DNA of 64,000 nucleotides, taken from positions 6,592,259 to 6,656,258 of the forward strand of contig JASGKS010000001.1 of the NCBI GenBank assembly GCA_047600485.1. Direction: 5' to 3'. The stretch is from Archangium sp. Lineage in GTDB: Bacteria; Myxococcota; Myxococcia; Myxococcales; Myxococcaceae. This document shows positions 1 to 64,000 of this stretch, piece by piece. The stretch's first letter is position 1, and each line of letters opens with the position of its first letter. Below the pieces are notes generated by a model. That model saw nothing but the letters and a program-made list of their open reading frames with translations, did no database searches and was not told where the DNA came from. Made by a program: the position numbers and the translations under genes.

Positions 1-290
1 CCGAGTCTCCCGGACGGCTCTCCGTGCGCCGCGGCCAGCGTCTCGCGCGCTCCGCGCACCGCGACCAGTGCCTGCTGACAACGCTCGAAGAACACCTCGC
101 CCTGTCGCGTGAGCGCCACCGAGCGCGTGGTGCGCGTGAAGAGCGGCTGGCCCAGGTCTTCTTCGAGCGCGGCGATGGCCTTGCTCACCGCCGCCGGGCT
201 CACCTCGAGGCGCGCCGCTGCTCTGCGAAAGCTCTTCTCTTCGGCGACCGCCACGAAGGGCACCACGCCTCGAAACGCGTCCAATTCCAT
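1..290 (-). CDS. LysR-family transcriptional regulator (N-terminal HTH part, runs off window start)
   Basis: Reverse-strand reading from the ATG at 288-290 gives MELDAFRGVVPFVAVAEEKSFRRAAARLEVSPAAVSKAIAALEEDLGQPLFTRTTRSVALTRQGEVFFERC, a classic LysR wHTH. It is divergent from the SDR gene, the usual LysR-target arrangement. Confidence 0.75.
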   Translation of the reverse strand, partial: MELDAFRGVVPFVAVAEEKSFRRAAARLEVSPAAVSKAIAALEEDLGQPLFTRTTRSVALTRQGEVFFERCQQALVAVRGARETLAAAHGEPSGRL

Positions 291-366
291 GCTGTCAACC
301 CGTGGTTAACGAAGTGTCTACTGATGACGCATTGTTTACCACGCCTGCGGGGCGCACTGTGACCGC

Positions 367-1266
367 ATGACCAACACGAACTCGAAGACGAAGACGGCGG
401 TGGTGACCGGCGGTACCTCGGGGCTCGGTGAAGCGGCGACGCTGGCCCTCGCGCAGGCGGGCTGGCGGGTGCTGATCATCGGCCGAGACGCACAACGCGG
501 TGGAGACGTCGCGCGCAAGGCAGGCAACGGCAGCGAGTTCCTGAACGCCGACCTGTTCTCGCTGAACGACGTTCGCAGGCTGGCGGGCGAGATTGCGCGG
601 AGGGCTCCGGCGCTCGACCTGCTGGTGAACAATGCGGGCGGCGTCTTCAGTGCCGGCCCCGCGACCATCGACGGCCTGGAGCGCACCTTCGCGCTCAACG
701 TCGCTGCGCCGCACGTGCTCACCGAGGCGTTGCTCCCGCAGCTGACCGCCGCGAAGGGCCGCGTCATCAACATCGTCACCGGCATTCAGAACGGGTTCTC
801 GGCAAAGCTCGAGCAACTCATCGGCGCGAAGGCGACCGGCGGCATGTTCGGCTACGTGCGCAACAAGCTCGCGCTGCTCACCCTCACCCGCGCGCAGCAG
901 CAGAAATACGGCAGCCGTGGAGTGACGTTCGTCGCGCTGCACCCGGGCATCATTCCGCTCACGCGTTTCGGCACCACGATGACGGGCTTCAACCCGTTCA
1001 CCACCATCGGGCCGTTCTTCGCGAAGTTGTTCCGCTTCGGCGACACGGCGGACACGGCGGCCAAGCGCTACGTCGCGGCGGCCACCGAAGAGGTCGAGGG
1101 CGGCGGCTACTATTACGAGGGGAAGTTGCGGCCCGCTCCGAAGCAGGCGCTCGAGCAGGGCTTCGTCGATTCCATCTGGAAGCTGGTCAATGAGCTTCCC
1201 CTCTCCCGCGAGGGAGAGGGTCAGGGTGAGGGTGAAACAAACGAAGCAAGCGCAGCACACGGCTGA
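367..1266 (+). CDS. Short-chain dehydrogenase/reductase (SDR) family oxidoreductase
   Basis: TGGTSGLG Rossmann motif and NNAG motif. The last ~20 aa (LSREGEGQGEGE...) are encoded by the palindromic repeat, so the C-terminus is probably modified by the repeat insertion. Confidence 0.85.
   Translation: MTNTNSKTKTAVVTGGTSGLGEAATLALAQAGWRVLIIGRDAQRGGDVARKAGNGSEFLNADLFSLNDVRRLAGEIARRAPALDLLVNNAGGVFSAGPATIDGLERTFALNVAAPHVLTEALLPQLTAAKGRVINIVTGIQNGFSAKLEQLIGAKATGGMFGYVRNKLALLTLTRAQQQKYGSRGVTFVALHPGIIPLTRFGTTMTGFNPFTTIGPFFAKLFRFGDTADTAAKRYVAAATEEVEGGGYYYEGKLRPAPKQALEQGFVDSIWKLVNELPLSREGEGQGEGETNEASAAHG
1198..1238. repeat. Palindromic repeat element copy (CCCTCTCCC-GCGA-GGGAGAGGG + GGGTGAGGGTGAAAC)
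   Basis: Perfect 9-bp hairpin arms followed by a G-rich tail. It lies between the convergent SDR and kinase genes. Confidence 0.8.
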
Positions 1267-1297
1267 GCCACGAGGTCTCGAGTCCGTTCTCGCGGGC

Positions 1298-2809
1298 TCA
1301 GAGCTTCAGCTTCAGCGCCGTGGTCTTGCCGGGTTTGATTTCGACCTCGATGGTGGTGCGCAGCTTCCGCTCGTCGTTGATGAGCAGCAGCCGGTGTTTC
1401 CCCGCCGGCAACGACACGTTCGTCAGCGGCGTCTCACCGAGGTTCTTCTTGCCGAAGTAGACGTTCGACCACGGCGAGGTGACGAGCGAGAGCTTCCCCT
1501 TCGCCTTCGGCTTCGCGGCCTTCTTGCCCGGGCCCGCGTCGACCACGAGGTCGTCGGGCAGCTCATCGTCTTCTTCCACCGCGAGCACCGGAGCACCGGC
1601 ATCGACCACCACCGGCGCGACAGGCTCAGGAGCCGGCGGCGGCGGCTCGGGCGGAACGTTCTTCACCAGCGGCTCAGGCGCCTTCACTTCCGCGCGAGGC
1701 CACATCGCGAACGCCAGCGCGCTCAACCCCAGCACCACCAGGCCCGCGACCCCGGCGATGAGCGCACCGCGCCGGCGACCACGAGGCGTGCGCGTGACGG
1801 TCGAGACGCGCGAGTTCTGCACGACGGGAAAGCCACCCGAGACCGACGTCGGCACCTTGCGCGACTCCGGCGGAAACGTGGCCTGCATGAAGGTCGCCAG
1901 CGCTTCGCTCGACGGCAGCGTCTGCGAGATGGTCTGCAGGTACGCGGTCAACGTGTCGCGCACCTCGGCCATCGACGCGTAGCGACCGTCAGGCTCGCGC
2001 GACATCATCTTCGCGACGATGGCGCTCACCTCTTCGGGAACGCTCGGCTCGCGCTGGTGCGGCGTCTCGTACGGTTCACTCTTCGTCGCCACGAGACGGA
2101 ACAGGTCCATCTCCTTGAGCGGCGGATACATGCGGGTGTGCGTGAGCATCTCGAACAGCGTCACGCCGAGCGCGAATTGATCAGCCCGCGCGTCGATCAA
2201 CTCTCCGCGCGCCTGCTCGGGCGGCATGTACGAGAGCTTGCCGCGCAGCTGCCCCGCCTCGGTCGCGTTGGAGCGCGTCGCCGCCTTCGCGATGCCGAAG
2301 TCGAGCAGCTTCGGTACGCCCTCGTACGTCACCATCAGGTTCTGCGGAGACACGTCGCGGTGAATGATGTTGAGCGGCCGCCCCGCGTCGTCGACCCGGG
2401 TGTGCGCGTAGTGAAGCGCGTCGGCCGCATCGCGAACGATCTTCACCGCCAGCTCGACCGGCAGCCGCACGTTGGCGCGCGTCACGGCGCGCATGAGGTG
2501 CTGCACCGTCTGGCCGTCGATGAACTCCATCGCCACGTAGAAGCTCTCGTCGCGTTCCCCGAGCTCGAACACCTGCGCGATGTGAGGGTGCGAGAGCCCC
2601 GCCATCAACCGCGCCTCGTCGAGGAACATCGCGACGAACTGCGGCTGTTCCGCGAGCGTGCCGGTCATGCGCTTCAACGCGATGCGCTTTTGAAAGCCCT
2701 GCGGGCCGTCGAGCTTGGCGAGCCACACCTCGGCCATGCCGCCCACCGCGATGGGGCTGATCAGCGTGTACTGGCCGAAGCGCTGATTGAGCTGAAACGG
2801 CACCGCCAT
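1298..2809 (-). CDS. Ser/Thr protein kinase with C-terminal PEGA domain
   Basis: GxGxxA loop (VGGMAEV), AxK, HRDVSPQN catalytic loop, DFG and PPE motifs. There is a central TM helix and a C-terminal PEGA-like module (SPWSNVYFGKKNLGETPL...GKHRLLL). Confidence 0.9.
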   Translation of the reverse strand: MAVPFQLNQRFGQYTLISPIAVGGMAEVWLAKLDGPQGFQKRIALKRMTGTLAEQPQFVAMFLDEARLMAGLSHPHIAQVFELGERDESFYVAMEFIDGQTVQHLMRAVTRANVRLPVELAVKIVRDAADALHYAHTRVDDAGRPLNIIHRDVSPQNLMVTYEGVPKLLDFGIAKAATRSNATEAGQLRGKLSYMPPEQARGELIDARADQFALGVTLFEMLTHTRMYPPLKEMDLFRLVATKSEPYETPHQREPSVPEEVSAIVAKMMSREPDGRYASMAEVRDTLTAYLQTISQTLPSSEALATFMQATFPPESRKVPTSVSGGFPVVQNSRVSTVTRTPRGRRRGALIAGVAGLVVLGLSALAFAMWPRAEVKAPEPLVKNVPPEPPPPAPEPVAPVVVDAGAPVLAVEEDDELPDDLVVDAGPGKKAAKPKAKGKLSLVTSPWSNVYFGKKNLGETPLTNVSLPAGKHRLLLINDERKLRTTIEVEIKPGKTTALKLKL

Positions 2810-2859
2810 CGAGCAAAAGCGTAGCCCACCCCGGAGCGCACTGGAGGATACTGACCCTC

Positions 2860-3825
2860 GTGTTCACCGCGGTGCTCCTGCTCACGCTGACCGCTGCGCC
2901 GCCGGAGCTGCGCAAGGCCACGCAGGCGCTCGACGACTTCCGCTACGACGAAGCGTTGAAGCTGCTGCCGCAGGAAGGCGCGATTCAGAACTACGAACGC
3001 GCCGAGCTGACGGAGTGGTTCTCGACGTCCGCGCTCGCGCTGCTCAACCTGAAGCGAGAGAACGAGGCGACGCGGCGCTTCCTGCAGCTCTTCAGCTTCG
3101 CTCCGGAGTGGGTGCTGCCCGACCAGTACGGACCGCGCGTGCAGACGCTGGTGGCGAAGACGCGCGCCGACGCCGCTCGCAACGGCGTGGTGAGCGTGCG
3201 CTTCGAGGGCGGCCTGCTGCGCACCACCAGTGACTCGCTCGGCCTCGCGTCTGCTCTCGCCGTGTCGTGGCGCGTGAAGGACGGCGTCGTCGAGCGCGCG
3301 TTGCTCGAGCTCAAACCCGCGCAGCAACCACCGTGGCCGCGCGGCACCGCCGTCGAAGCGTGGGCTCGCGTGGTCGGACTCTCCGGCTCGACGCTCGCGA
3401 CGTGGGGCAGCGAGAACGAGCCGGTGCACCTCGAGCCGATGACGGTGCAGGTGAGCGGGAGGGAGGCTCCGGTCGCGACGTCGGGCACCGGCTTGCGCGC
3501 GCCCGGCTTCATCGGCCTTGGTGCGCTCGGTGGAGCAGCGGTGAGCGCGGTGCTGGGCATCGGCTTCGCGCTCGGTTCGCAAGATGCGCAACGCGCGCTC
3601 GGCGGCGTGACGCGCGACATGGACGGCCGCATCACGTCACTCACGCAGCGCGACGCGTTCGCGCTCGATGCGCGCGCGCGCAGTGACGCGACCGCCGCGG
3701 GAGTGCTCTTCACCGTCGCGGGCGTGCTCGCTGCGGGCGGCGTCGGGCTGTTGCTCTTCGATCGACTCACCGTGGTGCCCACGCCCGGTGGCGTGGCCAT
3801 GGTGCTGCGCACGGAGTCGCCATGA
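2860..3825 (+). CDS. Hypothetical membrane protein
   Basis: GTG start with a GGAGGA SD 10 nt upstream. C-terminal hydrophobic segments. The stop overlaps the next gene start (ATGA). Confidence 0.5.
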   Translation: MFTAVLLLTLTAAPPELRKATQALDDFRYDEALKLLPQEGAIQNYERAELTEWFSTSALALLNLKRENEATRRFLQLFSFAPEWVLPDQYGPRVQTLVAKTRADAARNGVVSVRFEGGLLRTTSDSLGLASALAVSWRVKDGVVERALLELKPAQQPPWPRGTAVEAWARVVGLSGSTLATWGSENEPVHLEPMTVQVSGREAPVATSGTGLRAPGFIGLGALGGAAVSAVLGIGFALGSQDAQRALGGVTRDMDGRITSLTQRDAFALDARARSDATAAGVLFTVAGVLAAGGVGLLLFDRLTVVPTPGGVAMVLRTESP

Positions 3826-4919
3826 AGCGGCTGCTCTTCATCGCCTCGTGTGCCGCGGTCATCGTGGCGTGCGGGAAAGTCGTCTTCACCAACGAGCGCT
3901 TCGCGTGCGCGACGAGCGGCGACTGCGCGGACGGTTTCAGCTGCGTGTCGGGAGAGTGCTCGACCGGTTCCGCAGAAGACGGCGGCGCTGGCGGTGGCGG
4001 TGCGACCGGCGGCGGTGGAGGCGTCACCGGTGGTGGCGGCGGCGGCGGCGCGACTGGTGGAGGTGGCACCGATGGCGGTCGTCCCGCGGGCACGGTTTGC
4101 ACCACCACTGCGCAGTGCCTCGGCGGGCTCACGTGCGTCGACGGCGTGTGCTGCCTGAGCGCGTGCAACTCGGCGTGCGACACGTGCAACCAGGCGAGCA
4201 ACCCGGGCACGTGTCTGCCCTCACCCGCCGGCACCGCGGTCGCGTCGTGCAACGGCTTCGCGTGTAACGGCAGCAGCGCAACGTGCCCGACCACCTGCTC
4301 CTCCGACGCCGGAGTCAACGCGTGCAGCCCCGGCTTCTCCTGCCTCGCGCCGAGCTGCAGCCGCTGCTGGTCGGGCGTCACCAATTCCTTCTCGATGGCG
4401 AGCGACCCCGCGTGGACGCAGTCGGGCACCAACACGGCGAGCGGCACGCTGTCGGTCTCGATTCAGAGCCGCGCGAACATGGCGGTGTCCGCGTCAGCCA
4501 TCTCGACCGACACGCTGCCGCTGAATGACTGCGGCGTGAGCTTCGCGCTGGTCGCCGCTCCGGCGGCCGTCGCGGGTTACCAGGGCCACGCGGTGCTGCG
4601 CGCTTCGGGAGGAACTCAGCGCCCGTCGTTCGGTTGGCGGTTCGACACGCGCGGGCTCGTCGCCGACTGGGCGCTCTCCGACGGAGGCACCGGAGAGCAG
4701 GTCATCACCACCACTCCGCCGATGTGGCTGCGCATCGAGCACAGCGGCGGTCAGGTGCGGTGGCGCACCACGAGCGGCACGACGTTCAACACGGTGCAGA
4801 CGGTTCAAGTCTCCGAGCGACTCGACGCGATGAAGCTCGAGTTCAACGCGTCCTTCCCCGCGCAGTCGGGCAACAACACCGTCACCTACGAAATCGACTC
4901 GCTCAACCTCGGGCCGTGA
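3822..4919 (+). CDS. Secreted Cys-rich lipoprotein with Gly-rich linker
   Basis: Signal peptide plus lipobox (IVAC|G), a poly-Gly/Thr linker, a Cys-rich module and a C-terminal beta-rich domain. Confidence 0.65.
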   Translation: MKRLLFIASCAAVIVACGKVVFTNERFACATSGDCADGFSCVSGECSTGSAEDGGAGGGGATGGGGGVTGGGGGGGATGGGGTDGGRPAGTVCTTTAQCLGGLTCVDGVCCLSACNSACDTCNQASNPGTCLPSPAGTAVASCNGFACNGSSATCPTTCSSDAGVNACSPGFSCLAPSCSRCWSGVTNSFSMASDPAWTQSGTNTASGTLSVSIQSRANMAVSASAISTDTLPLNDCGVSFALVAAPAAVAGYQGHAVLRASGGTQRPSFGWRFDTRGLVADWALSDGGTGEQVITTTPPMWLRIEHSGGQVRWRTTSGTTFNTVQTVQVSERLDAMKLEFNASFPAQSGNNTVTYEIDSLNLGP

Positions 4920-5658
4920 CGGCCGGCGTTTCTTTCGCGCGGCGGCGCAGGTTGAGCAGCTCGACGAGCACCGAGAAGCCCATCGCGAAATAGATGTAGC
5001 CCTTGCTGATGTGCTGGCCGAGCGCTTCACCGACGAGGAGCGCGCCGATGAGCAACAGGAACGCGAGCGCCAGCACCTTCATCGACGGGTGCTTCTCGAC
5101 GAACGCGCCGATGCTGCCGGCGAACGCCATCATCGAGGTCACCGCGACCAGCATCGCGACCACCATCACCGGCACGTCTTCCACCATGCCGACCGCGGTG
5201 GCGATGGAGTCGATGCTGAACACCAGGTCGATGCCGATGATCTGCGCGATGGCGCCGAACGCGCTGTTCGCCGATTTCTTCGCGGCGTCTTCGCCGGCCT
5301 TCGCCTCGGCGTGGTCTTCCTTGTTCTCGACCTTCTCGTAGATCTCCCGCGTCGCCTTCCACATCAGGAACAGGCCACCCGCGAGGAGGATGAGGTGCTT
5401 CCACGTCACGCCGTGATCTCCGAAATGAAAGAGCACGGTCGTCAGATGCATGATCCAGCTGATGCCGAACAACATGCCGACGCGGAGCACGAGCGCGGCG
5501 CCGACTCCGATGCGCGTGATGCTGCGGCGTTGATCAGCCGGGAGCTTTCCCGTCAGCACGCTGATGAACACCAGGTTGTCGATGCCCAGCACCACCTCCA
5601 TCGCCGTGAGGCTGATGAGTGCGGTCCAGGTTTCAGGTTTGAGGAACGTCTCGATCAT
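4903..5658 (-). CDS. TerC-family integral membrane protein
   Basis: Paired TerC motifs (GIDNLVFIS ... GIDLVFSIDSI) and about 7 TM helices. Start chosen at MIETFLK; the ORF extends to 5727, but the extension looks non-native. Confidence 0.8.
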   Translation of the reverse strand: MIETFLKPETWTALISLTAMEVVLGIDNLVFISVLTGKLPADQRRSITRIGVGAALVLRVGMLFGISWIMHLTTVLFHFGDHGVTWKHLILLAGGLFLMWKATREIYEKVENKEDHAEAKAGEDAAKKSANSAFGAIAQIIGIDLVFSIDSIATAVGMVEDVPVMVVAMLVAVTSMMAFAGSIGAFVEKHPSMKVLALAFLLLIGALLVGEALGQHISKGYIYFAMGFSVLVELLNLRRRAKETPAVTARG

Positions 5659-5769
5659 CGGGCCAGATTCGTAACGCACTGGTCCCATCGCGCAATCCAA
5701 CTGGTTGAGCCCCGCACAGACCGTCACTTCTGCGCTTGCGCTCGATCGACAGGCTTGAGGTTTTCGCGC

Positions 5770-7182
5770 TCACCTCGTGAACGTGCAACGACACACGAAG
5801 TGACCGCACACGCCGCACGCGAAACCGTCGTTCAGCGCCGGAAGCCCGCACGCTGAGCAGCGCCGCATCGTCAGCTTGAGACGAAAACCGGTCGAGTGGG
5901 TGTCGGGGAGCGACGCTTCAGTGTCGACCGTCGGGTGCTTGCAGGGACCCTTTCCGTACGTGCGTGTGCGCACGACGTATTTGAGGCCCTTGCACGAGGT
6001 ACAGGTCTGGCGCGGCTCGCACTGGAAGGTACCCCCCGTGAGGTAGTTGTCGCCGACACCGGTTCCGTTGCATTCGGTGCACGTCGTCTCGCCCTTCTCG
6101 TCGCACTGCGTGCACGGTGGACCAAGCAGCACGGCAAACGGGAGCGTGCGCTCGCCCGAAGTCATGCGCGCCCGGGGAAAGCGCGCGTCTTCGATCGGCG
6201 AGGTGACGTCGTCGAGCGGCGCGTCGAACGGAGCGAACGTCCACCACGTGCCCGCCGGGTGCTCGAGCTTCAACGACTCGCGAAGCGCGTCGGCGCGAGC
6301 TCCCAACCGCTCACTCGCGTCGACTTCGCGGGCAGCCGCCGCGCGCATCCCCTTGCGAAGGAGTGCCGCGGCCCAGTCGAGGCGCATCTGTGGCTCCCGA
6401 GGTGATGCCTTCGCCGACCTCCAGCATTCGTCCGCCGCGGGATCAGGCGCGGTCGCGGGACGATCGGGCTTCGCGCCGCGATCGAGGAGCAGGTCGACGA
6501 GAACCTGATGCCCGTTCTCTTCCGCGACGGTGAGCGCGGTGCCGAAGAAGTGACGGAAGTTCGGGTCGGCTCCGCGATCGAGCAGCTCGCGCGCGGCGTC
6601 GACGTCTCCCACTTTGCAGACCGCGGTCAGGATGCTCGCGCCCGTGCACTGCGCGTTCGGATCGATGCCACGCTTCACGAGGAGCGCGAGGATCTGACGC
6701 CCGAGGTCCTGACGGTGCAACGCCGTGGAGATGACGTCCGTTTCCTTGAGGCTCGCGCCGCGGTCGAGCACCAACTCGATCATCTCGAGCGAGCTCTCCC
6801 GACACGCTCGCTCCAGCGGCCCGAGCCGGCTGTATTGCCCGCGATGGTTCAGGTTCGAGCCGGCGTCGAGCAGGAACCGCGCGGCCTCGACCCGGCTGTT
6901 CTCGATGGCGGCGAAGAGCGCGGTGTCACCGGGTGGATCGATGACGGCGCCCTCGGCGAGCAGCGAACGCAGCTTCGCGACGTCGCCCGACGCGGCCGCC
7001 TCGATGAGGCTCTTCGCTCGTGCGCGCTGCTTCCACGGCAACTCGCTGGTCGGTCTCACGTTTCCGGCAAGGCGTTCCGCGGTCAGCACGACCAGGTCTT
7101 CGACGCTCACCATGTTCCGACGCACGGCCTCGACCTCGTCGCGATCGATCGAATCCGGCTCCGCGGTTGGAAGGACTCGCAT
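5770..7182 (-). CDS. Ankyrin-repeat protein with C-terminal DnaJ-type CxxCxGxG zinc-finger module
   Basis: About 5 ankyrin repeats (DTALFAAIENSRVEAARFLLDAGSNLN...), then CTQCDEKG / CTECNGTG / CTSCKGLK / CSACG / CGVCG. The 5' 91 codons of the long ORF are low-complexity; the start is uncertain (7182 or 7113). Confidence 0.65.
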   Translation of the reverse strand: MRVLPTAEPDSIDRDEVEAVRRNMVSVEDLVVLTAERLAGNVRPTSELPWKQRARAKSLIEAAASGDVAKLRSLLAEGAVIDPPGDTALFAAIENSRVEAARFLLDAGSNLNHRGQYSRLGPLERACRESSLEMIELVLDRGASLKETDVISTALHRQDLGRQILALLVKRGIDPNAQCTGASILTAVCKVGDVDAARELLDRGADPNFRHFFGTALTVAEENGHQVLVDLLLDRGAKPDRPATAPDPAADECWRSAKASPREPQMRLDWAAALLRKGMRAAAAREVDASERLGARADALRESLKLEHPAGTWWTFAPFDAPLDDVTSPIEDARFPRARMTSGERTLPFAVLLGPPCTQCDEKGETTCTECNGTGVGDNYLTGGTFQCEPRQTCTSCKGLKYVVRTRTYGKGPCKHPTVDTEASLPDTHSTGFRLKLTMRRCSACGLPALNDGFACGVCGHFVCRCTFTR

Positions 7183-7657
7183 ACTCGGCTTCCGCGCTGC
7201 TGAGGTTCGCGGTTGCACGCTCGAGCAGCAGAGCGCCGAGCGAATCACCGAGGCGTGTCGCGACGCCCCCGTCCGGAAAGTCGCCCGACACCCCGAAGAC
7301 GGTCGACCGTCCGGCGGCCAGCTCGTCGCTGCGGTAGCAAACGTACTGTGGGCCGCGTGAAGCGTAGACCCTGACCAGCGCGATGAGTCGGGGGTCGATG
7401 GCCGCGATTCGCTTCTCGGCCCTGTCCTGGTACGGGAGGTCCTCGCGCGGACCACCTCGAGCCAGTGGCCTGAGAAGCTCCCACGGAGTCAGCAGCGAGT
7501 CCGACGGCTCCGCGTCGTCGACTTCCATGTCTGCGATGACGAACGCTTCGACGGGAAACGGAACGCCGTAGCAGGCGAGCAGAATCTCCTCGTTCGACCG
7601 ACCCGCTTCGAGCATCGAGCGAGCCAGCTTCGCCTTCGATGCGAGATCCGCCGGCAT
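6926..7657 (-). CDS. Hypothetical protein; 3' boundary uncertain, overlaps the ankyrin gene
   Basis: Its ATG overlaps the upstream stop (TGATG), suggesting translational coupling. The first ~165 aa look protein-like and the tail is low-complexity, so a frameshift or fusion with the ankyrin gene is possible. Confidence 0.4.
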   Translation of the reverse strand: MPADLASKAKLARSMLEAGRSNEEILLACYGVPFPVEAFVIADMEVDDAEPSDSLLTPWELLRPLARGGPREDLPYQDRAEKRIAAIDPRLIALVRVYASRGPQYVCYRSDELAAGRSTVFGVSGDFPDGGVATRLGDSLGALLLERATANLSSAEAEYASPSNRGAGFDRSRRGRGRASEHGERRRPGRADRGTPCRKRETDQRVAVEAARTSEEPHRGGRVGRRREAAFAARRGRRHRSTR

Positions 7658-7959
7658 CAGTACCGCGGCGCTCCGGTGGTGCAGTCGAGTTCGACGCGCG
7701 TTCCGCCGACGCTCACTTCGGCGCTCGTGCTCGAGCGACTGACCTGGGCTTTTCCAGCTCGCGTCGAGACGTCGCTCAGCTTTCCGCTGAAGCCCGACAG
7801 ACACGCCGAGCGCGCGAGCCACATCGCCTGCGTGCGCGCGCTCGCGTCACGTCGCCCGGCGTCAGCGATGGAGAAGCGCGTGAGGAACACCGTCACGAGC
7901 GTGATGGCGACCACGATCGCCACCATCACCAGCAACAACACATGGCCGCGGCGTTTCAT
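7657..7959 (-). CDS. Small membrane protein in the pilus/T2SS-like operon
   Basis: N-terminal hydrophobic helix (MKRRGHVLLLVMVAIVVAITLVTVFL). Its ATG overlaps the upstream stop (ATGA). Confidence 0.5.
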   Translation of the reverse strand: MKRRGHVLLLVMVAIVVAITLVTVFLTRFSIADAGRRDASARTQAMWLARSACLSGFSGKLSDVSTRAGKAQVSRSSTSAEVSVGGTRVELDCTTGAPRY

Positions 7960-8327
7960 GGAATGAACACCTCGAAGGTCTGCGCCTGCGTCTCTGAATC
8001 GCGGAGCGTGAAGGCCACCGTCGCGCCGCTCGCGTTCTGTTCGAACTTCGTGACGTGACGCGCGAGCACCAACTCGGTGCCGCACGCCGAGCGCACGACC
8101 TTGTCTCCGTCGAGGCGATACGTCACCGCGCATTCCGGACGGGCCACGCGGTCGAGCTCACGCTGCTCCGAGAGCGTGCGAATCGACGACGCCGCTTCGA
8201 GCTGCCACAGCGCGCGGTCGTGACGCGCCTGCAACGTGCGGATGAAGAGGTAGCAGGCGGGAACGAGCAACGCCGAGATGGACAGACAGATGGCCAGCTC
8301 GACCGTGGTGAACGCGCGGCGCTTCAT
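7956..8327 (-). CDS. Minor pseudopilin (prepilin-type N-terminal methylation domain)
   Basis: MKRRA|FTTVELAICL prepilin class III motif with Glu at +5. Confidence 0.75.
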   Translation of the reverse strand: MKRRAFTTVELAICLSISALLVPACYLFIRTLQARHDRALWQLEAASSIRTLSEQRELDRVARPECAVTYRLDGDKVVRSACGTELVLARHVTKFEQNASGATVAFTLRDSETQAQTFEVFIP

Positions 8328-8692
8328 GGCGCACCCGGCTTTCTCAGGCCCGTGAGCGCGACCTCGAGCGGAGTGCCGCTGCGCGACTTCCAGCTCACGA
8401 GGAAGGTCACCGCGTTGGGCGTCGGTGCATTGCCGTCGATGAACTGCAGCTCGCGCACTTCGACGCCTGGGAGTCCGTCTTCGAGCTTCGCGCGCGTCGC
8501 GGCGTCGAGCGGCTTGCCCGTCGCCGCGGCGCGAATGAGCTCACCGGCGAACACTTCGGCGCGTGCGCGCTGTAGCTCTTCGAGTGCGCGTCGCTCCGAG
8601 ATGTTCGAGATGGCGTCGAAGAGCAGACCGCTGAGGCTCAGCGTCGCGACGCACACCATCAGCTCGACCAATGTCATTCCACGACGGTTCAC
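8324..8692 (-). CDS. Minor pseudopilin (prepilin-type N-terminal domain)
   Basis: MNRRG|MTLVELMVCV motif. Overlapping stop/start on both sides. Confidence 0.75.
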   Translation of the reverse strand: MNRRGMTLVELMVCVATLSLSGLLFDAISNISERRALEELQRARAEVFAGELIRAAATGKPLDAATRAKLEDGLPGVEVRELQFIDGNAPTPNAVTFLVSWKSRSGTPLEVALTGLRKPGAP

Positions 8693-9807
8693 GACACACC
8701 TCGCTTCAACGTGCCGCGCGGCTCGAGCTTCTCGGCGCCGACGCGTTGCAGTGACTGATGCAGCGTCGCGAGCAACGTCTTCTCGAGCACGGCGCGCTCC
8801 ACTCCAAGTTCCAACATGCGCTGCGTGGCTTCGTCGGGCGTGCCCGCATGAAGGCCCGCGAGCACCAATCGGCCGGTGTGTGCGGCGCGAACGGCGAGCT
8901 GCGCTTCGGCCGCGGTGCGGATTTCACCGACCGCGAGCACGTCGAGGTCCTGTCGCAGCGCCGCGACGAGCGCGCTCTCGGCGGTGAGGCCACGCTCGGG
9001 GCAGAGCTCGACCTGCGCGACGGGAATACCGGCGACGCGCAGGCGCTGCTCGACCGGGTCTTCGAGGCTCAGGTGCGCTCCACCGCGCTGCTTCGCGACG
9101 TGCGCGAGCGCGGCGTAGAGCGTGGTCGTCTTGCCGGCTCCGGAAGCGCCCGCGACGAGAATCAGGCCGTGCTTCGCGTCGAGCGCTTCACGCATTCCTT
9201 CGAGGACGGCGGTGTCGAAGCCCAGTTGCTCGAGCGTGAGAAGTTTGCCGAAGAGCCGCAGCGCGCCGCGCTCGCCGAGCGCCGTCGGGAGGAACGCGGT
9301 GCGGACGTCGGCGGCCACTCCGTCGCGTTGAATGCGGCCTTCTTGCGCGAGGTCGCGACGGTACGGGAGACAGCCGCTGACCTGCTTGAGCGCGGCGAGG
9401 AGCCGCTCGCCCGCAGCGCGCGGCAAAGTGGTGAAGGGCACGAGTTCACCGAAGCGGCGCAGGGAGACGGTGACGGTGTCGCGTGCGTCCGATTCGACGT
9501 GGACGTCGGATGCGCCGCTGCGCGAGGCCATGTCGATGAGCGAACGCACCGCGCGCACGGGAGACCAGGCGCCTGCGAGGTAGCGCGCGAAGGCGGCGCC
9601 GTCATCGGTGAGCACTCCGGTCGCGGGCGGCGGTGAGAGCGCAGCACGCGTGAGTTCAGCTGCGTCGCGCTGCAGTGCGTGACGCGCGCCGTTCTGGGTC
9701 AGCATCGCGCTGCCGTCGAGCGCGCTCACGTCATCGAAAGGAACGAATTCCTTCGCGAGGAAACGCGTGCGGACGACCAGACCTTCGACGTTGGTCGATG
9801 AGTTCAT
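8689..9807 (-). CDS. GspE/PilB-family secretion ATPase (short form, lacking the long N-terminal domain)
   Basis: Walker A GASGAGKTTTLYAAL, Asp box, Walker B DVLAVGEIR and His box LAGLHAG. At 372 aa it has only the C-terminal ATPase core. Confidence 0.9.
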   Translation of the reverse strand: MNSSTNVEGLVVRTRFLAKEFVPFDDVSALDGSAMLTQNGARHALQRDAAELTRAALSPPPATGVLTDDGAAFARYLAGAWSPVRAVRSLIDMASRSGASDVHVESDARDTVTVSLRRFGELVPFTTLPRAAGERLLAALKQVSGCLPYRRDLAQEGRIQRDGVAADVRTAFLPTALGERGALRLFGKLLTLEQLGFDTAVLEGMREALDAKHGLILVAGASGAGKTTTLYAALAHVAKQRGGAHLSLEDPVEQRLRVAGIPVAQVELCPERGLTAESALVAALRQDLDVLAVGEIRTAAEAQLAVRAAHTGRLVLAGLHAGTPDEATQRMLELGVERAVLEKTLLATLHQSLQRVGAEKLEPRGTLKRGVS

Positions 9808-9827
9808 GAGTGCCTCGAGAGAAAGAT

Positions 9828-10023
9828 CCCCTCTCCCTGTGAAACGGGGAGAGGGTCAGGGTGAGGGGCGGAGTCGAGCATCGCGGGCAGAGGACGGATC
9901 AGCCCCTCACCCCAGCCCTCTCCACGCGTCGCAAGGAGAGGGAGAGCGGCAGTCGTGCACGGAGTCAGAGGACGCATCAGCCCCTCACCCCAGCCCTCTC
10001 CCCGCTTCGCAAGGAGAGGGAGG
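9828..10023. repeat. Cluster of three palindromic repeat copies (one forward, two reverse, with ~78-bp tandem duplication)
   Basis: cccctctccctgtgaaacggggagagggtcagggtgagggg, then 2x cccctcaccccagccctctcc...aaggagaggga. It sits inside the operon between the ATPase and the GspF-like genes. Confidence 0.8.
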
Positions 10024-10851
10024 TCATGGGTCGATGGCCTTCAAGTACGTCGAGTAGAACGCCGCCGCGCTCGCGAGCAGCGAGATGGCCCCGAGCAACA
10101 AGCCGAACGCGCTCAGGCGCGCCGCGTCGCGACGAACTTCGTGCGGCAAGGTCGTCGCCTGCAACGCCGAGAACGCTTCGAGTGTGGTGATGCCCGCTCC
10201 CGCAGTGACGGTGGTCGCCAACAATCGCGACGTCAGCGCTCCGAGCAGCGGACTCACTGCCTCGGGCTGAACTGCTCCCGCTTCGAGGCCCTGTGCGAGT
10301 GAGAGCGCAGCGCTCTTCCCACGTGCGCTGCACACTTCGGCGCTCGCGCGCGCCGCCGCAGGGAGCGCGACGCCAGCTCGCACCAGCGCCACCGTGGCCG
10401 ACGAGAAAATCCACGCGTCGAGCGACTGCCACGCGGTGAGCACTCCGAGTGACCAGCGCTCACGCACCGCGACGGCGAGCACGAGGAAGAGCACCACCGA
10501 GACCGCCAGCGGCACGAAGAAGAACGAGACGGACACGATGTCGCCGCTCGGCAGCGAGCGCAGCGCAGGCGCGGTGAACAACGCGATGACCGCCGACGCG
10601 AGCGTCACCAACACCAGCGTCGTCGCAGGCCACACCAGCGCGGTGTTGAGCCGCGTGCGGTGCTCACGCGCCGTGCGGTCGAAGGCCATCATCGACTCGA
10701 GCACTGCGCGCGCGTCGGACGGCTTCGATGCGATGACGGCGCGCGCGAGGGAGAGGTCGACCTCTGCGTGCTGCATCACGCTTTCGGCGGGTTCTAAACG
10801 GCCGAGCGCGGCGAGCGCGGCGTCCAACCGTTTTGCTCGAGCGAGACTCAT
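10024..10851 (-). CDS. GspF/PilC-like polytopic membrane protein (single T2SSF-like domain)
   Basis: Soluble N-terminal region then 3-4 TM helices. Assigned from operon context and topology similar to TadB/C-like single-domain platform proteins. Confidence 0.55.
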   Translation of the reverse strand: MSLARAKRLDAALAALGRLEPAESVMQHAEVDLSLARAVIASKPSDARAVLESMMAFDRTAREHRTRLNTALVWPATTLVLVTLASAVIALFTAPALRSLPSGDIVSVSFFFVPLAVSVVLFLVLAVAVRERWSLGVLTAWQSLDAWIFSSATVALVRAGVALPAAARASAEVCSARGKSAALSLAQGLEAGAVQPEAVSPLLGALTSRLLATTVTAGAGITTLEAFSALQATTLPHEVRRDAARLSAFGLLLGAISLLASAAAFYSTYLKAIDP

Positions 10852-10891
10852 GCGACCTCCGTAGTTTCACCCTCACCCCGACCGTTGGCGC

Positions 10892-11677
10892 TCACATGGC
10901 CCCCATCGGAAGCTGCGCGAGCGTGGCGTAGACCGCCGCCAACATCCCCAGCGCGTTGAGCGTCAGCACCGACAGACTCACCACTCGCGCCGTCACCACG
11001 AAGCGCTGCAGCTTCACCTCCGCCGCCGCGATGCACCGCGCGCGCACGACGTCGAGGTCGACCGCGTCGAGCGAACCGTCTCCGAGCCACTTCTGCTTCG
11101 AGAAGAAAGCCAGCCGCACGTCATCGGGCGCGCCGCTCTCGAGCAACGCCGCTCCGAGCGCGGCCTGCTTCGCGCGTTCCAACTCACGACCCCAGCCCGG
11201 CAACCTGCGCCAGCCGAGCGCGCCGGCGGCGAGCCACGCGAAGAGCGGAATGGTCAACACCAGGAACACCGTCGCCAGCGAATCGGCGAGCCCGAGGTAC
11301 GGAAGCTCGCGGTCCTTCGCCATCTCGAAGAACACCGGCAGCACCTTGTTTCGCAGCGCCGTGCCGACGAACAACTGCACCGCGGCGATGAAGAACACGT
11401 ACGCGCCGGTCTGCGCCACGTGCAGCCCCGACGCGAAGCCACCGGGAATTTCCTCGAGCCGCCGTAGCGTCGGCGCGAGCACTTTGGGCCAGCGCTCGGT
11501 GACGTCGACGACCTCATTGCTCACGCGCAGCGACGTGAGCACCTCGCGCACCTTCCCGCTCTGCGCCGCCGAGTGCAGAAACCCGATGCCCTTCACGTCG
11601 CTCAGCCCGTCCGCCAACGGCAACCCGCGCTCGAGGGAATCGGCAATCAACACCGTCGCAGCATCGTTGGGCGTCAC
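10892..11677 (-). CDS. GspF/PilC-like polytopic membrane protein (single T2SSF-like domain)
   Basis: Topology and context. The start overlaps the upstream stop (ATGA). Confidence 0.5.
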   Translation of the reverse strand: MTPNDAATVLIADSLERGLPLADGLSDVKGIGFLHSAAQSGKVREVLTSLRVSNEVVDVTERWPKVLAPTLRRLEEIPGGFASGLHVAQTGAYVFFIAAVQLFVGTALRNKVLPVFFEMAKDRELPYLGLADSLATVFLVLTIPLFAWLAAGALGWRRLPGWGRELERAKQAALGAALLESGAPDDVRLAFFSKQKWLGDGSLDAVDLDVVRARCIAAAEVKLQRFVVTARVVSLSVLTLNALGMLAAVYATLAQLPMGAM

Positions 11678-12510
11678 TTGACGTTCCCCGCGATGGAGAA
11701 GATCGGCAGGTACAGCGCAATCAGCACCACGCCGACGCTCAGCACTCCGGCCGCGGCGAGCGCGAGCGACGCGAACACGCGATACGTCTCCACGCGTCGA
11801 CGGCCTTCGAGCATCAACCGCGCCGCGAGGTTCGCGGTGACGACCGGCGTCTCGGCAGGCGCGTGGCGCTTCGACAACGCGACGAGCAAGCCGCGCTCCG
11901 CTTCTCCGAGCTTGAAGGTGCGCAGGCGTTCGAGCGGAGCAGCCTGCGTCGCCGCTCCGAAGAGACCGCGCGCCGCTTCGAGACTTCCGGCGCCGTACAC
12001 CGGCACCCGCAGGCGCGAGAAGAGCAGCACCGCGAAAATCGCGAGCGGGATTCCGATGATGCGCATCACCGACGCGAGCTCGTAGAGCAGCTGCGTCGGC
12101 ATCGGGAGCGTGCCGGCAAGCTGCGCGAGGGCCTGACCGTTGCCGGCGAACAAACCCACCAGCGCGAGCAACACGAACGGCCCGGCGAGCCCGACCTGCA
12201 ACACGCGACGACCGGCGATACGGGCTTGCTCCAGCTCGAGCGACGCCTCGAACGAGCGCGCGAGGTGCTCGGCGCGCTTCACGTCGTCGTCGCGCGACGC
12301 GAGCACGCGCACGAAGTCGTCGGTCACTTCGGCGGTGGTCGGTGCCTGCAACAGCAGCGCGGCCTCTTTGCAGCCCGCACGCGCCGCGCCTTCAGGGAGC
12401 GCATCGACGAGCCGATTCACGGCGTCGAGCGAGCTGATTCCCGAGCGGCGCAGCGCGATGAACTGTTGCAGGACGAGGGCGCGCGCTTCAGCGTCGGTGG
12501 GAGCGCTCAC
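11674..12510 (-). CDS. GspF/PilC-like platform protein
   Basis: The C-terminal LYLPIFSIAGNV matches the conserved GspF/PilC C-terminal motif (PIF..G), and the TM topology fits. Confidence 0.7.
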   Translation of the reverse strand: MSAPTDAEARALVLQQFIALRRSGISSLDAVNRLVDALPEGAARAGCKEAALLLQAPTTAEVTDDFVRVLASRDDDVKRAEHLARSFEASLELEQARIAGRRVLQVGLAGPFVLLALVGLFAGNGQALAQLAGTLPMPTQLLYELASVMRIIGIPLAIFAVLLFSRLRVPVYGAGSLEAARGLFGAATQAAPLERLRTFKLGEAERGLLVALSKRHAPAETPVVTANLAARLMLEGRRRVETYRVFASLALAAAGVLSVGVVLIALYLPIFSIAGNVK

Positions 12511-12938
12511 TCCAACGCCTCACGAATGGTGAGCGCTCCGGTGCGGCCGTCCCAGCGGTAGTCAGACGTGACGCCGTCGCCGTCGAGGTCACCTTCCGCG
12601 ATGGCGGTGAAGCTGCCGTCCTTCACTTCGACCGAGTAGCGGAAGCGCACCTCGCCCTGCGGAGCGACACCGAGCGATTTCCAACAGTCGGACACCGCGA
12701 ACGGCGTCGCCTTCTTCGGCACCTCGCCCGTCGCGGGGCACGCGAGGAAGGCGCCCGTGTCGCGCCAGTGTCGGAGTTCCTGATGCGCGATGGCCGCGAG
12801 AATGGCGTGCGCTTCGTCCGCACGCGCGCGGCGAATCAGCGCTTCACCGGTGGGCACCGTGATGGAGACGACGATGCCCATCACTGCGAGCACGAACGCC
12901 AGCTCGGCGATCGTGAAACCGCGGGCGCTACGACGCAT
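12507..12938 (-). CDS. Major (pseudo)pilin, type IV pilin-like
   Basis: MRRSARG|FTIAELAFVLAVMGIVV: prepilin peptidase site, Glu+5 and a hydrophobic alpha1 helix. 143 aa, first gene of the operon. Confidence 0.8.
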   Translation of the reverse strand: MRRSARGFTIAELAFVLAVMGIVVSITVPTGEALIRRARADEAHAILAAIAHQELRHWRDTGAFLACPATGEVPKKATPFAVSDCWKSLGVAPQGEVRFRYSVEVKDGSFTAIAEGDLDGDGVTSDYRWDGRTGALTIREALE

Positions 12939-12960
12939 GAGTGTTCCCCTCCGAGCAAAC

Positions 12961-13001
12961 CCCCTCTCCCGCGAGGGAGAGGGTTGGGGTGAGGGTGGAC
13001 C
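12961..13001. repeat. Palindromic repeat element copy
   Basis: cccctctcccgcgagggagagggttggggtgagggtggacc, in the 5' UTR/promoter region of the pilin operon. Confidence 0.8.
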
Positions 13002-13020
13002 ATTTCGGTCCGTTTTGCAC

Positions 13021-14790
13021 TCAGCGACGGCGTCGCATCAGTCCGAGCAACATCAGCAACGGGAACGCGAGCGTCACTTCAGACGTGCAGCCGCAGCCGC
13101 TGGTGCCCTTGAGCCCACCACCGCCACCGCCACCGCCGGTGATTCCACCGCCGCCGGTGATGCCTGAGCCGCCGCCAGCTGCCGAGCCGCCACCCGTTCC
13201 GCTTCCGCCACCCGAGCCCGCGTCAGAGCCGCTACCGCCGCCGGTCGCCGAGCCACCGCCGGTCGCGCCACCGCCACCACCAGTCGCGCCGCCGCCACCG
13301 CCCATGCCCGCGTCCTGGCGAGGAGGACGTCCGCCGCCACCGCCGGTCGCGCCGCCACCGCCGCCAGTCGTGCCGCCGCCACCGCCAGTCGCACCGCCGC
13401 CACCGCCGGTCGCACCGCCGCCACCGCCGGTCGCTCCACCGCCACCGCCCGTCGCACCGCCGCCACCGCCCGTCGCACCGCCGCCACCGCCGGTCGCTCC
13501 GCCGCCGCCGCCCATGGGGCCGACGCCCGCGTCCCAGCTCACGTTGATGTTCAGCGAACCGACCGTCACGCACTCACCGCCGACCACCAGCGAATCGGTC
13601 GAGAAGTTCCACTCGCGGAAGGTCACGTTGCTCAGCGAGCCGACGTACTGACCGGCGAGCTCATCTTGCGTGACGGAGGTGACGGTCACGCTGCCCGACT
13701 GCGCGAGGAAGCGCTTCTGGCAGGTCATCGTGTTGCAGCGCCGCCGCATCATTGGGCACACCTCGCAGCTCGCGAAGTCGGTGGTGGCGTCGAACATCAC
13801 CGTGGTCGGCAGCATCAGCCCGAAGCCGAGGTAGGTCTCGACGGTGAGGAAATCCATCCCACCGTCGGCGGTCGCCGGAGGCTGCGTGTAGAAGTCGACG
13901 AACCCGAACTCGTCGATCGAGTCGTAACCCGCCGACGCGTTGGTGGTCGGCCAGCTCGCGAGCATCAAGCACGACGCGTCCATGCCCGAGCCCGCGTCGA
14001 CACCCGAGCCCGCATCGACACCCGAGTCAGGACGGCCCGCGTCGACGCCCGAGTCGGGGCGGCCCGCGTCCGTCACTCCGGCGTCGGAGCCCGTGCCGCC
14101 GTCGCTGCCGCTGCAGTTGTTGCGCGTGCTGCCGGCGTTGCGCGGGTTCGCTGAAATCACCGTGAAGTCGTTCGAGTTGTTGTCGGTCTCGGTGCAGCCA
14201 TTGCCGTTGCGCACTTCGACCGCCGCTGCGTTCAGCGCCGCCGCCGCGACCGCTTCGCTGCAGTTCGCGGTGCCGTAGCCGATGAAGTCGACGATGTTCG
14301 CTCCGGTGGGGCACGCGCCGCTCAGACCGGTGGAGTTGTTCACCAGCGCGACCTTCCCGTTGATGGCCGACATCGCGATGTTGTCGACCACGTCAGGCGT
14401 GACGGGCAACGCCGCGCCCATGCCGGTCGTCGTCTGCTCAGCGACGAGGAGATACTGGCCGGGCTGAATGGTGACGTTGGGCAGCGTGGTCGGGTTCCAC
14501 GAGGTGCCGGTCGCTCCGGCGTACTGCACCGACCAGCCGTTGACGTTGACCGCCACGCTGCCGCGGTTGAAGAGCTCGATGTAGTCGGTGTTCCAGATGG
14601 CCGTGCCGTTGCCGCCGCCGCCGTAGACCTGGCTGATGACGATGCCGCTCGAGAGCGCGTCGCGGCGGTTGATGACGTCGGCGTTGCCGCGCTTGCGACC
14701 CCACGGCTGCTCTTCGCCACCGCACGCGAAGTAGAGAATCGAGGCGACGGCTGCGACAGCGACGAGGCGAAGCGAACGGGAGTTCTTCAT
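13021..14790 (-). CDS. Secreted lipoprotein with lamin-tail domain (LTD), Gly-rich repeats and MYXO-CTERM sorting signal
   Basis: Signal/lipobox (ILYFAC), LTD signature (VISQVYGGGGNGTAIWNTDYIELFN...NGWSVQY), DAGRPDSGV repeats and (GGGGGAT)n repeats. It ends GCGCTSEVTLAFPLLMLLGLMRRRR, i.e. MYXO-CTERM-like. Confidence 0.8.
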   Translation of the reverse strand: MKNSRSLRLVAVAAVASILYFACGGEEQPWGRKRGNADVINRRDALSSGIVISQVYGGGGNGTAIWNTDYIELFNRGSVAVNVNGWSVQYAGATGTSWNPTTLPNVTIQPGQYLLVAEQTTTGMGAALPVTPDVVDNIAMSAINGKVALVNNSTGLSGACPTGANIVDFIGYGTANCSEAVAAAALNAAAVEVRNGNGCTETDNNSNDFTVISANPRNAGSTRNNCSGSDGGTGSDAGVTDAGRPDSGVDAGRPDSGVDAGSGVDAGSGMDASCLMLASWPTTNASAGYDSIDEFGFVDFYTQPPATADGGMDFLTVETYLGFGLMLPTTVMFDATTDFASCEVCPMMRRRCNTMTCQKRFLAQSGSVTVTSVTQDELAGQYVGSLSNVTFREWNFSTDSLVVGGECVTVGSLNINVSWDAGVGPMGGGGGATGGGGGATGGGGGATGGGGGATGGGGGATGGGGGATGGGGGTTGGGGGATGGGGGRPPRQDAGMGGGGGATGGGGGATGGGSATGGGSGSDAGSGGGSGTGGGSAAGGGSGITGGGGITGGGGGGGGLKGTSGCGCTSEVTLAFPLLMLLGLMRRRR

Positions 14791-14867
14791 GCGGGCGGCG
14801 TGCTTGTCACACGTGCGCATGGCTGATCAATCCCACGCGCGAAAAGCCCCGCGTTCGACGAAAACTC

Positions 14868-15989
14868 TCAGGCGCCGAGAACCTGCTTGGCCCGCGCGTA
14901 GTACGCGTCGCGGCTCGCCTTGCCGTTGTACCCACCGTTCACGCGCAACGTGATGGCGTCGAAGTTCCGCGCGTCGGCGTACGAGTTCAGGTTGCGGCTG
15001 TTCCAGAACCACTGGGCGATGCGGAAGCCGACTTCGGGAGTGGCAGCCAGCTCGGGGTGATTCACCAGGTCCACTCCGAGCGCGCGCGACGCGGCGGTGT
15101 AGTTGCTGCGGCCAGTGAGCTGAATCGGCCCGCGGCCCTTGTAGCGAACGCCATCGCCCGGCTGCGTGTTGCCCAAGTCGCGACGGCCTTCGTACGCGGC
15201 GCCCGACGCAATCTCTTCGAAGTACCGCAGCTGACCCGACTCGTGCGCGAGCTGCGCGAGGAACGCGGCCTGACGCAGCGGCGTGTTGATGCCGCCCTCG
15301 GCCATCGCGGCGTTCAAGTACGGCAGGTAGCGGTTGGCGTCAGCGGCCGAGAGGTTCGGCATGATGGCGCGCAGCTGCGCGGCGCTGATGCCACCGGTGG
15401 TCGGCCCGGGAACCGGACCCGTCGGCGTCACCGGAGTCGGCGCCGGCGTGCTCGAGCCACCCGGCAGGCGGAGCACCTGACCGGCGTAGATCATGTTCGG
15501 GTTGCTGATGCCGTTGAGCGACGCGAGCGCCGAGACCGTCGTGCCGTAGCGCGACGCGATGCCGGAGAGCGTGTCGCCCGAGCGCACGCGGTACGTCCCG
15601 CCACCACTCGTCGCCGGCGGAGCCGACGGCGCCGGCCCACCGCTGCCCGCGACGTTCAGGCGCTGGCCGACGTAGATGAGGTTCGGGTTGCGGATGCCGT
15701 TGCGCGCGGCGAGCGCGGAGACCGTGGTGCCGAAGCGCGAGGCAATCGACGAGAGCGTGTCGCCGCTGCGCACCGTGTACGACTGCGAGCCGCTGCTGCT
15801 GCTGCCGTTGTTCTGCGGCGCGGGCGCGGGCGTGCTCGAGAAACCGTCTGGCACCTGCAGCGATTGCCCGGCGTAGATGACGTTCGGGTTGCTGATGTGG
15901 TTCGTCTGCGCGAGCGCGGCGACCGACGTGTGGTACCGCGCGGCGATGCTGCTGAGGGTGTCACCGGAACGAATCGTGTACGTGCCCAT
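14868..15989 (-). CDS. Peptidoglycan hydrolase: 3x LysM + glycoside hydrolase family 19 (lysozyme/chitinase-like) domain
   Basis: Three YTVRSGDTLSSIA...IYAGQ LysM repeats, then GH19 signatures AAFLAQLAHESGQLRYFEE and IAQWFWN. Confidence 0.85.
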   Translation of the reverse strand: MGTYTIRSGDTLSSIAARYHTSVAALAQTNHISNPNVIYAGQSLQVPDGFSSTPAPAPQNNGSSSSGSQSYTVRSGDTLSSIASRFGTTVSALAARNGIRNPNLIYVGQRLNVAGSGGPAPSAPPATSGGGTYRVRSGDTLSGIASRYGTTVSALASLNGISNPNMIYAGQVLRLPGGSSTPAPTPVTPTGPVPGPTTGGISAAQLRAIMPNLSAADANRYLPYLNAAMAEGGINTPLRQAAFLAQLAHESGQLRYFEEIASGAAYEGRRDLGNTQPGDGVRYKGRGPIQLTGRSNYTAASRALGVDLVNHPELAATPEVGFRIAQWFWNSRNLNSYADARNFDAITLRVNGGYNGKASRDAYYARAKQVLGA

Positions 15990-16090
15990 GACCGGAGTTG
16001 TCCGCCCGGCCGCACGCCACGACTTTCGCGCGAACTGTCAAAGCAGCAGACAGATCAGCCGCATTTCCACCGCCCATTTCCGAGCGAATT

Positions 16091-17707
16091 TCAGGGCGGT
16101 GCGCCCGACAGAATCCACGCGCGCACGGTGTCGAGCTCCGCGGTGGTGAGGCCGCCGCCGGCCTTCGGCATCTGCGAGCCGAAGCACATGCCGCTGCCGG
16201 TGAGCTTGTTGAGCAGGTAGCTGTTGCTCAAGTCGTTGGGCACCACGCGCTTGCGGTTGGTGCACTGGCCCGAGGTGACGTTCACCAGGTTGGCGTAGCC
16301 CGTCGTCGCCGACGAGAGGTTGAGGCCTTCCGCCGGTCGAGCGCCACCATGACAACCGGAACCCGAGCACGAGTTCCGCACCCAGATGGGGTTCACGTCG
16401 GTCGCGTACGAACGCGGCGTGACGGCGCAGGTGCCCGAGGCGCTGCAGCTCGAGCCGCCGGGGCACGCGCCGCAGCTGCCACCACAACCGTCGCTGCCGC
16501 ACTGCTTGCCGCTGCAGCTCGGACTGCACCCGCACGTTCCTGCCGCGGAGCAACTTTGACCCGACATGCAGGTGCCGCACGAACCTCCGCAGCCGTCGTC
16601 GCCGCACACCTTCCCGACGCACGACGGCGTGCAGCCACACGCGCCCGCCGTGCTGCAGGTCAGCCCGCCCGCGCACGTTCCACACGAGCCTCCGCAACCA
16701 TCGGGCCCGCACGCCTTGCCCGCGCAGTCGGGCACGCACGCGCACGCGCCGGCGCCATTGCAGACCAGCGGCGCAGTGCAGGTTCCGCAGGAACCACCGC
16801 AGCCATCGTCACCACAGGTGCGGCCGGTGCAGCTGGGCGTGCAGGTCGCTCCGCAGCGCCCCGTCTGCGAGTTGCACGTCAGCATTCCCGCGCAGCTGCC
16901 GCACGAGCCGCCGCACCCATCGGGGCCGCACTGCCGCCCGGTGCAGCTGGGCGTGCACACGCACGCGCCGCTCGCATTGCACGTCTGTGGCGCTGCGCAC
17001 GCGCCGCAACTTCCGCCGCACCCGTCGGGCCCGCACGTCTTCCCCGAGCACGCGGGCAAGCACACGCACTGCCCGCTCGCACCACACACCCCGCTGGAAC
17101 AGACGCCGCAGCTTCCCCCGCACCCGTCGGCACCGCAGCTGCGCCCTGAACACTGCGCGGTGCACACGCACTGCCCGGTCGCGTTGCAGCTCGTGGTGCT
17201 GGCGCAGGTGCCGCAGGTGCCTCCGCAGCCGTCGCTGCCGCACGCACGACCCAGACAATCGGGCGTGCACGAGGTCGACGGCTGGCATTGGCCCGCGGCG
17301 GTGCAGTTGTCGCCGGGAGCGCACGCGCCGCAGCTGCCTCCACAGCCGTCGTCACCGCACGCACGGCCACTGCACGCCGCCACGCAGCTCGAGCTCGCGA
17401 GCGTCGTGAGGTGCGCGTCGAGCAGCGACTTCTCGCAGGCCTGCAGGCCGCCCGGAGGCATGGTGCCGTCGTCGAACACGCGCACGCGAATGCGCGACAT
17501 CCAGCGGCGCACGTCGGCGTCGGTGTCAAAGTCGACGCCGTCGGTGGCGCCCGCACGCGCCGCTCCGGTGACTTTGACCGAGTGACAGGTCAAACAGTTG
17601 CGGGTGATGACCTCGCGGCCATCGGCTGAGGGGCACGCGGTGCTCACGACCTGACCGGGACACCCCGAGAGGAGTGCCGCGGCCAGAAGGGCGGTGAGCG
17701 CGCGCAC
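16091..17707 (-). CDS. Lipoprotein with N- and C-terminal PSCyt1-like (CxxCH) modules flanking nine tandem 8-Cys repeats
   Basis: LLSGC lipobox and NCLTCH. Nine repeats of C-x-G-[KR]-x-CG-x-DGCGG[ST]CG-x-C...C..G.C.C.P[SD]. C-terminal SGCHGG...MPKAGGGLTTAELDTVRAWILSGAP. The ORF starts at 17752; an internal start near 17707 is preferred to avoid overlap. Confidence 0.7.
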   Translation of the reverse strand: MRALTALLAAALLSGCPGQVVSTACPSADGREVITRNCLTCHSVKVTGAARAGATDGVDFDTDADVRRWMSRIRVRVFDDGTMPPGGLQACEKSLLDAHLTTLASSSCVAACSGRACGDDGCGGSCGACAPGDNCTAAGQCQPSTSCTPDCLGRACGSDGCGGTCGTCASTTSCNATGQCVCTAQCSGRSCGADGCGGSCGVCSSGVCGASGQCVCLPACSGKTCGPDGCGGSCGACAAPQTCNASGACVCTPSCTGRQCGPDGCGGSCGSCAGMLTCNSQTGRCGATCTPSCTGRTCGDDGCGGSCGTCTAPLVCNGAGACACVPDCAGKACGPDGCGGSCGTCAGGLTCSTAGACGCTPSCVGKVCGDDGCGGSCGTCMSGQSCSAAGTCGCSPSCSGKQCGSDGCGGSCGACPGGSSCSASGTCAVTPRSYATDVNPIWVRNSCSGSGCHGGARPAEGLNLSSATTGYANLVNVTSGQCTNRKRVVPNDLSNSYLLNKLTGSGMCFGSQMPKAGGGLTTAELDTVRAWILSGAPP

Positions 17708-17708
17708 G

Positions 17709-19388
17709 TCAGTTGATGGGCACGGTGCAGGTGCACTGACCCGCGGCGCCACACGGCGTCAGCAGCGGCGTGAGGCACGACAGGCCCGAGCAGCACGACG
17801 TTCCGCCCGCCGAGCAGGTCTGGCCCTGGTTCACGCACATCGCCGCGGAGCACACGCCGAATTCGGCGCCCGCGGGAATGGCGCACGTGGTGCCGCTGCA
17901 GCAGTCAGACGACGCGGTGCAGATGTCGCCCAGGCCCTGGCAGACGGTGGGCGTGCCGCAGGTGCCAACGCCCGCGTCGTTGAGCGAACAAATCTGCGAG
18001 CAGCAGTCGTTCGAGAAGCTGCACATGCCTCCGTTGGCGCGGCAGAGCGGGCCCGCGTCGGGGAGCATGCCGCCGTCGGGCAACACCATGCCGCCGTCGG
18101 GCAGCGTGATGATGCCGCCGTCGGTGGTCTCCTCGAGCGGGCGGCACACGTTGCCGAGGCACAGCCCGCCGCAGCAGTCGCCGTCCATCGCGCACGTTCC
18201 ACCGAGCGGAGTGCAGCTCGCCGTGGTGCAGCGCAGGACACCGCCGTCGCCCGGCAAGCAGAGCGCGCCGTTGCAGCACTGGTCGCGGAACTGGCAGACG
18301 TCGCCCGCGGGAATGCAGCAGCCGGGCTGACCCGTGAAGCCGGTGGGGCACGAGCCGCTGATGCCGCCGAAGCAACGCGGAATGCCGGACATGTCGAGCT
18401 TGCAGACGTCCTTCATGCCGTTGCAGCAGTTCTGGCTGGCGTTGATCATCACCTCGCCGCCGTCGGGCAACTTCGCCGTGCCGCAGATGTTGCCCACGCC
18501 GTTGCACGACTGGCCGTTGTCGCAGCGACCGTCGGTGCACTGCACCGAGCCGTTGGGGTTCACGCCGCCGCCGCAGCACGCGTCATCGCCGGAGCACGAC
18601 GTACCCGTGAGCCGACAGCCGCCCGCCGGCAAGCACACCGTCGCGCCGGAGCCCGGGTCGAAGCAGGTGCGCGAGCAGCAGTTGCTTCCACCGCTGCAGG
18701 GATTGCCTTCCTGCGTGCAGCCGCCACCGCCGCCGCCGGTGATGGTGCGGCAGAAGCCGACGCCGCCGTCGTTCACGCTGCACGCACGCCCACAGCACTC
18801 GCCGTCGCTCGAGCAGCGGTCACCGTTGGGCTGGCAGTAGTACGCCTTGGCGCACGCGCCTGACTTGCAGAGCGTCGAGCAGCACTCGCCGTTGCCGTTG
18901 CACGAATCGCCGAGCACCTTGCACGCCCCGCCGCCGGGGATGATGGCGCACGTGTTGGCGTTGCAGACGCCGGTGCAGCACTCCGAGCCCGACTGGCACG
19001 CCTGGCCGAGCGCGGTGCACGCGGTGCCTCCGCAGGTGCCGTTCACACAGTTGGCGTTGCAGCAGTCGGTCGAGGTCGAGCAGCTCTGGCCCGGGTCGCG
19101 ACAGAACGTCGACGAGGTACAGACCGTGCCGTTGCAGGTTCCCGAGCAGCAGGGCTGCGAGGTGCTGCACGGGTCTCCCGCGGCCACGCACATGCCCGAG
19201 TCGGGCAGCATGCCTCCGCCGCCGGTCGTGCCTCCGCCCGTCGTGCCGCCGCCACCAGTGGTGCCTGCGCCCGTCCCACCTCCGGTGACGCCGCCGCCAT
19301 CGGTCCCACCGTCGGCATTCGTGTTGGGGTTGCAGTTACAGCCAGCGAGCACCACCACACAGGAGACGGCGAAGAGCGAACGGATCAT
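17709..19388 (-). CDS. Lipoprotein composed of ~13 tandem knottin-like (C-x6-C-x5-CC-x3-C-x4-C) modules
   Basis: Signal plus lipobox (VVLAGC|N), a Gly-rich linker, then repeated CxxxGxxCxxxxxCCSGxCxxxxC units. The start was moved to MIRSLF. Confidence 0.7.
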   Translation of the reverse strand: MIRSLFAVSCVVVLAGCNCNPNTNADGGTDGGGVTGGGTGAGTTGGGGTTGGGTTGGGGMLPDSGMCVAAGDPCSTSQPCCSGTCNGTVCTSSTFCRDPGQSCSTSTDCCNANCVNGTCGGTACTALGQACQSGSECCTGVCNANTCAIIPGGGACKVLGDSCNGNGECCSTLCKSGACAKAYYCQPNGDRCSSDGECCGRACSVNDGGVGFCRTITGGGGGGCTQEGNPCSGGSNCCSRTCFDPGSGATVCLPAGGCRLTGTSCSGDDACCGGGVNPNGSVQCTDGRCDNGQSCNGVGNICGTAKLPDGGEVMINASQNCCNGMKDVCKLDMSGIPRCFGGISGSCPTGFTGQPGCCIPAGDVCQFRDQCCNGALCLPGDGGVLRCTTASCTPLGGTCAMDGDCCGGLCLGNVCRPLEETTDGGIITLPDGGMVLPDGGMLPDAGPLCRANGGMCSFSNDCCSQICSLNDAGVGTCGTPTVCQGLGDICTASSDCCSGTTCAIPAGAEFGVCSAAMCVNQGQTCSAGGTSCCSGLSCLTPLLTPCGAAGQCTCTVPIN

Positions 19389-19468
19389 GGTTTCTCCTTG
19401 GGAGTGAGGGTGTGCCTCGCAGCGCGGAGGATCAGGCAAACGTCCGTCGATCATGAGAGAAGTGCCCC

Positions 19469-20353
19469 GTGGCACCCCTTCTCGTTCTTCTGGTCGGAGA
19501 GCTGACCAGCCCGCTCAAGCCGCACGTCGAAGCTGCGTTGCCGGCCGCGTTCGTCGCTCCGCTTCCTGAAGTGTCGACCGGGAGTGACGCCCCTCCGGGC
19601 CGCAACGTGGTGTGGGTGACGATGACCAGCCCCGACGAGGTGGTGCTGACGCTCCACACCGCGCGCATTCCCGGAGACCTGCGCCGCGAGCTGCGCTTCA
19701 ACAAGAGCGACTCGCCGGCCGCGCGCGGGAAGACCATCGCCTTCGCGCTCTCGGTGCTGGCGAAAGAACGAGAGGCCGACCTCGCTGCGCTGCCTCCTGA
19801 GCCCGGGCCGCCTCCGCCCGTCGCGCCCGCGCCTCCCGCCGAGAAGGTGTGGGAAATCGAAGCGCGCGGCGTCGGCACGCTGAGTGTCGGCGAAGGTGCG
19901 CTCGGCGGCGGAGGCCAGGTGCTCGCGCATCGCTTGCTTCCGTTCGGTCTGAGCACCGGGCTCGGCGTGGAGCTCAACGCGTCAGGCGCGAAGGAGACGC
20001 AGCTCACGCAAGGCGGCGCGTGGGCCGAGGTGAACCTGCGCTTCGTGGGGCCCATCATCGTGCCGCGGCTGTCGCTGGGCGTGGGCGCGATGGTGAACGT
20101 GCTGGTCGGAAAGCAGAACGTGATGAGCACGGTGTGGCTGCCGCTGTTCCGCATCGCGGTCGACGCGACGTGGCGCTTCTTCGAGGGTCACGGCATCACG
20201 CTCGGGCTGGCGAGCCATCTGACGACCGCGGGCCTGCCCGTCGGCACGACCAACGGCACGGGGATGGGGATGGGCATGGGAAACACGAAGAACATGGGGA
20301 CGTTGGGCCCGCTGTGGATGCGCGTGGAGCTCGGGTATTCGCTGGCGCTGTGA
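19469..20353 (+). CDS. Hypothetical protein (two domains joined by a Pro-rich linker; Gly-rich beta C-terminal half)
   Basis: GTG start. It sits upstream of, and co-directional with, the ECF sigma gene. Confidence 0.5.
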   Translation: MAPLLVLLVGELTSPLKPHVEAALPAAFVAPLPEVSTGSDAPPGRNVVWVTMTSPDEVVLTLHTARIPGDLRRELRFNKSDSPAARGKTIAFALSVLAKEREADLAALPPEPGPPPPVAPAPPAEKVWEIEARGVGTLSVGEGALGGGGQVLAHRLLPFGLSTGLGVELNASGAKETQLTQGGAWAEVNLRFVGPIIVPRLSLGVGAMVNVLVGKQNVMSTVWLPLFRIAVDATWRFFEGHGITLGLASHLTTAGLPVGTTNGTGMGMGMGNTKNMGTLGPLWMRVELGYSLAL

Positions 20354-20385
20354 CCGCCTGATTCCCGGGGCTGAAAGGCACACCC

Positions 20386-21021
20386 GTGTTGATGCTGCTC
20401 GCCACGCCACTTCGTCTCGTCGCGGACATGCCCGACGACGCCGCGCTCATCGACGCGGTGGCGCGAGGCGACCGGCGGGTCTCGGTGGCGCTCTACGACC
20501 GGCTGCGCACGGTGATGACGCGGGTGGTGAAGCGGGTGGCTCCGCGCGCGACTGATCATTCTGATCTCGTGCAGCAGGCCTTCGTGGAGCTGATCATTTC
20601 TCTGCGCGAACGGCCGACGGTGCGCTCGCTCGACGCGTGGGCGGCGACGGTGACGGCGCGCGTGGTGTTCCACCGGTTGCGTCGCGAGAAGCTCGAGCAC
20701 CGCTTCGCCGCGGTCGAGGCCGACGGTGAAGTGATGACCGCGGTGCCGGCGCTCTCGTCGGCGAGCGATTCGCACCAGGTGGCCGCGCAGCGCGAGCTGC
20801 TCGAGAAGGTCTCGTCGGTGATGGGGAGCCTCAACTCCGGGCGCATGCAGGTGTTCGTGCTGCACGACGTGCACGGCTACGAGCTCAAGGAGATCGCCGA
20901 GATTCTGGGCCTCACCGTCGCCAACGCGCAGACGCGCCTGGTGCGGGGACGCAAGGAGCTGCACGAAGCGGTCGCCCATGACGAAGCGTTGAGCAGTGCG
21001 CTGCGGGAGGTGTTGCCATGA
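20386..21021 (+). CDS. ECF-type RNA polymerase sigma-70 factor
   Basis: Region 2 (DLVQQAFVELI) and region 4 HTH (LKEIAEILGLTVANAQTRLVRGRKEL). Confidence 0.85.
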   Translation: MLMLLATPLRLVADMPDDAALIDAVARGDRRVSVALYDRLRTVMTRVVKRVAPRATDHSDLVQQAFVELIISLRERPTVRSLDAWAATVTARVVFHRLRREKLEHRFAAVEADGEVMTAVPALSSASDSHQVAAQRELLEKVSSVMGSLNSGRMQVFVLHDVHGYELKEIAEILGLTVANAQTRLVRGRKELHEAVAHDEALSSALREVLP

Positions 21022-21965
21022 ACGCCACGTACGACCGGGCGGTGGCTGAGCTGCTTCGCCGGCAGTCCGACGCCGTCCAGGCGGGGCCCGATGCAGCTGA
21101 GGTACGCAACCAACTGGTGAGCGCCATCGACGATGCGATCGTGGCGAATGCTCCGAAGACCGCCTCGAAGGTGAAGAAGGCGCGGCATGACACCGAGCCC
21201 GAGACGCGTTCGTCGGGAGCACTGCGCTGGGTGTTGCTCGGCGCGGCGGCGATGCTGGTGGTGGTGCTCGGAGCGGCGTGGCTGATGAAGCGCATGTCTC
21301 CCGACACGACGCAGCCGGTGCCGCCTCCGGCGCCGATGGAGATCGCCATCGTCGGCGGTGGGCGGCTGGTGAAGGGCCCGAGCGCGCGGGTGGACGTGAG
21401 CGGTGACGGCGCGGTGGCGACGCTGCGCATGGGTGAGGTGGCGGCTGAGGTGTACGAGCAGGAGCTGCGCATCGACACCACCGACGCGCAGATTTTCGTG
21501 CGGCAGGCGAAGGTGTCGCTCGAGACCGGAGCGGGCTGCGACGGCCGCGTGCGCGTCACCGTGCAGGAAGGCAGCGCGCGCGTGAAGGTCGCAGCGAAAG
21601 AAGTGACGCTGGAGGAAGGCGACGTGTGGCCGAGCTGCGTGGGCGTGAAGGACGTGCCGAGCGAGCCGGTGAAGCCTCCGCCCGCGAAGGTCGAGAAGCC
21701 GATGACGCTCGATGAGCAGAACGACTTGTTCCAGCGAGCTGTCGAGCTGCAGCGCGAGGGCGCGGTACTCGACGCGGCGGCGATGCTCGAGCGCATCGTG
21801 CAGAAGGCGCCGGAGTCTCCGCTGGCCGAGCCCGCGATGGCGCAGGAGCTGCGGTGGTTGATGGTGAACCACCGGGATCAAGCGACGGTGGTGGCGCGCC
21901 GGTATCTGCGGAAGTTCCCGATGGGCAGCGCGCGGGCCGACGCCGAGAAGCTCGTCGCCCCCTGA
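21018..21965 (+). CDS. Anti-sigma factor (single-pass, FecR-like periplasmic domain)
   Basis: ATGA overlap with the sigma gene. N-terminal cytoplasmic segment, a TM helix (LLGAAAMLVVVLGAAWL) and a FecR-like beta domain. Confidence 0.7.
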   Translation: MNATYDRAVAELLRRQSDAVQAGPDAAEVRNQLVSAIDDAIVANAPKTASKVKKARHDTEPETRSSGALRWVLLGAAAMLVVVLGAAWLMKRMSPDTTQPVPPPAPMEIAIVGGGRLVKGPSARVDVSGDGAVATLRMGEVAAEVYEQELRIDTTDAQIFVRQAKVSLETGAGCDGRVRVTVQEGSARVKVAAKEVTLEEGDVWPSCVGVKDVPSEPVKPPPAKVEKPMTLDEQNDLFQRAVELQREGAVLDAAAMLERIVQKAPESPLAEPAMAQELRWLMVNHRDQATVVARRYLRKFPMGSARADAEKLVAP

Positions 21966-21974
21966 CTCGAGAAA

Positions 21975-22014
21975 CTCCCTCTCCCCCGCAGGGGAGAGGG
22001 TCGGGGAGAGGGCC
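21975..22014. repeat. Palindromic repeat; left arm of a perfect 40-bp inverted-repeat pair
   Basis: ctccctctcccccgcaggggagagggtcggggagagggcc is identical to the reverse complement of 22805-22846. Confidence 0.85.
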
Positions 22015-22055
22015 CATCGAGCCACGGACTTTCGCGCGCGCAGAACACGAGTAGG

Positions 22056-22475
22056 TTGGCTCTCGTGTCGCGGCTCACCTTTCCAACGCTCGTGTTGCTC
22101 TGCGTGGCGGCTTGCCAGAACCAGGCGTGCCCTTCGACCGCCGGCGGCAAGTGTGATCCGCGCAACGCGAATTGTCCGAAGGGTTACGTCTGTGCGCTCG
22201 CTGAGGTCTGCACCCGCACGTGTGAGCAGACGAGTGACTGCTGGGTGAAGGTCGAAGATGGCTGCCGGTACACGTATCTCCCGGGTCAGCGCTTGCCCGA
22301 CGGCGGCGTGTTCAGTGATCAGACGACGGAAGACGGCATCTGCCCCGAAACCAAGTTGATGGAGTGCGTCTCGGGTTACTGCCAGCGCGCTGCGTGCGCG
22401 GAGCAGAGCTGCGACTACGACATCTACGGACCGTCGGAATACAAGGGCAACCGCTCGATGGGGCCTGAGTCATGA
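22056..22475 (+). CDS. Small Cys-rich lipoprotein
   Basis: Signal plus lipobox (LLCVAAC) and 16 Cys. Confidence 0.6.
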   Translation: MALVSRLTFPTLVLLCVAACQNQACPSTAGGKCDPRNANCPKGYVCALAEVCTRTCEQTSDCWVKVEDGCRYTYLPGQRLPDGGVFSDQTTEDGICPETKLMECVSGYCQRAACAEQSCDYDIYGPSEYKGNRSMGPES

Positions 22476-22786
22476 GGGTGCTCTCGGTTCTTCTCTGCGC
22501 CGTCGTCCTCGCCGGCTGCGGAGTGTTCGCCATCCCCGGCACGCCGTGCACCAAGCACGAACAGTGTGGGCTGAAAGATGGCTACTGCTCGCGCGCGGAG
22601 ATCTGCACGCGTGAATGCGGTGACAGCAAGCCGTGCCCTGAGGGGTCGAGCTGCTTCGCTGGCGGAACTCGCTCGGTGTGCCTGCCGAACTGCGACACCG
22701 ACGCGGATTGTCTGCCGAACTTCCGCTGCGCTGATGAGAAGGTGTGCCGCGTGAAGTCGCCGCTCGATCCTCCTCCGATGCAGTGA
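22472..22786 (+). CDS. Small Cys-rich lipoprotein
   Basis: Signal plus lipobox (VVLAGC|G) and 12 Cys. ATGA overlap with the upstream gene. Confidence 0.6.
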   Translation: MRVLSVLLCAVVLAGCGVFAIPGTPCTKHEQCGLKDGYCSRAEICTRECGDSKPCPEGSSCFAGGTRSVCLPNCDTDADCLPNFRCADEKVCRVKSPLDPPPMQ

Positions 22787-22804
22787 CGACGGCTCGGCTC
22801 GACG

Positions 22805-22846
22805 GGCCCTCTCCCCGACCCTCTCCCCTGCGGGGGAGAGGGAGAG
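22805..22846. repeat. Palindromic repeat; right arm of the 40-bp inverted-repeat pair
   Basis: Reverse complement equals 21975-22014 exactly. Confidence 0.85.
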
Positions 22847-22851
22847 TTTGC

Positions 22852-24048
22852 TCACTTCTTCTTCTTCACCTCGACCTCGACGAGCTTGGCGGTGCCCTTC
22901 CCCGCCTTCGCCTTCTCGAGCGCGTCGGAGAACACCTTCGCCTGCGCCTGCCACGCCTCGAGGGTGTCGTCGGCGTTGCCGTTGCCCTTGGGGTTGGTCT
23001 TGCGCTCCTCGACCTTCTGATTCGCGTTCTCGAGATACTTGGTCAGCGCGCGCTCACGAACCGCAGCCGCGCCGCCGCCCTTTGCGCCACCGGCGTTGGT
23101 CCACGCCTCGGCGTAACCGTTGAAGCTCGGGTCCGGCGAGTTGTTCTTGTCGCCAATCTGCGCCCACACCTGCGCGGTGACGATGTTGCCGGCAATCTCG
23201 CCCTCGGGACCCGACGCTCCCGCGCCCTGGAATGCGTGCGTCACTTCGTGCGCGAGCACGGCCGCGAGCGCCTCCGGGTTTTTCACCAGCTTGTCGGCGT
23301 ACTGAATCTTCCCGTCCTGGAACGAGCCGAGGCCGCCCTTCTCTCCGCCGCTCAACTTCGTCGGGTCCGTCGCGCGCTGGCGCAGATCAGCGACCTCTTT
23401 CTTGTGCGCCTTGCCCCAGTCGGTGCGCGCGGCGAGCTCGATGGACAGGCCGACGTTCACGCTCACCAGCGGCTCGGTCTTCGCGAGCTTCGACACGGCC
23501 TTCAGCGTCGAGTCGTTCAGGCCCTGGACGATCTTGTTCACCTCGGCCGGCGCCGACGACTTCAGCAGCGCGTGCGCCACCTCAGCACTCGGAGCGGTCT
23601 TGCCCGACGCCACGGCCTTCACCAGCGCGGTGCGGTCGGCCTCACTCAACCCATAGACCGCGGCCTGCGCCTCGGCGGCCGGCAGCTTCGCCACCTTCGC
23701 GAGGAACGAGGTCGCGCTGAACGGCGGCGCCTTCTTCTCGGCACCGGCCTGCATCTTCCCCGCTTCGATTTGCTGGAAGACCGAAACCTTCCCCGACGGC
23801 AGCTCGGGGTTCGGGCCCGCCGCCACCCCGCGGAACGCGCCGCTGAGCGACACCGGCCGGTCCTTCTTGTTGAAGAACTCCGAGGTGACCTCGAGGCGCA
23901 TCTTCGAACCCGACACCGGCTCGCCCGTCGGCGGAGCAGCAACCTGCAACGGCGCCGCGAGGCCCGTTGTCTTCGGAGTGGACGGCGTGCTCGTCGTCGG
24001 CTGCGGCCCGGGGTTGCGGATGGTGGTCATGGCGGGGACATTGTGCAC
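22852..24048 (-). CDS. HExxH-motif protein (DUF4157-like putative zinc metallopeptidase domain) with PT-rich N-terminus
   Basis: AAVLAHEVTHAFQG motif preceded by a conserved-looking region (GGEKGGLGSFQDGKIQYA). Lys/Ala-rich C-terminus. Confidence 0.55.
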   Translation of the reverse strand: MHNVPAMTTIRNPGPQPTTSTPSTPKTTGLAAPLQVAAPPTGEPVSGSKMRLEVTSEFFNKKDRPVSLSGAFRGVAAGPNPELPSGKVSVFQQIEAGKMQAGAEKKAPPFSATSFLAKVAKLPAAEAQAAVYGLSEADRTALVKAVASGKTAPSAEVAHALLKSSAPAEVNKIVQGLNDSTLKAVSKLAKTEPLVSVNVGLSIELAARTDWGKAHKKEVADLRQRATDPTKLSGGEKGGLGSFQDGKIQYADKLVKNPEALAAVLAHEVTHAFQGAGASGPEGEIAGNIVTAQVWAQIGDKNNSPDPSFNGYAEAWTNAGGAKGGGAAAVRERALTKYLENANQKVEERKTNPKGNGNADDTLEAWQAQAKVFSDALEKAKAGKGTAKLVEVEVKKKK

Positions 24049-24135
24049 CCGCTGTGCCCCTGTCGAAGCGCGCGAGTGATCACGACCCGCCCCGCCCGAC
24101 CGGCCGTGACGTCCTGAGACATCAGCACCCGCGCG

Positions 24136-25440
24136 TCAGAAATCGCGTTTGCACTGCGCGTCGCGCTCGGGGTCGATGACCGCCTCGGGCAGCTCCGGCA
24201 CCGACACGTCAGGGTGCTCGAAGTCGAACATGTCGAGCAGCGGCCAGGCGTTCGCGTCGCGTTTGGTGAGCGCGGGCAAATCGAACCGCGTCTCGACGAG
24301 CCGAGTCACCGAGGTGTGGTCGACGGGCACGTGCGACACGTACTTCCGCTTCGCGAACGGCGAGATGACGATGAGCGGCGTGCGGAAACCGAGGTGGTCG
24401 AAGCGCCGGCTCGGGTCTCCGTCGGGCAGCATGTCGTCGGGCTCGCACGCCTTCGGAGGCGGCACCGAGTCGTAGAACCCGCCGTGCTCGTCGTAGAGAA
24501 AGATGAGTGCCGTGCGCGGCCACTGCGGCGAGTGCATGACCGCCTCGACGATGCTCCGCGTGAAGAGCTGCCCGCGCTGCATGTTGCCCGCGGGGTGCTC
24601 GTCGTCCTGGTCGCCTTCGACGCCGCCGGTGAAGTTCGCCTCGACGATGGACACTGGCGGCAACGTGCCCGCTTCGGCGTCGACGAAGAACTGCGGCAGC
24701 ATCTTGAAGTTGTCGTCATTGCTCTGCAGCAGCCCGACGAACACCGCGGGTGACGCCACGTCGCTCACGTAGGAACGCCACTCGACCTTCGCGCTGTTGA
24801 GTCTCGTGAACAGACTGTTGGTCGGCTTGTTGTTCACCTGCAGCGGCGGCAACCCGTTGCGGATGGCGCCGAACGACGTCGCGGCCCAGTAGTAGATGCG
24901 GTTGGGTTGCGTCGGGCCCATCACCGACGCGAAGTGCATGTCGGAGATCGCGAAGGTGCGCGCGAGCCCGTAATAGAACGGCAGGTCGGTCTCGTCGAAG
25001 TAGCCCAGCGCGCGCTCACCGTCGGGGTCGTTGCTGATGGCGAAGCCGTCGTGCTTGCCGTTGCCGAACTGCAGGTGCGAGCCGAACCACGAGTGATTCA
25101 CGTCGGAGATGCAGTAGCGCGTCTCGTGAAAGCGCATCACCGTGCCACCGTCGGCGAGCGGGTTGGTGGCGGTGGCCGGAGCGACGTGCACGCCGCCGTG
25201 ATTCAGCTTCGAGAAGTAGTGATCGAACGAACGGTTTTCCTGCATCACGAGGATGAAGTGGTCGATGGGAATCTGCGCGCCGACCTTCGTCCCCGGAGCG
25301 AGCGTCTCACTCGCCATCGCGCCCGGGCCGTACGTGCACTCCGCCATCTTCGCGCGCGCGGCTTCGTCGTCTGGCCCCGGCGGAGTCGACTTCGTGCAAG
25401 CCGCGAAGCTGATCAGCACAACGAGGGCCGAGGTGCGCAT
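24136..25440 (-). CDS. Phospholipase C / phosphoesterase-family lipoprotein
   Basis: Signal plus lipobox (LISFAAC|T) and the phosphoesterase signature VMQENRSFDHYFS. The 285-codon upstream extension of the ORF was rejected. The start codon position is good to +-1 nt. Confidence 0.85.
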   Translation of the reverse strand: MRTSALVVLISFAACTKSTPPGPDDEAARAKMAECTYGPGAMASETLAPGTKVGAQIPIDHFILVMQENRSFDHYFSKLNHGGVHVAPATATNPLADGGTVMRFHETRYCISDVNHSWFGSHLQFGNGKHDGFAISNDPDGERALGYFDETDLPFYYGLARTFAISDMHFASVMGPTQPNRIYYWAATSFGAIRNGLPPLQVNNKPTNSLFTRLNSAKVEWRSYVSDVASPAVFVGLLQSNDDNFKMLPQFFVDAEAGTLPPVSIVEANFTGGVEGDQDDEHPAGNMQRGQLFTRSIVEAVMHSPQWPRTALIFLYDEHGGFYDSVPPPKACEPDDMLPDGDPSRRFDHLGFRTPLIVISPFAKRKYVSHVPVDHTSVTRLVETRFDLPALTKRDANAWPLLDMFDFEHPDVSVPELPEAVIDPERDAQCKRDF

Positions 25441-25512
25441 GGGACGGCTGCGTAGCAGAGCCCGCGTGTCGCTGAAGTGACAGTCTGGTGTTCGTGGTAG
25501 GCGCCCGAGTGG

Positions 25513-28500
25513 ATGAGCGACTCCCCGCGAACACCGACGGTTGCCGAGTCGCAAGTCAGCGATTCGACGAAGGACGAGTCGAACTCGTCCTCGGAGCCGA
25601 CGTCGCTGCCGACGCGCGCGCAGAGCCGTTACGTGTTCCTCACCGAGCACGCCCGCGGTGGCCTCGGCCGCGTGTGGCGCGTCTACGACCGGGAGCTGGG
25701 GCGTGAGCTCGCGCTCAAAGAATCGCTCACTGATGACTCCGCGGCGCGCAAGCGCTTCCTCCACGAGGCGCTGACCACCGCGAAGTTGGAGCACCCGGCC
25801 ATCGTGCCCGTGCATGACGCGGGCGTGTCTGATCAGACCGGCTCGCTCTTCTACACGATGAAGTTGGTGAGCGGCTCGACGCTGGCCGAGGTCATCGCGT
25901 CCACTCCGTCGCTCGAGGCGCGATTGGAACTGCTGCCGCGCGTGCTCGCCGTCGCCGAAGCGGTTGGCTACGCGCACAGCAAGGGCGTGCTGCACCGCGA
26001 CCTGAAGCCCGAGAACGTGCTCGTCGGAAAATTCGGCGAGACGGTGGTCATCGACTGGGGTCTCGCGAAGGCCGTTCCCACGACCGAGAGCGGGCCGGTG
26101 ACCGACGCGTCGCTCACGCGGGCGGGCGCGGTGATGGGCACTCCGGGCTACATGCCGCCCGAGCAGGCCGCGGGTGACGACGTCGACGCGCGCGCTGACG
26201 TCTACGCGCTCGGTGCGTGTCTCGCGTCGGTGGTGAGCGGCCGCAAGCCGACGTCGATGGCCACTCCGCGCTCGGGAGAGCCGGGCGTGCAGCACTTCGC
26301 GCTCGAAGAGACGCGCGGCGTGCCCCGAGACCTGCTCGCCATCATCCGCAAGGCGATGTCAGCGGCGCGCAGCGAGCGGTACCGCGACGCGAAGGCGCTG
26401 GCTGATGACCTGAACCGCTACCTCGCGCGGCAGAGCGTCGAGGCGCACGAGTACTCGCTCGCCGAGCGCATCGCGCGCTGGGTGCAGCGCCATCGAGCGC
26501 TCGCGCTGGCGACGGTGACGATTCTCGTGCTCTCCGCGCTCGGAGCGACGCTCGCCACCTTCCGCGAGGCCGGCCTGCGACGCGAAGCGGAGACCAGCAC
26601 GCGCTCGCTGCTCGAAGTGCAGGGCCGCACCGAGTTGAGCGCCGGGCGTCCACGCCGCGCGGCGGTGTACTTCGCCGAGGCGTTGAAGCGCGCGCCCGGC
26701 GACGCCGCGCTGCGCATGTTGCTCGAGCAGTCGGTGCGCTCGCTCGCCGCGAAGAAGTTCGAGCTGGTGGGCATGCAGCGGGACGTGGTCACGGTCGACT
26801 GGAGCCCTGACGGCAAATGGCTCGCGACCGGCGGTGACGACGAAGCAACGCGGCTGTGGAACGCCGAAACCGGAGCGCTCGCCAAAGCCGTCACCCAGCA
26901 CGCGCGTGGGCTCGACGACGTCACGTTCTCGCGTGACTCGAAGCTGCTCGTGTCGTGCGGTGGCGACCACAAGGTGCGCGTGTCGTCGGTGGAGACGCTC
27001 GGCGAGGTGGCGGCGTTCGACGACCCGAATCCCTATCGCTGCATCTTCACGCCCGATGGTTCGCGCGTGGTGGTGGGAGATCAGAGCGGCGAGGTGCGCG
27101 TCTACGACTGGAAGACCGGGACGAAGTTGCACACGCTCGTGCAGCACACCAATCGCGCGCAGTACCTGGCGTTCGCTCCGAGTGGAGAGCTGGTGGTGAT
27201 GGGCTGGGACCGCAGCGCGAGCGTGTGGGACGGCACGACGTTCACGCAGCTGCGCGTGTTGCGCGACTTCGAGTCGGAAGGTGCGGCCATCGCGTTCAGC
27301 CACGACGGCCGCTGGGCCGCGCTCGCGGAGAGCGACTTCTCGATTCACTTCTACCGGCTGCCGTCGTGGGAACACGCGCACCGCATTCGCACGCCCGATG
27401 ATTCGCGTTTTCCGCGCATCGCATTTTCGCTCGACGACCAGCAGCTCTTCTCCGGGAGCGCGGAAGGTGTGGTGCGCGCGTGGCACGTGATGAGCGGTGC
27501 GTTGCTGGCGACCGTCGACGTGCAGCCCGAGGGAAAGTTGTTCGCCAGCGCGATGAGCCCCGACTCGATGCGGCTGCTGACGGCCGGGCTCGATGGTTCG
27601 GCGGCGGTGTGGTCGCTCGACGGCGTGCTCGACTACCGCGTCGTTCCGTTTCGCGACGAGACGCGACCCACCGTGTTGCCCGGAGAAGTCTCGTCGACCG
27701 GCCGCTTCGTGCTGCCTGACTCCACGGGGCAGCTGAACGTGCTGACGAGCGAGGGCAAGGTCGAAGCGCGGTTCGGCGTCGGTGACTGGCCGGGCTCGGT
27801 GGCGGTGAGCGAAGTCGCGGGCACGGCGTTGGTGTCGAACGAGCGGAAGGGCTTTCGCGATTTGAAGGTGCGGCGGTTGAGCGACGGGAGCACGGTCGGC
27901 GAGCCGGTGCCGCATCAGGGCATGATCATCAACACCGCGGTCACGCGCGACGGGCTGCGCTACGCGACGGCTTGCTACGACGGCAAGGTGCGCATCATCG
28001 ACGCGCGCGACGCGAAGCTGTTGCTCACTGCTGAGGTCGCGAAGGACCGGTTGTCGGCGCTGACCTTCTCTCCTGATGGTTCGCAGCTCGCGGTGGCCGA
28101 AGGGAACGGCGTGGTGCACTTCATCGACGCGACGAGTGGAGCCGAGACGCGCAAGTTCACCGCGAGCGCGACGTGGATCGACGACGTCGAGTTCTCATTC
28201 GACGGCAAACGACTGGTGACCGCCGGCCGCCAGGACCATCGCGTGCGCGTGTGGGACGTGGCCACGCTGGCGATGCAGTTCGATTTCTCGGAGCACTCCA
28301 ACAACGTGGTGCGCGCGCGATTCTCGAGCGACGGCAAGCGCATCGCGTCAGTCGGAGTGGACCACGTGGCGTTGCTGCACGACGCGACGAGCGGGCAGCT
28401 GCTGCGCTCGTGGCGCGGGCCTTCTCAGACCGCCGAATTTCTCGCCGGAGACACCGAGCTGTTGACCACCGGAAACGACGGCTACGTGGTCATCTGGAAG

Positions 28501-28602
28501 CTCGCTGCTGATTCGCGCAGCAACGCTGAGCTGTTCGAGGCAGTCGCGAAGCAAGCGCCGTGGAAGCTCGAGAACGGCCGGCTCACGCGTCGAAGTGAAT
28601 GA
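25513..28602 (+). CDS. Ser/Thr protein kinase with TM segment and C-terminal WD40 beta-propeller domain(s)
   Basis: HRDLKPENVL, DWG and PPE motifs, then more than 10 WD-like repeats (SPDGKWLATGGDDEATRLWN...). Confidence 0.9.
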   Translation: MSDSPRTPTVAESQVSDSTKDESNSSSEPTSLPTRAQSRYVFLTEHARGGLGRVWRVYDRELGRELALKESLTDDSAARKRFLHEALTTAKLEHPAIVPVHDAGVSDQTGSLFYTMKLVSGSTLAEVIASTPSLEARLELLPRVLAVAEAVGYAHSKGVLHRDLKPENVLVGKFGETVVIDWGLAKAVPTTESGPVTDASLTRAGAVMGTPGYMPPEQAAGDDVDARADVYALGACLASVVSGRKPTSMATPRSGEPGVQHFALEETRGVPRDLLAIIRKAMSAARSERYRDAKALADDLNRYLARQSVEAHEYSLAERIARWVQRHRALALATVTILVLSALGATLATFREAGLRREAETSTRSLLEVQGRTELSAGRPRRAAVYFAEALKRAPGDAALRMLLEQSVRSLAAKKFELVGMQRDVVTVDWSPDGKWLATGGDDEATRLWNAETGALAKAVTQHARGLDDVTFSRDSKLLVSCGGDHKVRVSSVETLGEVAAFDDPNPYRCIFTPDGSRVVVGDQSGEVRVYDWKTGTKLHTLVQHTNRAQYLAFAPSGELVVMGWDRSASVWDGTTFTQLRVLRDFESEGAAIAFSHDGRWAALAESDFSIHFYRLPSWEHAHRIRTPDDSRFPRIAFSLDDQQLFSGSAEGVVRAWHVMSGALLATVDVQPEGKLFASAMSPDSMRLLTAGLDGSAAVWSLDGVLDYRVVPFRDETRPTVLPGEVSSTGRFVLPDSTGQLNVLTSEGKVEARFGVGDWPGSVAVSEVAGTALVSNERKGFRDLKVRRLSDGSTVGEPVPHQGMIINTAVTRDGLRYATACYDGKVRIIDARDAKLLLTAEVAKDRLSALTFSPDGSQLAVAEGNGVVHFIDATSGAETRKFTASATWIDDVEFSFDGKRLVTAGRQDHRVRVWDVATLAMQFDFSEHSNNVVRARFSSDGKRIASVGVDHVALLHDATSGQLLRSWRGPSQTAEFLAGDTELLTTGNDGYVVIWKLAADSRSNAELFEAVAKQAPWKLENGRLTRRSE

Positions 28603-29770
28603 CGTCGGCGTACTTCTCCGTGTCGTTCAGCCACGAAGGTCTGGGTTCCTCGATTCGCAACGTCGCGGCGGAACCGCCAGGCAGCGGGGCGCCTTCGAGC
28701 AACGGCAACACCGACGCGATTTCGTCCCACAGGAAGACGATGGTCGAGCCGTCTTCGAGCACGAGGTCTTCTCCTTCGGGCGAGTAGCGCTTCGCGGTCT
28801 TCGCACCCGCCTTCACGTACAGCAGCGGCTTCAGGTCGAAGCTCTTCGCGAGGCGCCCGCGCGTGACGACGAGGAGCTCGGGCTTCTCGTCGAAGAGAAG
28901 TTCCTCGGCGTACTGCTCGAGGTTGGCTCGCACTTCTTCGACGGAAGACGAGACGTGGCGCTCGCCGTCGATGATGAGGCCGTACCAACTGCACTCCGCG
29001 TTGCGCAGCCAGCCGCTCGGGAGGTCGTCGTTCTCGGCCTCGGCGACCTTCTGGGCTGCGTCGAGCGCGGCCATCGCCCACGGTACGTCGGAGAAACGCG
29101 CGCGCGCAGTCGCGAAGCCGTCGAGCGTCTCGAGCGCTCCGTGTTGACCCATGCCCTGCGACGGAGCCCACGCCACGCGCGGCTCGATGAACTCTCGCCA
29201 GGCGTGCAACGAGTTGAGCAACGCGCGCGCCTGCGGACGCACGGCGGTCAACTCGGGAAGCTCGCGCAGGAACCACCGGCTCGGCTCGAAGGGGAACGTT
29301 CGCTCGAGCATCGCCTCGGTGTTGATTTCAGGTTCGGGCGCGCTCAGCGCCGCCAGCGCCGCGCGAAAGAAGCCGGCGTGCAGCAGCACGTGGTCGAGCG
29401 CACGGCCGCTGAGCTTCAAGTCCGATGAGCCCAGAGACGTCGCGCGCTCGACGGTGAACAACGCGCGATCGATTCCCGTGACGGGGCGCCCGTTCCAGTC
29501 TTCGCGCGGGCGCTTCCAACCTCCACCGGCTTCGCCCTTCATCGTGATGCGCTTCGACTCGACGGCCGCGGCAAAGCCTTCGCTGATCATCGCGGTGTGA
29601 AAGTCGGCGACGACGCTGTCGATGGTGCCGAGCCGGTTGTAGGTGCCGAACATCGGCAGCGACGCGGGAACCCAGCGGCCCTTCGTTTCCTCGAGGACGA
29701 GAATGGCGACCGCGTCTTCCGCGCGCAGCGAGAGGCCCGTGGCGTGGCAGCGGTAGTCGTAGAAACCCAT
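28583..29770 (-). CDS. Hypothetical protein
   Basis: 395-aa ORF with balanced composition. Convergent with the kinase gene, with a 20-nt overlap. Confidence 0.5.
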   Translation of the reverse strand: MGFYDYRCHATGLSLRAEDAVAILVLEETKGRWVPASLPMFGTYNRLGTIDSVVADFHTAMISEGFAAAVESKRITMKGEAGGGWKRPREDWNGRPVTGIDRALFTVERATSLGSSDLKLSGRALDHVLLHAGFFRAALAALSAPEPEINTEAMLERTFPFEPSRWFLRELPELTAVRPQARALLNSLHAWREFIEPRVAWAPSQGMGQHGALETLDGFATARARFSDVPWAMAALDAAQKVAEAENDDLPSGWLRNAECSWYGLIIDGERHVSSSVEEVRANLEQYAEELLFDEKPELLVVTRGRLAKSFDLKPLLYVKAGAKTAKRYSPEGEDLVLEDGSTIVFLWDEIASVLPLLEGAPLPGGSAATLRIEEPRPSWLNDTEKYADVIHFDA

Positions 29771-29828
29771 GCGAGGCTCAACACCTCAGCCCGCCACGAA
29801 GGGCAAGAGTACGGTGCGGCGCGTGAGA

Positions 29829-30926
29829 ATGGCGTTCGCGTTGTTGCTCCTCGAGGCGTGCGCCACGACGGCGCCGATCGAGAAGCCCGTCGAGCGCGCT
29901 GCTCCAGTTGCTGCACCCGTCGAGAAATCCGAAGACCTCGCGGCGCTCATCGACGCGGCGCCTCGCACCGACGGTCACGAGCAGACGCTCACGCTGACCG
30001 ACCTCGCACACCGCGCGGAGACCGAGTGGCGCTACGACCTCGCCGCGAAGCTCTACGAAGAGCTCGTCACGCGCGCCGAAAAGGAAGGAGACCAGCGCGT
30101 GCTCGCCGAGCGCGTGTTCGACCTGGCGCGCATTCACCGCATCGTCGGGCTCTACGACCGCGCTCGAAGAGAAGCCGCGCGCGCGGAGAAGCTGTTCGGT
30201 CCGAACGCGAAAGAGCTCGGCGGCGTGCTGCAAATCGAAGCGTGGTGCGAGGTGATGATCGACGGCGACTTCGCGAAGGCCGAAGGGTTCGCCCGACGTG
30301 CGCTGGAGCTGACAGAGACGAACGGCACCACGCTCGAGGTCGCGTCCGCGCTCAACAACCTCGCCGCGTTCGCGCGCTTCACCGGCAAGTACGTCGAGGC
30401 CGAGCGTCGGTACCGCGAGGCGCTCAGTCGTTACGAAGACGCGGACGCGCTCGACACCGTCGGAGCCGCCACCACGCTCCACAACCTCGCTGGGCTGCTC
30501 TTCTCGCGCATCGGCTCGTCACCCGAAGTGAGCGGTCTCGAAGAACGCGCCGAAGTCGCGGCGACGAAAGCGCTCGGGCCCTCGCACCCGTTCACCATCG
30601 AGATCCTCGAGTCGTTGTCGAACATCTACAAACAGCAACGCCGCGGGCTGCGCTCCATCGAGGCGCACGAACGCGCGACGCGAGCCCGCGGCAGCAAGCC
30701 GAGCTGGTGCGTGAACGCGCTCGGCTCCGAGGGCTGCTTCGCAGCGTGTGGCCCGTCGAATCACTGCGCCGACGGAAAACAGTGCGCCAACCTCGGCGAA
30801 CTCCCTGCGTGTCTCACCACGTGCGTGAAGATCGGCTCGACCGAAGGCTGCGCACCGGGCCTGGTGTGCAGCCCGATGCACCGCGGCGAGCTGTCGAAGA
30901 CGGACGGCGTGTGCGCACCGCAGTAA
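29829..30926 (+). CDS. TPR-repeat lipoprotein with C-terminal Cys-rich module
   Basis: Lipobox (LLEAC|A), TPR-like helices (ALNNLAAFARFTGKYVEAERRYREAL) and a C-terminal 10-Cys region. Confidence 0.65.
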   Translation: MAFALLLLEACATTAPIEKPVERAAPVAAPVEKSEDLAALIDAAPRTDGHEQTLTLTDLAHRAETEWRYDLAAKLYEELVTRAEKEGDQRVLAERVFDLARIHRIVGLYDRARREAARAEKLFGPNAKELGGVLQIEAWCEVMIDGDFAKAEGFARRALELTETNGTTLEVASALNNLAAFARFTGKYVEAERRYREALSRYEDADALDTVGAATTLHNLAGLLFSRIGSSPEVSGLEERAEVAATKALGPSHPFTIEILESLSNIYKQQRRGLRSIEAHERATRARGSKPSWCVNALGSEGCFAACGPSNHCADGKQCANLGELPACLTTCVKIGSTEGCAPGLVCSPMHRGELSKTDGVCAPQ

Positions 30927-30938
30927 GAACACCGACGC

Positions 30939-31781
30939 ATGAAGCGTCTCGCTCCGCTGCTCACGCTCGCGTTGCTCGGCTGTGGTCTGGCGGCGCCGCG
31001 CTCCGCTGAATCAGTCACCGACGGAGTGGGCCGCGCGCGCTTCGAGACCCGCGCCGCCGGCTCCGACCTCGTCGAGGTGACGGTCCTCTTCCCCGCCAAC
31101 GACGACGGCTCGCTCCGCGGAAAATCGCTGCCCGCGGTGGTCTTCGTGCAAGGCGGCTTCGTGGCCACGTCTCGCTACGAGTGGCAGGCCATCGAGCTCG
31201 CGAAGGCGGGCTACGTCGTCGCGCTCGCCGAGAATCAGTGGCAGCTCGCGTTCTTCTCGCTCGACGCCAACCAGGCTGCGCGCGCGTTGTTGGTGACGCC
31301 TCCAAGCGGCTCGGTGTTGGTGGGAGCCGTCGACGCCAACCGAATCGCCGTCGCAGGCCACAGCCTCGGCAGCGTGTCGGCGATGAAGCTCGCGCTCGAG
31401 GGCGACTTCCAGGCGGTGGTGCTCGAGGCCGGCTACCCCGACACCGCCGACGACTCGAAGTTGCCTGCCTTCGCGCGCCCGTCTCTCTCGCTCGCTGGAA
31501 CGCTCGACTGTTCTGCGCGACTGGCCGACGTGCAGAGCGGTTGGGCGAAGCTCCCCAGTCCGACCGCGCTCGTGACCCTCGATGGCGTGACGCACTACCA
31601 GTTCACCGACAGCCAGAAGGAAGACGAGCAGAAGGGATGCACGCCGACCCTTTCGCTCGAGACTGCACACACACGCATCGCGCAGGCACTGCTCGCCTTC
31701 CTCGACTCGGCCCTGTCGGACGGCACGGTCAACAAGGCGGCGTTCAATCAAGTCGGCGGCGCGACCGTGGAGGTCCGATGA
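30939..31781 (+). CDS. Alpha/beta-hydrolase lipoprotein (GHSLG nucleophile elbow)
   Basis: Lipobox (LLGC|G), GxSxG (GHSLGS), and Asp and His downstream. Confidence 0.75.
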   Translation: MKRLAPLLTLALLGCGLAAPRSAESVTDGVGRARFETRAAGSDLVEVTVLFPANDDGSLRGKSLPAVVFVQGGFVATSRYEWQAIELAKAGYVVALAENQWQLAFFSLDANQAARALLVTPPSGSVLVGAVDANRIAVAGHSLGSVSAMKLALEGDFQAVVLEAGYPDTADDSKLPAFARPSLSLAGTLDCSARLADVQSGWAKLPSPTALVTLDGVTHYQFTDSQKEDEQKGCTPTLSLETAHTRIAQALLAFLDSALSDGTVNKAAFNQVGGATVEVR

Positions 31782-32359
31782 CGCGCGCGAGCCTGTTGCT
31801 GGTGTTGGTGGCGGCTCCGGCGTTTGCGGAAGGTGGCTGGCTGACGGCGCGCGGTCGGCTGGCGCCGGAAGTGCGGCTCGAGGCGTGGGGCGGAAACCTG
31901 TCGTTCGGCGTGGGCCTCATCGTTCCCGACGTGAAGAGCCAGGCGCTGACGGTCGAGGCGCTCTACGCGTTTCGAGATCGCACGCTCGAACTTCGTGGCG
32001 GCCGGAGCTGGCAATTCACGACGACCGGCTTCGCGACCGCTTCGGCCACGCTCGTCGGAGTGGCGCACGTCGTGCCTGAAGGCCAGGACGTCGGCGTCGG
32101 CCCGCACGGCATGCTCGCGCTCTCGCTCGGAGGAAAGGTCTTCACCGTCGACCTCGCGCTCGAGAGCGGCGCGGAGTTCTTCTTTCACGCGGCGCTCGGC
32201 CGATTCCCTCAGCGCGGCGTGCTTGGGCTCAACCTGCGCCTCGGCGACTTCGGCTTCAGTGCGCAGGCGAAAATCGGAGCCGACATCGTGCTCGCCGGAA
32301 ACGCGGTGGTGCGCGGTGAGCTGGTGCTGAGCGTTTCGTGGTTCGGCGCGAAGCTCTGA
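31778..32359 (+). CDS. Secreted hypothetical protein (beta-rich)
   Basis: ATGA overlap with the hydrolase gene. Signal peptide (LLLVLVAAPAFA|EG). Confidence 0.55.
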   Translation: MTRASLLLVLVAAPAFAEGGWLTARGRLAPEVRLEAWGGNLSFGVGLIVPDVKSQALTVEALYAFRDRTLELRGGRSWQFTTTGFATASATLVGVAHVVPEGQDVGVGPHGMLALSLGGKVFTVDLALESGAEFFFHAALGRFPQRGVLGLNLRLGDFGFSAQAKIGADIVLAGNAVVRGELVLSVSWFGAKL

Positions 32360-34990
32360 TCAGCCCTTCGTCTCGCCCAGCTTCTGCTTGCCCTGCGCGT
32401 CGTAGATGATCTGCAGCACGCTCGCGAGCACGGTGAAGCTCACCAGCAGCGTCGTGCCCAGGCCCAGACAGGCGACGAAGCCGATGCTCCGCAGGCCGAG
32501 GTGATGCGCGAACCCGAGTGACGCGAAGCCGGCGATGGCGGTGAGCGTCGAGCTCGCGACGGCACCTCCGACCGAGCGCAACGCGACGAGTGGCGCCGTG
32601 CCCTCGAGGAAACGATGCAACAGGTAGAGGCCGTGACTCACTCCGAACCCGAGCAGAATCGGCAGAATCACGAGGTTCATGAAGTTGAGCCGGCTGTTCA
32701 GCATCGACAGCATGCCGAGCATCATCAGCAGGCCGACTCCGAGCGGAATCACCGACGCGAGCGCCAGCTTCACCGAGCGGAAATCGAGGTAGTGCATGAT
32801 GAGAATCCACAGCGCGGCGAGCAGCACCGTCACCTTGCCGTCCCACAACACGATGCGCGCGAGCTTGGCGTAGAGAATCGCGAGACCGGCCGACGGGTAC
32901 TCAGCGCCGCTCTTGCCTTTGATGACGCGCGTCTGATCAGCGAACGTGAGCAGGTTCTTGCCGTCCCAGAGATCGACCTTCGGGTACAGGAACGTGAGGT
33001 AGCCGTGGTTCTCGGGCCTGGTCGTCGCGAGGTGACGGAACTGCGACGCGTAGACCTCGGGCACGCCGTTCACGTCGAAGGGCTTCTTCTCGAGCACCTT
33101 CATGAAGAACTCCGCCTTTTCCTGCATCTCGGGCGGCAGTGACTTCACGTCGATGTCCTTCAGTTCCTCTCGCCACTCAGCGAGCACCTTCGCGTTGGCC
33201 TCAGCGGTGAGCGGCGGCGGCGTGAAGGTGTAGATGCTGACGACCTGATCAACCGTCGGGTACTTCGACGGGTCGACGTTGTAGTTGTGGTCCGGGTCGT
33301 CGGTCATCGCGTCCCAGATGTCTTTCGCGCCCGCAACGTCCTTCGTGTACACGGCGATGGGGTCGGAGCTGATGCGGAAGCGGCGGTTGATTTCGTCCTG
33401 CAGCTTCACGCTCGGCTGATCAACCGGCATCAGCGCGCGGGTGTTGTAGTTGAAGCGCACGCCGCCCTGGAGCCGCTCGAGCATCGTCATCTCGCGGTCC
33501 TTCGGAATCGGGAAGTCGGTCCACGGCACGGCGAACGCGCACACCATGGCGACCACCGCGAGCGAGCCGGCGAGCAGCAGCTTGGGGTTCGGCAACTTCT
33601 TCGCGCCGCTCTCGAGCTCAGCCGACGGAGGCGTCATGCGACCGGTCAACTTCTCCGGCCACGTCGGGTTGTAGTGGCCCGCGAGCGCGAGAATCGCCGG
33701 AGACCACGAGAACAACGCGAACGCGGTGATCATCGTGCCGAAGCCCGCGAGGAAACCGAACTGCGAGAAGCCGCGGAACTCGGAGACGAGCAGCACGAAG
33801 AACGAGCCGGCAGTGACGATGGCGGCGATGAGCGCGGGGCGGCCGGCGTTGATGAACGCGTCACGAATCGCGTCGTTCCACGGCTTGCCGGTGCCGAACT
33901 CGATGCGCGAGCGGTAGGTGAAGTGAATGCCGTAGTCGATCCCGAACCCCAGCAGGATGGCGGCGATGATGCTGGTCACCATGTTGAGCTGACCGAGCGT
34001 GATCTTCGCGAAGCCGAGCGTCATCGCGGTGCCGAGCACGGTGCCGCTGAGCACGATGATGGTGGGCCAGAAGCGGCGGAAGAAGACGGCGATGACGATG
34101 GCGATCAACACCAGCGAGGTGATGGTGATGTCGTCGAGCGAGTCGATGATCGCCACCGAGTCATCGACGTTGGTCTTGTACGAACCGGTGAAACCGAACG
34201 CGACCTTCTTGGAGTCGCCCATCAGCTCGTAGTCTTCGACGACCTGCACTCCCGACTTCTGCGCGGCGTCGTAGATGAGACCTTTGGTGAGCGTGGTGCC
34301 CATCTCGGTCGAGCCCGTCATCGCCGAGATCAACCCCTGCGTCTTCTGCAGTTGGGTCGAGTTCCACATCGGCTTGATGAGGATCATGATCATCTGCTTG
34401 TCGTCGCTGATGTAATAGTCGTCGCGAATGCTCTTCTTCCCGATCGCGGAGTACTTGTTCACGAGATCGGTGAGGTCGAGCTTCACCGGCTCGGTCTTGC
34501 GCAGCTCGATGTAGAACGGGTTGTTCCGACGGAGCTGATCCTTCAAGTACGCGTTGATGCGCTTCTTGCCCTCGATCAGATCCTCCGTGTGGATGAACAG
34601 GACCATGTTCTCCTGCACGAACTCGATGGGGATTTTGTAGGTGATGAAGCGCACCAGCGGCTCGCCGGTCTTCTCGTCTTTCGCCGCGAGCAGCGTGTCG
34701 TTGATGTCGTCGGCCAACTTCTTGAGCGCCTTCTCGTCGTTGCCGCGCAACGCGAGCTGCAGGTAGCCAGCGCCGCCGACCATGTCGATGACGCGCTTGA
34801 CCTCCTTCACCTCGGGGAGGTCCTGGCTGATCAACGAGAGCTGATCAGACTCGATGGTCAGCTGCGTCGCGAGGTACGTCGTGACGGCTCCGACGGCGAG
34901 GAGCGCCAGCAAGACCCGCCCGGGGTGTTTCACGAGGATGTTGGCGTACGCGGTGATGGCGCGGGTGATGAAAGCTGACTTGTCACTCAT
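32360..34990 (-). CDS. MMPL/RND-superfamily membrane transporter (two 6-TM bundles with large periplasmic loops)
   Basis: 876 aa with a duplicated architecture. GxxxD-type motifs in TM4/TM10 (GFGIDYGIHF; GFGVSHGLYLLHRF). Confidence 0.9.
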   Translation of the reverse strand: MSDKSAFITRAITAYANILVKHPGRVLLALLAVGAVTTYLATQLTIESDQLSLISQDLPEVKEVKRVIDMVGGAGYLQLALRGNDEKALKKLADDINDTLLAAKDEKTGEPLVRFITYKIPIEFVQENMVLFIHTEDLIEGKKRINAYLKDQLRRNNPFYIELRKTEPVKLDLTDLVNKYSAIGKKSIRDDYYISDDKQMIMILIKPMWNSTQLQKTQGLISAMTGSTEMGTTLTKGLIYDAAQKSGVQVVEDYELMGDSKKVAFGFTGSYKTNVDDSVAIIDSLDDITITSLVLIAIVIAVFFRRFWPTIIVLSGTVLGTAMTLGFAKITLGQLNMVTSIIAAILLGFGIDYGIHFTYRSRIEFGTGKPWNDAIRDAFINAGRPALIAAIVTAGSFFVLLVSEFRGFSQFGFLAGFGTMITAFALFSWSPAILALAGHYNPTWPEKLTGRMTPPSAELESGAKKLPNPKLLLAGSLAVVAMVCAFAVPWTDFPIPKDREMTMLERLQGGVRFNYNTRALMPVDQPSVKLQDEINRRFRISSDPIAVYTKDVAGAKDIWDAMTDDPDHNYNVDPSKYPTVDQVVSIYTFTPPPLTAEANAKVLAEWREELKDIDVKSLPPEMQEKAEFFMKVLEKKPFDVNGVPEVYASQFRHLATTRPENHGYLTFLYPKVDLWDGKNLLTFADQTRVIKGKSGAEYPSAGLAILYAKLARIVLWDGKVTVLLAALWILIMHYLDFRSVKLALASVIPLGVGLLMMLGMLSMLNSRLNFMNLVILPILLGFGVSHGLYLLHRFLEGTAPLVALRSVGGAVASSTLTAIAGFASLGFAHHLGLRSIGFVACLGLGTTLLVSFTVLASVLQIIYDAQGKQKLGETKG

Positions 34991-34995
34991 GGCGC

Positions 34996-35568
34996 GTGCC
35001 TCATACTGACTCGGTGCCTGCCGTGCCCTACGAAGTTTCGAGCCTCCACCTGCACGCCTTCATCGAGGCGGCGAAGAAGGTCGGAGCCTGGGAAGGCGCG
35101 CAGCCCCACCTCGACCTTCGCGTGCGCATGCAGCTGGTCGACCTGCAGTCCAAGCGGTGGCTGCCGGGAGCGCTGCTGCAGGCCGTGTCGGCCGCCATCG
35201 TGAAGGGCTCGGGCGACGACGTGCTCGATCGGCTCAACTACGTGATGACGCGCGAGTCGCTGAGCCGCGTGTTGTTGCCGGTGGTGCGCATCGCGTTGAC
35301 GCTCTCCGGGTCTTCGCCCGCCACCATCTTCTCGCGCATGCAGGACCTCTCTCGCGTCGCGACGCGCGGCGTGACGACGAGCTGGGAAGCGAACGGGGAG
35401 AACCGCGGCATCGTGAAGGTGACGTACCCCGAGCCTCCGGCGCACACCGTGCACATCGGTTGGCGCGGCGTGTTCCGTTTTGCGTTCGAGCTCACCGGGA
35501 AGATCGGCACGCTCACGCACGCGAACTACGAGGGGTCGAGCGTGTACATGCACGTGAGCTGGCAGTAG
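34996..35568 (+). CDS. Hypothetical protein (small myxobacterial-type, function unknown)
   Basis: 190-aa ORF, divergent from MMPL and upstream of the ADH. Confidence 0.5.
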   Translation: MPHTDSVPAVPYEVSSLHLHAFIEAAKKVGAWEGAQPHLDLRVRMQLVDLQSKRWLPGALLQAVSAAIVKGSGDDVLDRLNYVMTRESLSRVLLPVVRIALTLSGSSPATIFSRMQDLSRVATRGVTTSWEANGENRGIVKVTYPEPPAHTVHIGWRGVFRFAFELTGKIGTLTHANYEGSSVYMHVSWQ

Positions 35569-35579
35569 GGAGAGCGCGA

Positions 35580-36581
35580 GTGGCCCGCATCGTTCAACTG
35601 CAGAAGCCGAAAGAAGCGGTCGAGTTGATCGACATGCCGCTGGCTCCGGTGAACGACGGCGAGGTGCTGGTGCGCGTCGAGGCGTGCGCGTTGGGTCAGC
35701 TCGATTGGAATCTGCTCACGCTCGACGCTCCGCCGCGGCTGCCGCTCGTGCCGGGCCACGAAGCGGTCGGCGTGGTGCAGGCGGTCGGGCGGCACACGAA
35801 GCTGCGGCCGGGTGAGCGCGTGCTCGTCACTCCGCTCGAGAGTTGTTGTCTGATCTGTGCGTGGTGTCGCGCAGGTGAATGGCGCCGCTGCCCTGAAGCG
35901 AAGTGGCGCGGCATGCATTCTGACGGAGCGCTCGGTACGCACGTCGTCACGCAGGAAGCGTGTCTGGTGCCGCTCGAAGTTCCGGTGGGCATGCCCGATT
36001 TGCCCGAGCCATTGCCGCTGCCGCTCGCGGCGTCGCTCGCGCTGGTCGGCGGCTCACTGTGGACGGCAGTGGGAGCCGTGCGCTCGCTGCATCTGGTGCA
36101 GAGCTCGCGCGTGGCGGTGTTCGGTGTCGGTGGCGTCGGGCATCTGGTGGTGCAGGTGGCGAAGGCACTCGGTCACAAGGTGTTCGCTGATGACGCCGAC
36201 CCGGAGCGCGTGAATCTCGCGAAGGAGCTCGGTGCGTCGGCGCTCGACGGGAATGTGGACGCGGCGGTGGTGTGCACTCCGTCGACGCAGGCGCTGCAGC
36301 GCGCGGTGCGCATTCTGGTTCCGGGCGGGCGGTTGGCGCTGACGGGTTCGTCGCCGACGGGGCGAATCGATTTGTCGGTCGCCGAGCTCGTGTGGCGCGG
36401 GTTGACCATCACCGGCGGTCTGCTCGGCGCTCGCGGAGATCTCGACGAGGGGCTGAGTCTGCTGCTCTCCGGGCGCGTGAAGGCGACTGTCGAACTGATC
36501 GGCCTCGACGACGTGCCGGCGCGGTTGTGGGCGCTGCGAGATCTCGGTTTTCCCGGGCGACTCGTCGCCCTTCCCCGCTGA
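35580..36581 (+). CDS. Zinc-dependent alcohol dehydrogenase (MDR family)
   Basis: GTG start with a GGGAGA SD. GHEAVG zinc motif, Cys cluster (CCLICAWC) and GVGGVGH Rossmann fold. Confidence 0.85.
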   Translation: MARIVQLQKPKEAVELIDMPLAPVNDGEVLVRVEACALGQLDWNLLTLDAPPRLPLVPGHEAVGVVQAVGRHTKLRPGERVLVTPLESCCLICAWCRAGEWRRCPEAKWRGMHSDGALGTHVVTQEACLVPLEVPVGMPDLPEPLPLPLAASLALVGGSLWTAVGAVRSLHLVQSSRVAVFGVGGVGHLVVQVAKALGHKVFADDADPERVNLAKELGASALDGNVDAAVVCTPSTQALQRAVRILVPGGRLALTGSSPTGRIDLSVAELVWRGLTITGGLLGARGDLDEGLSLLLSGRVKATVELIGLDDVPARLWALRDLGFPGRLVALPR

Positions 36582-36587
36582 CTCTGC

Positions 36588-38003
36588 TCACGGTCTGATC
36601 AGCTCAGCCCACTCGAGAACTCTTCCGTCGCTGCAAGCCGTGAAGAGGTTGCCGTCGGGACCGAACATCAGACCGACGATCGGACTCGTGAGCTGCGGCC
36701 CCTGTCGCATCTTGCGCGTCTTCAGATCCGTCACGCGCAGGAACCAATCGCTCACATGCGCGACGAGCGAGCCATCGAGCGAAAACGCCGGTGGGACTTG
36801 CGTGAACTTGAGTTCGAGCGACGGCGAGCCATCGGCGAAGAGAATCACGAAGCCGCCGCCCGACCAGCACGCGACTGCGCGGCCTTGCGGTGCGACGACG
36901 GCGAGCGACTCCGAAGGAGCGTCGATGGTCCCGAGCGGTGCCCCGAAGCCGTCGAAGAGCGACACCTGCGTGCCGATGTTCACCGCGATGGTCGAACCGT
37001 CGAAGGAACGATTCACGCGCGGACGCTGAGCGACGCGCGCGAGCACGCGATCGCCGACGACGATCTCGCCGTTGCGCTCGGTGATCAGGCGATCGCTCCA
37101 CGGAATCAGCAACGTGGTCGAGTCCAGCCAGTCGCGCCGGTTCGTCGTGAAGCCTTCGAGCAGCCGGTTCGCGTTGCGCCCGGAAATTCGCAGCAACTCT
37201 CCCGCAGCGTCGAATGCGAGGCTGTACACCTGATACTCGCCGCCCCACGACGACGACTCGGACGAATCGAGCAACTCGGGAATGGGAATCGACACGCCTT
37301 CGCGCGTCCACAGCTCGCGCGCCGAAGCGACGCGCGTGCCGTCGCGGGAGATCGCGAGCTCACCGAGCCCGATGCGCGTGTACTGGCGTCGCGTCGACGT
37401 GTTCCGCGGATACCAGGACGGGTGCGTGCCCGTGCTCTCGCGCTCGATCGGAGCGGCACGCGTGACGCGCACGCGCTCGTATTCCTCCGGGTAGTCATCG
37501 TCGGTCTGGTGGCGGAACAGCGTCACGGCGTCGTTCTCGACGACCATCGAATTGCTCTGCGGCTCTTCGACTTCGCGTTCCCACAGCAGCGCGCCCGCGC
37601 CGTCGAGCAGTCGCACTCGCTGTTGCGCAACGACGGCGATCCGCGACGCATCGGCGTTGGTGCCGAGGCTCGAAGCGCCGGCAGGCAGCTCGCACACTCG
37701 CGTGAGCGCTCCCGTCGTGAGCGACCAGCGGACCAACGTGTGGGTGGCTTCACCGTCGAGCTTCAGACTGAGGAACGCGACTCCACAGCGCGACTGGACC
37801 GCGGCTGAGCAGTTCTCACGCAGCACGGCGACGAGCTGACTCTTCTCGTACGCAGCGAGCCAGCCTCGGCCTCGGAGCAGCAACGTGTTTCCCTCGTCGC
37901 CGACGACCATTACGGAGTCGTTGGTCACGGGAATCGGCATGCGGTTCGAGCCGAAGCGACGAACGGCTCCGGCCGGAAGCGCGTCACCGATGATGCAGTT
38001 CAT
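36588..38003 (-). CDS. Hypothetical beta-propeller-like protein
   Basis: Repetitive beta-strand-rich sequence. The start is uncertain (38003 or 37940; the ORF extends to 38108). Confidence 0.45.
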   Translation of the reverse strand: MNCIIGDALPAGAVRRFGSNRMPIPVTNDSVMVVGDEGNTLLLRGRGWLAAYEKSQLVAVLRENCSAAVQSRCGVAFLSLKLDGEATHTLVRWSLTTGALTRVCELPAGASSLGTNADASRIAVVAQQRVRLLDGAGALLWEREVEEPQSNSMVVENDAVTLFRHQTDDDYPEEYERVRVTRAAPIERESTGTHPSWYPRNTSTRRQYTRIGLGELAISRDGTRVASARELWTREGVSIPIPELLDSSESSSWGGEYQVYSLAFDAAGELLRISGRNANRLLEGFTTNRRDWLDSTTLLIPWSDRLITERNGEIVVGDRVLARVAQRPRVNRSFDGSTIAVNIGTQVSLFDGFGAPLGTIDAPSESLAVVAPQGRAVACWSGGGFVILFADGSPSLELKFTQVPPAFSLDGSLVAHVSDWFLRVTDLKTRKMRQGPQLTSPIVGLMFGPDGNLFTACSDGRVLEWAELIRP

Positions 38004-38141
38004 CGCATCCACGAACGGGAATCCGATCACGTCGGTCCGAGGGTGTCTTGCGGATTTGACACTGACTCCTGTCCTCCCGAGCGGAAGTGAGCGGCACGGC
38101 CTTCGCACAGCGCCCGCCAGTCGTTCACTTCAGGGGACCCC

Positions 38142-39770
38142 ATGCGATTGCTTTGCCTCGCCGTCACGCTCGTTGCGTTCGGTTGTTCGACAGTCAGCAA
38201 GACCACCAAGCCTTTCGCTCCAGCTGCCGCGCCGGCGGTGCAGCCCGCGTCCACCGCCACGCCTGCAATGCAAATCATCCGAAGCGCCAACGTGGACACC
38301 AGTCCGACGACCGACAGCTTGCGGCGCACGTCGCTCGAGGCAAGCCCACTCGACAGCGCAGTCGTCATCGCGCTCGTGCAGCAGCGGCTGGCGGCGGTGA
38401 CGCGCGAGGCGATTCGCGATGCGCTCGGAGACGTCACCGTGCCCTTCGCGGTCAAAGACTTTCTCGGCACGCTCGCCACCATCGTCGTCAACTCGGGCGA
38501 CGCCGAGACGCGGCGGCAGAGCGTGATGCTCTCCTTTCTCCGCGTGACGCTCACCAGCTGGCTCGCGGCCTTCTACGAGGGGAAAGCCGACAAAGACTGC
38601 AAAGGAGAGTTCCTCCTCGACTCGGCCTACTCGGCCTTCGCCACCACGCCGGTGTTCTCGAAGCTCGGCTTCTCGACCGACGTGCCCGACCGCTCGACCG
38701 AATGCAGCACGGTCAGCGTGCTGATGAAGGACGCCGTCTCGGCCTGGTCAGTGCTCGAGGAGGAGGCGATCGATCGCGCGATGTCGCTCAACCAGGCGCT
38801 CAACACCTGCGTCGGCACGAACAGCACGCCGAGCACCAACAAGGACCTCGCGAAGTTGCGCACCATCGTCGACGAGGTCACCCGAGGCCGCGCGCCCGCG
38901 ACCTGTCAGCGCGAGCGAGAACTCCTCACGGCGACGCTGCGCACTGACCTCAAGGCGATTCTCTCGACCAGCGGAGACGTCGACCTCAAGGATCTCAAGA
39001 CCGAGCTGCAGAAGATCTCCCCGACGCAACTGCTGCTCGCGAAGATCGTCTTCGCCATCGCGCAGGGAAAGCCGGTCGACCGTGGACAGATCATTCAGCT
39101 CGCGAGCGCGCTCTCGAACGCGTTGAGCAAGTGGGTCGCAGAGGTCTTCCCGAAGGAACCGACCGGGACGACCTCGGGCGTCTACACCAGCGTCGCGATC
39201 GTCGAGCAGGTCCTGCGAGCGTTCTTCGATTCGCTGCCGGGCGCGCTCAAAGAATCGAGCACGTCGAAGATCGGAATCGATCTCGACGCCACGGCGCTGC
39301 TCTCTCAGATGGTGTCTCGCGTCGTCGATGCGAAGCGCCCGGGCTTCTACGTGCGAGCGACGGTCGGTACCGGCCTCATGCTCCCCGTGAAGCTCGACGA
39401 CGACGGCAGCAAGGGAATGGCCGACACCCTCGCGTCCATTCACGAAGAACTCGGAGTGGGCTGGCGTTTCGCGGTCAGCAAGCAACTCCTCGTCGGACCG
39501 CATCTGGCGACCTCAGGCCTGCTCTACAAGCTCCAGATCAACGGAACGGCGCGCGACAGCTGGGCTTTCCTCGCGGGCGTGTCGGTGAACGTGTACCGGC
39601 TGATCGATCTCAGCTTCAACTTCGGCCGCTTCTTCTCGACCATTCCGCTCGGAGCCGAGGGTCACCACGCTCCGTTCAACGCGTTCCTGTTCAGCCTCCA
39701 GATTCCGCTCGCTGACTACCTCACCGAGTTGGCCAATCAGCACGAGGTGCAGAAGGGCGAAGGCAAGTGA
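38142..39770 (+). CDS. Lipoprotein, function unknown
   Basis: Lipobox (LVAFGC|S). 542 aa, alpha-rich. Confidence 0.65.
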   Translation: MRLLCLAVTLVAFGCSTVSKTTKPFAPAAAPAVQPASTATPAMQIIRSANVDTSPTTDSLRRTSLEASPLDSAVVIALVQQRLAAVTREAIRDALGDVTVPFAVKDFLGTLATIVVNSGDAETRRQSVMLSFLRVTLTSWLAAFYEGKADKDCKGEFLLDSAYSAFATTPVFSKLGFSTDVPDRSTECSTVSVLMKDAVSAWSVLEEEAIDRAMSLNQALNTCVGTNSTPSTNKDLAKLRTIVDEVTRGRAPATCQRERELLTATLRTDLKAILSTSGDVDLKDLKTELQKISPTQLLLAKIVFAIAQGKPVDRGQIIQLASALSNALSKWVAEVFPKEPTGTTSGVYTSVAIVEQVLRAFFDSLPGALKESSTSKIGIDLDATALLSQMVSRVVDAKRPGFYVRATVGTGLMLPVKLDDDGSKGMADTLASIHEELGVGWRFAVSKQLLVGPHLATSGLLYKLQINGTARDSWAFLAGVSVNVYRLIDLSFNFGRFFSTIPLGAEGHHAPFNAFLFSLQIPLADYLTELANQHEVQKGEGK

Positions 39771-40789
39771 CCTTCGCGCTGGTGGCGCTGCTGTGGGGCG
39801 CGCTCCCTGAAGAAGCGAGCGCGGGTGGGCCGCAGCGCGTGCTCCTGAGAGACTGTTCCTCGACGGCGCTCTTCTTCGACCGGTCTGCGTTCATCACGGT
39901 TGGCGCGGAAGATCGCGTGGCCGTGATGCGCTTCGAAGCCGAGCGACCCGTGACGGTCGTGGTGCACCACCGCGGCGAGGTGAAGTGCAAGACCGGCACA
40001 GAAGGGAGCGTGACCGTCGGTCCGGGTGCGCGGGTCGCTCTGGCCGTGAGCGACTTTCGCCACCTCGTCGACGTTCGCCTGAAGTGGAGGCACGCCTGGG
40101 CGGTCGAAGACCTCAATCCGACCGAGCGCGGACCCGAGTTCATCGACCGCGGCGACGAGGTTCCGGAATGGGCGCCAGAGCAAAGTCGAATCGTGCCCAT
40201 CGTCTCGAGCACCGGCGCCGTCGTCTGTACGGCCACGCGCGTGCGCCACGACGGGAAGCGCTGGTTTCTCACCGCCGCACACTGCCTGCTCCACAAGAAC
40301 GGAACCCTTCGTCGCGATCTCTTCGTCGATCGAAAGGCCATCACCGCGGAGTCGGCCCTGGTCGATCAGAACTTCTTCGAGTGCTCACGACGAGAGGACT
40401 ACCGAGAGTGTCTCAATCTGTTCGGGAACGACGTCGCGCTCCTCCCCGCGGGCGACGGCGAGGTCTTCGACGCGTGCGCTTCGAGCGGTGTGGACCAACG
40501 CGCGACGATCTTCGGCTACGGCCTCGACCAGGGTCGTGCTCCGGGAAAGCTGCAGTCCGGCGACTTCTACGTGACCAGCTGGCGCGAGAAGGCGCTGCTG
40601 GCGTCGCCTCAGCGCGACCAGATGATCAACCTCGGCGACTCGGGCGGATCAGGGTTCTCGCTCGACGCGCGGCAGTGCCCCGCCTGGGTCAGCTCGGGTG
40701 TTCTGAACTTCAACGGGCTCGATCGCGCGGTGTTGATCCCAGTCTCCACCGCTGTGCTCAACGACCTCACACCTGTCTTGCAGAATTGA
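39767..40789 (+). CDS. Trypsin-like serine protease (S1 family)
   Basis: LTAAHC (His), Asp, and GDSGG (Ser). ATGA overlap with the upstream lipoprotein gene. Confidence 0.85.
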   Translation: MTFALVALLWGALPEEASAGGPQRVLLRDCSSTALFFDRSAFITVGAEDRVAVMRFEAERPVTVVVHHRGEVKCKTGTEGSVTVGPGARVALAVSDFRHLVDVRLKWRHAWAVEDLNPTERGPEFIDRGDEVPEWAPEQSRIVPIVSSTGAVVCTATRVRHDGKRWFLTAAHCLLHKNGTLRRDLFVDRKAITAESALVDQNFFECSRREDYRECLNLFGNDVALLPAGDGEVFDACASSGVDQRATIFGYGLDQGRAPGKLQSGDFYVTSWREKALLASPQRDQMINLGDSGGSGFSLDARQCPAWVSSGVLNFNGLDRAVLIPVSTAVLNDLTPVLQN

Positions 40790-40829
40790 CACTGCGGGTT
40801 TGCACCGTCTGGTGCATTTGACAGCGCGC

Positions 40830-41411
40830 TCAGTCGGCGGCCCACGGGCTGCTGGTCGACGTGACCTTCTGCAGTTCCCACGCGGCGAGCGCGTCGACGC
40901 AGCGATCGAGCTCGCTGTTGAGCGCGCGCGCACGTTTGCTGGCCAGGTATTCCTTCGCGAACGCCTCGAGGCGAACTCCGAGGAACAAGCGCGCGAGCGT
41001 CACTTCGCTCTGCTCGAAGAACTCGACGAAGCGCAGCGCCATGCCGCTGCGCGCGTTGGGATCTCTCGGGTTCGCCTGATCAACGCGAATGATCTGCGCA
41101 CGGGCGAGCACGGGATCTTCCGCGGGGTCGAGCGCGAAGCTGCAGCGCACCTCGGTCCCCACCGGCAGGAAGAACGTCGACGAGAGAAACGCCCCACTCA
41201 CCGACACGTTCCCCGAGCGCAACGTGGCCTCGAAGCTCAGGTCCTCTCCGTCGCCGACCCACAGACGAAACGGCACCGTCATCTGCGCGCGCGGAAACTG
41301 GCGATGCTCGGGCCCGTCGTGGTTCGAGTCGAGCTGCGGCTTCGCGAAGGTCGACTTGCCTGCGGGAAGCTTCGACGGCGGAGGAGGTGCCGGCTTCTTG
41401 GTGGTCGCCAT
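40830..41411 (-). CDS. PilZ-domain protein (putative c-di-GMP receptor)
   Basis: RxxxR (HRQFPRA) ... D/NxSxxG (NVSVSGAF) PilZ signature. The upstream ORF extension was rejected. Confidence 0.7.
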   Translation of the reverse strand: MATTKKPAPPPPSKLPAGKSTFAKPQLDSNHDGPEHRQFPRAQMTVPFRLWVGDGEDLSFEATLRSGNVSVSGAFLSSTFFLPVGTEVRCSFALDPAEDPVLARAQIIRVDQANPRDPNARSGMALRFVEFFEQSEVTLARLFLGVRLEAFAKEYLASKRARALNSELDRCVDALAAWELQKVTSTSSPWAAD

Positions 41412-41430
41412 GGCCGGCAACCCTAGCGAG

Positions 41431-42528
41431 TCACTTCGCGAACGAACCGAGAATCGTGCACGCCAGACAGAGCGCCACCAGCGCAGCGATGACGATGCCC
41501 ACCACCTTGAGCGTGTTGTTCGGTGCGGCGCTCGCAGGCGAAGCAGGAGGCGCGGAGGGAGCCGCGGGCTGCGAGGGCCCGACCCAACCCGAAGGCGGCG
41601 GTGGAGCGCTCGTGGCTGCGACGCCACCAGCACCAGGCCGCGCGAGCACCTGCTGATACGCGGCCGGCTTCACGCTGACCGACAACATCCACCGATTGCG
41701 AACTCGCCCGGGATGCGGGTCCGAGCGGCACACGCCTTCTTGCGTCATGTCGACGGTGTTCGCGTCGCCGTTGCCGATGGCCACTCCGACCCACGAGCCG
41801 GGGCCGAAGCCCACGCCGCCCGGGTTCTTGTCCTCGAAGTACGTCAGGCTGCTGATGCTCTCGCGCTTCGGAAAGCCGATGACGAGCGCCGACTTCCCCG
41901 CGCGCGCGGCGACGATGCGGCCCGTGCGCTCGACGGCGAGAGCTCCGAAGGGAGACTCGAACGAGACGAAGATGTCGAGGCCAGTGAGGTCAGCCTTCAC
42001 GTTCTTCACGTGCGTGCCGGCGATGACGAGCCAGCACGGCCCCAGCGGGTTCCAATACGCGAGCGTCGCCTTCGCCGGTTGATCAATCGCCAGCGAGCGC
42101 ACCTCAGTCGCGCCAGGCAGCTCGAACAGCTTGAGCACGCCCTGCCCGTTCACCACGACCGCCTGTCTTCCATCGCCGGAAAACGCAGCGTGCACCGCAT
42201 CGGGCACGTTCAAGGTCGTCGCTTCGAACATCACGCCTTGCGCGGTGACGATGGCGAGCGCTCCGCTCGACGTGAGCACGATGTCGCGCGCGCCCTCGAC
42301 GGTCTGCGAAGACAGCTTCTCGCCGTTCTTCAGCGCGAGTTCGAGAATCACGCCGCCTTCGCACAGCGCGTGCACGCGGTCGGCGCTCATCACCACCTGC
42401 AACACCTTCGACGGAGCAGGCGTCAGCCACGTGGGCCCCTGATCAGCCGAGTCGTACCCGAGCACGAGGTTCTCATCGGCGGTGACGAACACCGGCGCCG
42501 TCGCATGCCACGCAAAGGGAGCGGTCAT
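41431..42528 (-). CDS. Hypothetical C-terminally membrane-anchored protein
   Basis: Pro/Ala-rich linker and a C-terminal TM (VVGIVIAALVALCLACTILG). Immediately upstream of PilZ. Confidence 0.5.
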   Translation of the reverse strand: MTAPFAWHATAPVFVTADENLVLGYDSADQGPTWLTPAPSKVLQVVMSADRVHALCEGGVILELALKNGEKLSSQTVEGARDIVLTSSGALAIVTAQGVMFEATTLNVPDAVHAAFSGDGRQAVVVNGQGVLKLFELPGATEVRSLAIDQPAKATLAYWNPLGPCWLVIAGTHVKNVKADLTGLDIFVSFESPFGALAVERTGRIVAARAGKSALVIGFPKRESISSLTYFEDKNPGGVGFGPGSWVGVAIGNGDANTVDMTQEGVCRSDPHPGRVRNRWMLSVSVKPAAYQQVLARPGAGGVAATSAPPPPSGWVGPSQPAAPSAPPASPASAAPNNTLKVVGIVIAALVALCLACTILGSFAK

Positions 42529-42582
42529 GCGGTGCCAGACACCAACGTCTCACACCGAGTGCACGGAAACGTCAGGCGCACG

Positions 42583-43779
42583 CTACTGCGGCATCCACAC
42601 CGTCGAGCGGACCGGGTCGAACACCACCGCGCCCGCCGAGAAGTAGTGCGAAGCCGCGACCTGCGCGCCGTTCGCGTTCCACGTGCCGATGCCGCCGCAG
42701 ACGCGCGCGGCCGGTGGCGTTTCTTTCGCGAAGAGCACGGCGTTCGAGATGCGGTGGCCGGTGCCTCCGTCGAGGCCGACGAACTCGAGTGAGTGGCCGC
42801 TCGCGAGCCGCCAGGCGGTGACCGGCTCGTCGACTCCGACGCAGGTGGTGAGCCGCAGGTCCATGGCGGGGCTGCGCACGAGAGCGGTCGGCGCGCGCAT
42901 GAGGATTTCGTTCAGGAACGGCACGTTGATGTTGATGGAGTTCGGCACCACCGCGTCGTCGAAGCCGGTGTCGAGCTGCGCGTACGCGACCACTCCGTCG
43001 AGTCGCAGGAGCAACGTCGGCACGTTCGGCACCGTCGTGCCCGGCCCCGCGTCTTGAACGATGGTGCTCAGCGGCAGGAGGTTGTTCAGGTTGTTCACGT
43101 AGAAGCCGGTCGAGGGCATGCCGACGAAGCCGGCGTCTTCGAGCTGCGCGGGCGTGCAGAACGAGCTCGCCGGCGAAGAGATGATCCGCCGCGTGACGAA
43201 GTCGATGGTCGTCGGACGCACGCTGAGGAAGTCGGTGCCGATGATGCCGGCCTGTCGCGGCGGCCCCATGAACTGCGAGAAGTCAGAGGTGAGGAGCGTG
43301 ACCTGGCCCCACGAGCCGAAGAAGTCGAAGTCGGCGTAGGTGCACGTCGTCGCGGTGCACGAGAGCTGCGCGGGTTGCGAGAAGGCTCCGAGGTCGACCC
43401 AGGAATTCGTGCTGCCGAAGTCGATGAGGAACGCGGCGGCTTGCGCGGTGGTGCCGGTGCCGAGCGTCGCGTCGACGTAGAGCAGTTGCCCCGAGCGCTG
43501 CAGCGGAAGTGCGGGGCCCATGCAGCTCGGGAATTTCCAGGTGACGACGAGGCCCGCGTCTGGAGTTCCCGCGTCTGGAATTCCTGCGTCTGGAGTTCCT
43601 GCGTCTGGAGTTCCCGCGTCCGGAGTTCCCGCGTCCGGAGTTCCTGCGTCCGGAGTTCCTGCGTCGATCATCGTGCTCGCGTCCGGAATCGTGGTGCCCG
43701 CGTCCATTTCTGCAGCGGGACCGCAGGCCACCAACGTCAGCGCCAACACCAGCCACGAACGAAACATGCGCGCGCGCAT
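42583..43779 (-). CDS. Lipoprotein with (TPDAG)x7 repeat; possible pepsin-like aspartic-protease fold
   Basis: Lipobox (TLVAC|G). A 15-bp tandem DNA repeat encodes TPDAG x7. DFGST and DTGFD motifs are spaced like pepsin D-T/S-G pairs. The ORF's first 33 codons derive from the repeat element and were rejected. Confidence 0.55.
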   Translation of the reverse strand: MRARMFRSWLVLALTLVACGPAAEMDAGTTIPDASTMIDAGTPDAGTPDAGTPDAGTPDAGTPDAGIPDAGTPDAGLVVTWKFPSCMGPALPLQRSGQLLYVDATLGTGTTAQAAAFLIDFGSTNSWVDLGAFSQPAQLSCTATTCTYADFDFFGSWGQVTLLTSDFSQFMGPPRQAGIIGTDFLSVRPTTIDFVTRRIISSPASSFCTPAQLEDAGFVGMPSTGFYVNNLNNLLPLSTIVQDAGPGTTVPNVPTLLLRLDGVVAYAQLDTGFDDAVVPNSININVPFLNEILMRAPTALVRSPAMDLRLTTCVGVDEPVTAWRLASGHSLEFVGLDGGTGHRISNAVLFAKETPPAARVCGGIGTWNANGAQVAASHYFSAGAVVFDPVRSTVWMPQ

Positions 43780-43790
43780 ACCAAACGTCC

Positions 43791-43884
43791 CCCCTCTCCC
43801 GCGAGGGAGAGGGTTGGGGTGAGGGTGGACCTGAAGTTCAGTCCGGGTCGCGCTTTCTAGATACAGTTTCACCCTCACCCCGAC
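43791..43884. repeat. Composite palindromic element (full left half plus truncated inverted right half)
   Basis: cccctctcccgcgagggagagggttggggtgagggtggacc ...34 bp... gtttcaccctcaccccgac. Same architecture as 60341-60420. Confidence 0.8.
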
Positions 43885-43886
43885 AA

Positions 43887-46163
43887 TTGATGCGACTTCT
43901 TCCTCTCCTCCTCGCGCTCTCTGCCTGCGGCGGCATCACCAACAAACTCTGCGGCGCGCCCGGCCAGCCGTGCTGCGCTTCGTCGACCTGCGACACCGGA
44001 GCGCTCTGCTCCGCGGCCGACCTCTGCGAAGCGTGCGGCGGCGAAACGCAGAAGTGCTGCGGCGATTCCTGCTCGGGAAACTTGAGCTGCATGAGCGGCA
44101 CCTGCGTCGCCGCCCTCTCGTGCACCACCACCTGCACGCTCGGCGCGCGTCGCTGCGCGAACAACGGCATCGAGACCTGCAGCTCCACCGGCGTCTGCCC
44201 CGAGTGGCTCAACACGCTCACCACCTGCCCGAGCGGCTCGCTGTGCATGAACGCCGGCTCCAACGCCGACTGCGTCGAGACCTGCCCCGGCGCGTGCACC
44301 GTCGACGCACAACTCTGCACCAACGAAGGCCTGCGCATCTGCGTCGCGAGCGGCGCCTGCCCCACGCTCAACGCGCTCACCGACGACACCGAAGCGCCCA
44401 TCTGCCTCACCGGCGGCTCCATCACGCCCGAGCTCACCTGGGAAAGCCCGACGCCCATCGGTCAGCGCTTCATCGACATCGCGGGAGAACTGCGCGGCAG
44501 CTACTGGCTCCTCGACGACCTCGGCAACATCGTCCACTACGCGCTCGGCCCGTGGGAATACGAGCTGCGCCCCACCGCGGGAAAACGCATGAAGCACCTC
44601 GCGTCGTGCGGGCAGGGCTCCATCCTCTACGCGGCCGGTGAAGGCGGCACCGTCTTCCACCGCTCCGGCGGAACGTGGAACGAAGAGAGCGTCGGCAGCA
44701 CCACGCTCCTCACCGACGTGGCGTGTGACTCGACGCGCGCGTTCGCCAGCGGCTCCGACGGCAAGGTCTACGTGCGCAGCGGCTCGACGTGGACCGGCTA
44801 CGCCACAGGCGTGAACGTGCCCTTCACCTCGGTGACCTCGCTCTTCTCACTGCAGCAAATCTTCCTCGGCGGCGAGAACGGGCTCATCGTGAAGTGCGAA
44901 GCGGCGACGCTCCCGCCGACGTGCACCACGGCGACGACCAACACCACGGTCACCATCAACGCGCTGTTCGGCGACACGTACACCAACACCGTCTACGCGG
45001 TCGGGCCCAACGGCACGCTGCTCGAAGGCCGCGGTGGAACGTGGACGCGCGGCAACCTCCCGAACGTGACGGGCAACCTGGTGGGCATCACCGCGTACAA
45101 CGACGGCATCGCGAGCATGAGCACCGCGGTGGCCATCGCCGACAACGGCACAGCCATCATCCGCCGCACGGACGCGGTGCAGGAAATCGTTCAGGTGCCC
45201 GACACGGGCCTCACCGCCGCGTGGGTACCGGCCGACGACACCGTCATCTTCACCGGCGACCACGGAGGCATCTGGTACCGCAACGGTCTCTTCACCTCGC
45301 GCCCCTTCTTCGCGCGCGGAGGACGACGGCCGCTCACGCAGAACCTCACCGCGGTGACGAGCATCGGCGGCGGGCGGCTCTTCGCGGTCGGCGAAAACGG
45401 CACGCGCGTGCGCCGGCAGAACGGCGTGTGGAGCGTCGACGCGCTCGGAGTGACCACCACGCAATCACTCCGCTCCATCGCCGCGCGCAATGCGGGCGAA
45501 ATCTACGCCGTCGGCGACGGCGGCACGGTGATGCTGCGCCGCTACGGCACGTGGGTCTTCGACGCGGTCGGCCTCACCATCGAGAACCTCTCGAGCGTGA
45601 TGCTCGACGACACGCGGCTGTGGGCGCTCGGCGAGTCGCACCTCTTCGAGAAGAACTTTGCGACGGGCATGTGGCGCTCCATCGCGCTGCCGCCCGCGTT
45701 CATGCCGCTGACGATGGCGCTCAAGAAGTCGGGCGGCGCCGCGCAGGAACTCGTGGTCGCTGGTGACCACTGCGCGACGTTCAGCTTCGGCCTCACCGAC
45801 GACAGCTTCACCGCGGGGCCGCCGTGCACGATGCGCTACCTGCTCACCTCGGCGGCGTTCGCGTCGAATGGAGATCTGCTGGTCGGCACCGACGAAGGCA
45901 CCATCTTGAAGCGCACCGGCACGACGATGAACTTCGAGAACGTGATGGGCGCGGTGCGACTCGAACCCTTCCTCGGCCTCATCGCGGACGGCTCGACGAT
46001 GTGGGCGGTCGGGACGACGGGCGCGCTCTACCGGCGTGTGGCGGGCAACTGGTCTGACGCGGCGCCCGACGTCACGACGGTCGATCTCACAGCCGGAGCC
46101 GTCGACGACGCGGACGGTCTCTTCCTCGTCGGAGCACACGGCGTCGTCCTCCGCCGCCCCTGA
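43887..46163 (+). CDS. Lipoprotein: N-terminal Cys-rich region plus beta-propeller-like repeats
   Basis: Lipobox (LALSAC|G), then repeated G-x-VY/GT...G.TW motifs. Confidence 0.65.
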   Translation: MMRLLPLLLALSACGGITNKLCGAPGQPCCASSTCDTGALCSAADLCEACGGETQKCCGDSCSGNLSCMSGTCVAALSCTTTCTLGARRCANNGIETCSSTGVCPEWLNTLTTCPSGSLCMNAGSNADCVETCPGACTVDAQLCTNEGLRICVASGACPTLNALTDDTEAPICLTGGSITPELTWESPTPIGQRFIDIAGELRGSYWLLDDLGNIVHYALGPWEYELRPTAGKRMKHLASCGQGSILYAAGEGGTVFHRSGGTWNEESVGSTTLLTDVACDSTRAFASGSDGKVYVRSGSTWTGYATGVNVPFTSVTSLFSLQQIFLGGENGLIVKCEAATLPPTCTTATTNTTVTINALFGDTYTNTVYAVGPNGTLLEGRGGTWTRGNLPNVTGNLVGITAYNDGIASMSTAVAIADNGTAIIRRTDAVQEIVQVPDTGLTAAWVPADDTVIFTGDHGGIWYRNGLFTSRPFFARGGRRPLTQNLTAVTSIGGGRLFAVGENGTRVRRQNGVWSVDALGVTTTQSLRSIAARNAGEIYAVGDGGTVMLRRYGTWVFDAVGLTIENLSSVMLDDTRLWALGESHLFEKNFATGMWRSIALPPAFMPLTMALKKSGGAAQELVVAGDHCATFSFGLTDDSFTAGPPCTMRYLLTSAAFASNGDLLVGTDEGTILKRTGTTMNFENVMGAVRLEPFLGLIADGSTMWAVGTTGALYRRVAGNWSDAAPDVTTVDLTAGAVDDADGLFLVGAHGVVLRRP

Positions 46164-46168
46164 CTCCG

Positions 46169-46199
46169 CGAAGCGGGGAGAGGGCCGGGGTGAGGGGCA
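46169..46199. repeat. Palindromic repeat (half copy); direct repeat of 47044-47071
   Basis: aagcggggagagggccggggtgagggg is identical at both sites. Confidence 0.75.
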
Positions 46200-46256
46200 T
46201 TCCCAAGCACAGCCAATGGTTTGCACACCACGTCGCAAGCCCGGAGTCAGGCCGGC

Positions 46257-47027
46257 ATGTCGATGCCGCCCCCACTTCCGCTCGAGCCCGGTGAGACCCT
46301 CGTGATGTCCGGAGGTCGCGGCTGGCACGCGTGGCTCTTCACCATCGTGCTGATGCCGATGCTGTGCGCCTTCGTTCCGCTCTTCGCATTGCCGTGGCTC
46401 TTCTCGGGCCGATACTGGCTCACGCAGCGCCGCCTCATCTTCAAGACGCCACTGGGCAAACCGCAGGTGATGTTGCTCAAGGAGCTGAAGAACCTCGAGG
46501 TGGTCGGCAAGCGCGCGACGCTCTCGCTGCAGCACCCGGGCGGCACAATCACCATGCGCTTCATCGAAGACTTCCACCGCGTGTGGGGCGCGATTCTGCT
46601 GCTCGCCGAGCTCCCGGTGCCCACGCAGCTCGGAGCGCCGCAGGTGCACTACCGCGTCGCACCCTCGACGTTGACGTTCCCCGGCGGCTTTCAGGCGGGC
46701 TACGGCGTGAGCTTCAACCGGCAGCTGGTGTTCTTGCCCAACGAGCGCCCGCGCAACACGGTCGCGGAAGGAGCGAAGATCGCCGGTCAGCTCGCGCTCG
46801 CGTTGGTCGGCGTGCACATGGCGCGCTACCAGGCGAAGTTGCCGTTCGACGTGTGGCTCGGGCTGTGGCGGCACCTCTCGACCGCGGAGTTCGACGCGCT
46901 GTTGTCGAAGACGGCGGCGCTGCGCGGCGGGCGCGTGTTGCCGCTCGAAAACCTCGAGCACGAATCACCGACCCTCTACCGCGCCGGAGAACTCAAGCTG
47001 CGAGCCGCCACTCCCCTGTTCAGCTAA
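46257..47027 (+). CDS. Hypothetical membrane protein
   Basis: Two TM helices near the N-terminus. Flanked by direct repeat copies. Confidence 0.5.
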   Translation: MSMPPPLPLEPGETLVMSGGRGWHAWLFTIVLMPMLCAFVPLFALPWLFSGRYWLTQRRLIFKTPLGKPQVMLLKELKNLEVVGKRATLSLQHPGGTITMRFIEDFHRVWGAILLLAELPVPTQLGAPQVHYRVAPSTLTFPGGFQAGYGVSFNRQLVFLPNERPRNTVAEGAKIAGQLALALVGVHMARYQAKLPFDVWLGLWRHLSTAEFDALLSKTAALRGGRVLPLENLEHESPTLYRAGELKLRAATPLFS

Positions 47028-47028
47028 C

Positions 47029-47072
47029 TCCCTCTCCCTGCAAAGCGGGGAGAGGGCCGGGGTGAGGGGCCG
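47029..47072. repeat. Palindromic repeat element copy
   Basis: ctccctctccctgcaaagcggggagagggccggggtgaggggcc. Confidence 0.8.
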
Positions 47073-47079
47073 GTAGACC

Positions 47080-47475
47080 TCAGGGCCGCGGACCCAACAA
47101 GTCCCACCTGTTCCCAGCGAAGTCGACGAACACCGCCACCCGCCCGTACTTCTCATCGCGCGGCTCCGTCGCGAACTTCACACCGTGCGCCCGCATCCGC
47201 TTCTCCGCCGCAGCAAAATCATCGACGCGCAGAAACAGCCCGACACGCCCGGCGAACTGCGCACCGACGACGTGCTCCTGATGTGCATCGGCCTTCGCGA
47301 GCAACAGCCCCGTCGCACCACCGCGCGGCCGCACCACGACCCACCGCTTCGCGCGACCGTCGTTGGTGAGTGACGGCACGTCTTCGATGAGCTCGAAGTC
47401 GAGCGCGTCGACGAAGAAGGCAATCGCCTCGTCGTAGTCGCGCACCACGAAGCTGACGAGGTCGAGCTGACTCAC
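47080..47475 (-). CDS. VOC/glyoxalase-bleomycin resistance family protein
   Basis: 131 aa with a typical VOC beta-alpha-beta pattern (VSFVVRDYDEAIAFFVDALDFELIED). Confidence 0.75.
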   Translation of the reverse strand: MSQLDLVSFVVRDYDEAIAFFVDALDFELIEDVPSLTNDGRAKRWVVVRPRGGATGLLLAKADAHQEHVVGAQFAGRVGLFLRVDDFAAAEKRMRAHGVKFATEPRDEKYGRVAVFVDFAGNRWDLLGPRP

Positions 47476-48068
47476 AACTCGGTGATGGTGGTGATGGGCC
47501 CGGCGAGCCCGCGATTTTCCCAGCTCGGGTACTTCATGCGCAGCCCGCGCGGCTCGAGCGAAATCTCCGCGCTCATCACCACCTGCAGCGGCGGCTTGGT
47601 GAGCTCCGCGAACTGTCCGCTCCAGCCCTTCGAGAAATACTTCGGCGGCTGGCCCTCGCGCGTCACCTGGTACACGACGGGGTTCGACGACGAGAGCGAC
47701 GCGAGCACCTGAATCTTCGCGGGCAGCTGCGACTCGAGGAACCGGCGATTCGGAGTGCCCGGCGTGAACACGTTATTCAACGCCACCTGCATGTCGCGCA
47801 CGCGCTGCTTGATGGTGCCCGCCACCAGCGCCTCGTTCTGCGGAGCGACGGTGCCCTTGAACGCCGTGCGCACCTTCGCCTGCGCGGCCTCGGGCGTCAG
47901 GCCATCGAAGGTCTTCTTGATGATGAGGTCATCGGCGGTCGGCGGGCGCCCGAGTTTCTTCGGCAGCGAGATGTCCGGAGTCGGCGCAGGCAAAGGCTTG
48001 GTGATGGGATCGATCCGACCGGGCGTGGTGGGACGTGTCACGACATCGATTCGAGAGACCATGGGCAC
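47472..48068 (-). CDS. Hypothetical protein
   Basis: ATGA overlap with the downstream VOC gene. Pro-rich N-terminus. Confidence 0.45.
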   Translation of the reverse strand: MPMVSRIDVVTRPTTPGRIDPITKPLPAPTPDISLPKKLGRPPTADDLIIKKTFDGLTPEAAQAKVRTAFKGTVAPQNEALVAGTIKQRVRDMQVALNNVFTPGTPNRRFLESQLPAKIQVLASLSSSNPVVYQVTREGQPPKYFSKGWSGQFAELTKPPLQVVMSAEISLEPRGLRMKYPSWENRGLAGPITTITEL

Positions 48069-48094
48069 TCCTTATTAATAGGTGTGTCGCGCGC

Positions 48095-49630
48095 TCAGAA
48101 CTTGAACCCGAAGCCGCCGGTGCCGCTCGGCCGGAACGCGACGCCGACTCCGCTGCCGGTGCCGTAGAGCGCGACGCCGGCTTCACCTTCGAGCACCACC
48201 ACGAACGGGCCACCGACGAGGAAGCGCAGACCGAAGCGCGGCGCGACGACTCCGGCGACGCTGGTGAGCAGGCCCGCCGTCGTCCCCGTCTGCTGGAGCA
48301 CGAGCGCGGGTCCGACTTCCGCTCCGACGCCGAGCCACACGGGACCGAAGCGCCACGAGTACCGCCAGCCGGCGCGCGCCTCGAGACCGGTCTCCGACAC
48401 GATTCCGCGCGACGCGTACGCGACGGCGACCGCGAAGCTCAACCCGGGACCCAGCCGCGGCTCGAACCCCAGCCGCCCCGCGAGCTGCGCGCCGATGCCG
48501 CCGATGGACGGAACGACTCCGGCCGAAACACCGAGCACGCGCTCGCTCGCCCAGTCGACCGAGTCCATCACCTGCGTCGCGGTGAGCGCTCCGCCCTTGC
48601 TCGCGACGTTGACCGACGACGAAATCGCCGAGAGTTCGTCCCACTTCACCTCGCGGCGGCCCCCTTCGGCGATGGCGATGCGGCCTCCGAAGCTCTGGCC
48701 CTGTTTGTAGACGCGCAGTCCATATTGTCCCGCGGGCACGGCGACCTCACGCGTGGCACCGGTCGGCACTTCGGCGATGACCTGGTCTCGCAGCACGTCG
48801 CTCACCACGGCGCGCTCGAAGCCGAGCGGCAACACCAGCTGCGCGGTCGCGCGTTGGAGCGTGCTCATCACCAGCTCGCCCTGCCCCGAGAGTTTGTAGT
48901 CGTACGTCGGGTGCTGCGCGCCGACGGGCATCAGCGTGGTGCGCGAGACGGTCTGGTCGTAGGCGTAGCGGTAGGCCTCGGCGAGCGTGACCTGCTTGTC
49001 GCCCGAGAGGTCGGCCACGCCGCGCAAACCAGACACGAAGTGGTGCGTGAAGATGCTGCCCAGCACCTCGGCCGACTCGAGCGCGGCTTCGTTCTCGGCA
49101 GACGAAGCGATGAACGCGTCGCCGGTGCTCTGCAGCGTGTCGGTGAGCTTGATGGTGAAGGGGTCGGCCTGCTTGCCGCCCTTCTCGCGAAAGCCGGCGC
49201 CGCTGCGGCACGCGTCGACGACGACCACGCGCACGTCACCGATGCCGGAGAGAATCGACTTGAGCCGCGTGAAGGGGAGCACCTCGCTGCCGAGCTCGAG
49301 CGACTCTCCGTCGGAGTGACCGGAGAAATAGAAGAGCACCACCACGCGATTCTCGGGCGCTGACTTGATGGCGTCGGCCTGCGCGCGGAGTTTGCCGAGC
49401 GCGCCTTCGAGTTCCTTCGCTGATTTGCCCTGCAGCAACTGCAGGCGGTCAGGAGCGACGTCGCCCAGCTCGAGCAGCACGCGCGCGAATTTTCCGGCGT
49501 CGGTCTCGGCGTAGCGCAGGGGAGGCATGGTGCCCGCTCCGGCGTTGTTGCCGACGACGACGGCGAGCCGAACGGTCTCGGCGTGAGCGAGCGACGCGCA
49601 GAGCAACGTGAGAGCGAGCAGGAACCGCAT
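48095..49630 (-). CDS. Caspase-like (peptidase C14) protease with C-terminal Gly-rich beta domain
   Basis: Signal peptide, His box FYFSGHS, Cys box VVVDACRSG, and a C-terminal Gly/aromatic-rich region ending GFGFKF (beta-barrel-like). Confidence 0.75.
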   Translation of the reverse strand: MRFLLALTLLCASLAHAETVRLAVVVGNNAGAGTMPPLRYAETDAGKFARVLLELGDVAPDRLQLLQGKSAKELEGALGKLRAQADAIKSAPENRVVVLFYFSGHSDGESLELGSEVLPFTRLKSILSGIGDVRVVVVDACRSGAGFREKGGKQADPFTIKLTDTLQSTGDAFIASSAENEAALESAEVLGSIFTHHFVSGLRGVADLSGDKQVTLAEAYRYAYDQTVSRTTLMPVGAQHPTYDYKLSGQGELVMSTLQRATAQLVLPLGFERAVVSDVLRDQVIAEVPTGATREVAVPAGQYGLRVYKQGQSFGGRIAIAEGGRREVKWDELSAISSSVNVASKGGALTATQVMDSVDWASERVLGVSAGVVPSIGGIGAQLAGRLGFEPRLGPGLSFAVAVAYASRGIVSETGLEARAGWRYSWRFGPVWLGVGAEVGPALVLQQTGTTAGLLTSVAGVVAPRFGLRFLVGGPFVVVLEGEAGVALYGTGSGVGVAFRPSGTGGFGFKF

Positions 49631-49694
49631 GCGAAGGCGCAGCGTACAGCACGGATTCGCGAAGACCGAAAGCGGGCCCGGGTGAAGCGCATCG

Positions 49695-50366
49695 GTGGCA
49701 AGGTGGCAGGCCATGATTCGTCGTGCGTTGCAGCGTCTTCGGGAAGTGGGGCCACTGGAAGTGGCGCGTCGGGTGTCGGTGCGTGCGGAAGCCGCGGTGT
49801 GGAACCGGGTCTTCGTGGCGCAGACCGAAGGCGGGCCGTCGCCGGGCCCCGAGTTTCCGGAGTCCATCGCGTACGAGCCGTTGCCGTGGATGTTGGTGCG
49901 CCGGTCGATTGGAGCGCTGGAGCTGCAGCCGCACGACGTGTTCCTCGACTACGGCTGCGGCATGGGTCGAGCGTTGTTGATGGCGGCGCGTGCGGGGCCG
50001 CGGCGGGTCATCGGAGTGGACTTGATGGAGCCGCTGGTCGAGGCCGCGCGTCGCAACGCGGTGACGAGCCGCTCGCGCATCAAGTCGCCCATCGAAGTGC
50101 ACGCGGCGGACGCGATGACGTGGCAGGTGCCGGATGATGTGACGGCGGTGTACCTGTTCAACCCGTTCGTGGGGTCGGTGATGGCGGCGGTGCAGGCGCG
50201 GCTGCTCGAGTCGTTGAAGCGCAAGCCGCGCGCGGTGCGGGTGCTCTACGCGCGGGTGGCGAAGGAGCAGAACTTGTTCGCCGGGCTCGATTGGTTGCGC
50301 ATGGACCGCACGGTGGATGAGGGCGTGTTCCGTGATTTGCGGCTCGAGCTGTACGTCACGCGCTGA
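49695..50366 (+). CDS. Class I SAM-dependent methyltransferase
   Basis: Motif I LDYGCGMG and an acidic motif II. Confidence 0.7.
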   Translation: MARWQAMIRRALQRLREVGPLEVARRVSVRAEAAVWNRVFVAQTEGGPSPGPEFPESIAYEPLPWMLVRRSIGALELQPHDVFLDYGCGMGRALLMAARAGPRRVIGVDLMEPLVEAARRNAVTSRSRIKSPIEVHAADAMTWQVPDDVTAVYLFNPFVGSVMAAVQARLLESLKRKPRAVRVLYARVAKEQNLFAGLDWLRMDRTVDEGVFRDLRLELYVTR

Positions 50367-50389
50367 TCACCGGTTCGTTAGTTAACTAA

Positions 50390-51112
50390 CTAGCCTGCCA
50401 GCTGGCGCACGATCGCTGAATAGGCACGAATCTCCTCAGCAACCAACGAGCGACGATTGCGAAACCGGATCAAGATCTCTTTGATTGCTCGCGTTGCCGC
50501 TGGCGAACGATTCGCGACCTGCGTTGCGACGGCCCGCGCGTGACTCATCAACTGGTCCTCCTTGAGGACTGCATTGACTAAGCCAGCCTGAACGCCCTCC
50601 TCTGCCGTGAACCGACGCCCAGTGAGCAAGATCTCGGCACCGCGAAGAACTCCCATTCGCTCAAGCGCCAAGAACGATCCACCCATCCCAGGAATAATGC
50701 CAAGCGACAACTCCGGCTGCGAAAACCACGCTCCGTGTGCAGCGAAGACGAGATCTGACGCGAGCACCATTTCGCAACCACCGCCAACCGCCGGACCATT
50801 TACGGCGGCAATGAGCGGCACGGGCACTCTCTGAAGCTCACGCGCGAGTTGTTCAAAAGCCCGATGCGCATGAATCCATTCTTTGCTTGTCTGAGACGCC
50901 CGCTCGGATCGGTCGGCTCCAGAACAGAAGGCCCGGCCCTCGGCACTTAGGATCACAGCCCGTGCACTCCGGTCACGGCGCAGGCGGGATAGAAAACTGC
51001 ACACCGTCCGACACATCTGAACCGAGAGCGCGTTGCGAACGGAAGGCCGATTGAGTCTAATTTCTGCAACGCCCTCAGATGGCCAAGTCAGAATCGCGAG
51101 TTCGTTCGTCAT
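50390..51112 (-). CDS. Enoyl-CoA hydratase/isomerase (crotonase)-family protein
   Basis: Crotonase fold motifs (AAVNGPAVGGGCEM; FSQPELSLGIIPGMGG). Reduced GC. Confidence 0.85.
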   Translation of the reverse strand: MTNELAILTWPSEGVAEIRLNRPSVRNALSVQMCRTVCSFLSRLRRDRSARAVILSAEGRAFCSGADRSERASQTSKEWIHAHRAFEQLARELQRVPVPLIAAVNGPAVGGGCEMVLASDLVFAAHGAWFSQPELSLGIIPGMGGSFLALERMGVLRGAEILLTGRRFTAEEGVQAGLVNAVLKEDQLMSHARAVATQVANRSPAATRAIKEILIRFRNRRSLVAEEIRAYSAIVRQLAG

Positions 51113-51960
51113 TATCTTGCCCCAATCGCTAGCACGACAGCTCCAGCCAAAATCATAGTGGCGCCCAACGCGAGCGGTATTGAGGGCCGCTCTTTGAGCA
51201 AGAAGACACCTAAGACGACGTTGAGCAAGATGCTCGATCGCTTCAACGCGACAACGTAGCCTGTAGTTGCCTCAGGACGCTCAAGTGCCAAGACCATAAA
51301 AAGCAAGGATCCCGCTGCCGCAACTCCGACACTCAAAAGTGAAGGTGAAAAGACAGAAGACCGCCGAATTTCAATTCGCGCAAGAAAGATTGACGCAACT
51401 ACTAAACTAGCGACAGCCAAAAATCCCACCAAGCATCGACTTCGTGCGACTTCTTTCAATAGGAGCCCGTCGATGGCCCACATCATCGCGATGCCGATCC
51501 CCGCCCCCATCCATTGTCCACGTGGAATCTCGCGCTTTTCTTGCTGATGACGACCGAGCACAAATGTACCCAAAGCCACAACACCACATCCGATCGTCAG
51601 GGATGAGTCATAGAGCGATGTTCCGCGAAGGAGTTCAATCGTCACGACAAAGACAATGGATGTTCCAAGAAGTGGGGTCACGACAGAGACGCCGGCGTCG
51701 CGAATAGTTTTCGTAAGAAGATGATTCGAGGCTAACTCGAGGACTACATGCGCAACAAGGAGAAGCGGGAGTTCAGCGATATCTCGAAAAGACTCTTTCC
51801 GAGCAATCGCAACAACAAAGTAGACCAGTGAAGCCGTCGCAAACATCACACCATTAATTTGGCGTTGAGGAAAACCCTCGGACGCACGCTTATTCAAGCC
51901 ATTGCGAGCGGCGTCAAATACAGCACTTAGCACTGCCAACAAAACCCAAACAGACATCAC
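51112..51960 (-). CDS. EamA/DMT-superfamily transporter
   Basis: 10 TM helices with duplicated EamA halves. Low GC. Confidence 0.8.
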   Translation of the reverse strand: MMSVWVLLAVLSAVFDAARNGLNKRASEGFPQRQINGVMFATASLVYFVVAIARKESFRDIAELPLLLVAHVVLELASNHLLTKTIRDAGVSVVTPLLGTSIVFVVTIELLRGTSLYDSSLTIGCGVVALGTFVLGRHQQEKREIPRGQWMGAGIGIAMMWAIDGLLLKEVARSRCLVGFLAVASLVVASIFLARIEIRRSSVFSPSLLSVGVAAAGSLLFMVLALERPEATTGYVVALKRSSILLNVVLGVFLLKERPSIPLALGATMILAGAVVLAIGAR

Positions 51961-53045
51961 GCCACCGCGCGATGCAATGCATGAACAAGCGTCGGCCCGT
52001 CCAACTCTCCAAGGTAATCAATAATAATTCGCGTTGAGTCTCGAACGACCGAATGAGCGAGTTGCTTATCGAATGCGCGACCGGGACTACTCAAACGCCA
52101 AAGATATTCAATTCTCGAGGTCAGCGCTCCACCAAAGGTGAGCAGTTGACCCGGCACAATTCTAATCGAACGGCGGATCATCTGTTCGGCAAGCATCTGT
52201 GCCGCCTCCCGGTCAACCGGAAGCGAGTTGTTGTGCGCAAGAAGGAATGTCGCACCAGAGGGAATTCGAACCAAGTCGGAATTCTCGAACTCATTGCCAA
52301 TAGTGGTGGCGATTACCACTCCCCCGCGCTCAAGACACTCCGCCGAGAATTTCCCCGGAACTGACGGCAAAATATCAGGTTGCGCATCAGTAAACGCAAG
52401 ATCGGCGACAGCAAGTTCGACGCTCCGGCTGCGGAGCTCGCGAACGACGTCGGCACCGAGCGCTCCAGCGGCACCAACAACCACGGCTTGGCGAGTGTCT
52501 GGCGCCAATCTGTCTAGCGCGGCAATGACACCAGTCGCTGTGTACGATGACTTACCCCCGCACCCCCCTTTTTCTCGTGCAATGCCCAACACGTGCTCCG
52601 TGTGCCGGTGAAGTATGTCAGCAACACGGGCGAAGCGCCCAAAGTCCGGAGTGAGCTTCAGGATACCGCCCATTGCATTAAGTCTTGAGCCGATTGTTGC
52701 GAAGAGTTCATCGGCGATGGCTGTGAAACTTGGATTCGCCGGGTCTCTGAGAATCAAGTCAAACTCATTCGTCTTCGCACGAATTACGCACCTTCCACCT
52801 CCAACGCGAGAGCTATGCAGACCGGGCACCGAGGCAACTGACAATCGGCCCACTGCGATGTTGATTAGGCGGTTCTTGATTGCGCTCTCAAAAGAGGCGA
52901 GCGAGCGCACCGTCGCATCGGCCTCTTCGTCCGAGCATCTCGCATCAACAAGGCGCGTGCCACCATAGTGGTACACCACATCACTTCGTCCCTCATGAGC
53001 CAGCCATACGGAAGCGATGCGTGTGTCAAACATTTCTACTTCCAT
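51957..53045 (-). CDS. Glu/Leu/Phe/Val-dehydrogenase-family-like protein (atypical GGGR in place of GGGK)
   Basis: YGGTRLV ... EADATVRSLA ... RVGGGRCVI resembles the ELFV-DH N-domain, followed by a VVVGAAGALGADVV Rossmann fold. Confidence 0.55.
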   Translation of the reverse strand: MEVEMFDTRIASVWLAHEGRSDVVYHYGGTRLVDARCSDEEADATVRSLASFESAIKNRLINIAVGRLSVASVPGLHSSRVGGGRCVIRAKTNEFDLILRDPANPSFTAIADELFATIGSRLNAMGGILKLTPDFGRFARVADILHRHTEHVLGIAREKGGCGGKSSYTATGVIAALDRLAPDTRQAVVVGAAGALGADVVRELRSRSVELAVADLAFTDAQPDILPSVPGKFSAECLERGGVVIATTIGNEFENSDLVRIPSGATFLLAHNNSLPVDREAAQMLAEQMIRRSIRIVPGQLLTFGGALTSRIEYLWRLSSPGRAFDKQLAHSVVRDSTRIIIDYLGELDGPTLVHALHRAVA

Positions 53046-53776
53046 TCACTGCCTCCTTCAGAAATCGCGAGAAGCGCAGAGATGATTGCCCGACGAGCCC
53101 CTCGAAACGAGTCGATCGATCGAAGATATGTTCGTGCGCTCTCGTCCGCGGCATCATCGCTGACAATCTTTACACACGCAAAAGGAATGCCGAACCGAGA
53201 ACACGTCTGCGCAACGGCAGACGCCTCCATGTCGAGTGCAATTGCGTCCAATGAGATTCCCGCCCGAATGCTCTCACGGGCCGCAGTTGAAGCGACGAAC
53301 TTGTCGCCAGACAGGAGCAGTCCTCCGTACGAAATCGAGGCGACATTCGACAATGAAGACTTAACAATCTGCGCGAGCTTGATGTTTGCGCTAAACACAA
53401 GATCGCGATGATCGGACATTGCCTGATATTGAAGAGTGCGCTCTCCAGGGCGCGCCAGCCACGTTACGGAAGGAGAGATTCCGCCGAAGTCATGTTGGGC
53501 AAACGTCGTAGGAATCAGAATCGAGCCTACCTGGTGCTTTTCCGTGAGCGCCGCGCAGTATCCGAAATTCAGAACACATCGAAGATCAGAAGCCCCAGCC
53601 GCGAATGCGATGGCTGAGGCCGCTGCAACCTTGCCAACGCCGCTCAGCACAATGCACGACCGGGTCGGAATTGCATCTCGCTCGGGCGCGGTACGAAGAT
53701 CAACAACGCGAATCGATCCGGGCAGGTCCACCCCATCGAGTTCCTCGCGCATGGCCACCTGAATTATGGAGGTCAT
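53036..53776 (-). CDS. PNP_UDP-family nucleosidase (MTA/SAH-nucleosidase-like)
   Basis: ALDMEASAVAQTC...FACVKIVSD matches the MTAN EMEGAA...RxISD core. Confidence 0.7.
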   Translation of the reverse strand: MTSIIQVAMREELDGVDLPGSIRVVDLRTAPERDAIPTRSCIVLSGVGKVAAASAIAFAAGASDLRCVLNFGYCAALTEKHQVGSILIPTTFAQHDFGGISPSVTWLARPGERTLQYQAMSDHRDLVFSANIKLAQIVKSSLSNVASISYGGLLLSGDKFVASTAARESIRAGISLDAIALDMEASAVAQTCSRFGIPFACVKIVSDDAADESARTYLRSIDSFRGARRAIISALLAISEGGSEWK

Positions 53777-55890
53777 TGTTCAAATCTGAGAATCTCGGGC
53801 GGCAGGTCTTGCGCGACGCGCAGGCCGTACCGTTGTGCCGCCTTGATATTGACACCGCGAAGCGGCGAGTCGCATCGCAGAATCGGTATCTCATAAAGAG
53901 CCTTCTTGCCCATTAGCCATGGAACGACAATTTGCTCAGCAGCGCGACGTCCCGAGTCGATGTCGTTGTTCGCGACAAGCGCGACCGCCCCCCGCGTCAT
54001 GTCGGCCTCGTTACCTGCAACAAGCGCCACGGCAAGCGTGCGTGACAGTTGTGCAAAGTTGGCGTTGACGTAGTACCATCCAAACACGACGTCAATCTCG
54101 CGCGGCACAGCTTGAGCGTGTTCAATAGGAGTCACGGCGATGCCGGACTCATGAGAGAACTTGGCGATTCGATCGCGCACGATCACGTCTTGCGCGATTT
54201 GTGCATCATAAAGATACCCGAGTCGTGCATCAGGGAACGTTGTCGACAAGAAACGGAGCGCATTTTCAGGTGTCGCATAGGAGACGCCAGCGATGTTTCC
54301 GCGCCTCTTGTCGCCGTCCATGGACGAGACAAGCCCTGACGCTACAGGGTCGGTCACGCCAGCAAACACGATCGGCAGCTTGTCGCGATGTAATCGCAAT
54401 GCATCGACACTAACTTGAGTACCAATTGTGAAGAGGAGTGCTGGCGGTCTCTCAAACCGCTCGAGCAGTTCTCGGACGGCGCCTTGATTTGCGGCGAAGT
54501 CGCGGTCGCTGCTTCCTGGTGAGCCGATCGTGCGCTCGAAACGAGGTGCCAGTCCAGTGGGCGCCAGCAATTCGCGGAGACGGCTCTTGAACGCATCTTC
54601 GATCGTGCGTGCGTACTCTGCGTCTCCGTTGAGCACAACCGCAACATCGACAATCTTCGCCCCATCGTTCTTTGCGGGCTGGTCGGATCGCGCAGCTGCG
54701 ACCCCCGCGGCAAACACGATCAAGAATGGGACGAGAATCGTTAAAGATGCGGCAATCAGTATGCGAATCAGCCGGAAGCGATGCGGCCATTTCCAGCGCG
54801 CGACAGCTGCTTCACGAAGCGCGTTCACGCGATTTACGGCTTCGGCATACTCCGCGGCCGTCGGTTCTTTGTCTTTGAGAAGGGGCAGGCCGTGCGGTTC
54901 TAAGTGGAGAAAGCGCAAAACGGCAAGTCTGCCGGACTCCGCCATGAGTTCTTTATCCAACTGGCCAATCGAGAAGTCGACCGTTCCTATTGGGGCCGTG
55001 TTGATTCGAACAATGCAATGCCGGTTCGCCTCAATCGCAAGGTTCTCATCCTGCCCTAGAAATATTCTAAATACGTGTTTGAGAACGGTCGTCGCCGATA
55101 GCGTTGCATCTGACGGACGATCGGGCTTCGATGCATCGTGCAAATACAACCCGAGAACATTGGCGTGGGCCCATTCGCGGCGAGCTTGATCGAGTGCGAA
55201 GTTGGCAACAAGCCCACCGTCGAACAGTATGTTTTTTCCGACTACCTGTGGTTCAAAGAAACCCGGGATTGCGACGCTGCACCTTACGGCGTGCTCGACG
55301 TCGTCCTCAGGTGAACCGAAAAGGACGGTGTTCGGCGTGCCCGTGCTTGAGGCGACGACTAACGCCCCGTGTTTCAAGCTCCGGAACTTCGCCCCGAGGT
55401 AGTCATCCGGCTCAATTCGTTCACGGCCATTCGAATGCGGGCGCCAGCGCAATGCATGTTCGATAAAGCGACCAATCGGCTTCGTGCTGAAAGCGAATCC
55501 CCTGAAAAGAGGTACAAGGATTCTAAACCAAATGACTAACTCAAAAAAAAGATAGGCAATGGCGCGGAGCACGAGACGCCATCGAGGCGGTCGCGGTCTT
55601 TCACTCTCTCTCCATGGAGGTTGGGACCACTCCGGTTCCCAGCTTTCAACCAGAAAATCGGAGAATCGTTGCGCGTTAATGATTGCGGCTGTCGTCTTCG
55701 CATCGTAACCCATTGCTAGGACAATCGCCGTCATCGCACCTGCAGAGGTACCGGCAAATTGTTCGAAACGGACATCAACACGATTGGTCAGCTCCAGAAG
55801 TGCCCCAGCAAATGCGGCGCCTTTTACACCGCCACCATTGAACACAAGCCCAAACTTGGCTCCACGCTCGATCGTCGTTTCACGCTCCAC
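53773..55890 (-). CDS. Patatin-like phospholipase fused via TM helix to ABC-type substrate-binding-like (PF04392-like) domain
   Basis: GGGVKG oxyanion, GTSAG serine and DGG aspartate. TM helix LIRILIAASLTILVPFLIVFAAGV. The C-terminal PIVFAGVTDPVASGLVSSMD...GNIAGVS matches the ABC_sub_bind core. Confidence 0.8.
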   Translation of the reverse strand: MERETTIERGAKFGLVFNGGGVKGAAFAGALLELTNRVDVRFEQFAGTSAGAMTAIVLAMGYDAKTTAAIINAQRFSDFLVESWEPEWSQPPWRESERPRPPRWRLVLRAIAYLFFELVIWFRILVPLFRGFAFSTKPIGRFIEHALRWRPHSNGRERIEPDDYLGAKFRSLKHGALVVASSTGTPNTVLFGSPEDDVEHAVRCSVAIPGFFEPQVVGKNILFDGGLVANFALDQARREWAHANVLGLYLHDASKPDRPSDATLSATTVLKHVFRIFLGQDENLAIEANRHCIVRINTAPIGTVDFSIGQLDKELMAESGRLAVLRFLHLEPHGLPLLKDKEPTAAEYAEAVNRVNALREAAVARWKWPHRFRLIRILIAASLTILVPFLIVFAAGVAAARSDQPAKNDGAKIVDVAVVLNGDAEYARTIEDAFKSRLRELLAPTGLAPRFERTIGSPGSSDRDFAANQGAVRELLERFERPPALLFTIGTQVSVDALRLHRDKLPIVFAGVTDPVASGLVSSMDGDKRRGNIAGVSYATPENALRFLSTTFPDARLGYLYDAQIAQDVIVRDRIAKFSHESGIAVTPIEHAQAVPREIDVVFGWYYVNANFAQLSRTLAVALVAGNEADMTRGAVALVANNDIDSGRRAAEQIVVPWLMGKKALYEIPILRCDSPLRGVNIKAAQRYGLRVAQDLPPEILRFEQ

Positions 55891-56081
55891 AAGTCCCCCG
55901 GATTTCGCAGGCTACTGATTCTTCCCTCGTCAACACAATTGCGAAGTCGAGTCGCTTCCGAGATGTTGCGTTGGCGCTGAGGCAATTCGCGGAGCATCCC
56001 ACTTGAACGGAGGCGATGAGCTTACGTTGTCTCTAGCGTGCCGAAACAGCGGCAAGTTGCATTCGTGTTTCGACAAGACAC

Positions 56082-56843
56082 TCACGCGCGTACCCCAAGC
56101 GACGCCGCGTCAAGACCCTTCCAATTTCCGCGCGCCGCGTAGGGCACCAACCGCGTGAACAGCGACTCGGAAAAATGCCCGCCCTGCAGCGCCGCCTGCG
56201 CCGCAGCGTGATGCGCAGAGTCTCTCGCCCACCCCACGAGCTCCGCTTCCGAGCGCCACAGGGTGAAGGTGCACTGACGGAACACCGGCGCTTCGCCCAA
56301 CCCGATCGAGAGCAGGCACGCCTCGCTCCGCGCGATGGCTTCCTGCGCCTTCGGCGCGTGCTCCCAGAACTCCGTCGCCCGCGAAGGCTTGATGGAGCCG
56401 CGCGTCAGCGAAGCGATGACTCCGCCGCTCGGTGCAGGGACGCTCAGCGCAACCGGCTCCACGGAGTCCCACGCGCCACGGCTCGCGTACGCGCGCAGCT
56501 TCATCGTCAGCCAGCTGTTCCCCCGCGCGCGATACAGCGCGAGCTGCTCCGAGCTCTCGAGCCACGCATCGGCCGCCGCGTCGTCGTCGAACACCGCGAA
56601 CAACCCCTGGTGCGAAACGCTCGGCTTCAAACCAAACCCGCCCTCGTGACCCGAGCCGAGCACCTTGCGAAAACGCACTCCGGGCACGCGAGACAAGGGC
56701 CACCGCCCGAACATCAGGTTGCGGATGCCCGCCCACCGCGCGCCGGGCGCGAAGTCGACGATGGCGAGGACTGCGACTGAGCCGGGGGGCTGCACCGGGG
56801 CTCGCGTATCAGAGATGCGGGCTGCCCCCCCAACCAGGACCAC
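56082..56843 (-). CDS. Hypothetical protein
   Basis: 253-aa ORF. High GC returns here; the start is uncertain. Confidence 0.4.
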   Translation of the reverse strand: MVLVGGAARISDTRAPVQPPGSVAVLAIVDFAPGARWAGIRNLMFGRWPLSRVPGVRFRKVLGSGHEGGFGLKPSVSHQGLFAVFDDDAAADAWLESSEQLALYRARGNSWLTMKLRAYASRGAWDSVEPVALSVPAPSGGVIASLTRGSIKPSRATEFWEHAPKAQEAIARSEACLLSIGLGEAPVFRQCTFTLWRSEAELVGWARDSAHHAAAQAALQGGHFSESLFTRLVPYAARGNWKGLDAASLGVRA

Positions 56844-56952
56844 TCCCCGGCAGCTCGCGGATCAGACCGTCTGCGAAGTACGTGCCGAAGCCTCTCCGCT
56901 CGGTGAGGCCTCTTCAGACTGTCCAATCTCCCGGACAGCGCGACCTCGACTG

Positions 56953-57561
56953 TCAATTCGGCAAGACAAGCTGCGAACCGTCTCGCAACCACACGCGCGT
57001 GCCCGCGGAGCTGCGCTCCACGCGCTCGGGAACTTCGAGCCATTGCTTCACTGCGCCCTCAGGCACGTCACGCCGCCACGCCGCATCGAGCTGCGCGGTG
57101 GTGTCGAACGTCAAATTCGCCAGCCGCCGTTCCACTTCGCCAGACTCGCCCATGCCCAGCACCATCGGGTCGAGCAGCAACCCCACCAGCGCCTCGTGGA
57201 GCGCTGCCCGCTCGCCCGCCGTCAGCTCCGACGCCGCCAACGCCACCCGCGCGCGCAACCGCTGGTCGAGCACCGGCCGCGGGCCCGCGAACTGCGTCAG
57301 CGCCGCCTCTCCGACAATCCAATCATCGACCCAACCGTGCGCCGTTCCATCGGTCACCGCGTCGTCTTCGGAGTCGAGGTAGCGCAACGCGCGCGCCAGA
57401 CCCAGTCGTGACGCGGGCGCGCGGTCGGGCTCGTCGAGCTGCGTCTTCAAGCGCAGCCGCAGCGCGCTCACTTCCGGCGGAGGCCTCTCGCTCGAACACG
57501 CGGAAGCAAACGCCATCGCGAACCCCACCACCACACCCCACCCCATCGCGCGCCGAGCCAT
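56953..57561 (-). CDS. Lipoprotein, function unknown
   Basis: Lipobox (FASAC|S). The ORF extension upstream of Met101 was rejected. Confidence 0.55.
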   Translation of the reverse strand: MARRAMGWGVVVGFAMAFASACSSERPPPEVSALRLRLKTQLDEPDRAPASRLGLARALRYLDSEDDAVTDGTAHGWVDDWIVGEAALTQFAGPRPVLDQRLRARVALAASELTAGERAALHEALVGLLLDPMVLGMGESGEVERRLANLTFDTTAQLDAAWRRDVPEGAVKQWLEVPERVERSSAGTRVWLRDGSQLVLPN

Positions 57562-57691
57562 GCGGCAACTCTCAGCAACGCGCGTGCCTCGTGACGTGCT
57601 CGGGCGAACTGTCCAATCGAGTGGACAGCACACACGCACCAGTCGCTCTCTGACGTGTGGCGCTTTCGTTGCACTTGAAATTCTCGTGGCG

Positions 57692-59233
57692 ATGCGCGCG
57701 CTCATCACCGTCGATCGGCTGGTACCTTCGCCGGTCGTGACCCATACAGATCGACTGAGGCTCGAGCGCACGTTGCTCGCTTCGCTCCTGAAGTTGACCC
57801 GGGAAGACGCAGACGAGAAGCAGGTGCGCAGCTGCCTGCAGCTCCTCGGCAGCGTCACCAAAGCGCGCCGCGTCTACCTCGAGGTCTACCAACTCGACGA
57901 AGACGAGAAGCCGCGGTGGCAGGTGAGTGAAGGCTTCTCCGATGACGAAGCCGACGCCGTGCACCAGCTCACCTCGCGCGGAATCGTCGCTGCGGCGCTG
58001 GCGTCGGGCGAAACGGTGCACACGCCCTTCGCGCTGCTCGACGACCGCTTCAAGGACCGCCCCAGCGTGCAGAGCCGTCGCCTCGAGGCCGTGCTCTGCG
58101 TGCCGGTCGGTGAGAACGGCGGCGTGCTGTATCTGGAAGGCGCTCCCGACGGAGGCCCGTTCCAACCCGAAGACGTCGAGCTGGTGATGGAAGTCGGAGC
58201 CGCGCTCGGCCCACTCCTCGAGCGTTTGTCGGAGCGCGCCGCGGCCCAGACGCCCGACTCCGACCCCACGCGCGCCTGGCGCGAACGGCTGCTCCTCACC
58301 GGAATGGTCGGCCGCTCGCCGCGCCTCGTCGAGGTCTTCAGCCAGGTCGAGCTCGCCGCTCCCAATCAGGTGCCGGTGCTCATCAGCGGAGAGACCGGCA
58401 CCGGCAAGACCCAGCTCGCGCGCGTCATTCACGACAACGGCCCGCGCCGCGCGTTTCCCTTCGTCGAGCTCAACTGCGCCAACTTCAACGAGGGGCTCAT
58501 CGAGGCCGAGCTGTTCGGCACCGTGCCCGGCGCGTTCACCGGAGCGACCAAGCGCCGCGGTCAGGTCGAGGCCGCGCACGGCGGCACGCTGTTCCTCGAC
58601 GAAATCGCTGAGCTGCCGCTGAGCGCGCAGGCGCGGTTGCTCCAGCTGCTGCAGAGCCAGCGCTTCTTCCCTGTCGGCAGCACGCAAGAGCAATCGGCCA
58701 ACGTGCGCTTCATGGCGGCGACCCACCAGCCGCTCGACAAGCTGATGGCCGAGGGCAAGTTCCGCGAAGACCTCTTCTTCCGCTTGAACGTGGTCACCAT
58801 TCGCATGCCCTCGCTGCGAGAGCGCAGCGGCGACGTGCCTGACCTGGTGGTGGAGCTGCTTCGCGTCATCTCAGCCGAGGTCGGCTGCGCGCCGCTGCCG
58901 CCGTCACACGGGCTGCTGCGCTCGTGCCGCACGCTCGACCTGCCGGGCAACGTGCGCGGGCTCAAGTCGGTGCTCACCGTCGCGTTGCTGCGCGCGAATC
59001 AAGAAGGCGCGGCGCAGGTCGAGACCCACCACCTCACTCCGGGCAGCACCGACGGCCCGGCGCAGACCTTCCACGGGCTGACGCGCGCGTTTCAAAGAGA
59101 CCTGCTGCAGCGCGAGCTCGATTCCACCGGGTGGAACGTTTCCGAAGTGGCGCGGCGCATCGATTTGAGCCGGGCCCATCTCTACAACCTGATTCGTGAA
59201 CTTCAGCTGAGGAGCCCCACCAAGGAGAAGTGA
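57692..59233 (+). CDS. Sigma-54-dependent enhancer-binding protein (GAF-like N-domain + AAA+ + Fis HTH)
   Basis: GETGTGKT Walker A, GAFTGA sigma54-contact motif, ESELFG-like motif, and a C-terminal HTH (VSEVARRIDLSRAHLYNLIRE). Confidence 0.85.
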   Translation: MRALITVDRLVPSPVVTHTDRLRLERTLLASLLKLTREDADEKQVRSCLQLLGSVTKARRVYLEVYQLDEDEKPRWQVSEGFSDDEADAVHQLTSRGIVAAALASGETVHTPFALLDDRFKDRPSVQSRRLEAVLCVPVGENGGVLYLEGAPDGGPFQPEDVELVMEVGAALGPLLERLSERAAAQTPDSDPTRAWRERLLLTGMVGRSPRLVEVFSQVELAAPNQVPVLISGETGTGKTQLARVIHDNGPRRAFPFVELNCANFNEGLIEAELFGTVPGAFTGATKRRGQVEAAHGGTLFLDEIAELPLSAQARLLQLLQSQRFFPVGSTQEQSANVRFMAATHQPLDKLMAEGKFREDLFFRLNVVTIRMPSLRERSGDVPDLVVELLRVISAEVGCAPLPPSHGLLRSCRTLDLPGNVRGLKSVLTVALLRANQEGAAQVETHHLTPGSTDGPAQTFHGLTRAFQRDLLQRELDSTGWNVSEVARRIDLSRAHLYNLIRELQLRSPTKEK

Positions 59234-59779
59234 ATGGCCGCGACGTACGAACCTGCGAGTCTTTACAAAGATGCCATCGTCCACCGTCAGACGTCGCTGC
59301 CTTCCACGCGACAGTACTGGGCGTGGGACGTGATGAGTCGAATCGACCTCGAGTACTACTGGGTCGAAGCGACGACGTCGGACTTCCAGAGTTCCACGGA
59401 CGAATCGGGAGACATCACCCTCATCAAGCTCACCGGCAACGTGGGCGCGACCGTGTTCGTCACGCGCAACGACTCCAACCTGTGGGCGCCGCAGCCGTCC
59501 ACGCTCTTCTACCCGGGCTCCGGCAGCTCGGAGAATCGCGGCATCTTGCTCGTCACCGCCGCGTTCTTCCCGGACCACGGGCTGGAGCGCGCGAACTATG
59601 CAGATGGTGGCGGCAGCAAGTACCCGCGCCAGCTCGGCGAGCTCTTCGTCGCCGCGATGCGGGTGATGCGCACGCTGCGTGACACCACACCGCGGGCCGT
59701 CGACGAGGCCACCAGCCAACTCGACGTCGAGAGCCGCGAGCTCTTGAAGGGGTTCCTCGCCGGCGGCAAGGAGCGCTGA
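59234..59779 (+). CDS. Hypothetical protein
   Basis: Starts 1 nt after the EBP stop (TGAATG), so likely co-transcribed. Confidence 0.5.
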   Translation: MAATYEPASLYKDAIVHRQTSLPSTRQYWAWDVMSRIDLEYYWVEATTSDFQSSTDESGDITLIKLTGNVGATVFVTRNDSNLWAPQPSTLFYPGSGSSENRGILLVTAAFFPDHGLERANYADGGGSKYPRQLGELFVAAMRVMRTLRDTTPRAVDEATSQLDVESRELLKGFLAGGKER

Positions 59780-59782
59780 GCG

Positions 59783-60340
59783 ATGGACGCCAAGATCACC
59801 CTATTGTCCGCGCAGGACGAGCAGCACCTGCAGGAAATCGCGTCGCGCTTTCATCAGCAGACCGAGGCGACCCCTTCGTATGCGACCGCGCTCATCACCT
59901 CGGCGATGGAAGCGCCGAACCCGCTCGCCGGAGTCTTGAAGTTCTCGGTGCGTCGGAGTGCCGGCCGTTTGTTGCGAGCTGATTTCGTCGGGCACGCGCT
60001 GCTCGAGCGGCCGACGCGAAAGAACGCTCCGATGAGCTACGGCATGAGCACCACCAACGCGCGGACCATCACGCTCGGCGTGTCGCGCGGGAAGTTCGTG
60101 GGGCTCGAGCTGCTCGACGCGCTGTCGCACGCGTACCCGGTGCCCGATTTGGTGGTGCGCTTTCTGCTCTGCGATGGGGCGAATTTTCCGCGCGAGTTCT
60201 TGAGCGCGTGTGTCGAGCGGCTGCGCAAGTTCAGCCCGCTCGCGGTGCTGCAGCTGAGCAAGGGCGGCGTACACGCGGGACATTTCGGTCCCGGTGGTTT
60301 TCAGGACAAGCACGCAGATCGCCTCGTCCCGTTTCCCTGA
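59783..60340 (+). CDS. Hypothetical protein
   Basis: Third gene of the putative EBP operon. Followed by a repeat element. Confidence 0.5.
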   Translation: MDAKITLLSAQDEQHLQEIASRFHQQTEATPSYATALITSAMEAPNPLAGVLKFSVRRSAGRLLRADFVGHALLERPTRKNAPMSYGMSTTNARTITLGVSRGKFVGLELLDALSHAYPVPDLVVRFLLCDGANFPREFLSACVERLRKFSPLAVLQLSKGGVHAGHFGPGGFQDKHADRLVPFP

Positions 60341-60420
60341 GAGGGTTGGGGTGAGGGTGGACCGCTTCTTTGACTGCGTTTCACCCTCACCCCGACCCTC
60401 TCCCTCGCGGGAGAGGGGGA
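60341..60420. repeat. Composite palindromic element (truncated left half plus full inverted right half)
   Basis: gagggttggggtgagggtggacc ...21 bp... gtttcaccctcaccccgaccctctccctcgcgggagaggg. Confidence 0.8.
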
Positions 60421-60442
60421 GAAGTCGTGTATAGCTGCCGCA

Positions 60443-63400
60443 GTGTTCGCAGGGTTCCGCATCGAACGACTCCTCGCTGAGGGCGCTTCGGCGCGCGTCT
60501 ACCTCGCACGCGACCCCACGCTGGACCGCGACGTCGCGCTGAAGGTCTTCAAGCCCGTCTCTGACAGCACGCAATTCCTCCGCGAGGCGCAGCTCACTGC
60601 GCGGCTCGACCATCAACACATCGTCCGCGTGCTCCACTGCGGCACCGAAGACGGTTCGCCGTTCCTGGTGCTCGAGTACGTCCCCGGGCCCACGCTCGCC
60701 GAGGTGATTGCCAAAGGCAGCCTCGACCCACAGCTCCCTGCGCGCGCCGCGACGGAAATCGCCGAAGGCCTCCGCTATCTCCACGCGCAAGGCGTGGTGC
60801 ACGGCGACCTGAAAGCCGAGAACGTGCTGATGCCCACCAGCGGCCGACTGCGGCTGGTCGACTTCGGGCTCTCGGCCGCCATCGGCCAACGCGCTGACGG
60901 TCGCGGCACCGAGGACACGCTCTCTCCACAATGCTGGCTCGCTCGACACCAGCTCACGCCGGCCGACGACATCTGGGCGCTCGGAGTGCTCCTCACGCAG
61001 CTCGTCACCGGCAAACCGCCCTTCGCCGCGGGAGAAGTGAGCCGCGCCGCGTTCTCGAACGTGGCCCTCGAGCCGCCGCGCGTCGGTGGCCCGCTGGAGC
61101 CGCTCATCGCCCGCTGTCTGTCGTGGGAACCCGCGCAACGGCCCTCGGCCGACGACGTGCTCGCAGCGCTGCGTCAGCTCGAGCTCGAAGCGCACCCGCC
61201 GTTTCGCGGGCTGGCTCCATTCTCCGAGCGCGACCGCGATGACTTTCAAGGCCGCGACGCCGAGACCCAGCGCGGCCTCGAGCTGCTCTCGCACCGCGAG
61301 CCGCTCGCCATCGCCGGCCCGTCAGGCGTGGGAAAGAGCTCGTTCGCGCACGCCCGGCTCGTGCCGCGCCTGCGCGAGAGCAGTGCGGGCGAGCTCACCG
61401 TGCTCTCGTTCCGGCCCGGAGCGCAGCCACTGCGAACGCTCGCGCTCGCGCTCGGTGACGCAGCGCTCGAAGCCCAGCTGGCGGCCGAGCCCACCAAACT
61501 CGGCCCGCTGCTGCGTGGCGCGCAACGTTCTCGCAAAGGCCCGCTCCTGGTGCTGGTGGACCAGTTCGAAGAAGTCTTCACCCTCGCCACCAGCGCCGAC
61601 GCCGACGCGTTCTGCAGAGCGCTCGCCGCGGCCGGCAGCGAATTCGTGAAATTGCTCGTGTTGGTGCGCGACGAATTCCTCGGTCGGCTCTTTCAATCTC
61701 CGCTCGCGAGCACCGACCTGCGCGTGCTCAGCCTGCGCCCGCTCGACGCCGGCGAGCTCGAGCGCGCCATCAGCGAGCCGCTGCGCCGCTGCCGAGCCCA
61801 GCTCGACCCGCCCTCGCTCGCGCGCCGCATCGCCGACGACGTCGCGCGGCAACCGGCTCCGCTGCCGCTGCTGCAGTTTTCCTGTCACGCGTTGTGGGAA
61901 CGGCGCGGCGCGGGCAACACGCTCAGTGGCTCCGAGTACGACCGGCTCGGTACGGCGGCCGGCATTCTCGCCGCGCACGCGCAAGATTTCTCGAGCGCCC
62001 TCGACGTCGAGTCGCGCACGCACGTGCGGCGCCTGCTGCTCACCGCGGTGAACGCCGACGGCACGCGACGACCGGTGCCGCGCGCGACGCTGCCCGACCA
62101 GAGTCTGGTCGATCGTCTCATCGAGCGCCGGTTGTTGGTGGCGCGCGACGACGCGGGTGTTCCCATCGTCGAGCTCGCGCACGAGTCGCTCGCCACGCTG
62201 TGGCCCGAGCTGCAGCGCTGGCTGCGCGAATCGACCGACGCGCACCGGCTGCAGAGCGACCTCGAGACCGCGGGTGAACGGTGGGAACGCCTCGGTCGAC
62301 GCGATGCCGACACGTGGCGCGAGAGCGTGCAGCTGACGCGCGAGCGGTTGGGCGACCTGCCGTTGTCTCCGCGCGCCGAGCGTTTCGTCGCCGCCAGTGA
62401 GCTGCTCGGTCAGAGCGCTGCCCGTCGCCGGCGCACGTTCTTCGCCGCCGCGCTCCTCGCTGCCTTCCTCATCAGCGGTGGCGCGGTGGCGCTCGCCCTT
62501 CGCTTCCGCGACAACGAGCGTCGCGCGCTCGAGCAGCAGGCCGAGCTGCTCGAAATCGCCGAGAACCTCGGAGCGGTGAAGCTCGAGTTCGCTCCACTCG
62601 ACTGGGACGGAGAGAAGTTCACGCCCGCGAGTCTCGACGGCCTCGCGCGCTCGTGGCGTCTGTGGCCCGCGGATCCTTCCGACCCGCACCGCCCACGCCT
62701 CGAGCGCCCGCTCGCCATTCGAGATTTGACGTTGAGCGGCACCGGTGTGGTGACCGCGTCGTTCCTCGCTCCGGGTGGGCCCGCGTTCCTCGAGGTGTAC
62801 GAGCGCGGTGGCGAGTGCCCCAGTTCGTGGATTCGCTTGAACGCACTTCCCGGTCTCGTCGAGCGGCGCAGTGGTCAGGTGTTGCAGGCGCGCATTCAGG
62901 TGCCGACGTGCCGCGCTTCCGCGGCCGATGAAGTCGCGCTGCGGCCCGGGCTGTGGCTCGACCGTCACGAAGAGCGCAACGCGTTGTACGCGCCCTTCGA
63001 GGCGATGCAGTCGGTGCATCACTACGACCACGTGCAGCCGCCGGCGAACGCCGATCTGAGCAGCGCGCTGTTGCCCGAGTACCCCGTCACCGGAGTCGAC
63101 TGGTTCACCGCCGCCGCCTTCTGCCGCTGGCAGGGCAAGCGTCTGCCGTTGATGGACGAGTGGCGCGCGGCCGACGTGGAAAGCAGCGGCACGCCGAACC
63201 TCGATGGAACCGGCGACGGCTTCGGCGCGCTCGCTCCCGTCGACGCGGCGCTCGACGTGACGCCGCTCGGCATCCGCTCACTGCGCGGCAACGTGCGCGA
63301 GTGGACGGCGTCGCTGCGCGCTGACGGCACGCAACGCATGGCGCTCATCGGCGGCGGCGACTGGGTGATGAGCCACGAACTCGAAGCGAAGTTTCGCAGC

Positions 63401-63481
63401 GACGAGAACTTCAACGCGCGCCAGGGCATCGACTTCGCGCTCGGTGTGCGGTGCGCGCGACGATCCAGCACTGAGTGGTGA
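60443..63481 (+). CDS. Multidomain signalling protein: Ser/Thr kinase + STAND/P-loop NTPase + TM + FGE-sulfatase (SUMF1-like) domain
   Basis: Kinase VHGDLKAENVL and DFG. P-loop GPSGVGKSS with hhhhDQFEE (Walker B). TM helix (FFAAALLAAFLISGGAVALAL). The FGE-sulfatase motif appears in variant form (GNVREWT), with DWFTAAAFCRW. Confidence 0.85.
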   Translation: MFAGFRIERLLAEGASARVYLARDPTLDRDVALKVFKPVSDSTQFLREAQLTARLDHQHIVRVLHCGTEDGSPFLVLEYVPGPTLAEVIAKGSLDPQLPARAATEIAEGLRYLHAQGVVHGDLKAENVLMPTSGRLRLVDFGLSAAIGQRADGRGTEDTLSPQCWLARHQLTPADDIWALGVLLTQLVTGKPPFAAGEVSRAAFSNVALEPPRVGGPLEPLIARCLSWEPAQRPSADDVLAALRQLELEAHPPFRGLAPFSERDRDDFQGRDAETQRGLELLSHREPLAIAGPSGVGKSSFAHARLVPRLRESSAGELTVLSFRPGAQPLRTLALALGDAALEAQLAAEPTKLGPLLRGAQRSRKGPLLVLVDQFEEVFTLATSADADAFCRALAAAGSEFVKLLVLVRDEFLGRLFQSPLASTDLRVLSLRPLDAGELERAISEPLRRCRAQLDPPSLARRIADDVARQPAPLPLLQFSCHALWERRGAGNTLSGSEYDRLGTAAGILAAHAQDFSSALDVESRTHVRRLLLTAVNADGTRRPVPRATLPDQSLVDRLIERRLLVARDDAGVPIVELAHESLATLWPELQRWLRESTDAHRLQSDLETAGERWERLGRRDADTWRESVQLTRERLGDLPLSPRAERFVAASELLGQSAARRRRTFFAAALLAAFLISGGAVALALRFRDNERRALEQQAELLEIAENLGAVKLEFAPLDWDGEKFTPASLDGLARSWRLWPADPSDPHRPRLERPLAIRDLTLSGTGVVTASFLAPGGPAFLEVYERGGECPSSWIRLNALPGLVERRSGQVLQARIQVPTCRASAADEVALRPGLWLDRHEERNALYAPFEAMQSVHHYDHVQPPANADLSSALLPEYPVTGVDWFTAAAFCRWQGKRLPLMDEWRAADVESSGTPNLDGTGDGFGALAPVDAALDVTPLGIRSLRGNVREWTASLRADGTQRMALIGGGDWVMSHELEAKFRSDENFNARQGIDFALGVRCARRSSTEW

Positions 63482-63512
63482 ACGAAGGCGGCGCGTGTGC
63501 CAAACACGCGCC

Positions 63513-64000
63513 ATGAACACGACCGACGTCACGGCGGTAGCGCGCGAAGCGATGGCGATGCGACGAGCGATGGCGATTGCGCAGCAGCAGGCGGCGCCCC
63601 TCGACCGCGGCTTGAAGGTGGTCGTCTTCCTCGTGGTGTGGGGCCTCTTCTCGGGGCTCGGGCTGCTCATCGGCGGAGGCGTCGGCGGCGCTCCGGGTGC
63701 TCCCGTGGGCCTGGGCCTCGGCATGTTCCTCGGCTTCTTCGCCGCGCTGTGGGCGAGCGCCGTCATCCGCATCGCTGCGCAGTGGGAACGCTCGGTGGTG
63801 TTGCGCTTCGGAAAGTTCCATTCGACGAAGGGGCCCGGAATGCTCTTCGTGTTCCCCGTCGCCGACAGCGTGCAGATGGTCGACACGCGCCTGTTGACGA
63901 TGAGCATCCCCAAGCAGCAGGTCATCACGCGCGACAACGTGCCGGTGTCCATCGACGGCGCGCTCTTCTTCCAGGTGCGCGACCCGGAGCGCGCGGTCAC
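63513..64000 (+). CDS. SPFH/band-7 (stomatin/prohibitin-like) domain protein, 5' part (runs off window end)
   Basis: TM helix, then QWERSVVLRFGKF...PKQQVITRDNVPVSIDGALFFQVRDPE, typical of the SPFH core. Confidence 0.75.
   Translation, partial: MNTTDVTAVAREAMAMRRAMAIAQQQAAPLDRGLKVVVFLVVWGLFSGLGLLIGGGVGGAPGAPVGLGLGMFLGFFAALWASAVIRIAAQWERSVVLRFGKFHSTKGPGMLFVFPVADSVQMVDTRLLTMSIPKQQVITRDNVPVSIDGALFFQVRDPERAV

What the first reader, a model, noticed from the sequence alone, without database searches (positions are those of the whole stretch)
17709..19388. Lipoprotein built from ~13 tandem inhibitor-cystine-knot-like modules
Each ~28-aa unit has the C-x6-C-x5-CC-x3-C-x4-C cysteine framework, the same spacing class as knottins and omega-conotoxins, repeated about 13 times behind a lipobox and a Gly-rich linker. 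It is adjacent to, and co-directional with, the other Cys-repeat lipoprotein, the LysM-GH19 hydrolase and the LTD/MYXO-CTERM protein. Together these form a block of cell-surface and predation-type proteins. Tandem knottin arrays are unusual in bacteria.
Basis: partly seen in the sequence, partly recalled or inferred. Interest (0 to 1): 0.55.

Follow-up and report, generated by a model that had tools for sequence, protein, structure and literature searches.

The report
Lipoprotein built from thirteen knottin-like modules
A myxobacterial membrane-anchored protein consists almost entirely of 13 small disulfide-locked modules resembling the 'knottin' toxins of spiders and cone snails; it belongs to a large, unannotated, mostly bacterial family, and the evidence suggests a tough structural or binding protein of the cell envelope, not a toxin.

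Summary
Loops 1-3 are fixed (C-x6-C-x5-CC). Loops 4-5 vary by module position, so the exact C-x6-C-x5-CC-x3-C-x4-C spacing holds in 5 of the 13 modules.

All 82 array cysteines are kept in at least 143 of 145 homologues, all from Myxococcota and all annotated 'hypothetical'.

The knottin (ICK) reading is supported by three lines:
- A module profile retrieves only small disulfide-rich peptides from the PDB, nearly all recognisable knottins.
- AlphaFold modules superpose on solved ICK toxins at 0.4-1.2 Å.
- Degenerate four-cysteine modules lack Cys I+IV (15 cases) or II+V (4), never III+VI, as ICK pairing predicts.

The neighbouring 'surface/predation block' is not conserved. Such arrays are not rare in sequence space: a two-module profile finds 1,148 protein clusters, with 2-16 canonical modules in 142 of the 147 top hits inspected. 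Some are fused to adhesin-type domains, and one comes from a choanoflagellate.

Acidic modules, fixed 4-5-residue linkers, purifying selection and the lipid anchor argue for a segmented, protease-resistant envelope scaffold or binder. The function remains inferred.

Verdict: a new variant of a known kind.

The parts
17709..19388 (-). Whole gene: 559-aa lipoprotein precursor (stop codon 17709-17711)
   Evidence: ORF list. Translation. 352 homologues. GC3 of 0.905 and dN/dS of 0.24-0.35 against the closest orthologues.
19394..19399 (-). Shine-Dalgarno AAGGAG, 5 nt before the ATG
   Evidence: Read from the sequence. Homologue N-termini align with this start.
19338..19388 (-). Signal peptide with lipobox (MIRSLFAVSCVVVLAG|C; lipidated Cys17)
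   Evidence: Sequence. A lipobox was found by pattern in 127 of 145 family members.
19191..19337 (-). Low-complexity Gly/Thr/Asp tether (aa 18-66), including Cys19 at position +3
   Evidence: Family tethers have a median length of 37 aa and are 35% Gly; Cys is at +3 in 103 of 127 members. pLDDT is below 50. Short DNA repeats of period 15-33 lie here.
19119..19190 (-). Module 1 (aa 67-90), framework 6-5-0-3-4
19032..19103 (-). Module 2 (aa 96-119), framework 6-5-0-3-4
   Evidence: pLDDT 84-88. Conotoxin_I2 E=2.3e-4 as an isolated module.
18948..19019 (-). Module 3 (aa 124-147), framework 6-5-0-3-4
   Evidence: Included in the two-module model, which superposes on ICK toxins at 0.4-1.2 Å.
18852..18923 (-). 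Module 4 (aa 156-179), framework 6-5-0-3-4
18750..18836 (-). Module 5 (aa 185-213), framework 6-5-0-3-9
18633..18719 (-). Module 6 (aa 224-252), framework 6-5-0-3-9
   Evidence: Two homologues lost Cys I and Cys IV of this module together.
18522..18617 (-). Module 7 (aa 258-289), framework 6-5-0-11-4
18372..18506 (-). Module 8 (aa 295-339), atypical: loop 2 of 18 aa (6-18-0-6-9); the best-conserved module
   Evidence: No Pfam hit. pLDDT only 43-60.
18318..18350 (-). Extra Cys pair C347...C357 (CPTGFTGQPGC), abutting Cys I of module 9; both kept in 145 of 145 members
   Evidence: That they form a disulfide is inferred.
18228..18317 (-). Module 9 (aa 358-387), framework 6-5-0-4-9
18144..18215 (-). 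Module 10 (aa 392-415), framework 6-5-0-3-4
18045..18143 (-). Long flexible hinge (aa 416-448) with LPDGG repeats
   Evidence: Length varies from 6 to 64 aa across the family. pLDDT is below 50. A DNA repeat of period 21 lies here.
17958..18044 (-). Module 11 (aa 449-477), framework 6-5-0-3-9
17850..17942 (-). Module 12 (aa 483-513), framework 6-5-0-4-10
   Evidence: Aligns with the first ICK domain of the remipede toxin Xt3a. Toxin_12 scores 21.6 bits against a cut-off of 21 as an isolated module.
17751..17837 (-). Module 13 (aa 518-546), framework 6-6-0-4-7
   Evidence: Aligns with the second ICK domain of Xt3a.
17709..17750 (-). C-terminal tail (aa 547-559) with C552-x-C554, plus the stop codon
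   Evidence: Both Cys are kept in 144 of 145 members and were lost together in P0026.

Best explanation
The gene encodes an exported lipoprotein. Its entire mature part is a chain of 13 inhibitor-cystine-knot (knottin)-like mini-domains hanging from a disordered Gly-rich tether of about 49 residues.

Shown by the analyses:
- The gene is real and under purifying selection.
- A lipobox is present.
- There are 13 six-cysteine modules whose cysteines are essentially invariant and which are positional orthologues across 145 relatives.
- Sequence profile and predicted fold both match solved knottins.
- Cysteine co-loss patterns match the I-IV and II-V pairing.

Inferred:
- After Sec export and lipidation, the array is oxidised in the periplasm into about 41 disulfides: 39 in the modules, plus C347-C357 and C552-C554.
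- The protein goes to the outer membrane, because it has no +2 Lys and no +7 Ala. Those are the M. xanthus signals for inner-membrane and matrix sorting.
- The array forms a protease-resistant, segmented and semi-rigid filament. Most modules are joined by length-invariant linkers of 4-5 residues. Two variable hinges (between modules 3 and 4, and between modules 10 and 11) and a Gly-rich 10-residue link (between modules 5 and 6) divide it into segments.

Most likely function: a non-enzymatic envelope or cell-surface scaffold or binding protein. The strongly conserved central modules 6-9 would form the specific interaction site, and the outer modules would act as spacers. It is not a venom-like toxin precursor.
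For: Architecture and its conservation:
- Loop 1 is 6 residues in at least 99% of members at every module position, the CC doublet is always present, and loop 2 is mostly 5 residues.
- Each of the 82 array Cys is kept in at least 143 of 145 non-redundant members.
- Linkers m2-m3, m4-m5, m6-m7, m7-m8 and m11-m12 have a single length in at least 139 of 145 members. Linkers m3-m4 and m10-m11 vary from 4 to 19 and from 6 to 64 residues.

Knottin identity:
- A 27-position module profile searched against 177,635 PDB sequences returns 46 hits at E<=1. All are small disulfide-rich peptides and nearly all are recognisable ICK/knottin peptides, including omega-atracotoxin-Hv1a (1.9e-6), Xt3a (4.4e-7), omega-conotoxins, SOTI-III, wrightide, PAFP-S and Alo3.
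- Whole-protein phmmer hits the double-ICK toxin Xt3a at 1.2e-6.
- Every Pfam hit but three weak ones (Dickkopf_N, a Dickkopf C-terminal subdomain and LEAP-2) is to a toxin or knottin-type family.
- Real toxins score 14-30 bits against the module HMM. Shuffles with cysteines held fixed average 1-7 bits, and 0-1 of 500 reach the real score.
- AlphaFold2 gives pLDDT 82-94 for modules 2-5, with the beta-hairpin between Cys V and VI.
- In the two-module model, 11 of 13 Foldseek PDB hits are single ICK toxins, at rmsd 0.4-1.2 Å over 24-27 residues for the best of them.
- Degenerate four-Cys modules lack I+IV (15 cases) or II+V (4), and never III+VI. One search shows two I+IV cases inside this family.

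Scaffold or binder as opposed to toxin:
- All modules carry a net charge of 0 to -3.
- The central modules are conserved at 0.6-0.79, against 0.38-0.47 at the ends.
- dN/dS is 0.24-0.35 against close orthologues.
- There are no dibasic processing sites in the 4-5-residue linkers.
- Related arrays are fused to extracellular adhesin-type domains: Big_1, Invasin_D3, TSP3_bac, MopE repeats and beta-propellers.
- One subfamily keeps a fixed housekeeping chromosomal context.
- Sorting rules come from PMC3222651.
- TraA's Cys-rich repeats have likewise been proposed to act as a rigid stalk (PMC3325183).
Against: - No experimental or expression data exist for any member; every source calls them 'hypothetical'.
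- No ligand, partner or conserved operon was found.
- Disulfide topology is inferred and not measured. I could not read the model coordinates, and AlphaFold was trained on ICK structures.
- The central region, which I propose as the functional site, is the worst-modelled part, with pLDDT 43-60.
- The whole protein misses the Pfam gathering score (26.0 against 27).
- dN/dS of 0.24-0.54 is not very low.
- The sorting rules were derived in M. xanthus, which is not known to carry this gene.
- A SOTI-III-type knottin protease inhibitor shares the framework, so an inhibitor role is not excluded.
Confidence: 0.5

Rival explanations
1. Polyprotein toxin precursor or predation weapon: the array is cut into single knottin peptides, or shed on vesicles, and these kill prey by attacking membranes or channels, as animal ICK toxins and plant knottin antimicrobial peptides do.
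For: - The host is a predatory myxobacterium.
- Modules resemble omega-atracotoxin, omega-conotoxins, the antifungal knottins PAFP-S and Alo3, and the bivalent toxin Xt3a.
- In this window the gene lies near a LysM-GH19 hydrolase.
Against: - Modules are neutral to acidic, 0 to -3, and not cationic.
- The 4-5-residue linkers have fixed length and no conserved dibasic or other processing site.
- Each module position is a conserved orthologue under purifying selection, not a diversifying arms-race locus.
- The lipid anchor is conserved.
- The GH19 neighbour is found next to the gene in only one other locus.
Confidence: 0.1
2. Multi-headed inhibitor shield: each knottin module, or some of them, inhibits a protease or another hydrolase. 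This would protect the producer's own envelope from its secreted lytic enzymes or from those of competitors.
For: - Knottins include classic protease and amylase inhibitors. The module profile hits spinach trypsin inhibitor SOTI-III (E=5e-4) and the amylase inhibitor wrightide.
- Conserved basic residues sit right after Cys I in several modules (CKVLG, CRLTG, CRANG).
- Tandem arrays are typical of inhibitors. This last point is general knowledge and was not tested here.
Against: - No canonical reactive-site loop was recognised.
- No Pfam inhibitor family scored.
- The best-conserved part is the atypical module 8 and its flanks, not a repeated reactive loop.
- No protease gene is consistently adjacent.
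Confidence: 0.13
3. Cysteine-rich repeat of another fold: the six cysteines pair differently (for example in a laddered or EGF/granulin-like pattern, or across modules), and the resemblance to knottins is only a shared spacing that AlphaFold over-interprets.
For: - No curated knottin family is reached at the whole-protein threshold.
- Weak matches to non-knottin folds (LEAP-2, colipase, Dkk) appear in the same lists.
- Modules 7 and 8 and the extra Cys pairs are atypical.
Against: - Co-loss of I+IV (15 cases) and II+V (4), with no III+VI loss and almost no other pairs, is an independent, sequence-only sign of ICK pairing.
- Similarity to real knottins extends beyond the cysteines.
- The modules superpose on solved ICKs at 0.4-0.9 Å.
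- All but two PDB profile hits (p21 and p28, whose names I cannot interpret) are peptides I recognise as knottins.
Confidence: 0.12
4. Thiol-based metal or redox buffer: the 83 free cysteines stay reduced and bind metals such as Cu or Zn, like a giant metallothionein in the envelope.
For: - Cys makes up 15% of the protein.
- Some related arrays co-occur with MopE-type putative metal-binding repeats.
Against: - The protein is exported to the oxidising periplasm.
- The cysteine pattern is a strict ICK framework and not CxC/CxxC clusters.
- Cysteines are lost in pairs that match disulfide partners.
- A compact fold is predicted with high confidence.
Confidence: 0.03

Closest known systems
Inhibitor cystine knot (knottin) peptides: omega-atracotoxin-Hv1a, omega-conotoxins (MVIIA, SO3, TxVII), U3-scytotoxin-Sth1a, plant knottins (SOTI-III, wrightide, PAFP-S)
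   Same: - The same six-cysteine framework. The Hv1a core [24 protein letters not shown] is exactly C-x6-C-x5-CC-x3-C-x4-C.
- The same non-Cys signature: Gly in loop 1, Ser/Thr-Gly after the CC doublet, and Gly-x before Cys VI.
- The predicted fold superposes at 0.4-0.9 Å.
   Different: - The known peptides are single, soluble, usually cationic peptides of 25-40 aa, cut from propeptide precursors of animals, plants and fungi.
- Here 13 acidic or neutral modules are fused in one bacterial lipoprotein with no sign of processing.
- Homology versus convergence is unresolved.
Tandem-ICK venom toxins (Xt3a of the remipede Xibalbanus, DkTx and Hi1a of spiders)
   Same: - Modules 12-13 align with both Xt3a domains, including the short inter-domain linker (E=1.2e-6; Foldseek probability 0.94).
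- Linkers are short and semi-rigid.
   Different: - Venom examples have two domains, and only four natural ones were known in 2023 (PMC9950431). They act bivalently on ion channels.
- This protein has 13 modules, is lipid-anchored and bacterial, and has no known target.
Secreted cysteine-rich repeat proteins (SCREPs / ScrepYard)
   Same: It fits the definition of tandem disulfide-rich domains behind a signal peptide. Those surveys note many bacterial SCREPs, most with unrecognised domains (PMC6262176, PMC9885460).
   Different: The surveys do not describe this family or knottin arrays in Myxococcota (no mention found). The lipid anchor is also not part of the SCREP concept.
Myxococcales Cys-rich repeat (TIGR04201) of TraA and relatives
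   Same: Both are tandem Cys-rich repeats in myxobacterial envelope proteins. In TraA they are proposed to form a rigid stalk (PMC3325183), which is the same mechanical idea proposed here.
   Different: - The repeat is different. The CGxDGCGGxCGxC motif occurs in the neighbouring gene and not in the target.
- TraA carries a PA14 head and a MYXO-CTERM tag. The target has no head domain and an N-terminal lipid anchor.
Dickkopf / colipase / MIT1 cysteine-rich fold
   Same: Small disulfide-rich beta-hairpin domains. Weak Foldseek matches (probability 0.6-0.87) and one weak Dickkopf_N hit.
   Different: - Those are 10-Cys, two-lobed domains.
- The matches have rmsd of about 10-14 Å over about 80 columns.
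- Dickkopf_N scores 15.4 bits against a cut-off of 25. The target is not a member.

Membership tests
Knottin / inhibitor cystine knot (ICK) | Six cysteines in the order C-C-CC-C-C, with loop lengths in the ICK range | tested here: met
   All 13 modules fit. Loop 1 is 6 residues, loop 2 is 5 (6 in module 13 and 18 in module 8), the CC doublet is present, loop 4 is 3-11 and loop 5 is 4-10. The pattern is conserved in 145 relatives.
Knottin / inhibitor cystine knot (ICK) | Disulfide connectivity I-IV, II-V, III-VI | tested here: met
   The evidence is indirect only. Among four-Cys degenerate modules in arrays, 15 lack I+IV, 4 lack II+V and 0 lack III+VI; 7 fall in other classes, most of them explained by long-loop mis-assignment. 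Two I+IV cases lie in this family. III-VI follows by elimination. No chemical mapping was done.
Knottin / inhibitor cystine knot (ICK) | Knotted topology: the III-VI disulfide threads the ring closed by I-IV and II-V | tested here: inconclusive
Knottin / inhibitor cystine knot (ICK) | Beta-hairpin carrying Cys V and Cys VI (small antiparallel sheet) | tested here: met
   DSSP on both models shows a strand-turn-strand at Cys V/VI and a short 3-10 turn before the CC doublet in the canonical modules. This is a prediction only.
Curated Pfam knottin-type toxin families (Conotoxin_I2, Toxin_12, Omega-toxin and others) | Score at or above the family's gathering cut-off | tested here: inconclusive
   For the whole protein, Conotoxin_I2 scores 26.0 bits against 27 and Toxin_12 scores 15 against 21. 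Isolated module 12 scores 21.6 on Toxin_12 against 21; every other module is below threshold. Relatives with more uniform modules pass Conotoxin_I2 easily, with a best E-value of 1.4e-19.
Bacterial lipoprotein (Lgt/Lsp substrates) | Signal peptide ending in a lipobox [LVI][ASTVI][GAS]C | tested here: met
   The N-terminus reads MIR-SLFAVSCVVV-LAG|C. A lipobox was found by pattern in 127 of 145 relatives.
Bacterial lipoprotein (Lgt/Lsp substrates) | Actual lipidation and membrane location | not testable with these tools
   The outer-membrane location is inferred from the M. xanthus rules: +2 Lys means inner membrane and +7 Ala means matrix (PMC3222651). The query has Asn at +2 and Thr at +7.
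Dickkopf N-terminal cysteine-rich domain (PF04706) | Pfam gathering score, and a 10-Cys domain | tested here: not met
   No hit on the whole protein at E<=1. Module 2 alone scores 15.4 bits against 25. The units have six Cys. Foldseek rmsd to Dkk structures is 9.6-13.6 Å.
Myxococcales Cys-rich repeat TIGR04201 (TraA type) | Match to the repeat model or motif | tested here: not met
   No NCBIfam hit at E<=1. The CGxDGCGGxCGxC motif of the neighbouring gene is absent from the target.
Venom-type tandem ICK toxin | Soluble secreted peptide released from a propeptide, typically basic, acting on an ion channel | tested here: not met
   The target has a lipid anchor in place of a propeptide, modules with net charge 0 to -3 and no processing sites. 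Activity could not be tested.

The most novel reading that the evidence does not exclude
Myxobacterial tandem ICK arrays may be true homologues of the knottin domains of eukaryotic toxins and antimicrobial peptides, and possibly an evolutionary reservoir or source for them. The knottin would then have begun as a module of extracellular multi-domain envelope proteins and not as a stand-alone toxin. That would echo the similarity reported between bacterial (actinobacterial and myxobacterial) and ancient invertebrate-type defensins (PMC8819291).

The evidence does not exclude this:
- The bacterial module profile scores animal and plant knottins well above shuffles that keep the cysteines fixed.
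- At least 1,148 clusters carry the module.
- A choanoflagellate sulfatase carries 13 copies.

Independently of that, the family may define a new class of disulfide-knotted rod proteins of the bacterial envelope.
Probability: 0.2. Interest if true: 0.85.

Novelty: new variant of a known kind. Interest (0 to 1): 0.6.

Why it matters
Knottins are prized as ultra-stable drug and imaging scaffolds, and they are central to work on venom evolution. They are treated almost entirely as eukaryotic single-domain peptides. Only four natural tandem (two-domain) ICK peptides had been reported by 2023 (PMC9950431). 'Bacterial knottins' appear only as an unsolved predicted group in the KNOTTIN database (PMC5753296).

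A 13-module bacterial lipoprotein with about 41 disulfides, representing more than a thousand unannotated protein clusters, would do several things:
- It would extend the knottin fold to a new architecture and a new biological role, an envelope scaffold or binder.
- It would give a rich natural library of acidic knottin sequences that fold in a bacterial periplasm.
- It would make the question of where ICK domains come from directly testable.
- It would point to an uncharacterised component of the myxobacterial cell surface.
- It flags a gap in annotation, since Pfam and NCBIfam have no model for this family.

Tried and rejected
- **Conserved operon.** tblastn of 12 window neighbours against 82 related loci, and unbiased clustering of flanking ORFs, found no neighbour shared across the family. 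Only the closest relatives share pieces: the ECF sigma trio in 3 loci, LTD and a pilin-like gene in 1, GH19 in 1. I therefore rejected the 'surface/predation block'.
- **Promoters and terminators.** The scan of 15800-19700 found none. An alignment of 200 nt upstream of 18 orthologues showed no conserved motif.
- **DNA-level tandem repeat of the module.** None was found; only the low-complexity linkers repeat.
- **NCBIfam.** No family for the target.
- **Dickkopf link.** Rejected.
- **afdb50 fold library.** Not available.
- **Clean split into two paralogue subfamilies.** Average-linkage clustering did not give one, although 9 genomes among the top 80 loci carry two copies.
- **Literature.** Searches for knottins in myxobacteria or bacterial knottin arrays found nothing relevant.
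- **Third cluster look-up for taxonomy.** It returned no names.
- **Metallothionein-like reading.** Rejected on the paired loss of cysteines.
Full report
**The gene.** The minus-strand ORF at 17709-19388 is a real gene. The list of ORFs also shows a longer GTG-initiated version reaching 19475. However, the ATG at 19388 is preceded by AAGGAG at a 5-nt spacing, and homologue N-termini align with MIRSLF.... GC at third codon positions is 90.5% in a window of about 68% GC. dN/dS against the closest orthologues is 0.24-0.35. The many overlapping ORFs on other frames are the usual by-product of high G+C.

**Anatomy.** The product is 559 aa with 85 cysteines.
- Residues 1-17 are a signal peptide ending in the lipobox LAG|C.
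- Residues 18-66 are a Gly/Thr/Asp low-complexity tether.
- Thirteen six-cysteine modules follow. Twelve are found by a strict pattern. The thirteenth (aa 295-339) has an 18-residue second loop.
- Four cysteines are left over: C347 and C357, just before module 9, and C552-x-C554 at the C-terminus.
- Cys19, two residues after the lipidated cysteine, makes the mature cysteine count odd.

The strict pattern occurs 12 times in this ORF and only once elsewhere in six-frame translation of the whole 64-kb window. There is no nucleotide-level repeat at the module period, so this is an old, diverged array and not a recent expansion.

**Is the spacing constant?** Partly, and in an informative way. Across 145 non-redundant relatives, loop 1 is 6 residues in at least 99% of sequences at every module position, and the CC doublet is always present. 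Loop 2 is 5 residues in most modules. Loops 4 and 5 differ between module positions (3, 4, 6 or 11 residues, and 4, 7, 9 or 10), but most are largely fixed for a given position. The general ICK framework C-C-CC-C-C fits all 13.

**The family.**
- A search of 5.8 billion proteins gave 352 hits. The listed top hits are mostly full-length at about 520-600 aa, every name given is 'hypothetical protein', and the named ones are from Archangium, Myxococcaceae or Myxococcota.
- A scan of species-representative genomes found 160 loci. The best 80 come from Archangium, Hyalangium, a Vulgatibacter MAG and unnamed Myxococcaceae or Archangiaceae MAGs. The exceptions are one short contig binned as Pseudomonadota and three bins labelled only as delta-proteobacteria.
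- Nine of these genomes carry two copies.
- In an alignment of 145 non-redundant members, every one of the 82 array cysteines is present in at least 143 sequences, so the 13 modules are positional orthologues.
- Non-cysteine conservation peaks in modules 6-9, at 0.6-0.79. The near-invariant motifs there include CKLDSSGIPRCFGG, CPTGYTG and CQFxDQCC. Conservation falls to 0.38-0.47 in modules 1-3, 10, 11 and 13.

**Knottin test 1: sequence profiles.**
- Pfam on the whole protein gives Conotoxin_I2 at 26.0 bits (cut-off 27) over five stretches, and a weak Toxin_12 hit. NCBIfam gives nothing.
- Scanned one at a time, the canonical modules hit almost only toxin or knottin-type families, all below threshold except module 12 on Toxin_12 (21.6 bits against 21). 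The families are Conotoxin_I2, Toxin_12, 18, 19, 21 and 29, Omega-toxin, Conotoxin, Cys_Knot_tox and UPF0506. The few other hits are weak: Dickkopf_N reaches only 15.4 bits against 25 on one module, and LEAP-2 and a Dickkopf C-terminal subdomain score lower still. Module 8 hits nothing.
- Against PDB sequences, the whole protein hits the remipede double-ICK toxin Xt3a (7rz3) at E=1.2e-6. Modules 12-13 align to both toxin domains and to the linker between them.
- A 27-position profile built from 70 modules returns 46 PDB sequences at E<=1. All but two, whose names (p21, p28) I cannot interpret, are peptides I recognise as ICK/knottins. They include omega-atracotoxin-Hv1a (1.9e-6, with an identical framework), omega-conotoxins, huwentoxin, imperatoxin, nemertide, spinach trypsin inhibitor SOTI-III, wrightide, bleogen, PAFP-S and Alo3.
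- The similarity is not just cysteine spacing. Twelve toxins score 14-30 bits against the module HMM. Their own shuffles with cysteines held in place average 1-7 bits, and only 0-1 of 500 reach the real score.

**Knottin test 2: predicted structure.**
- AlphaFold2 on the full length with 29 homologues gave a mean pLDDT of 67. Modules 2-5 reach 82-94, while the tether, the long hinge and parts of modules 7-8 are low. Each canonical module shows a short 3-10 turn before the CC doublet and a beta-hairpin at Cys V/VI.
- Foldseek against the PDB found no match at E<=1e-3, as expected for 25-residue domains. The list is nevertheless led by Xt3a (probability 0.94) and is full of ICK toxins at 0.5-0.7 Å over about 25 residues. 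Dickkopf, colipase and MIT1 appear only with rmsd of about 10 Å or more.
- A separate model of modules 3-4 with 49 sequences (pLDDT 75) gave 13 hits. Eleven are single ICK toxins; the others are LEAP-2 and colipase. U3-scytotoxin-Sth1a superposes at 0.4 Å over 24 residues, and hairpinless Hv1a at 0.9 Å with a TM-score of 0.79 on the target.
- I could not read the coordinates, so the threaded knot itself is not verified.

**Knottin test 3: cysteine co-loss, independent of any structure.** If cysteines are disulfide partners, they should be lost together.
- Inside the family, two members (P0040 and P0105) have lost exactly Cys I and Cys IV of module 6.
- Across 337 family and superfamily proteins, four-cysteine degenerate modules embedded in arrays lack I+IV in 15 distinct cases and II+V in 4. 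They never lack III+VI. Seven fall in other classes, and most of those are long-loop modules mis-parsed by the pattern. In the same context, 966 modules are intact.
- With 15 possible pairs, 19 of 26 cases falling in the three ICK pairs is far from random. The nominal binomial p is 8e-9, but the cases are not fully independent.
- This is what I-IV, II-V, III-VI connectivity predicts.
- P0026 lost C552 and C554 together. These two are therefore not partners of module cysteines. Cys19 is left unpaired, which remains unexplained.

**A much larger superfamily.** A two-module profile searched against 1.84 billion cluster representatives found 1,148 proteins at E<=1e-3 and 276 at E<=1e-10.
- Of the 147 new proteins among the 150 listed hits, 142 carry 2-16 canonical modules. 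They range from 161 to 2,095 aa, and roughly half have a lipobox-like N-terminus.
- Those with source names are 'hypothetical protein' from Deltaproteobacteria, Myxococcota, Myxococcales or Polyangiales MAGs, or from an unclassified 'bacterium'. One is a choanoflagellate (Stephanoeca diplocostata) protein with a sulfatase domain and 13 modules.
- Fused domains are extracellular or adhesin types: MopE repeats, TSP3_bac, FecR, Big_1, Invasin_D3, beta-propellers and Glucodextran_B. Seventeen of 45 members scanned match Conotoxin_I2 at E<=1e-4, with a best E-value of 1.4e-19.
- Tandem knottin-like arrays are therefore unannotated, not rare.

**Genomic context.** In this window the gene is followed on the same strand by three genes:
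- a second Cys-repeat lipoprotein with nine CGxDGCGGxCGxC units;
- a protein with three LysM domains and a GH19 domain;
- an LTD protein with a MYXO-CTERM-like tail.

It is preceded divergently by an OMP-like ORF, an ECF sigma factor and a probable anti-sigma. None of this is conserved across the family.
- The other Cys-repeat gene lies upstream in one orthologous locus and is almost gone in another.
- GH19 is adjacent in one other locus.
- The ECF trio is adjacent in three loci, in two different orientations.
- Twenty-two loci, including the cultured Archangium and Hyalangium strains, place their copy in a fixed SLT-SelA-HNH-[gene]-ParA-DnaJ-RluA context. This speaks for a vertically inherited chromosomal gene and against a mobile weapon cassette.

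**Mechanism.**
- Shown: export signal and lipobox, the module array, its conservation and the ICK-type evidence above.
- Inferred location: outer membrane. In M. xanthus, +2 Lys marks inner-membrane lipoproteins and +7 Ala marks matrix lipoproteins (PMC3222651). This protein has Asn at +2 and Thr at +7, and only 7 of 127 relatives have Lys at +2.
- Inferred shape: a segmented, semi-rigid filament. Linkers m2-m3, m4-m5, m6-m7, m7-m8 and m11-m12 are 4-5 residues long and essentially length-invariant. Linkers m3-m4 and m10-m11 vary from 4 to 19 and from 6 to 64 residues, and a Gly-rich 10-mer joins m5 to m6. This suggests the segments m1-3, m4-5, m6-10 and m11-13.
- Why a scaffold or binder: the modules are neutral or acidic, there are no processing sites, selection is purifying and superfamily members are fused to adhesin-type domains. 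The most economical reading is a protease-resistant envelope or cell-surface scaffold or binder whose conserved centre is the interaction site. The rigid-stalk role proposed for TraA's unrelated Cys repeats is a parallel (PMC3325183).
- Rivals not excluded, in order of likelihood: a multi-headed inhibitor, a different disulfide fold, a toxin polyprotein and a thiol metal buffer.

**Comparison with what is known, and novelty.**
- The module behaves as an ICK/knottin by framework, by profile, by predicted fold and by inferred pairing. I do not file it in any curated toxin family, because the whole-protein Pfam score is just below threshold and homology versus convergence is open.
- It is not a Dickkopf_N or a TIGR04201 repeat; both were tested and not met.
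- Known natural tandem ICK peptides have two domains and are venom components; four were known in 2023 (PMC9950431).
- The SCREP surveys note many bacterial cysteine-rich repeat proteins with unrecognised domains.
- The KNOTTIN database mentions bacterial knottins only as a group without experimental structure.
- I found no paper on knottin arrays in Myxococcota.
- I therefore rate this a new variant of a known kind: a known fold in a new architecture (a 13-module lipid-anchored array), a new host group and probably a new role. It represents a large unannotated superfamily.
- Interest is moderate to high, at 0.6. The structural identification is solid but indirect, and the function is still only inferred.

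Noticed in passing
window 16091-17752 (-): The gene immediately downstream encodes another lipoprotein-like product. It has nine tandem ~35-aa repeats built around CGxDGCGGxCGxC and 82 Cys in all. The repeats are flanked by an N-terminal region with one CxxCH haem-c-type motif (aa 53) and by a distinct C-terminal domain. There is no Pfam or NCBIfam hit. Its annotated GTG start overlaps the target's 3' end by 44 nt, so the true start is probably later. A homologue lies upstream of the target orthologue in L007 and is nearly absent in L004.
   Followed up: partly
window 13021-14820 (-): This gene encodes a lamin-tail-domain (LTD) protein with long (GGGGAT)n Gly-rich repeats. Its C-terminus reads GCGC-hydrophobic-RRRR, which looks like the MYXO-CTERM sorting tag. 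No NCBIfam model matched it.
   Followed up: partly
window 19469-21965 (+): Three ORFs lie divergently upstream of the target: an OMP-like ORF of 294 aa, an ECF sigma factor (Sigma70_r2/r4/ECF) and a 315-aa probable anti-sigma. The same trio flanks the target orthologue in L004 (divergent) and in L012 and L013 (co-directional). This hints at, but does not prove, regulatory coupling.
   Followed up: partly
window 50390-55890 (-): A five-gene co-directional block has about 56% G+C, against 65-70% in the rest of the window. It encodes an enoyl-CoA hydratase, an EamA transporter, an unknown 362-aa protein, a PNP_UDP_1 phosphorylase and a patatin-like phospholipase fused to an ABC substrate-binding domain. 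It is probably a horizontally acquired island.
   Followed up: partly
window 19332-19334 (Cys19) and 17727-17735 (C552-x-C554), (-): The mature protein starts with C-x-C, where the first Cys is lipidated, and ends with C-x-C. A Cys at +3 is present in 103 of 127 relatives. The cysteine count is odd, and the two C-terminal cysteines are lost together in P0026. Cys19 therefore has no obvious partner; it could form an intermolecular disulfide or remain a free thiol.
   Followed up: partly
window 22056-22786 (+): Two small ORFs (139 and 104 aa) have lipoprotein-like N-termini and several cysteines. Both are conserved close to the target orthologue in L004, L006 and L020. There is no functional annotation.
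   Followed up: no
P0206 (EukProt, Stephanoeca diplocostata; not in the window): A choanoflagellate protein of 1,403 aa combines a sulfatase domain with 13 modules of the same C-x6-C-x5-CC type, separated by Pro/Thr-rich linkers. It is either evidence that the module is shared between bacteria and eukaryotes, or a transfer or contamination that needs checking.
   Followed up: partly
window 12507-12938 (-): A small ORF (143 aa) has a weak, below-threshold match to the type IV pilin-like N-terminal methylation motif (N_methyl, E=8.6e-4, 19.2 bits against a cut-off of 21.2). It lies downstream of the LTD gene and is conserved next to it in L004.
   Followed up: no

Follow-up and report, generated by a model that had tools for sequence, protein, structure and literature searches.

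A compositionally foreign five-gene cassette in Archangium sp. combining a patatin–solute-binding protein fusion with a member of an undescribed ELFV-like family

A low-GC segment of 5.7 kb in Archangium sp. raises the question of whether five adjoining genes of dissimilar families arrived as one unit and what they might do together. The segment lies in a 64,000-nt stretch of contig JASGKS010000001.1, hereafter the window. Our tentative answer is that it may be a recently acquired mobile cassette for the synthesis, export and sensing of an amino-acid-like metabolite, a phospholipase providing the output. The features are as follows:

50378..50389, no strand: perfect 12-nt palindrome TTAGTTAACTAA, within an imperfect 24-nt palindrome at 50372-50395
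50390..51112, minus strand: gene 5, 240 aa, crotonase-fold enoyl-CoA hydratase (Pfam ECH_1, 185.9 bits)
51112..51960, minus strand: gene 4, 282 aa, EamA/DMT-type permease with ~9-10 TM segments (Pfam EamA, 58 bits, two stretches; hydropathy)
51957..53045, minus strand: gene 3, 362 aa, ELFV-fold (Glu/Leu/Phe/Val dehydrogenase-like) protein (profile, AF2, Foldseek and hhalign)
53036..53776, minus strand: gene 2, 246 aa, MTA/SAH-nucleosidase-like protein (Pfam PNP_UDP_1, 81.5 bits)
53773..55890, minus strand: gene 1, 705 aa, patatin, TM helix and PF04392 domain (Pfam Patatin, 89.6 bits; ABC_sub_bind, 36.6 bits)
55891..56081, minus strand: upstream intergenic region, 191 nt, GC 0.54, presumed operon promoter region

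The four stop/start overlaps listed in the first-pass annotation were all recovered from the sequence; they measure 1-10 nt (ATGA, 4 nt; ATGGAAGTAG, 10 nt; GTGA, 4 nt; TAATG, 1 nt), and translational coupling of all five genes is predicted from them. A Shine-Dalgarno-like GGGGGA precedes the GTG start of gene 1. The operon presumably has its own promoter in the 191-nt upstream region, which is only inferred since neither a sigma-70 consensus nor a sigma-54 match was found there. All five families guessed from the letters alone proved right, four by Pfam and gene 3 as a remote ELFV relative by profile, Foldseek and hhalign.

The segment is compositionally foreign. In 400-nt windows, GC is 0.51-0.60 from 50,400 to 56,000 and 0.65-0.74 on both flanks; it is again 0.655-0.705 at 56,000-56,600, which agrees with the recovery placed earlier near 56100. 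The 1-kb windows outside the island have a mean of 0.678 (sd 0.022). GC3 of the five island genes (0.60, 0.50, 0.55, 0.57 and 0.59) contrasts with 0.84-0.91 in flanking genes, including the immediate neighbours (methyltransferase, 0.87; ABM-like gene, 0.84), and the drop is confined to exactly the five minus-strand genes. Tetranucleotide distance to the rest of the window is typically 0.15-0.20 but climbs to 0.47-0.54 in the island. The three profiles thus all set 50,370-56,080 apart, as first proposed, and composition is not uniform. A foreign origin is indicated because GC and GC3 change in steps exactly at gene boundaries, the nearest homologues lie in mid-GC metagenomic contigs and other phyla, one cassette copy adjoins a TrwB/TraD-type conjugative coupling protein, and synteny with related myxobacteria already stops at the caspase gene beside the island, where the nearest database relatives share 70-82% protein identity.

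A chimeric assembly, or unrelated genes juxtaposed by chance, is a highly improbable explanation of this pattern. The source is a metagenome-assembled genome and the insertion is unmarked: the whole window yielded no tRNA and the ORFs scanned within ~6 kb of the island no integrase, both as reported at first, and no direct or inverted repeats flank it. However, host-type sequence lies on both sides within a single 9.4-Mb contig, the island boundaries coincide with short spacers between genes, the island genes overlap one another, and the same gene sets occur in independent assemblies.

The five-gene arrangement was found elsewhere as partial or near-complete sets, and the combination is therefore not a chance mix. 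A pair of metagenomic contigs (L050+L051) carries, in order, an ELFV-like gene, patatin-SBP, nucleosidase directly downstream, and EamA; L044 carries an ELFV-like gene adjoining patatin-SBP with the nucleosidase directly downstream, beside the conjugation gene; and L043 carries ELFV-like followed by patatin-SBP. The P0002 contig and Nocardia L028 have EamA directly after the ELFV-like gene and then crotonase (ECH), and four more actinobacterial loci (L001/L009, L008, L012 and L013) have EamA directly after the ELFV-like gene. The unrelated contigs have a GC of 0.42-0.58, and the window protein clusters with the P0002 and L044 copies in a crude NJ tree. Recurrence in unrelated contigs, together with the overlapping junctions, bears out the early proposal of one functional cassette. 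No EamA gene occurs in the available sequence of L043 and L044; the patatin-SBP/ELFV-like pair is thus not always accompanied by export, which counts against our tentative reading. Nothing that matches the cassette was found among known pathways, defence systems or papers: the literature search was empty, and PADLOC and NCBIfam gave only sub-threshold generic matches for the island proteins, in keeping with the initial remark that the gene mix is not a recognised pathway.

Gene 1 encodes a unique membrane protein. Both of its Pfam domains are above cut-off (Patatin, aa 15-236; ABC_sub_bind, aa 482-692), and the patatin motifs are intact (G19GGxKG, G47TSAG with Ser49, and D224GG). Hydropathy gives one strong TM helix at ~aa 375-400, preceded by the juxtamembrane basic motif RWKWPHRFR at aa 365, and a basic N-flank ahead of this helix is kept in all homologues; the patatin domain is therefore predicted to be cytoplasmic and the PF04392 domain (~aa 410-705) periplasmic. 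The patatin-SBP fusion is very rare: only three other proteins among 5.8 billion contain the patatin-TM module, two of which carry the SBP domain, and an additional full-architecture copy is present in L050/L051. To our knowledge no SBP-patatin fusion has been described, and a literature search for one yielded no match.

The ectodomain matches the NCBIfam TrpX SBP model at E 1e-12, below cut-off, and PDB sequences 6HNI, 3LFT and 3LKV; among solved structures its closest relatives are CD0873, VC_1101 and SP1069, binders of Tyr, Phe and Trp (PMC6816091). These PF04392 ABC binding proteins, with TrpX, are the best ectodomain matches in sequence and structure and share TDPVxxGLV, whereas the island has no ABC permease or ATPase genes, and its PF04392 domain, neither lipid-anchored nor free, is joined to a TM helix and an enzyme. 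All four fusion proteins read GV(S/A)Y where the aromatic-amino-acid binders have G(V/T)SD, and their ligand may therefore be a different one. This motif departure and the poor AF2 model of the ectodomain (pLDDT 59.6) count against the making, exporting and sensing of one metabolite. Among the remote structural matches of this low-confidence model are receptor ectodomains of the type-I periplasmic-binding fold. Natriuretic peptide receptors, GABA-B/iGluR amino-terminal domains and BvgS-type sensor kinases likewise join an outside binding-fold domain through a membrane span to an inside enzymatic or signalling domain, but the output of gene 1 is a phospholipase and not a cyclase, kinase or channel. 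In our tentative scheme, the PF04392 domain would bind the product or a related amino acid and govern the cytoplasmic patatin phospholipase via the single TM helix, and cleavage of membrane lipid would be the output.

Gene 3, with no Pfam match of its own, was assigned by profile comparison with PDB LeuDH/PheDH (E 1e-4), an AF2 model of pLDDT 93 that matches PheDH/LeuDH in Foldseek (E 1e-13, TM 0.70-0.73), and hhalign to 1LEH (85% probability, motifs aligned). The structure prediction proposed at the outset thus found the ELFV fold, with the catalytic Lys replaced by Arg. The two-domain fold is shared with Leu/Phe/Trp dehydrogenases (1LEH, 1C1D and 5B37; Foldseek E 1e-13, TM ~0.7), and GGxR, the carboxylate Lys-Asn, the catalytic Asp, the second-domain Asn, and GxxGxxG with its acidic residue all align. 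Accordingly, gene 3 keeps the Rossmann G191xxGxxG and D215, the substrate-carboxylate residues K57/N58 and N272, and D134. It differs in its low identity (15-19%) and the absence of a Pfam ELFV match; in an invariant Arg (GGGR, R85) across the family at the catalytic Lys80 of GGGK, preceded by a ~20-residue insertion; in an invariant GGCGGKSS loop at aa 160; and in polar substitutions within the hydrophobic side-chain pocket (L40→Y27, A113→T132, V291→A307, V294→S310). The enzyme would interconvert an amino, imino or 2-oxo acid with NAD(P)(H), giving an amino-acid-like product, and the Lys→Arg change suggests that hydride passes to or from an imine while the usual deamination step, which depends on water, is skipped.

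The gene 3 family is compact and undescribed, has no Pfam model, and comprises 95 representatives at E<=1e-10 among 1.84 billion. Outside the island its genes are mostly in NRPS/PKS-type clusters, a context of specialised metabolism and not of amino-acid catabolism as for the Leu/Phe/Trp dehydrogenases. At 27 non-redundant loci, the top neighbour domains are AMP-binding (7), Condensation (5), PP-binding (5), Glyoxalase (5) and Asn_synthase (4), and single loci also neighbour P450, PhyH, ATP-grasp or sulfotransferase. Fusions to a D-2-hydroxyacid dehydrogenase and to a methyltransferase occur, and one member adjoins the published Microcystis serine-using hydrazine synthetase (PMC11705231; bioRxiv 10.1101/2025.08.22.671884). 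The proposed metabolite chemistry rests on these NRPS/PKS-type, tailoring and hydrazine synthetase neighbours and on the fusions, and the amino-acid theme on the ELFV fold, the amino-acid exporters among EamA proteins and the Tyr/Phe/Trp-binding ectodomain relatives. Sensing is not a built-in property of the family, since the majority of ELFV-like genes have no adjoining patatin or SBP; this too counts against our reading. In one kinase-NB-ARC protein the ELFV-like domain is C-terminal and may serve in sensing instead of catalysis, a further observation that runs against it.

Since most other ELFV-like genes sit inside NRPS/PKS clusters beside A-PCP, condensation and AsnB-like genes, the cassette might merely supply a natural product built elsewhere in the genome with a non-proteinogenic amino acid, patatin-SBP being an unrelated passenger or a lipid-remodelling enzyme. 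We regard this as very unlikely: no NRPS/PKS gene was found among the ORFs scanned around the island, the EamA pairing suggests that the product crosses the membrane, outward or inward, as a free molecule, and patatin-SBP, despite its extreme rarity, adjoins an ELFV-like gene in 4/4 full-architecture cases, which excludes a passenger effect.

The first-pass annotation had left open a signal module or a defence or toxin cassette; genomic context appears to favour small-molecule metabolism. An anti-phage, abortive-infection or toxin role, in which the patatin lipase and PNP-family nucleosidase kill the cell and the other genes act as sensors or regulators, is improbable. Both patatin and PNP-superfamily domains are known to serve as effectors in defence, and weak PADLOC effector matches (patatin and nucleosidase) and NCBIfam CBASS-lipase/anti-phage phospholipase matches were obtained. 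The patchy, horizontally transferred distribution, the caspase-like protease and kinase-STAND gene near the island, other copies near a conjugation gene or transposase, and the kinase-NB-ARC fusion also fit. However, the matches span only the generic N-terminal patatin motif, far under cut-offs (CBASS_lipase 24.5 vs 200 bits); the island lacks a cyclase, a nuclease, a helicase or any other established sensor partner; ELFV-like genes are overwhelmingly in natural-product clusters; a periplasmic solute-binding sensor, permease and enoyl-CoA hydratase are atypical as defence parts; and no copies were found in viral or plasmid collections. CBASS CapV shares with gene 1 a patatin domain in which the Gly-rich loop, the GxSxG serine and the DGG aspartate are all intact, and gene 1 is probably also under ligand-binding control. 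CapV is soluble and activated by a cytoplasmic cyclic nucleotide from a neighbouring cyclase, whereas the gene 1 patatin is membrane-anchored, fused to a periplasmic SBP domain and without a nearby cyclase.

Genes 2 and 5 would provide accessory or tailoring steps that other cassette versions lack. Gene 2 scores 99.6 bits against NCBIfam MTAN PRK05584, below the cut-off of 169, and matches PDB MTANs at E 1e-16 in an alignment spanning the ME and SD motifs; its catalytic-type residues are E12 (AMREE), M-E (DMEAS, aa 182) and S-D (VSDDA, aa 205). Gene 5 is closest in the PDB to EchA8 and mitochondrial ECH (E ~2e-37), with both catalytic glutamates present and aligned (E114 in GGGCE, E134 in QPE). 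The crotonase assignment therefore stands, and the hinted kinship with RpfF-type DSF synthases is not supported for this canonical hydratase, which is not noticeably RpfF-like. The cassette contains no SAM-using enzyme that would explain an MTA/SAH nucleosidase, and it offers the hydratase neither a CoA ligase nor a source of acyl-CoA; both points weigh against our proposal.

The EamA permease would export the product. It could instead import an amino-acid- or nucleoside-amino-acid-like compound, which the nucleosidase, ELFV-like enzyme and hydratase degrade while the SBP domain senses it outside. This reading, which we consider unlikely, draws on the same linkage data; the ELFV-EamA pair fits an importer with a first catabolic enzyme equally well as an enzyme with its exporter, an MTA/SAH-type nucleosidase and an amino-acid dehydrogenase-like enzyme suit adenosyl-amino acid breakdown, and some DMT/EamA proteins, such as the rickettsial SAM transporter, import. 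However, ELFV-like neighbourhoods are biosynthetic (NRPS, PKS and tailoring enzymes) and not catabolic, most characterised bacterial EamA-type proteins are exporters, the family including amino-acid exporters, and a phospholipase is odd as a nutrient-sensing output.

Read as an export-and-sensing unit, the cassette resembles the self-contained DSF (rpfF/rpfC) and AHL (luxI/luxR with Pfs/MTAN recycling) signal cassettes in that a sensor is encoded alongside one or more enzymes of synthesis and an enzyme of crotonase-fold or MTAN type; it differs in its standard hydratase, in the lack of an acyl-ACP- or SAM-using synthase, and in a sensor that is neither a kinase nor a transcription factor.

The palindrome TTAGTTAACTAA does lie at the left island boundary, 4 nt to the left of the position first given (50382-50393). 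It sits in the 23 nt that separate the methyltransferase stop (TGA, 50364-66) from the convergent crotonase stop (TAG, 50390-92), has no counterpart at the right boundary and, taken alone, is statistically unremarkable.

We rate the operon in the low-GC island (50,370-56,080) as real, horizontally acquired and conserved but rare, and class it as a mobile accessory metabolic operon. The window derives from a 9.4-Mb contig of an Archangium sp. MAG. The GC drop described in the first-pass annotation was reproduced in 400-nt windows, with values of 0.65-0.74 up to approximately 50,200, 0.51-0.60 over 50,400-56,000 and 0.66-0.71 by 56,000-56,600; the window minus the island had a mean GC of 0.678 (sd 0.022, 1-kb windows). 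The shift was concentrated in the third codon position, and the GC3 of genes 1 to 5 was 0.60, 0.50, 0.55, 0.57 and 0.59, respectively, versus 0.84-0.91 in every tested flanking gene. The tetranucleotide profile agreed with an atypical composition, and the distance of the island to the rest of the window peaked at 0.47-0.54 against a background of approximately 0.15-0.20. All five genes lie on the minus strand and all four junctions overlap (ATGA, ATGGAAGTAG, GTGA and TAATG), as had been described.

Genes of the island in transcription order, and its immediate neighbours
53773-55890, minus strand: gene 1, patatin fused to a solute-binding domain (SBP, PF04392)
53036-53776, minus strand: gene 2, nucleosidase-like protein
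51957-53045, minus strand: gene 3, protein like the Glu/Leu/Phe/Val dehydrogenases (ELFV)
51112-51960, minus strand: gene 4, EamA permease
50390-51112, minus strand: gene 5, crotonase/enoyl-CoA hydratase (ECH)
49695-50366: methyltransferase, immediate left neighbour, GC3 0.87
56082-56843: ABM-like ORF, immediate right neighbour, GC3 0.84

At the left boundary, the palindrome TTAGTTAACTAA fills the 23-nt spacer separating two convergent stop codons; its presence was verified, and its position was corrected from 50382-50393 to 50378-50389. No partner of the palindrome was found at the right boundary, and no direct or inverted repeats flanking the island were found at the boundaries. The reported lack of tRNA and integrase held, with no tRNA in the whole window and no integrase among the scanned flanking ORFs. 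Of the features of an integrase-borne genomic island, atypical composition was present, whereas no integrase in the scanned flanking ORFs, no tRNA target in the window and no flanking direct repeats were found. Consensus promoters and terminators did not exceed shuffle expectation, and no sigma-54 promoter was found upstream of gene 1. The left flank of the island contains the genes for the methyltransferase and a caspase-like protease; in the right flank, the ABM-like ORF is accompanied by genes for a GAF-sigma54 activator and for a kinase-nSTAND1-FGE protein (Ser/Thr kinase-nSTAND1-FGE-sulfatase, 60443-63481). Three one-mismatch matches to the sigma-54 -24/-12 element (57384-57398, minus; 57575-57589, minus; 57658-57672, plus) cluster around the start of the activator gene (57560-59233, plus), and their window-wide count was not above shuffle expectation.

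Four lines of evidence supported horizontal acquisition, as first suggested: the atypical composition, the spread across phyla, a gene of a mobile element next to one of the copies, and the loss of synteny. The GC contents of patatin-SBP contigs outside the window were 0.42, 0.58 and 0.51-0.52. In the contig L044, a TrwB/TraD/TraG-type type IV secretion coupling protein is encoded at 5391-7676, two genes downstream of the patatin-SBP/nucleosidase pair, which places this cassette copy on or beside a conjugative element. In the window, a 758-aa protein, a 198-aa protein and the caspase-like protease (43887-49630) form a block kept in related myxobacteria, and the caspase protein of related myxobacterial contigs was 70-77% identical to that of the window. 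Comparison with the two best relatives with long contigs revealed nothing shared beyond the caspase gene, and no clean empty site was found. The clusters holding the window's proteins comprised one sequence each, and the plasmid and viral collections contained no ELFV-like homologue and only one weak SBP-domain match.

The proposal that the island is one functional cassette held up, with related gene sets recurring in independent loci. The closest homologue of gene 3 (P0002, 53% identity) is encoded in an ELFV-EamA-ECH series in the same order as in the window; this series also occurs in Nocardia sp. CNY236, and ELFV-EamA pairs occur in four further actinobacterial loci. The ELFV-like gene lies 14 nt upstream of the patatin-SBP fusion gene in the contig L043; in L044 it is divergent from the fusion gene, and a nucleosidase-like gene follows downstream of the fusion. 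Two overlapping metagenomic contigs (L050 and L051, 99.8% identical over 1,516 nt) joined into the series ELFV, patatin-SBP, nucleosidase and EamA, at which the sequence ends; four of the five window genes thus stand together there, in an order different from that of the window. In all four full-architecture copies, the ELFV-like gene adjoins patatin-SBP. EamA was absent in the sequenced parts of L043 and L044. Searching 39 ELFV-like loci with the five proteins by tblastn missed the EamA genes, which were too divergent and were recovered using a small custom HMM. In a crude NJ tree, the ELFV-like protein of the window clustered with P0002 and the L044 copy. That the island is an artefact is extremely unlikely. 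The statement that the gene mix corresponds to no recognised pathway also stood, as a literature search for the combination found none.

From the observed anatomy, motifs and gene linkage, our best model, a tentative one, is that the cassette makes, exports and senses an amino-acid-like product and thereby regulates a patatin lipase. The ELFV-like enzyme would make this product, with the nucleosidase and hydratase as optional accessory steps; the EamA permease would carry it across the membrane; and the periplasmic PF04392 domain would bind the product or a related amino acid and regulate the cytoplasmic lipase. Against the model stand the EamA-free sequenced parts of L043 and L044, the missing reaction partners of the hydratase and the nucleosidase, and the poor ectodomain prediction, all as detailed in this text.

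Gene 3, the putative producing enzyme, matched no Pfam family at E<=0.01 (ELFV_dehydrog and ELFV_dehydrog_N included), had no PADLOC or meaningful NCBIfam match and gave no match in an exact-sequence look-up. A profile of 30 homologues reached the LeuDH and PheDH entries of PDB at E 1e-4. Structure prediction upheld the earlier ELFV-fold assignment: the AlphaFold (AF2) model had a pLDDT of 93, and Foldseek retrieved PheDH, LeuDH and TrpDH at E ~1e-13 (TM 0.70-0.73). The protein has the two-domain ELFV fold with a Rossmann domain, in which G191xxGxxG and D215 are invariant. Profile alignment (hhalign) to LeuDH 1LEH as reference paired YGGTR with LGGAR, K57-N58 with K68-N69, D134 (TPDFG) with D115 (AEDVG) and GGGR85 with GGGK80; by these pairings, the protein retains its dinucleotide-binding residues, the Lys that binds the substrate carboxylate (K68 of LeuDH) and the catalytic Asp (D115 of LeuDH), and K57-N58 and D134 are invariant in the family. 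The catalytic Lys80 of LeuDH (GGGK) is replaced by Arg, and R85 is invariant in 30 of 30 members, as are C86 and the GGCGGKSS loop. Where LeuDH forms its hydrophobic side-chain pocket, the family has Tyr, Thr, Ala and Ser at invariant positions. An exhaustive profile search yielded 95 cluster representatives (50% identity) at E<=1e-10 among 1.84 billion, with a clear gap to the canonical ELFV enzymes (near E 1e-6). The gene 3 family forms a separate, previously undescribed ELFV-fold branch.

The neighbours of ELFV-like genes were counted in 27 non-redundant loci, and the commonest domains are listed here.

Domains encoded beside ELFV-like genes
AMP-binding: 7 of 27 loci
Condensation: 5 of 27 loci
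PP-binding: 5 of 27 loci
Glyoxalase: 5 of 27 loci
Asn_synthase: 4 of 27 loci
DAO: 3 of 27 loci
Methyltransferases: 3 of 27 loci
TauD: 2 of 27 loci
Asp_decarbox: 2 of 27 loci

Individual loci included a Ruminococcus PKS/NRPS cluster, a Scytonema gene adjoining a P450, loci with A-PCP and AsnB-like or with AsnB-like and PKS genes, and single loci with PhyH and a very large gene (2,090 aa, cut by the contig end and hence unannotated), with NicX and ATP-grasp neighbours, or with a sulfotransferase. In Microcystis (L006/L007), the ELFV-like gene (L007 9601-10779) has a glyoxalase-fold gene on one side and, on the other, genes for a Lys/Orn N-monooxygenase, a PanD-like protein and a cupin-MetRS protein. 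Table 2 of PMC11705231 gives this locus for a published hydrazine synthetase, and the cupin-MetRS hydrazine synthetase uses serine (bioRxiv 10.1101/2025.08.22.671884); the Microcystis ELFV-like protein may be an unrecognised step of this N-N pathway. Among four fusions (P0141, P0154, P0157 and P0165), one carries a C-terminal methyltransferase, two carry an N-terminal D-2-hydroxyacid dehydrogenase, and in one the ELFV-like domain is C-terminal in a Ser/Thr kinase-NB-ARC (STAND) protein. Distant homologues (~29-35% identity) with a large insertion were observed in Rickettsia/Rickettsiales MAGs (L033, L038 and L039); the L033 and L039 ORFs have lengths of 551-560 aa, and the genes adjoin that of a hybrid histidine kinase, joined in a single locus by an M20 peptidase gene. 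These contexts point to a specialised-metabolism enzyme that acts at the amino/oxo-acid level, probably on one conserved substrate; no characterised ELFV-like enzyme from clusters of this type came up in a literature search. With such neighbours, the island might be read as a pure precursor-supply module, which we consider very unlikely.

The make, export and sense model assigns accessory roles to genes 2 and 5. Gene 2 has a PNP_UDP_1 fold (Pfam 81.5 bits, above the cut-off) and scored under every NCBIfam equivalog cut-off (MTAN models, 99.6 versus 169 and 62.8 versus 73.8); HpnG and futalosine hydrolase models matched as well. Its DMEAS and VSDDA motifs align with MEA and SD of solved MTANs, and E12 in AMREE is presumably the catalytic Glu12, matched by eye to the E. 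coli numbering. By these motifs, gene 2 is classed as an MTA/SAH-nucleosidase-like PNP_UDP_1 protein with catalytic-type residues present. Gene 5 matched ECH_1 at 185.9 bits, and its E114 (GGGCE) and E134 (QPE) align to the same motifs in solved ECH; the enzyme, whose nearest matches are EchA8 and mitochondrial ECH, is an ordinary enoyl-CoA hydratase with two glutamates. Kinship to RpfF, named earlier as a member of this fold, was not borne out: the best NCBIfam/PDB matches were EchA19/EchA8/PaaF-type hydratases, no RpfF model was among the NCBIfam matches listed (25 of 74), and no RpfC/RpfB-type neighbours were found in the island or flanking ORFs. The cassette contains neither an acyl-CoA source for the hydratase nor a SAM-using enzyme to pair with the nucleosidase. 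Methionine salvage, AI-2/AHL recycling, carbapenem-type CarB chemistry and DSF synthesis were rejected as frameworks because their defining partner enzymes are absent and the crotonase site is that of a standard two-glutamate hydratase. Gene 4 is an EamA/DMT permease (Pfam EamA 58 bits, two stretches; 9-10 hydrophobic segments by hydropathy), for which export seems likelier than import. A module for import, sensing and catabolism, which would run the transport step inwards, is unlikely.

In the favoured model of production, export and sensing, gene 1 (705 aa) would be the sensor. Its patatin domain is complete (G19GGVKG oxyanion loop, G47TSAG serine and D224GG aspartate; Pfam 89.6 bits), and these motifs are kept in the homologues of L043, L044 and L045. 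C-terminal to it come a juxtamembrane basic motif, which is conserved, a single strongly hydrophobic helix (~375-400) and the PF04392 domain (36.6 bits versus a cut-off of 25.9). In every homologue the basic flank precedes the helix, so that by the positive-inside rule the lipase is predicted to be cytoplasmic and the binding domain periplasmic. To our knowledge, an outside solute-binding domain joined by one membrane helix to an inside patatin lipase is an architecture without prior description. The best solved relatives of the ectodomain are CD0873, SP1069 and VC_1101, which bind Tyr, Trp and Phe via a common amino/carboxylate binding mode (PMC6816091). At one conserved motif, which is G(V/T)SD in those aromatic-amino-acid binders, the fusion proteins read GV(S/A)Y. 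The ectodomain model predicted from three sequences was poor (pLDDT 59.6), and its fold-search matches agreed with PF04392 at TM-scores of only 0.31-0.35, which at this low model confidence serve as a consistency check only. The fusion is extremely rare: a search of 5.8 billion proteins yielded three relatives with the patatin-TM module, and the SBP domain is present in two of them. In L045, a patatin-TM homologue (4890-6980; 44% identity over the first 56%) ends in an ectodomain of another kind, rich in Cys and unmatched in Pfam, and its gene adjoins ORFs for an rve-type transposase and for trypsin-like proteins. The patatin-TM module may be a scaffold onto which various outside domains can be built.

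The reading as a cassette for defence or as a toxin, in which patatin and nucleosidase would be the effectors, is supported only by generic, sub-threshold PADLOC and NCBIfam matches and by context. The PADLOC effector matches in gene 1 span aa 15-70 only, the CBASS CapV match (NF041079) reached 24.5 bits against a cut-off of 200 in the N-terminal motif only, and no cyclic-oligonucleotide synthase was found among the island or flanking ORFs; we regard this reading as quite unlikely. The sensing model can be extended to a joint claim, namely that gene 1 is the first bacterial receptor with a periplasmic solute-binding domain directly gating a cytoplasmic patatin, that the other operon genes serve to make and export the ligand via the Lys-to-Arg ELFV branch by non-canonical, imine-level chemistry, and that the whole is a self-contained, horizontally mobile module for lipid signalling of autocrine or quorum type or for self-lysis. 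Taken together, this claim is doubtful.

At the centre of the operon stand an enzyme of an undescribed ELFV-like family and a unique SBP-patatin membrane protein. The cassette resembles several known systems in part. Gene 3 shares the fold of the ELFV dehydrogenases but lacks the catalytic Lys and a Pfam ELFV match. The cassette would work partly like ligand-gated patatin effectors, although it does not belong to CBASS. It has the PF04392 domain of ABC-transporter SBPs, but fused to a TM helix and patatin, and no ABC permease or ATPase genes were found in the operon or flanks. It also resembles parts of receptors with binding-protein ectodomains and of self-contained signal cassettes, and falls outside both RpfF systems and integrase-type islands. 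If confirmed, these results would define a compact, widely scattered amino-acid-dehydrogenase-fold family with no Pfam model and a catalytic Lys changed to Arg, and would provide a clean example of a small cassette moved between phyla into a myxobacterium without recognisable integration apparatus. Members of the family turn up repeatedly in NRPS/PKS and hydrazine-type clusters, in Streptomyces, cyanobacteria, Chloroflexi, Acidobacteria and rumen Firmicutes, and the family's reaction probably supplies an unusual building block, and the strict linkage of SBP-patatin to it provides a concrete, testable ligand hypothesis.

Elsewhere in the window, a 599-aa ORF (13021-14820, minus) contains a 21-nt tandem repeat in 13 copies (array 13238-13512, local GC 0.77), with shorter 18- and 27-nt arrays nearby; these arrays explain a second tetranucleotide anomaly at ~13-18 kb (distance 0.28-0.38). 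The sole other stretch below 0.62 GC in 1-kb windows is a dip to 0.60-0.62 at ~33,750-34,500.

Follow-up and report, generated by a model that had tools for sequence, protein, structure and literature searches.

A predicted membrane-anchored patatin phospholipase with a substrate-binding-protein-like ectodomain, encoded at the head of an acquired operon in Archangium

Introduction

What might a bacterium do with a phospholipase that is tied through a transmembrane (TM) helix to a domain resembling an ABC-type substrate-binding protein (SBP)? The question is raised by one gene in a stretch of Archangium DNA of 64,000 nucleotides (the window), whose product is identical in sequence to NCBI entry MFT3711952.1, from an Archangium sp. 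MAG. The database name of that entry, 'ABC transporter substrate binding protein', is wrong because no ABC permease or ATPase is present. Known bacterial patatin effectors are injected toxins or soluble enzymes triggered by cytosolic nucleotides. An initial annotation of the window read the gene as a patatin-TM-SBP-like fusion suggestive of a ligand-gated lipase and knew of no characterised example. The latter statement appears correct: the literature on patatin and SBP fusions yielded nothing specific, and the sole precedent found was a single sentence on caspase-TM-PBP proteins (Kaur et al. 2020, PMC7159879).

Results

Architecture of the fusion protein

The reading frame opens with a GTG start codon, and an SD-like GGGGGA lies 4-5 nt 5' of it. 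From the N to the C terminus it encodes a patatin domain, a basic juxtamembrane helix, a TM helix and a two-lobed PF04392-type domain (Table 1), so that the architecture proposed initially was borne out by HMM searches, hydrophobicity analysis and structure prediction. The AlphaFold2 model of the whole protein has a pLDDT of 86.3, with an uncertain inter-domain arrangement (pTM 0.57). The full patatin/TM/SBP-like architecture is very rare (~7 clusters among billions of proteins). Proteins of the same layout and 37-42% identity come from independent metagenomes (P0002, P0003, P0145 and the fragment P0140), so that an artefact of assembly or frameshift was excluded and the fusion is taken to be a selected one.

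Table 1. Features of the fusion gene, its product and the surrounding operon, in window coordinates
Feature	Position	Strand	Basis or remark
Whole ORF, patatin/TM/SBP-like fusion, 705 aa	53773..55890	-	First gene of operon; NCBI MFT3711952.1
Patatin-like phospholipase domain, residues 15-236 (Pfam)	55183..55848	-	Pfam 89.6 bits; Foldseek; clade profile
Oxyanion-hole motif GGGVKG, residues 19-24	55819..55836	-	Invariant in alignment A1
Nucleophile elbow GTSAG, Ser49 (motif at residue 47)	55738..55752	-	Invariant in A1; kept across clade
Hydrophobic helix inserted in patatin domain, residues 103-130	55501..55584	-	Kyte-Doolittle up to 2.0
Predicted catalytic Asp224 in DGG motif	55213..55221	-	Invariant in A1
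Juxtamembrane helix, residues 345-375	54766..54858	-	Ends in basic motif RW(K/H)WPHRxRxxR
Predicted single TM helix, residues 376-401	54688..54765	-	Hydrophobicity; N-in/C-out by positive-inside rule
SBP-like two-lobed domain (PF04392 subfamily), residues 412-705, extracytoplasmic by prediction	53776..54657	-	Pfam; PDB sequence matches; Foldseek
MTA/SAH-nucleosidase-like gene (PNP_UDP_1), 246 aa	53036..53776	-	ATG overlaps fusion-gene stop (ATGA)
Leu/Phe/Trp-dehydrogenase-fold gene, uncharacterised, 362 aa	51957..53045	-	No Pfam match; fold
EamA/DMT-family transporter gene, 282 aa	51112..51960	-	Domain match
Enoyl-CoA hydratase/crotonase-family gene, 240 aa	50390..51112	-	Last gene of operon
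Low-GC island, ~0.50-0.60 vs ~0.68-0.70 flanks	50370..56080	.	Coincides with five-gene operon

The Pfam Patatin profile (PF01734) was matched with an E value of 4.1e-25 (cut-off 27.7 bits) over profile positions 1-190 of 191, and the conserved patatin module reaches approximately residue 372 (clade profile residues 10-372). All three motifs, GGGVKG, GTSAG and DGG, are unchanged in the four relatives of alignment A1, and a Foldseek search with the N-terminal half retrieved VipD, AbCapV, PlpD and CapE at E values of 1e-11 to 1e-9. Judged from its sequence, the N-terminal part of 372 residues is a patatin-like lipase that has lost none of the catalytic motifs; the 'catalytic triad' of the initial annotation holds as regards these motifs, but patatins use a Ser-Asp dyad. 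The single TM helix of the annotation likewise stands, but a second hydrophobic stretch lies within the patatin domain, where it is modelled as helical at low pLDDT (53-58). A true TM helix at residues 104-136 was excluded on logic, because Ser49 and Asp224 flank the segment and need one shared compartment; the inserted helix is proposed to be a membrane-dipping lid that does not cross the bilayer.

The TM segment is strongly hydrophobic (Kyte-Doolittle mean up to 2.7 over 19 residues) and every member of the patatin clade has a TM helix at the same place. In the AlphaFold2 model residues 345-402 form one continuous helix, followed by a linker of ~9 residues, and the basic motif at the end of the juxtamembrane part is kept in P0001-4, P0140 and P0145. 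Five K/R residues occur in the 20 residues preceding the TM helix and two after it. The fusion protein is thus a predicted single-pass inner-membrane protein, for which an N-in/C-out orientation is indicated by the positive-inside rule, an N-terminal part of 375 residues and the lack of a signal peptide. The lipase would accordingly be cytoplasmic and the binding domain periplasmic, in agreement with the opposite sides of the membrane initially assigned to the two domains.

The SBP-like domain

Residues 482-692 matched Pfam ABC_sub_bind (PF04392) with an E value of 4e-9 (36.6 bits, cut-off 25.9), as the initial annotation had anticipated; like the Patatin match, this is far beyond chance. PDB sequence matches were 6hni, 3lft and 3lkv, and the same solved PF04392 proteins (n=3) were the top Foldseek matches of the C-terminal half (TM-score 0.72-0.75 on target). 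Residues 412-705 were modelled as a full two-lobed alpha/beta domain, mostly at pLDDT >90. The C-terminal 294 residues are hence a complete class-I solute-binding fold and belong to a distinct PF04392 subfamily, whose members score 150-250 bits to the clade profile; 49 of its 50 representatives also match PF04392.

Approximately 20 cleft-loop positions are conserved over these 50 divergent members, whatever the fused domain or compartment, and D568 and G604 are present in every one. The conserved residues sit in loops that directly follow beta-strands, the place at which class-I binding proteins bind their ligands, and this was counted in favour of a sensor role. The ligands of solved PF04392 proteins are Trp, Tyr or Phe (PMC10443332; PMC6816091). 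Compared with the canonical (TrpX-type) motifs, GVTDP and RGAVA are kept, whereas EHPALD, TPSAQ, NS and DN are replaced or deleted, and the TrpX equivalog model scored the fusion protein at 47.8 bits against a cut-off of 390. Since EHPALD, TPSAQ and DN, which occur in the canonical amino-acid-binding members, are replaced, the ligand class is not transferable from those members. In the sister fusions with TIR, STAND, HTH and hydrolase domains the SBP-like module has neither TM helix nor signal peptide; a periplasmic site is thus no inherent property of the module, whose ligand may be a common metabolite from inside the cell.

Module families and relatives

Among the 50 subfamily representatives, fusion partners were Patatin (6), TIR (3-4), Trypsin_2 (2) and PG_binding_1 (2), together with Pkinase (Ser/Thr kinase), STAND+TPR, HTH_3 and an FAD oxidoreductase. 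Such a spread of putative output domains is typical of a ligand-sensor module. The patatin+TM clade, for its part, has nSTAND5+HEAT, caspase or EAD11 in front of it elsewhere, or stands alone as a tail-anchored protein, which argues that the regulator is a swappable part, a place that only the ectodomain fits here. A ligand-sensing role of the SBP-like domain, the sole candidate regulatory part of this protein, thus appears plausible on comparative grounds.

Trypsin+Trypco1 is also among the conflict-type partners of the modules. One relative (P0153) sits in a conjugative element, while others adjoin a VirD4/mad8-like ATPase gene (locus L002) or a transposase gene (L003). A genome-wide scan with the patatin profile returned mostly unrelated Amycolatopsis patatins, with locus L004 as the only relevant match, and the search of annotated plasmids returned only distant free-standing SBPs.

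Operon and island

The fusion gene heads a horizontally acquired five-gene operon with a GC content of 56% against 68%. The five genes are regarded as one unit because stop and start codons overlap and GC is uniformly low. Neither direct or inverted repeats nor a tRNA or integrase were found on the flanks of the island; promoter and terminator scans stayed at background level, and no Rfam riboswitch or leader RNA was matched at E up to 1 over 50000-56500. The gene upstream of the fusion gene encodes a CrtA-like monooxygenase and lies outside the island. No ABC permease (BPD_transp_2) or ATPase gene was found in the operon, in its flanks or in the relatives' loci L001 and L002. PADLOC models of known defence systems, run on the operon genes and the relatives' neighbours, matched only the mad8-like ATPase of L002. 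The acquired operon, the conserved nucleosidase-like and dehydrogenase-like partners and the TM-less sister proteins are observations beyond the initial annotation.

The 246-residue partner is, by sequence comparison, a relative of MTA/SAH nucleosidases (PF01048, 81.5 bits; PDB MTANs at E 1e-16) that keeps the AM.EE, MEASA and VSD motifs and scores 99.6 bits against the equivalog PRK05584 (cut-off 169). It is far closer to housekeeping MTA/SAH nucleosidases (E 1.8e-28) than to the CBASS PNP effector (E 1.1e-3). The 362-residue partner had no match to the Pfam ELFV profiles; its model (pLDDT 92.8) displays the two-domain ELFV fold with a Rossmann NAD(P) domain and a GAAGALG motif, and Foldseek matched it to Leu, Phe and Trp dehydrogenases at E ~1e-13 and a TM-score of ~0.7. 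In this LeuDH-like family G(G/A)RC stands in place of the catalytic-Lys motif GGGK, and Arg85 and Cys86 are the same in all of 30 sequences; Arg85 may be the counterpart of LeuDH Lys80 by motif similarity only, as the HMM alignment does not reach the site. The literature on the family yielded nothing specific.

A LeuDH-like gene adjoins the fusion gene at all three loci with DNA, including L001 and L002, and a nucleosidase gene at three of four, being directly 3' of it in L002 and the P0145 locus. The crotonase and EamA genes are missing from L001 and L002; in L084 and L107, on the other hand, the LeuDH-like gene is again followed by an EamA gene. Elsewhere the LeuDH-like family occurs in small-molecule biosynthesis clusters with NRPS, PKS, ATP-grasp, N-monooxygenase and decarboxylase genes, and the 46 other LeuDH-like loci contain no SBP-like or patatin gene. 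The two enzymes find no support as general partners of the SBP-like module, both on account of these 46 loci and because they are absent beside the TIR, trypsin, multi-TM and second-type patatin fusions.

Discussion

The reading that we consider probable, if narrowly so, is that the gene encodes a one-component 'receptor phospholipase' with an external small molecule as its switch, the gating by ligand being what we infer. Binding of the small molecule to the two-lobed ectodomain would close the lobes, closure would alter how the TM and juxtamembrane helices pack or oligomerise, and this change would switch the lipase, which could then attack inner-leaflet phospholipids with the assistance of the hydrophobic lid helix. 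Its probable role is that of a regulated, membrane-damaging effector of the conflict or programmed-death type, given the TIR, STAND, caspase, trypsin and EAD domains that accompany the two modules elsewhere. More speculatively, the ligand may be an amino-acid-like metabolite made, processed and exported by the products of the co-transferred LeuDH-like, MTAN-like, crotonase and EamA genes. Since LeuDH-like loci occur without patatin or SBP-like genes and SBP-like fusions occur without these neighbours, the idea that the operon makes the ligand rests on four loci.

An extension of this reading, which we regard as unlikely, would make the island a self-contained 'make, export, sense, kill' cassette and the SBP-like subfamily a small-molecule sensor for TIR, STAND, protease, kinase and lipase effectors. 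In such a cassette, a small molecule derived from an amino acid would be assembled or trimmed by the LeuDH-like enzyme, the crotonase and the MTAN-like nucleosidase and leave the cell through the EamA protein; the ectodomain would read the presence or absence of this molecule in the periplasm and thereby switch the cytoplasmic phospholipase.

Several other explanations were weighed against the receptor phospholipase. The protein could be an abortive-infection or anti-mobile-element effector whose ectodomain detects an envelope event (phage adsorption or injection, conjugative pilus contact, peptidoglycan damage) and not a metabolite, with the nucleosidase as a second, nucleotide-depleting effector. 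The module partners are indeed classic conflict-system domains (TIR, STAND, caspase, trypsin+Trypco1, EAD11), such systems have PNPase listed among their effector domains (PMC8195603), relatives lie in a conjugative element (P0153), beside a VirD4/mad8-like ATPase (L002) or beside a transposase (L003), and the copy in the window is a horizontally acquired island. We nevertheless hold this to be rather unlikely, given that the ectodomain has a fold for binding small molecules and a conserved cleft, that the nucleosidase is nearer to the housekeeping enzymes than to the CBASS effector, that no known defence-system model matches, and that a biosynthetic-type LeuDH-like enzyme, an exporter and a crotonase would have no obvious role. 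It is quite unlikely that the patatin is instead a metabolic lipase feeding acyl groups of membrane lipids into a crotonase/LeuDH-like/nucleosidase pathway, with the ectodomain capturing a periplasmic substrate or product: a single helix cannot pass substrate from a periplasmic domain to a cytoplasmic active site, the patatin clade otherwise accompanies STAND, caspase and EAD11 and no biosynthetic genes, L001 and L002 lack both crotonase and EamA, and a patatin gene occurs in 0 of the 46 other LeuDH-like loci. What lends the metabolic lipase some weight is the company that the LeuDH-like family keeps in biosynthetic clusters, the presence of a crotonase and an exporter in the operon, and the joint acquisition of the five genes.

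Loss of ligand binding was also considered, which would leave a constitutive or otherwise regulated membrane lipase with the SBP-like domain as periplasmic anchor, dimerisation or adhesion domain. The replacement of motifs found in the canonical amino-acid-binding members is consistent with such a loss, as are the patatin-clade members without any ectodomain and the PF04392 protein CD0873, which also acts as an adhesin (PMC6816091). The cleft-loop positions shared by the 50 members, however, argue for the retention of a common binding function and render this explanation very unlikely. The probability of an ordinary ABC-transporter SBP, as in the public annotation, is close to negligible: the NCBI name and the PF04392 match favour it, against fusion to a 400-residue lipase plus TM module, the absence of permease and ATPase genes from the operon and the relatives' loci, and a TrpX score far below cut-off.

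If the receptor phospholipase is real, it would be a novel route by which an external chemical cue leads the cell straight to destroy or remodel its own membrane, without second messenger or kinase cascade. The analysis corrects a misleading public annotation and brings out two under-described families, a PF04392-derived putative sensor fused to TIR, STAND, trypsin, kinase, HTH or patatin and a patatin effector that is anchored in the membrane and paired with STAND, caspase and EAD11 partners, as well as a widespread uncharacterised dehydrogenase-like enzyme family. All three families offer concrete, testable entry points into the cell-death and conflict systems of social bacteria. Were the cassette reading true, the island would provide a social bacterium with a switch for kin recognition, addiction or programmed death that is based on a metabolite and carried on mobile DNA, and the SBP-like subfamily a previously unrecognised small-molecule sensor.

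Comparison with known systems

The CBASS lipases CapV and CapE share the patatin fold and the Ser-Asp dyad with the fusion protein (Foldseek E ~1e-11 to AbCapV and CapE) and are kept off until a small ligand comes, upon which they degrade the membrane of their own cell. They are soluble, bind cytosolic cyclic nucleotides directly and are encoded beside a CD-NTase, whereas the fusion protein has a TM helix and a predicted extracytoplasmic binding domain. The analogy with CapV drawn initially stands for the fold and fails for membership: the CapV model NF041079 scored 24.5 bits against a cut-off of 200 and over residues 15-73 only, no nucleotidyltransferase (CD-NTase) is found among the five operon genes, and the PADLOC phospholipase models matched residues 15-70 only, at low score. 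TrpX, CD0873, VC_1101 (3LKV) and SP1069 (3LFT) are of the same Pfam family and fold as the SBP-like domain (TM-score 0.72-0.75 over ~300 columns). The canonical proteins are free lipoproteins or periplasmic and deliver Trp, Tyr or Phe to BPD_transp_2/ABC ATPase importers, while the domain described here is tethered through a TM helix to a lipase, is without a transporter and belongs to a subfamily with altered cleft loops (NGxxxY, GTQVS, QD, DxxFGxYY).

The nearest precedent in layout, 'System 4' (the EACC1 two-gene system; PMC7159879), likewise unites a cytoplasmic death-type effector, TM helices and an extracellular PBP in one polypeptide of multicellular bacteria; in it the caspase is constant, a 5' EACC1 gene is required and the PBP is read as one of many variable 'effector' domains. 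The fusion protein differs in its patatin effector and its metabolic-type enzyme partners. Membership of 'System 4' was rejected, as the N-terminus is a patatin and no caspase, and the upstream gene is the CrtA-like monooxygenase; Pfam EACC1 had no match among the neighbouring genes scanned, a set that leaves out the 190-nt region upstream of the fusion gene.

ExoU, VipD and PlpD resemble the fusion protein in catalytic fold, but they are toxins exported against other cells, whereas the fusion protein lacks both a signal peptide and a secretion domain and is predicted to be anchored in the membrane of its producer. PlaF of Pseudomonas aeruginosa is a TM-anchored phospholipase A1 that is regulated by dimerisation and fatty acids and remodels its own membrane. 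It is similar as a single-pass phospholipase anchored in the inner membrane and controlled by ligand and oligomeric state, and different in being an alpha/beta-hydrolase with a periplasmic catalytic domain and no separate sensor domain. BvgS-type sensor kinases, natriuretic-peptide receptor guanylyl cyclases and class C GPCRs place a Venus-flytrap/PBP ectodomain outside, a single or few TM helices in the membrane and a catalytic output inside. The proposed receptor phospholipase would follow the same logic with a phospholipase as output in place of a kinase or cyclase, so that its 'signal' would be a direct chemical change of the membrane.

Identification, domain assignment and topology of the fusion protein

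The open reading frame proposed in the initial annotation was recovered as claimed; it starts at GTG and encodes 705 residues, and its product is identical to MFT3711952.1 (NCBI), a protein encoded on a 9.4-Mb Archangium sp. MAG contig under the public name 'ABC transporter substrate binding protein'. Using Pfam, residues 15-236 were assigned to Patatin (E 4.1e-25, 89.6 bits against a cut-off of 27.7) and residues 482-692 to ABC_sub_bind (PF04392; E 4e-9, 36.6 bits against a cut-off of 25.9). The patatin motifs GGGVKG (position 19), GTSAG (Ser49) and DGG (Asp224) are intact, as had been stated, and unchanged in every relative aligned; judged from these residues, the catalytic apparatus is intact, the earlier wording 'catalytic triad' being replaced here by the Ser-Asp dyad that patatins have instead. 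The AlphaFold2 model (pLDDT 86.3, pTM 0.57) consists of the patatin domain, an unbroken helix (345-402), a linker of ~9 residues and a two-lobed alpha/beta domain (412-705) that is complete, with pLDDT mostly above 90. When the two halves were compared with the PDB using Foldseek, the N-terminal half ranked VipD, AbCapV, PlpD and CapE highest, and the C-terminal half 3LKV, 3LFT (with L-Trp) and 6HNI (CD0873), at TM-scores of 0.72-0.75 on the target. The latter are the three solved PF04392 proteins, and the SBP-like nature of this half is thus supported by both the Pfam match and the structural ranking. Every testable criterion places the protein in the patatin family and assigns it a fold of the PF04392 family as well.

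The single TM helix expected between the two domains was located at residues 376-401, a strongly hydrophobic stretch (Kyte-Doolittle up to 2.7) within model helix 345-402, with five K/R in the 20 residues before it and two in the 20 after. The lipase is predicted to be cytoplasmic and the binding domain extracytoplasmic (N-in/C-out), because there is no signal peptide, 375 residues precede the helix and the flanking charges show a clear positive-inside bias. Within the lipase domain, a second hydrophobic stretch (104-136) was modelled as a low-confidence helix (103-130); since a membrane crossing here would part Ser49 from Asp224, this possibility was rejected and we infer a membrane-dipping lid. 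Directly before the TM helix, the basic motif RW(K/H)WPHRxRxxR is kept in all close relatives. These include P0004, the ectodomain of which is unrelated to the SBP-like domain, so that the motif can be regarded as part of the lipase+TM module.

Operon and genomic island

The fusion gene leads a series of five genes in one orientation whose stop and start codons overlap or abut (e.g. ATGA). GC content falls from ~0.69 to 0.50-0.60 over an interval that matches this operon exactly, and a search of the island flanks for repeats, tRNA genes or an integrase found none. The five-gene operon was horizontally acquired. The nucleosidase-like protein resembles MTANs of known structure (match at E 1e-16); its AM.EE, MEASA and VSD motifs are preserved, and its score lies under the equivalog cut-off. 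A role as a transporter SBP was rejected because a Pfam scan of the operon and its flanks found no ABC permease or ATPase gene. EACC1 was not matched by Pfam among the neighbouring genes scanned.

Directly upstream of the island lies a host-GC gene resembling CrtA (spheroidene monooxygenase), scoring 152.6 bits against a cut-off of 300 (NCBIfam CrtA) and with a weak ABM-domain match. A 557-aa ORF further along appears by eye to encode an NtrC-type sigma-54 activator, with a Walker A motif (GETGTGKT), a GAFTGA motif and a C-terminal HTH.

Coordinates of the fusion gene, its neighbours and genes of related proteins at other loci
Feature	Locus	Position	Strand
Fusion gene	window	53773-55890	minus
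PNP_UDP_1 / MTA-SAH-nucleosidase-like gene	window	53036-53776	minus
362-aa LeuDH-like gene, no Pfam match	window	51957-53045	minus
EamA transporter gene	window	51112-51960	minus
Enoyl-CoA hydratase gene	window	50390-51112	minus
Low-GC interval	window	~50370-56080	
CrtA-like gene	window	56082-56843	minus
557-aa ORF	window	57560-59233	plus
P0146 gene	L004	6653-11158	
P0178 gene (also L131, L132)	L130	2167-3573	
P0157 gene	L137	7883-9781	
Trypco1 gene	L137	7237-7587	
P0158 gene	L135	746-2263	
Methyltransf_2 gene	L135	2-739	

Distribution of the architecture

Among 5.8 billion clusters, a word-indexed search returned both domains only in P0002 (42% identity) and P0003 (38%); it also returned P0004, in which the same patatin+TM is joined to a Cys-rich C-terminus. 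A profile search, exhaustive over 1.84 billion representatives, contributed one further match (P0145, 708 aa), two fragments (P0140 and P0151) and, at greater distance, the patatin+SBP proteins P0153 and P0163. As these relatives recur in independent metagenomes (soil and other) of varied GC (0.42 to 0.65), the fusion is considered real and maintained. Some of them ride on mobile DNA: the P0153 gene is inside a conjugative element (CagX, TrbI, a VirB11-type ATPase, a TraG-like coupling protein, a TrwC-like relaxase and SSB), the P0004 gene is beside an rve transposase (locus L003), and a VirD4/mad8-like ATPase gene is near the fusion gene in locus L002.

Exchange of regulatory and effector modules

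In every member, a TM helix comes after the patatin module (profile residues 10-372). Its N-terminal partners comprise an nSTAND5 NTPase with HEAT repeats in P0146 (1501 aa, from a Polyangiales MAG), which is tail-anchored without an ectodomain, a caspase (P0154) and EAD11 (P0261); P0147 and P0148 are bare tail-anchored patatin+TM proteins, and P0004 bears a different ectodomain. In its simplest reading, patatin+TM would be a membrane-anchored lipase effector with an exchangeable regulator. The only candidate regulator in the fusion protein is the SBP-like ectodomain, and it is this comparative argument that mainly supports a 'ligand-gated lipase'.

The SBP-like domain represents a distinct PF04392 subfamily (150-250 bits to the clade profile), to which the nearest free-standing SBPs are just 25-30% identical. 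Among 50 subfamily representatives, the fused domains were Patatin (6), TIR (3-4), Trypsin_2 (2) and PG_binding_1 (2), with single cases of Pkinase, TIR+STAND+TPR, HTH_3 and an FAD/NAD oxidoreductase; multi-TM, alpha/beta-hydrolase-like and HExxH-motif N-termini were recognised by inspection only. Many members have a TM helix 10-30 residues ahead of the SBP-like domain, as in the fusion protein, and a few have signal peptides or lipoboxes; the TIR, STAND, HTH, hydrolase and oxidoreductase versions have neither TM helix nor signal peptide. Such domain shuffling makes a sensor role for the SBP-like domain well motivated. About 20 positions are conserved subfamily-wide (D568 and G604, each in 50/50; also N421, G422, Y426, G490, T491, V493, S494, P506, F509, T513, P515, G535, Y538, Q567, D600, F603 and G647), and these residues are located in loops directly after beta-strands. 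The canonical EHPALD, TPSAQ, NS and DxIFxxxDN are replaced in the subfamily by NGxxxY, GTQVS, QD and DxxFGxYY.

Several sister proteins were examined in their genomic settings, and these contexts hint at amino-acid metabolism. P0178 is a direct fusion of a TIR domain and the SBP-like module that lacks both a TM helix and a signal peptide; its gene directly follows LivM/LivG/LivF-type ABC importer genes, the usual slot of a binding-protein gene, and is itself followed by an overlapping gene (157 aa) with no assigned function. P0157 is a trypsin-TM-SBP-like protein with a divergent Trypco1 gene, surrounded by genes for anthranilate synthase, chorismate mutase, prephenate dehydrogenase, anthranilate phosphoribosyltransferase and an amino-acid permease; this setting may point to a sensor module that reads compounds related to aromatic amino acids. 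The commonest sister architecture (~500 aa) is represented by P0158, a multi-TM N-terminus with an SBP-like domain; an O-methyltransferase gene precedes its own by 7 nt. P0176 (442 aa), an XRE-type HTH joined to the module with no TM helix, is laid out as a LacI-like one-component regulator, built on the PF04392 subfamily.

Metabolic partners and the LeuDH-like family

The metabolic partners of the fusion gene are unusual. In each of the three loci with DNA, a LeuDH-like homologue adjoins it (the window; L001, upstream, 39%; L002, divergent, 45%), in differing gene orders; directly downstream of it, L002 and the P0145 locus have a nucleosidase homologue (3/4 loci including the window). Both partners were absent when looked for beside other SBP-like fusions. 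Dependence between the fusion and LeuDH-like genes is one-way, since patatin, SBP-like and nucleosidase genes were found at none of 46 other LeuDH-like loci. The 362-aa protein was modelled with a confident Leu/Phe/Trp-dehydrogenase fold (pLDDT 92.8; Foldseek E ~1e-13 and TM ~0.7 to these dehydrogenases). Its family, which is widespread and for which literature searches found no description, comprises at least 232 clusters, every one 'hypothetical' and without a Pfam match, from Streptomyces, cyanobacteria, Chloroflexi, Acidobacteria and Ruminococcus. Arg85-Cys86 and GGCGGK are invariant, and motif comparison, in a region that the HMM alignment stops short of, suggests that Arg85-Cys86 occupies the place of the ELFV catalytic Lys (GGGK). 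The 46 loci hold biosynthetic genes (NRPS adenylation/PKS in 9; also glyoxalase with Lys/Orn N-monooxygenase and Asp decarboxylase, ATP-grasp, Asn synthase and P450), and EamA genes at two of them are not close to that of the window. Because its usual setting is an NRPS, PKS or siderophore-like cluster, the family is probably an unrecognised biosynthetic enzyme.

Proposed mechanism

Ligand binding would close the ectodomain, and the TM helix, together with the short linker and the conserved basic juxtamembrane helix, would relay this closure, switching lipase activity on inner-leaflet phospholipids. The switch may operate through oligomerisation, since CapV and CapE were solved as ligand-bound filaments (PDB entry titles). 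Given the partner domains with which both modules associate, the protein would act as a regulated membrane-damaging effector of the conflict or programmed-death type. More speculatively, the ligand could be an amino-acid-like metabolite that the operon's own enzymes make, trim and export. For the solved PF04392 proteins the ligand is Trp, Tyr or Phe (PMC10443332; PMC6816091), a specificity that is not transferable because the cleft is altered.

Comparison with known systems

The architecture and predicted topology of the initial annotation were supported by HMM searches, hydrophobicity and the model; its sensor role is argued by comparison. Fusions of the 'sensor plus effector' kind are well known as a design, and some of the present account remains inferential; the finding opens two under-described module families. 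The logic of the protein recalls Venus-flytrap receptors such as BvgS and receptor guanylyl cyclases; seen as a self-membrane lipase that ligand and oligomer would control, the protein resembles PlaF of P. aeruginosa. CBASS CapV was rejected (24.5 bits against a cut-off of 200; no CD-NTase), and no PADLOC system included the fusion protein in scans of the operon genes and relatives' neighbours. The literature searched contained no account of a patatin-TM-SBP protein, in keeping with the view that the architecture was not known to be characterised. The nearest published theme is a single sentence on caspase-TM-PBP proteins (Kaur et al., 2020; PMC7159879), from which the fusion protein differs in having a patatin and no caspase as effector; it is a new pairing of a known effector and a known sensor fold, in a rare clade.
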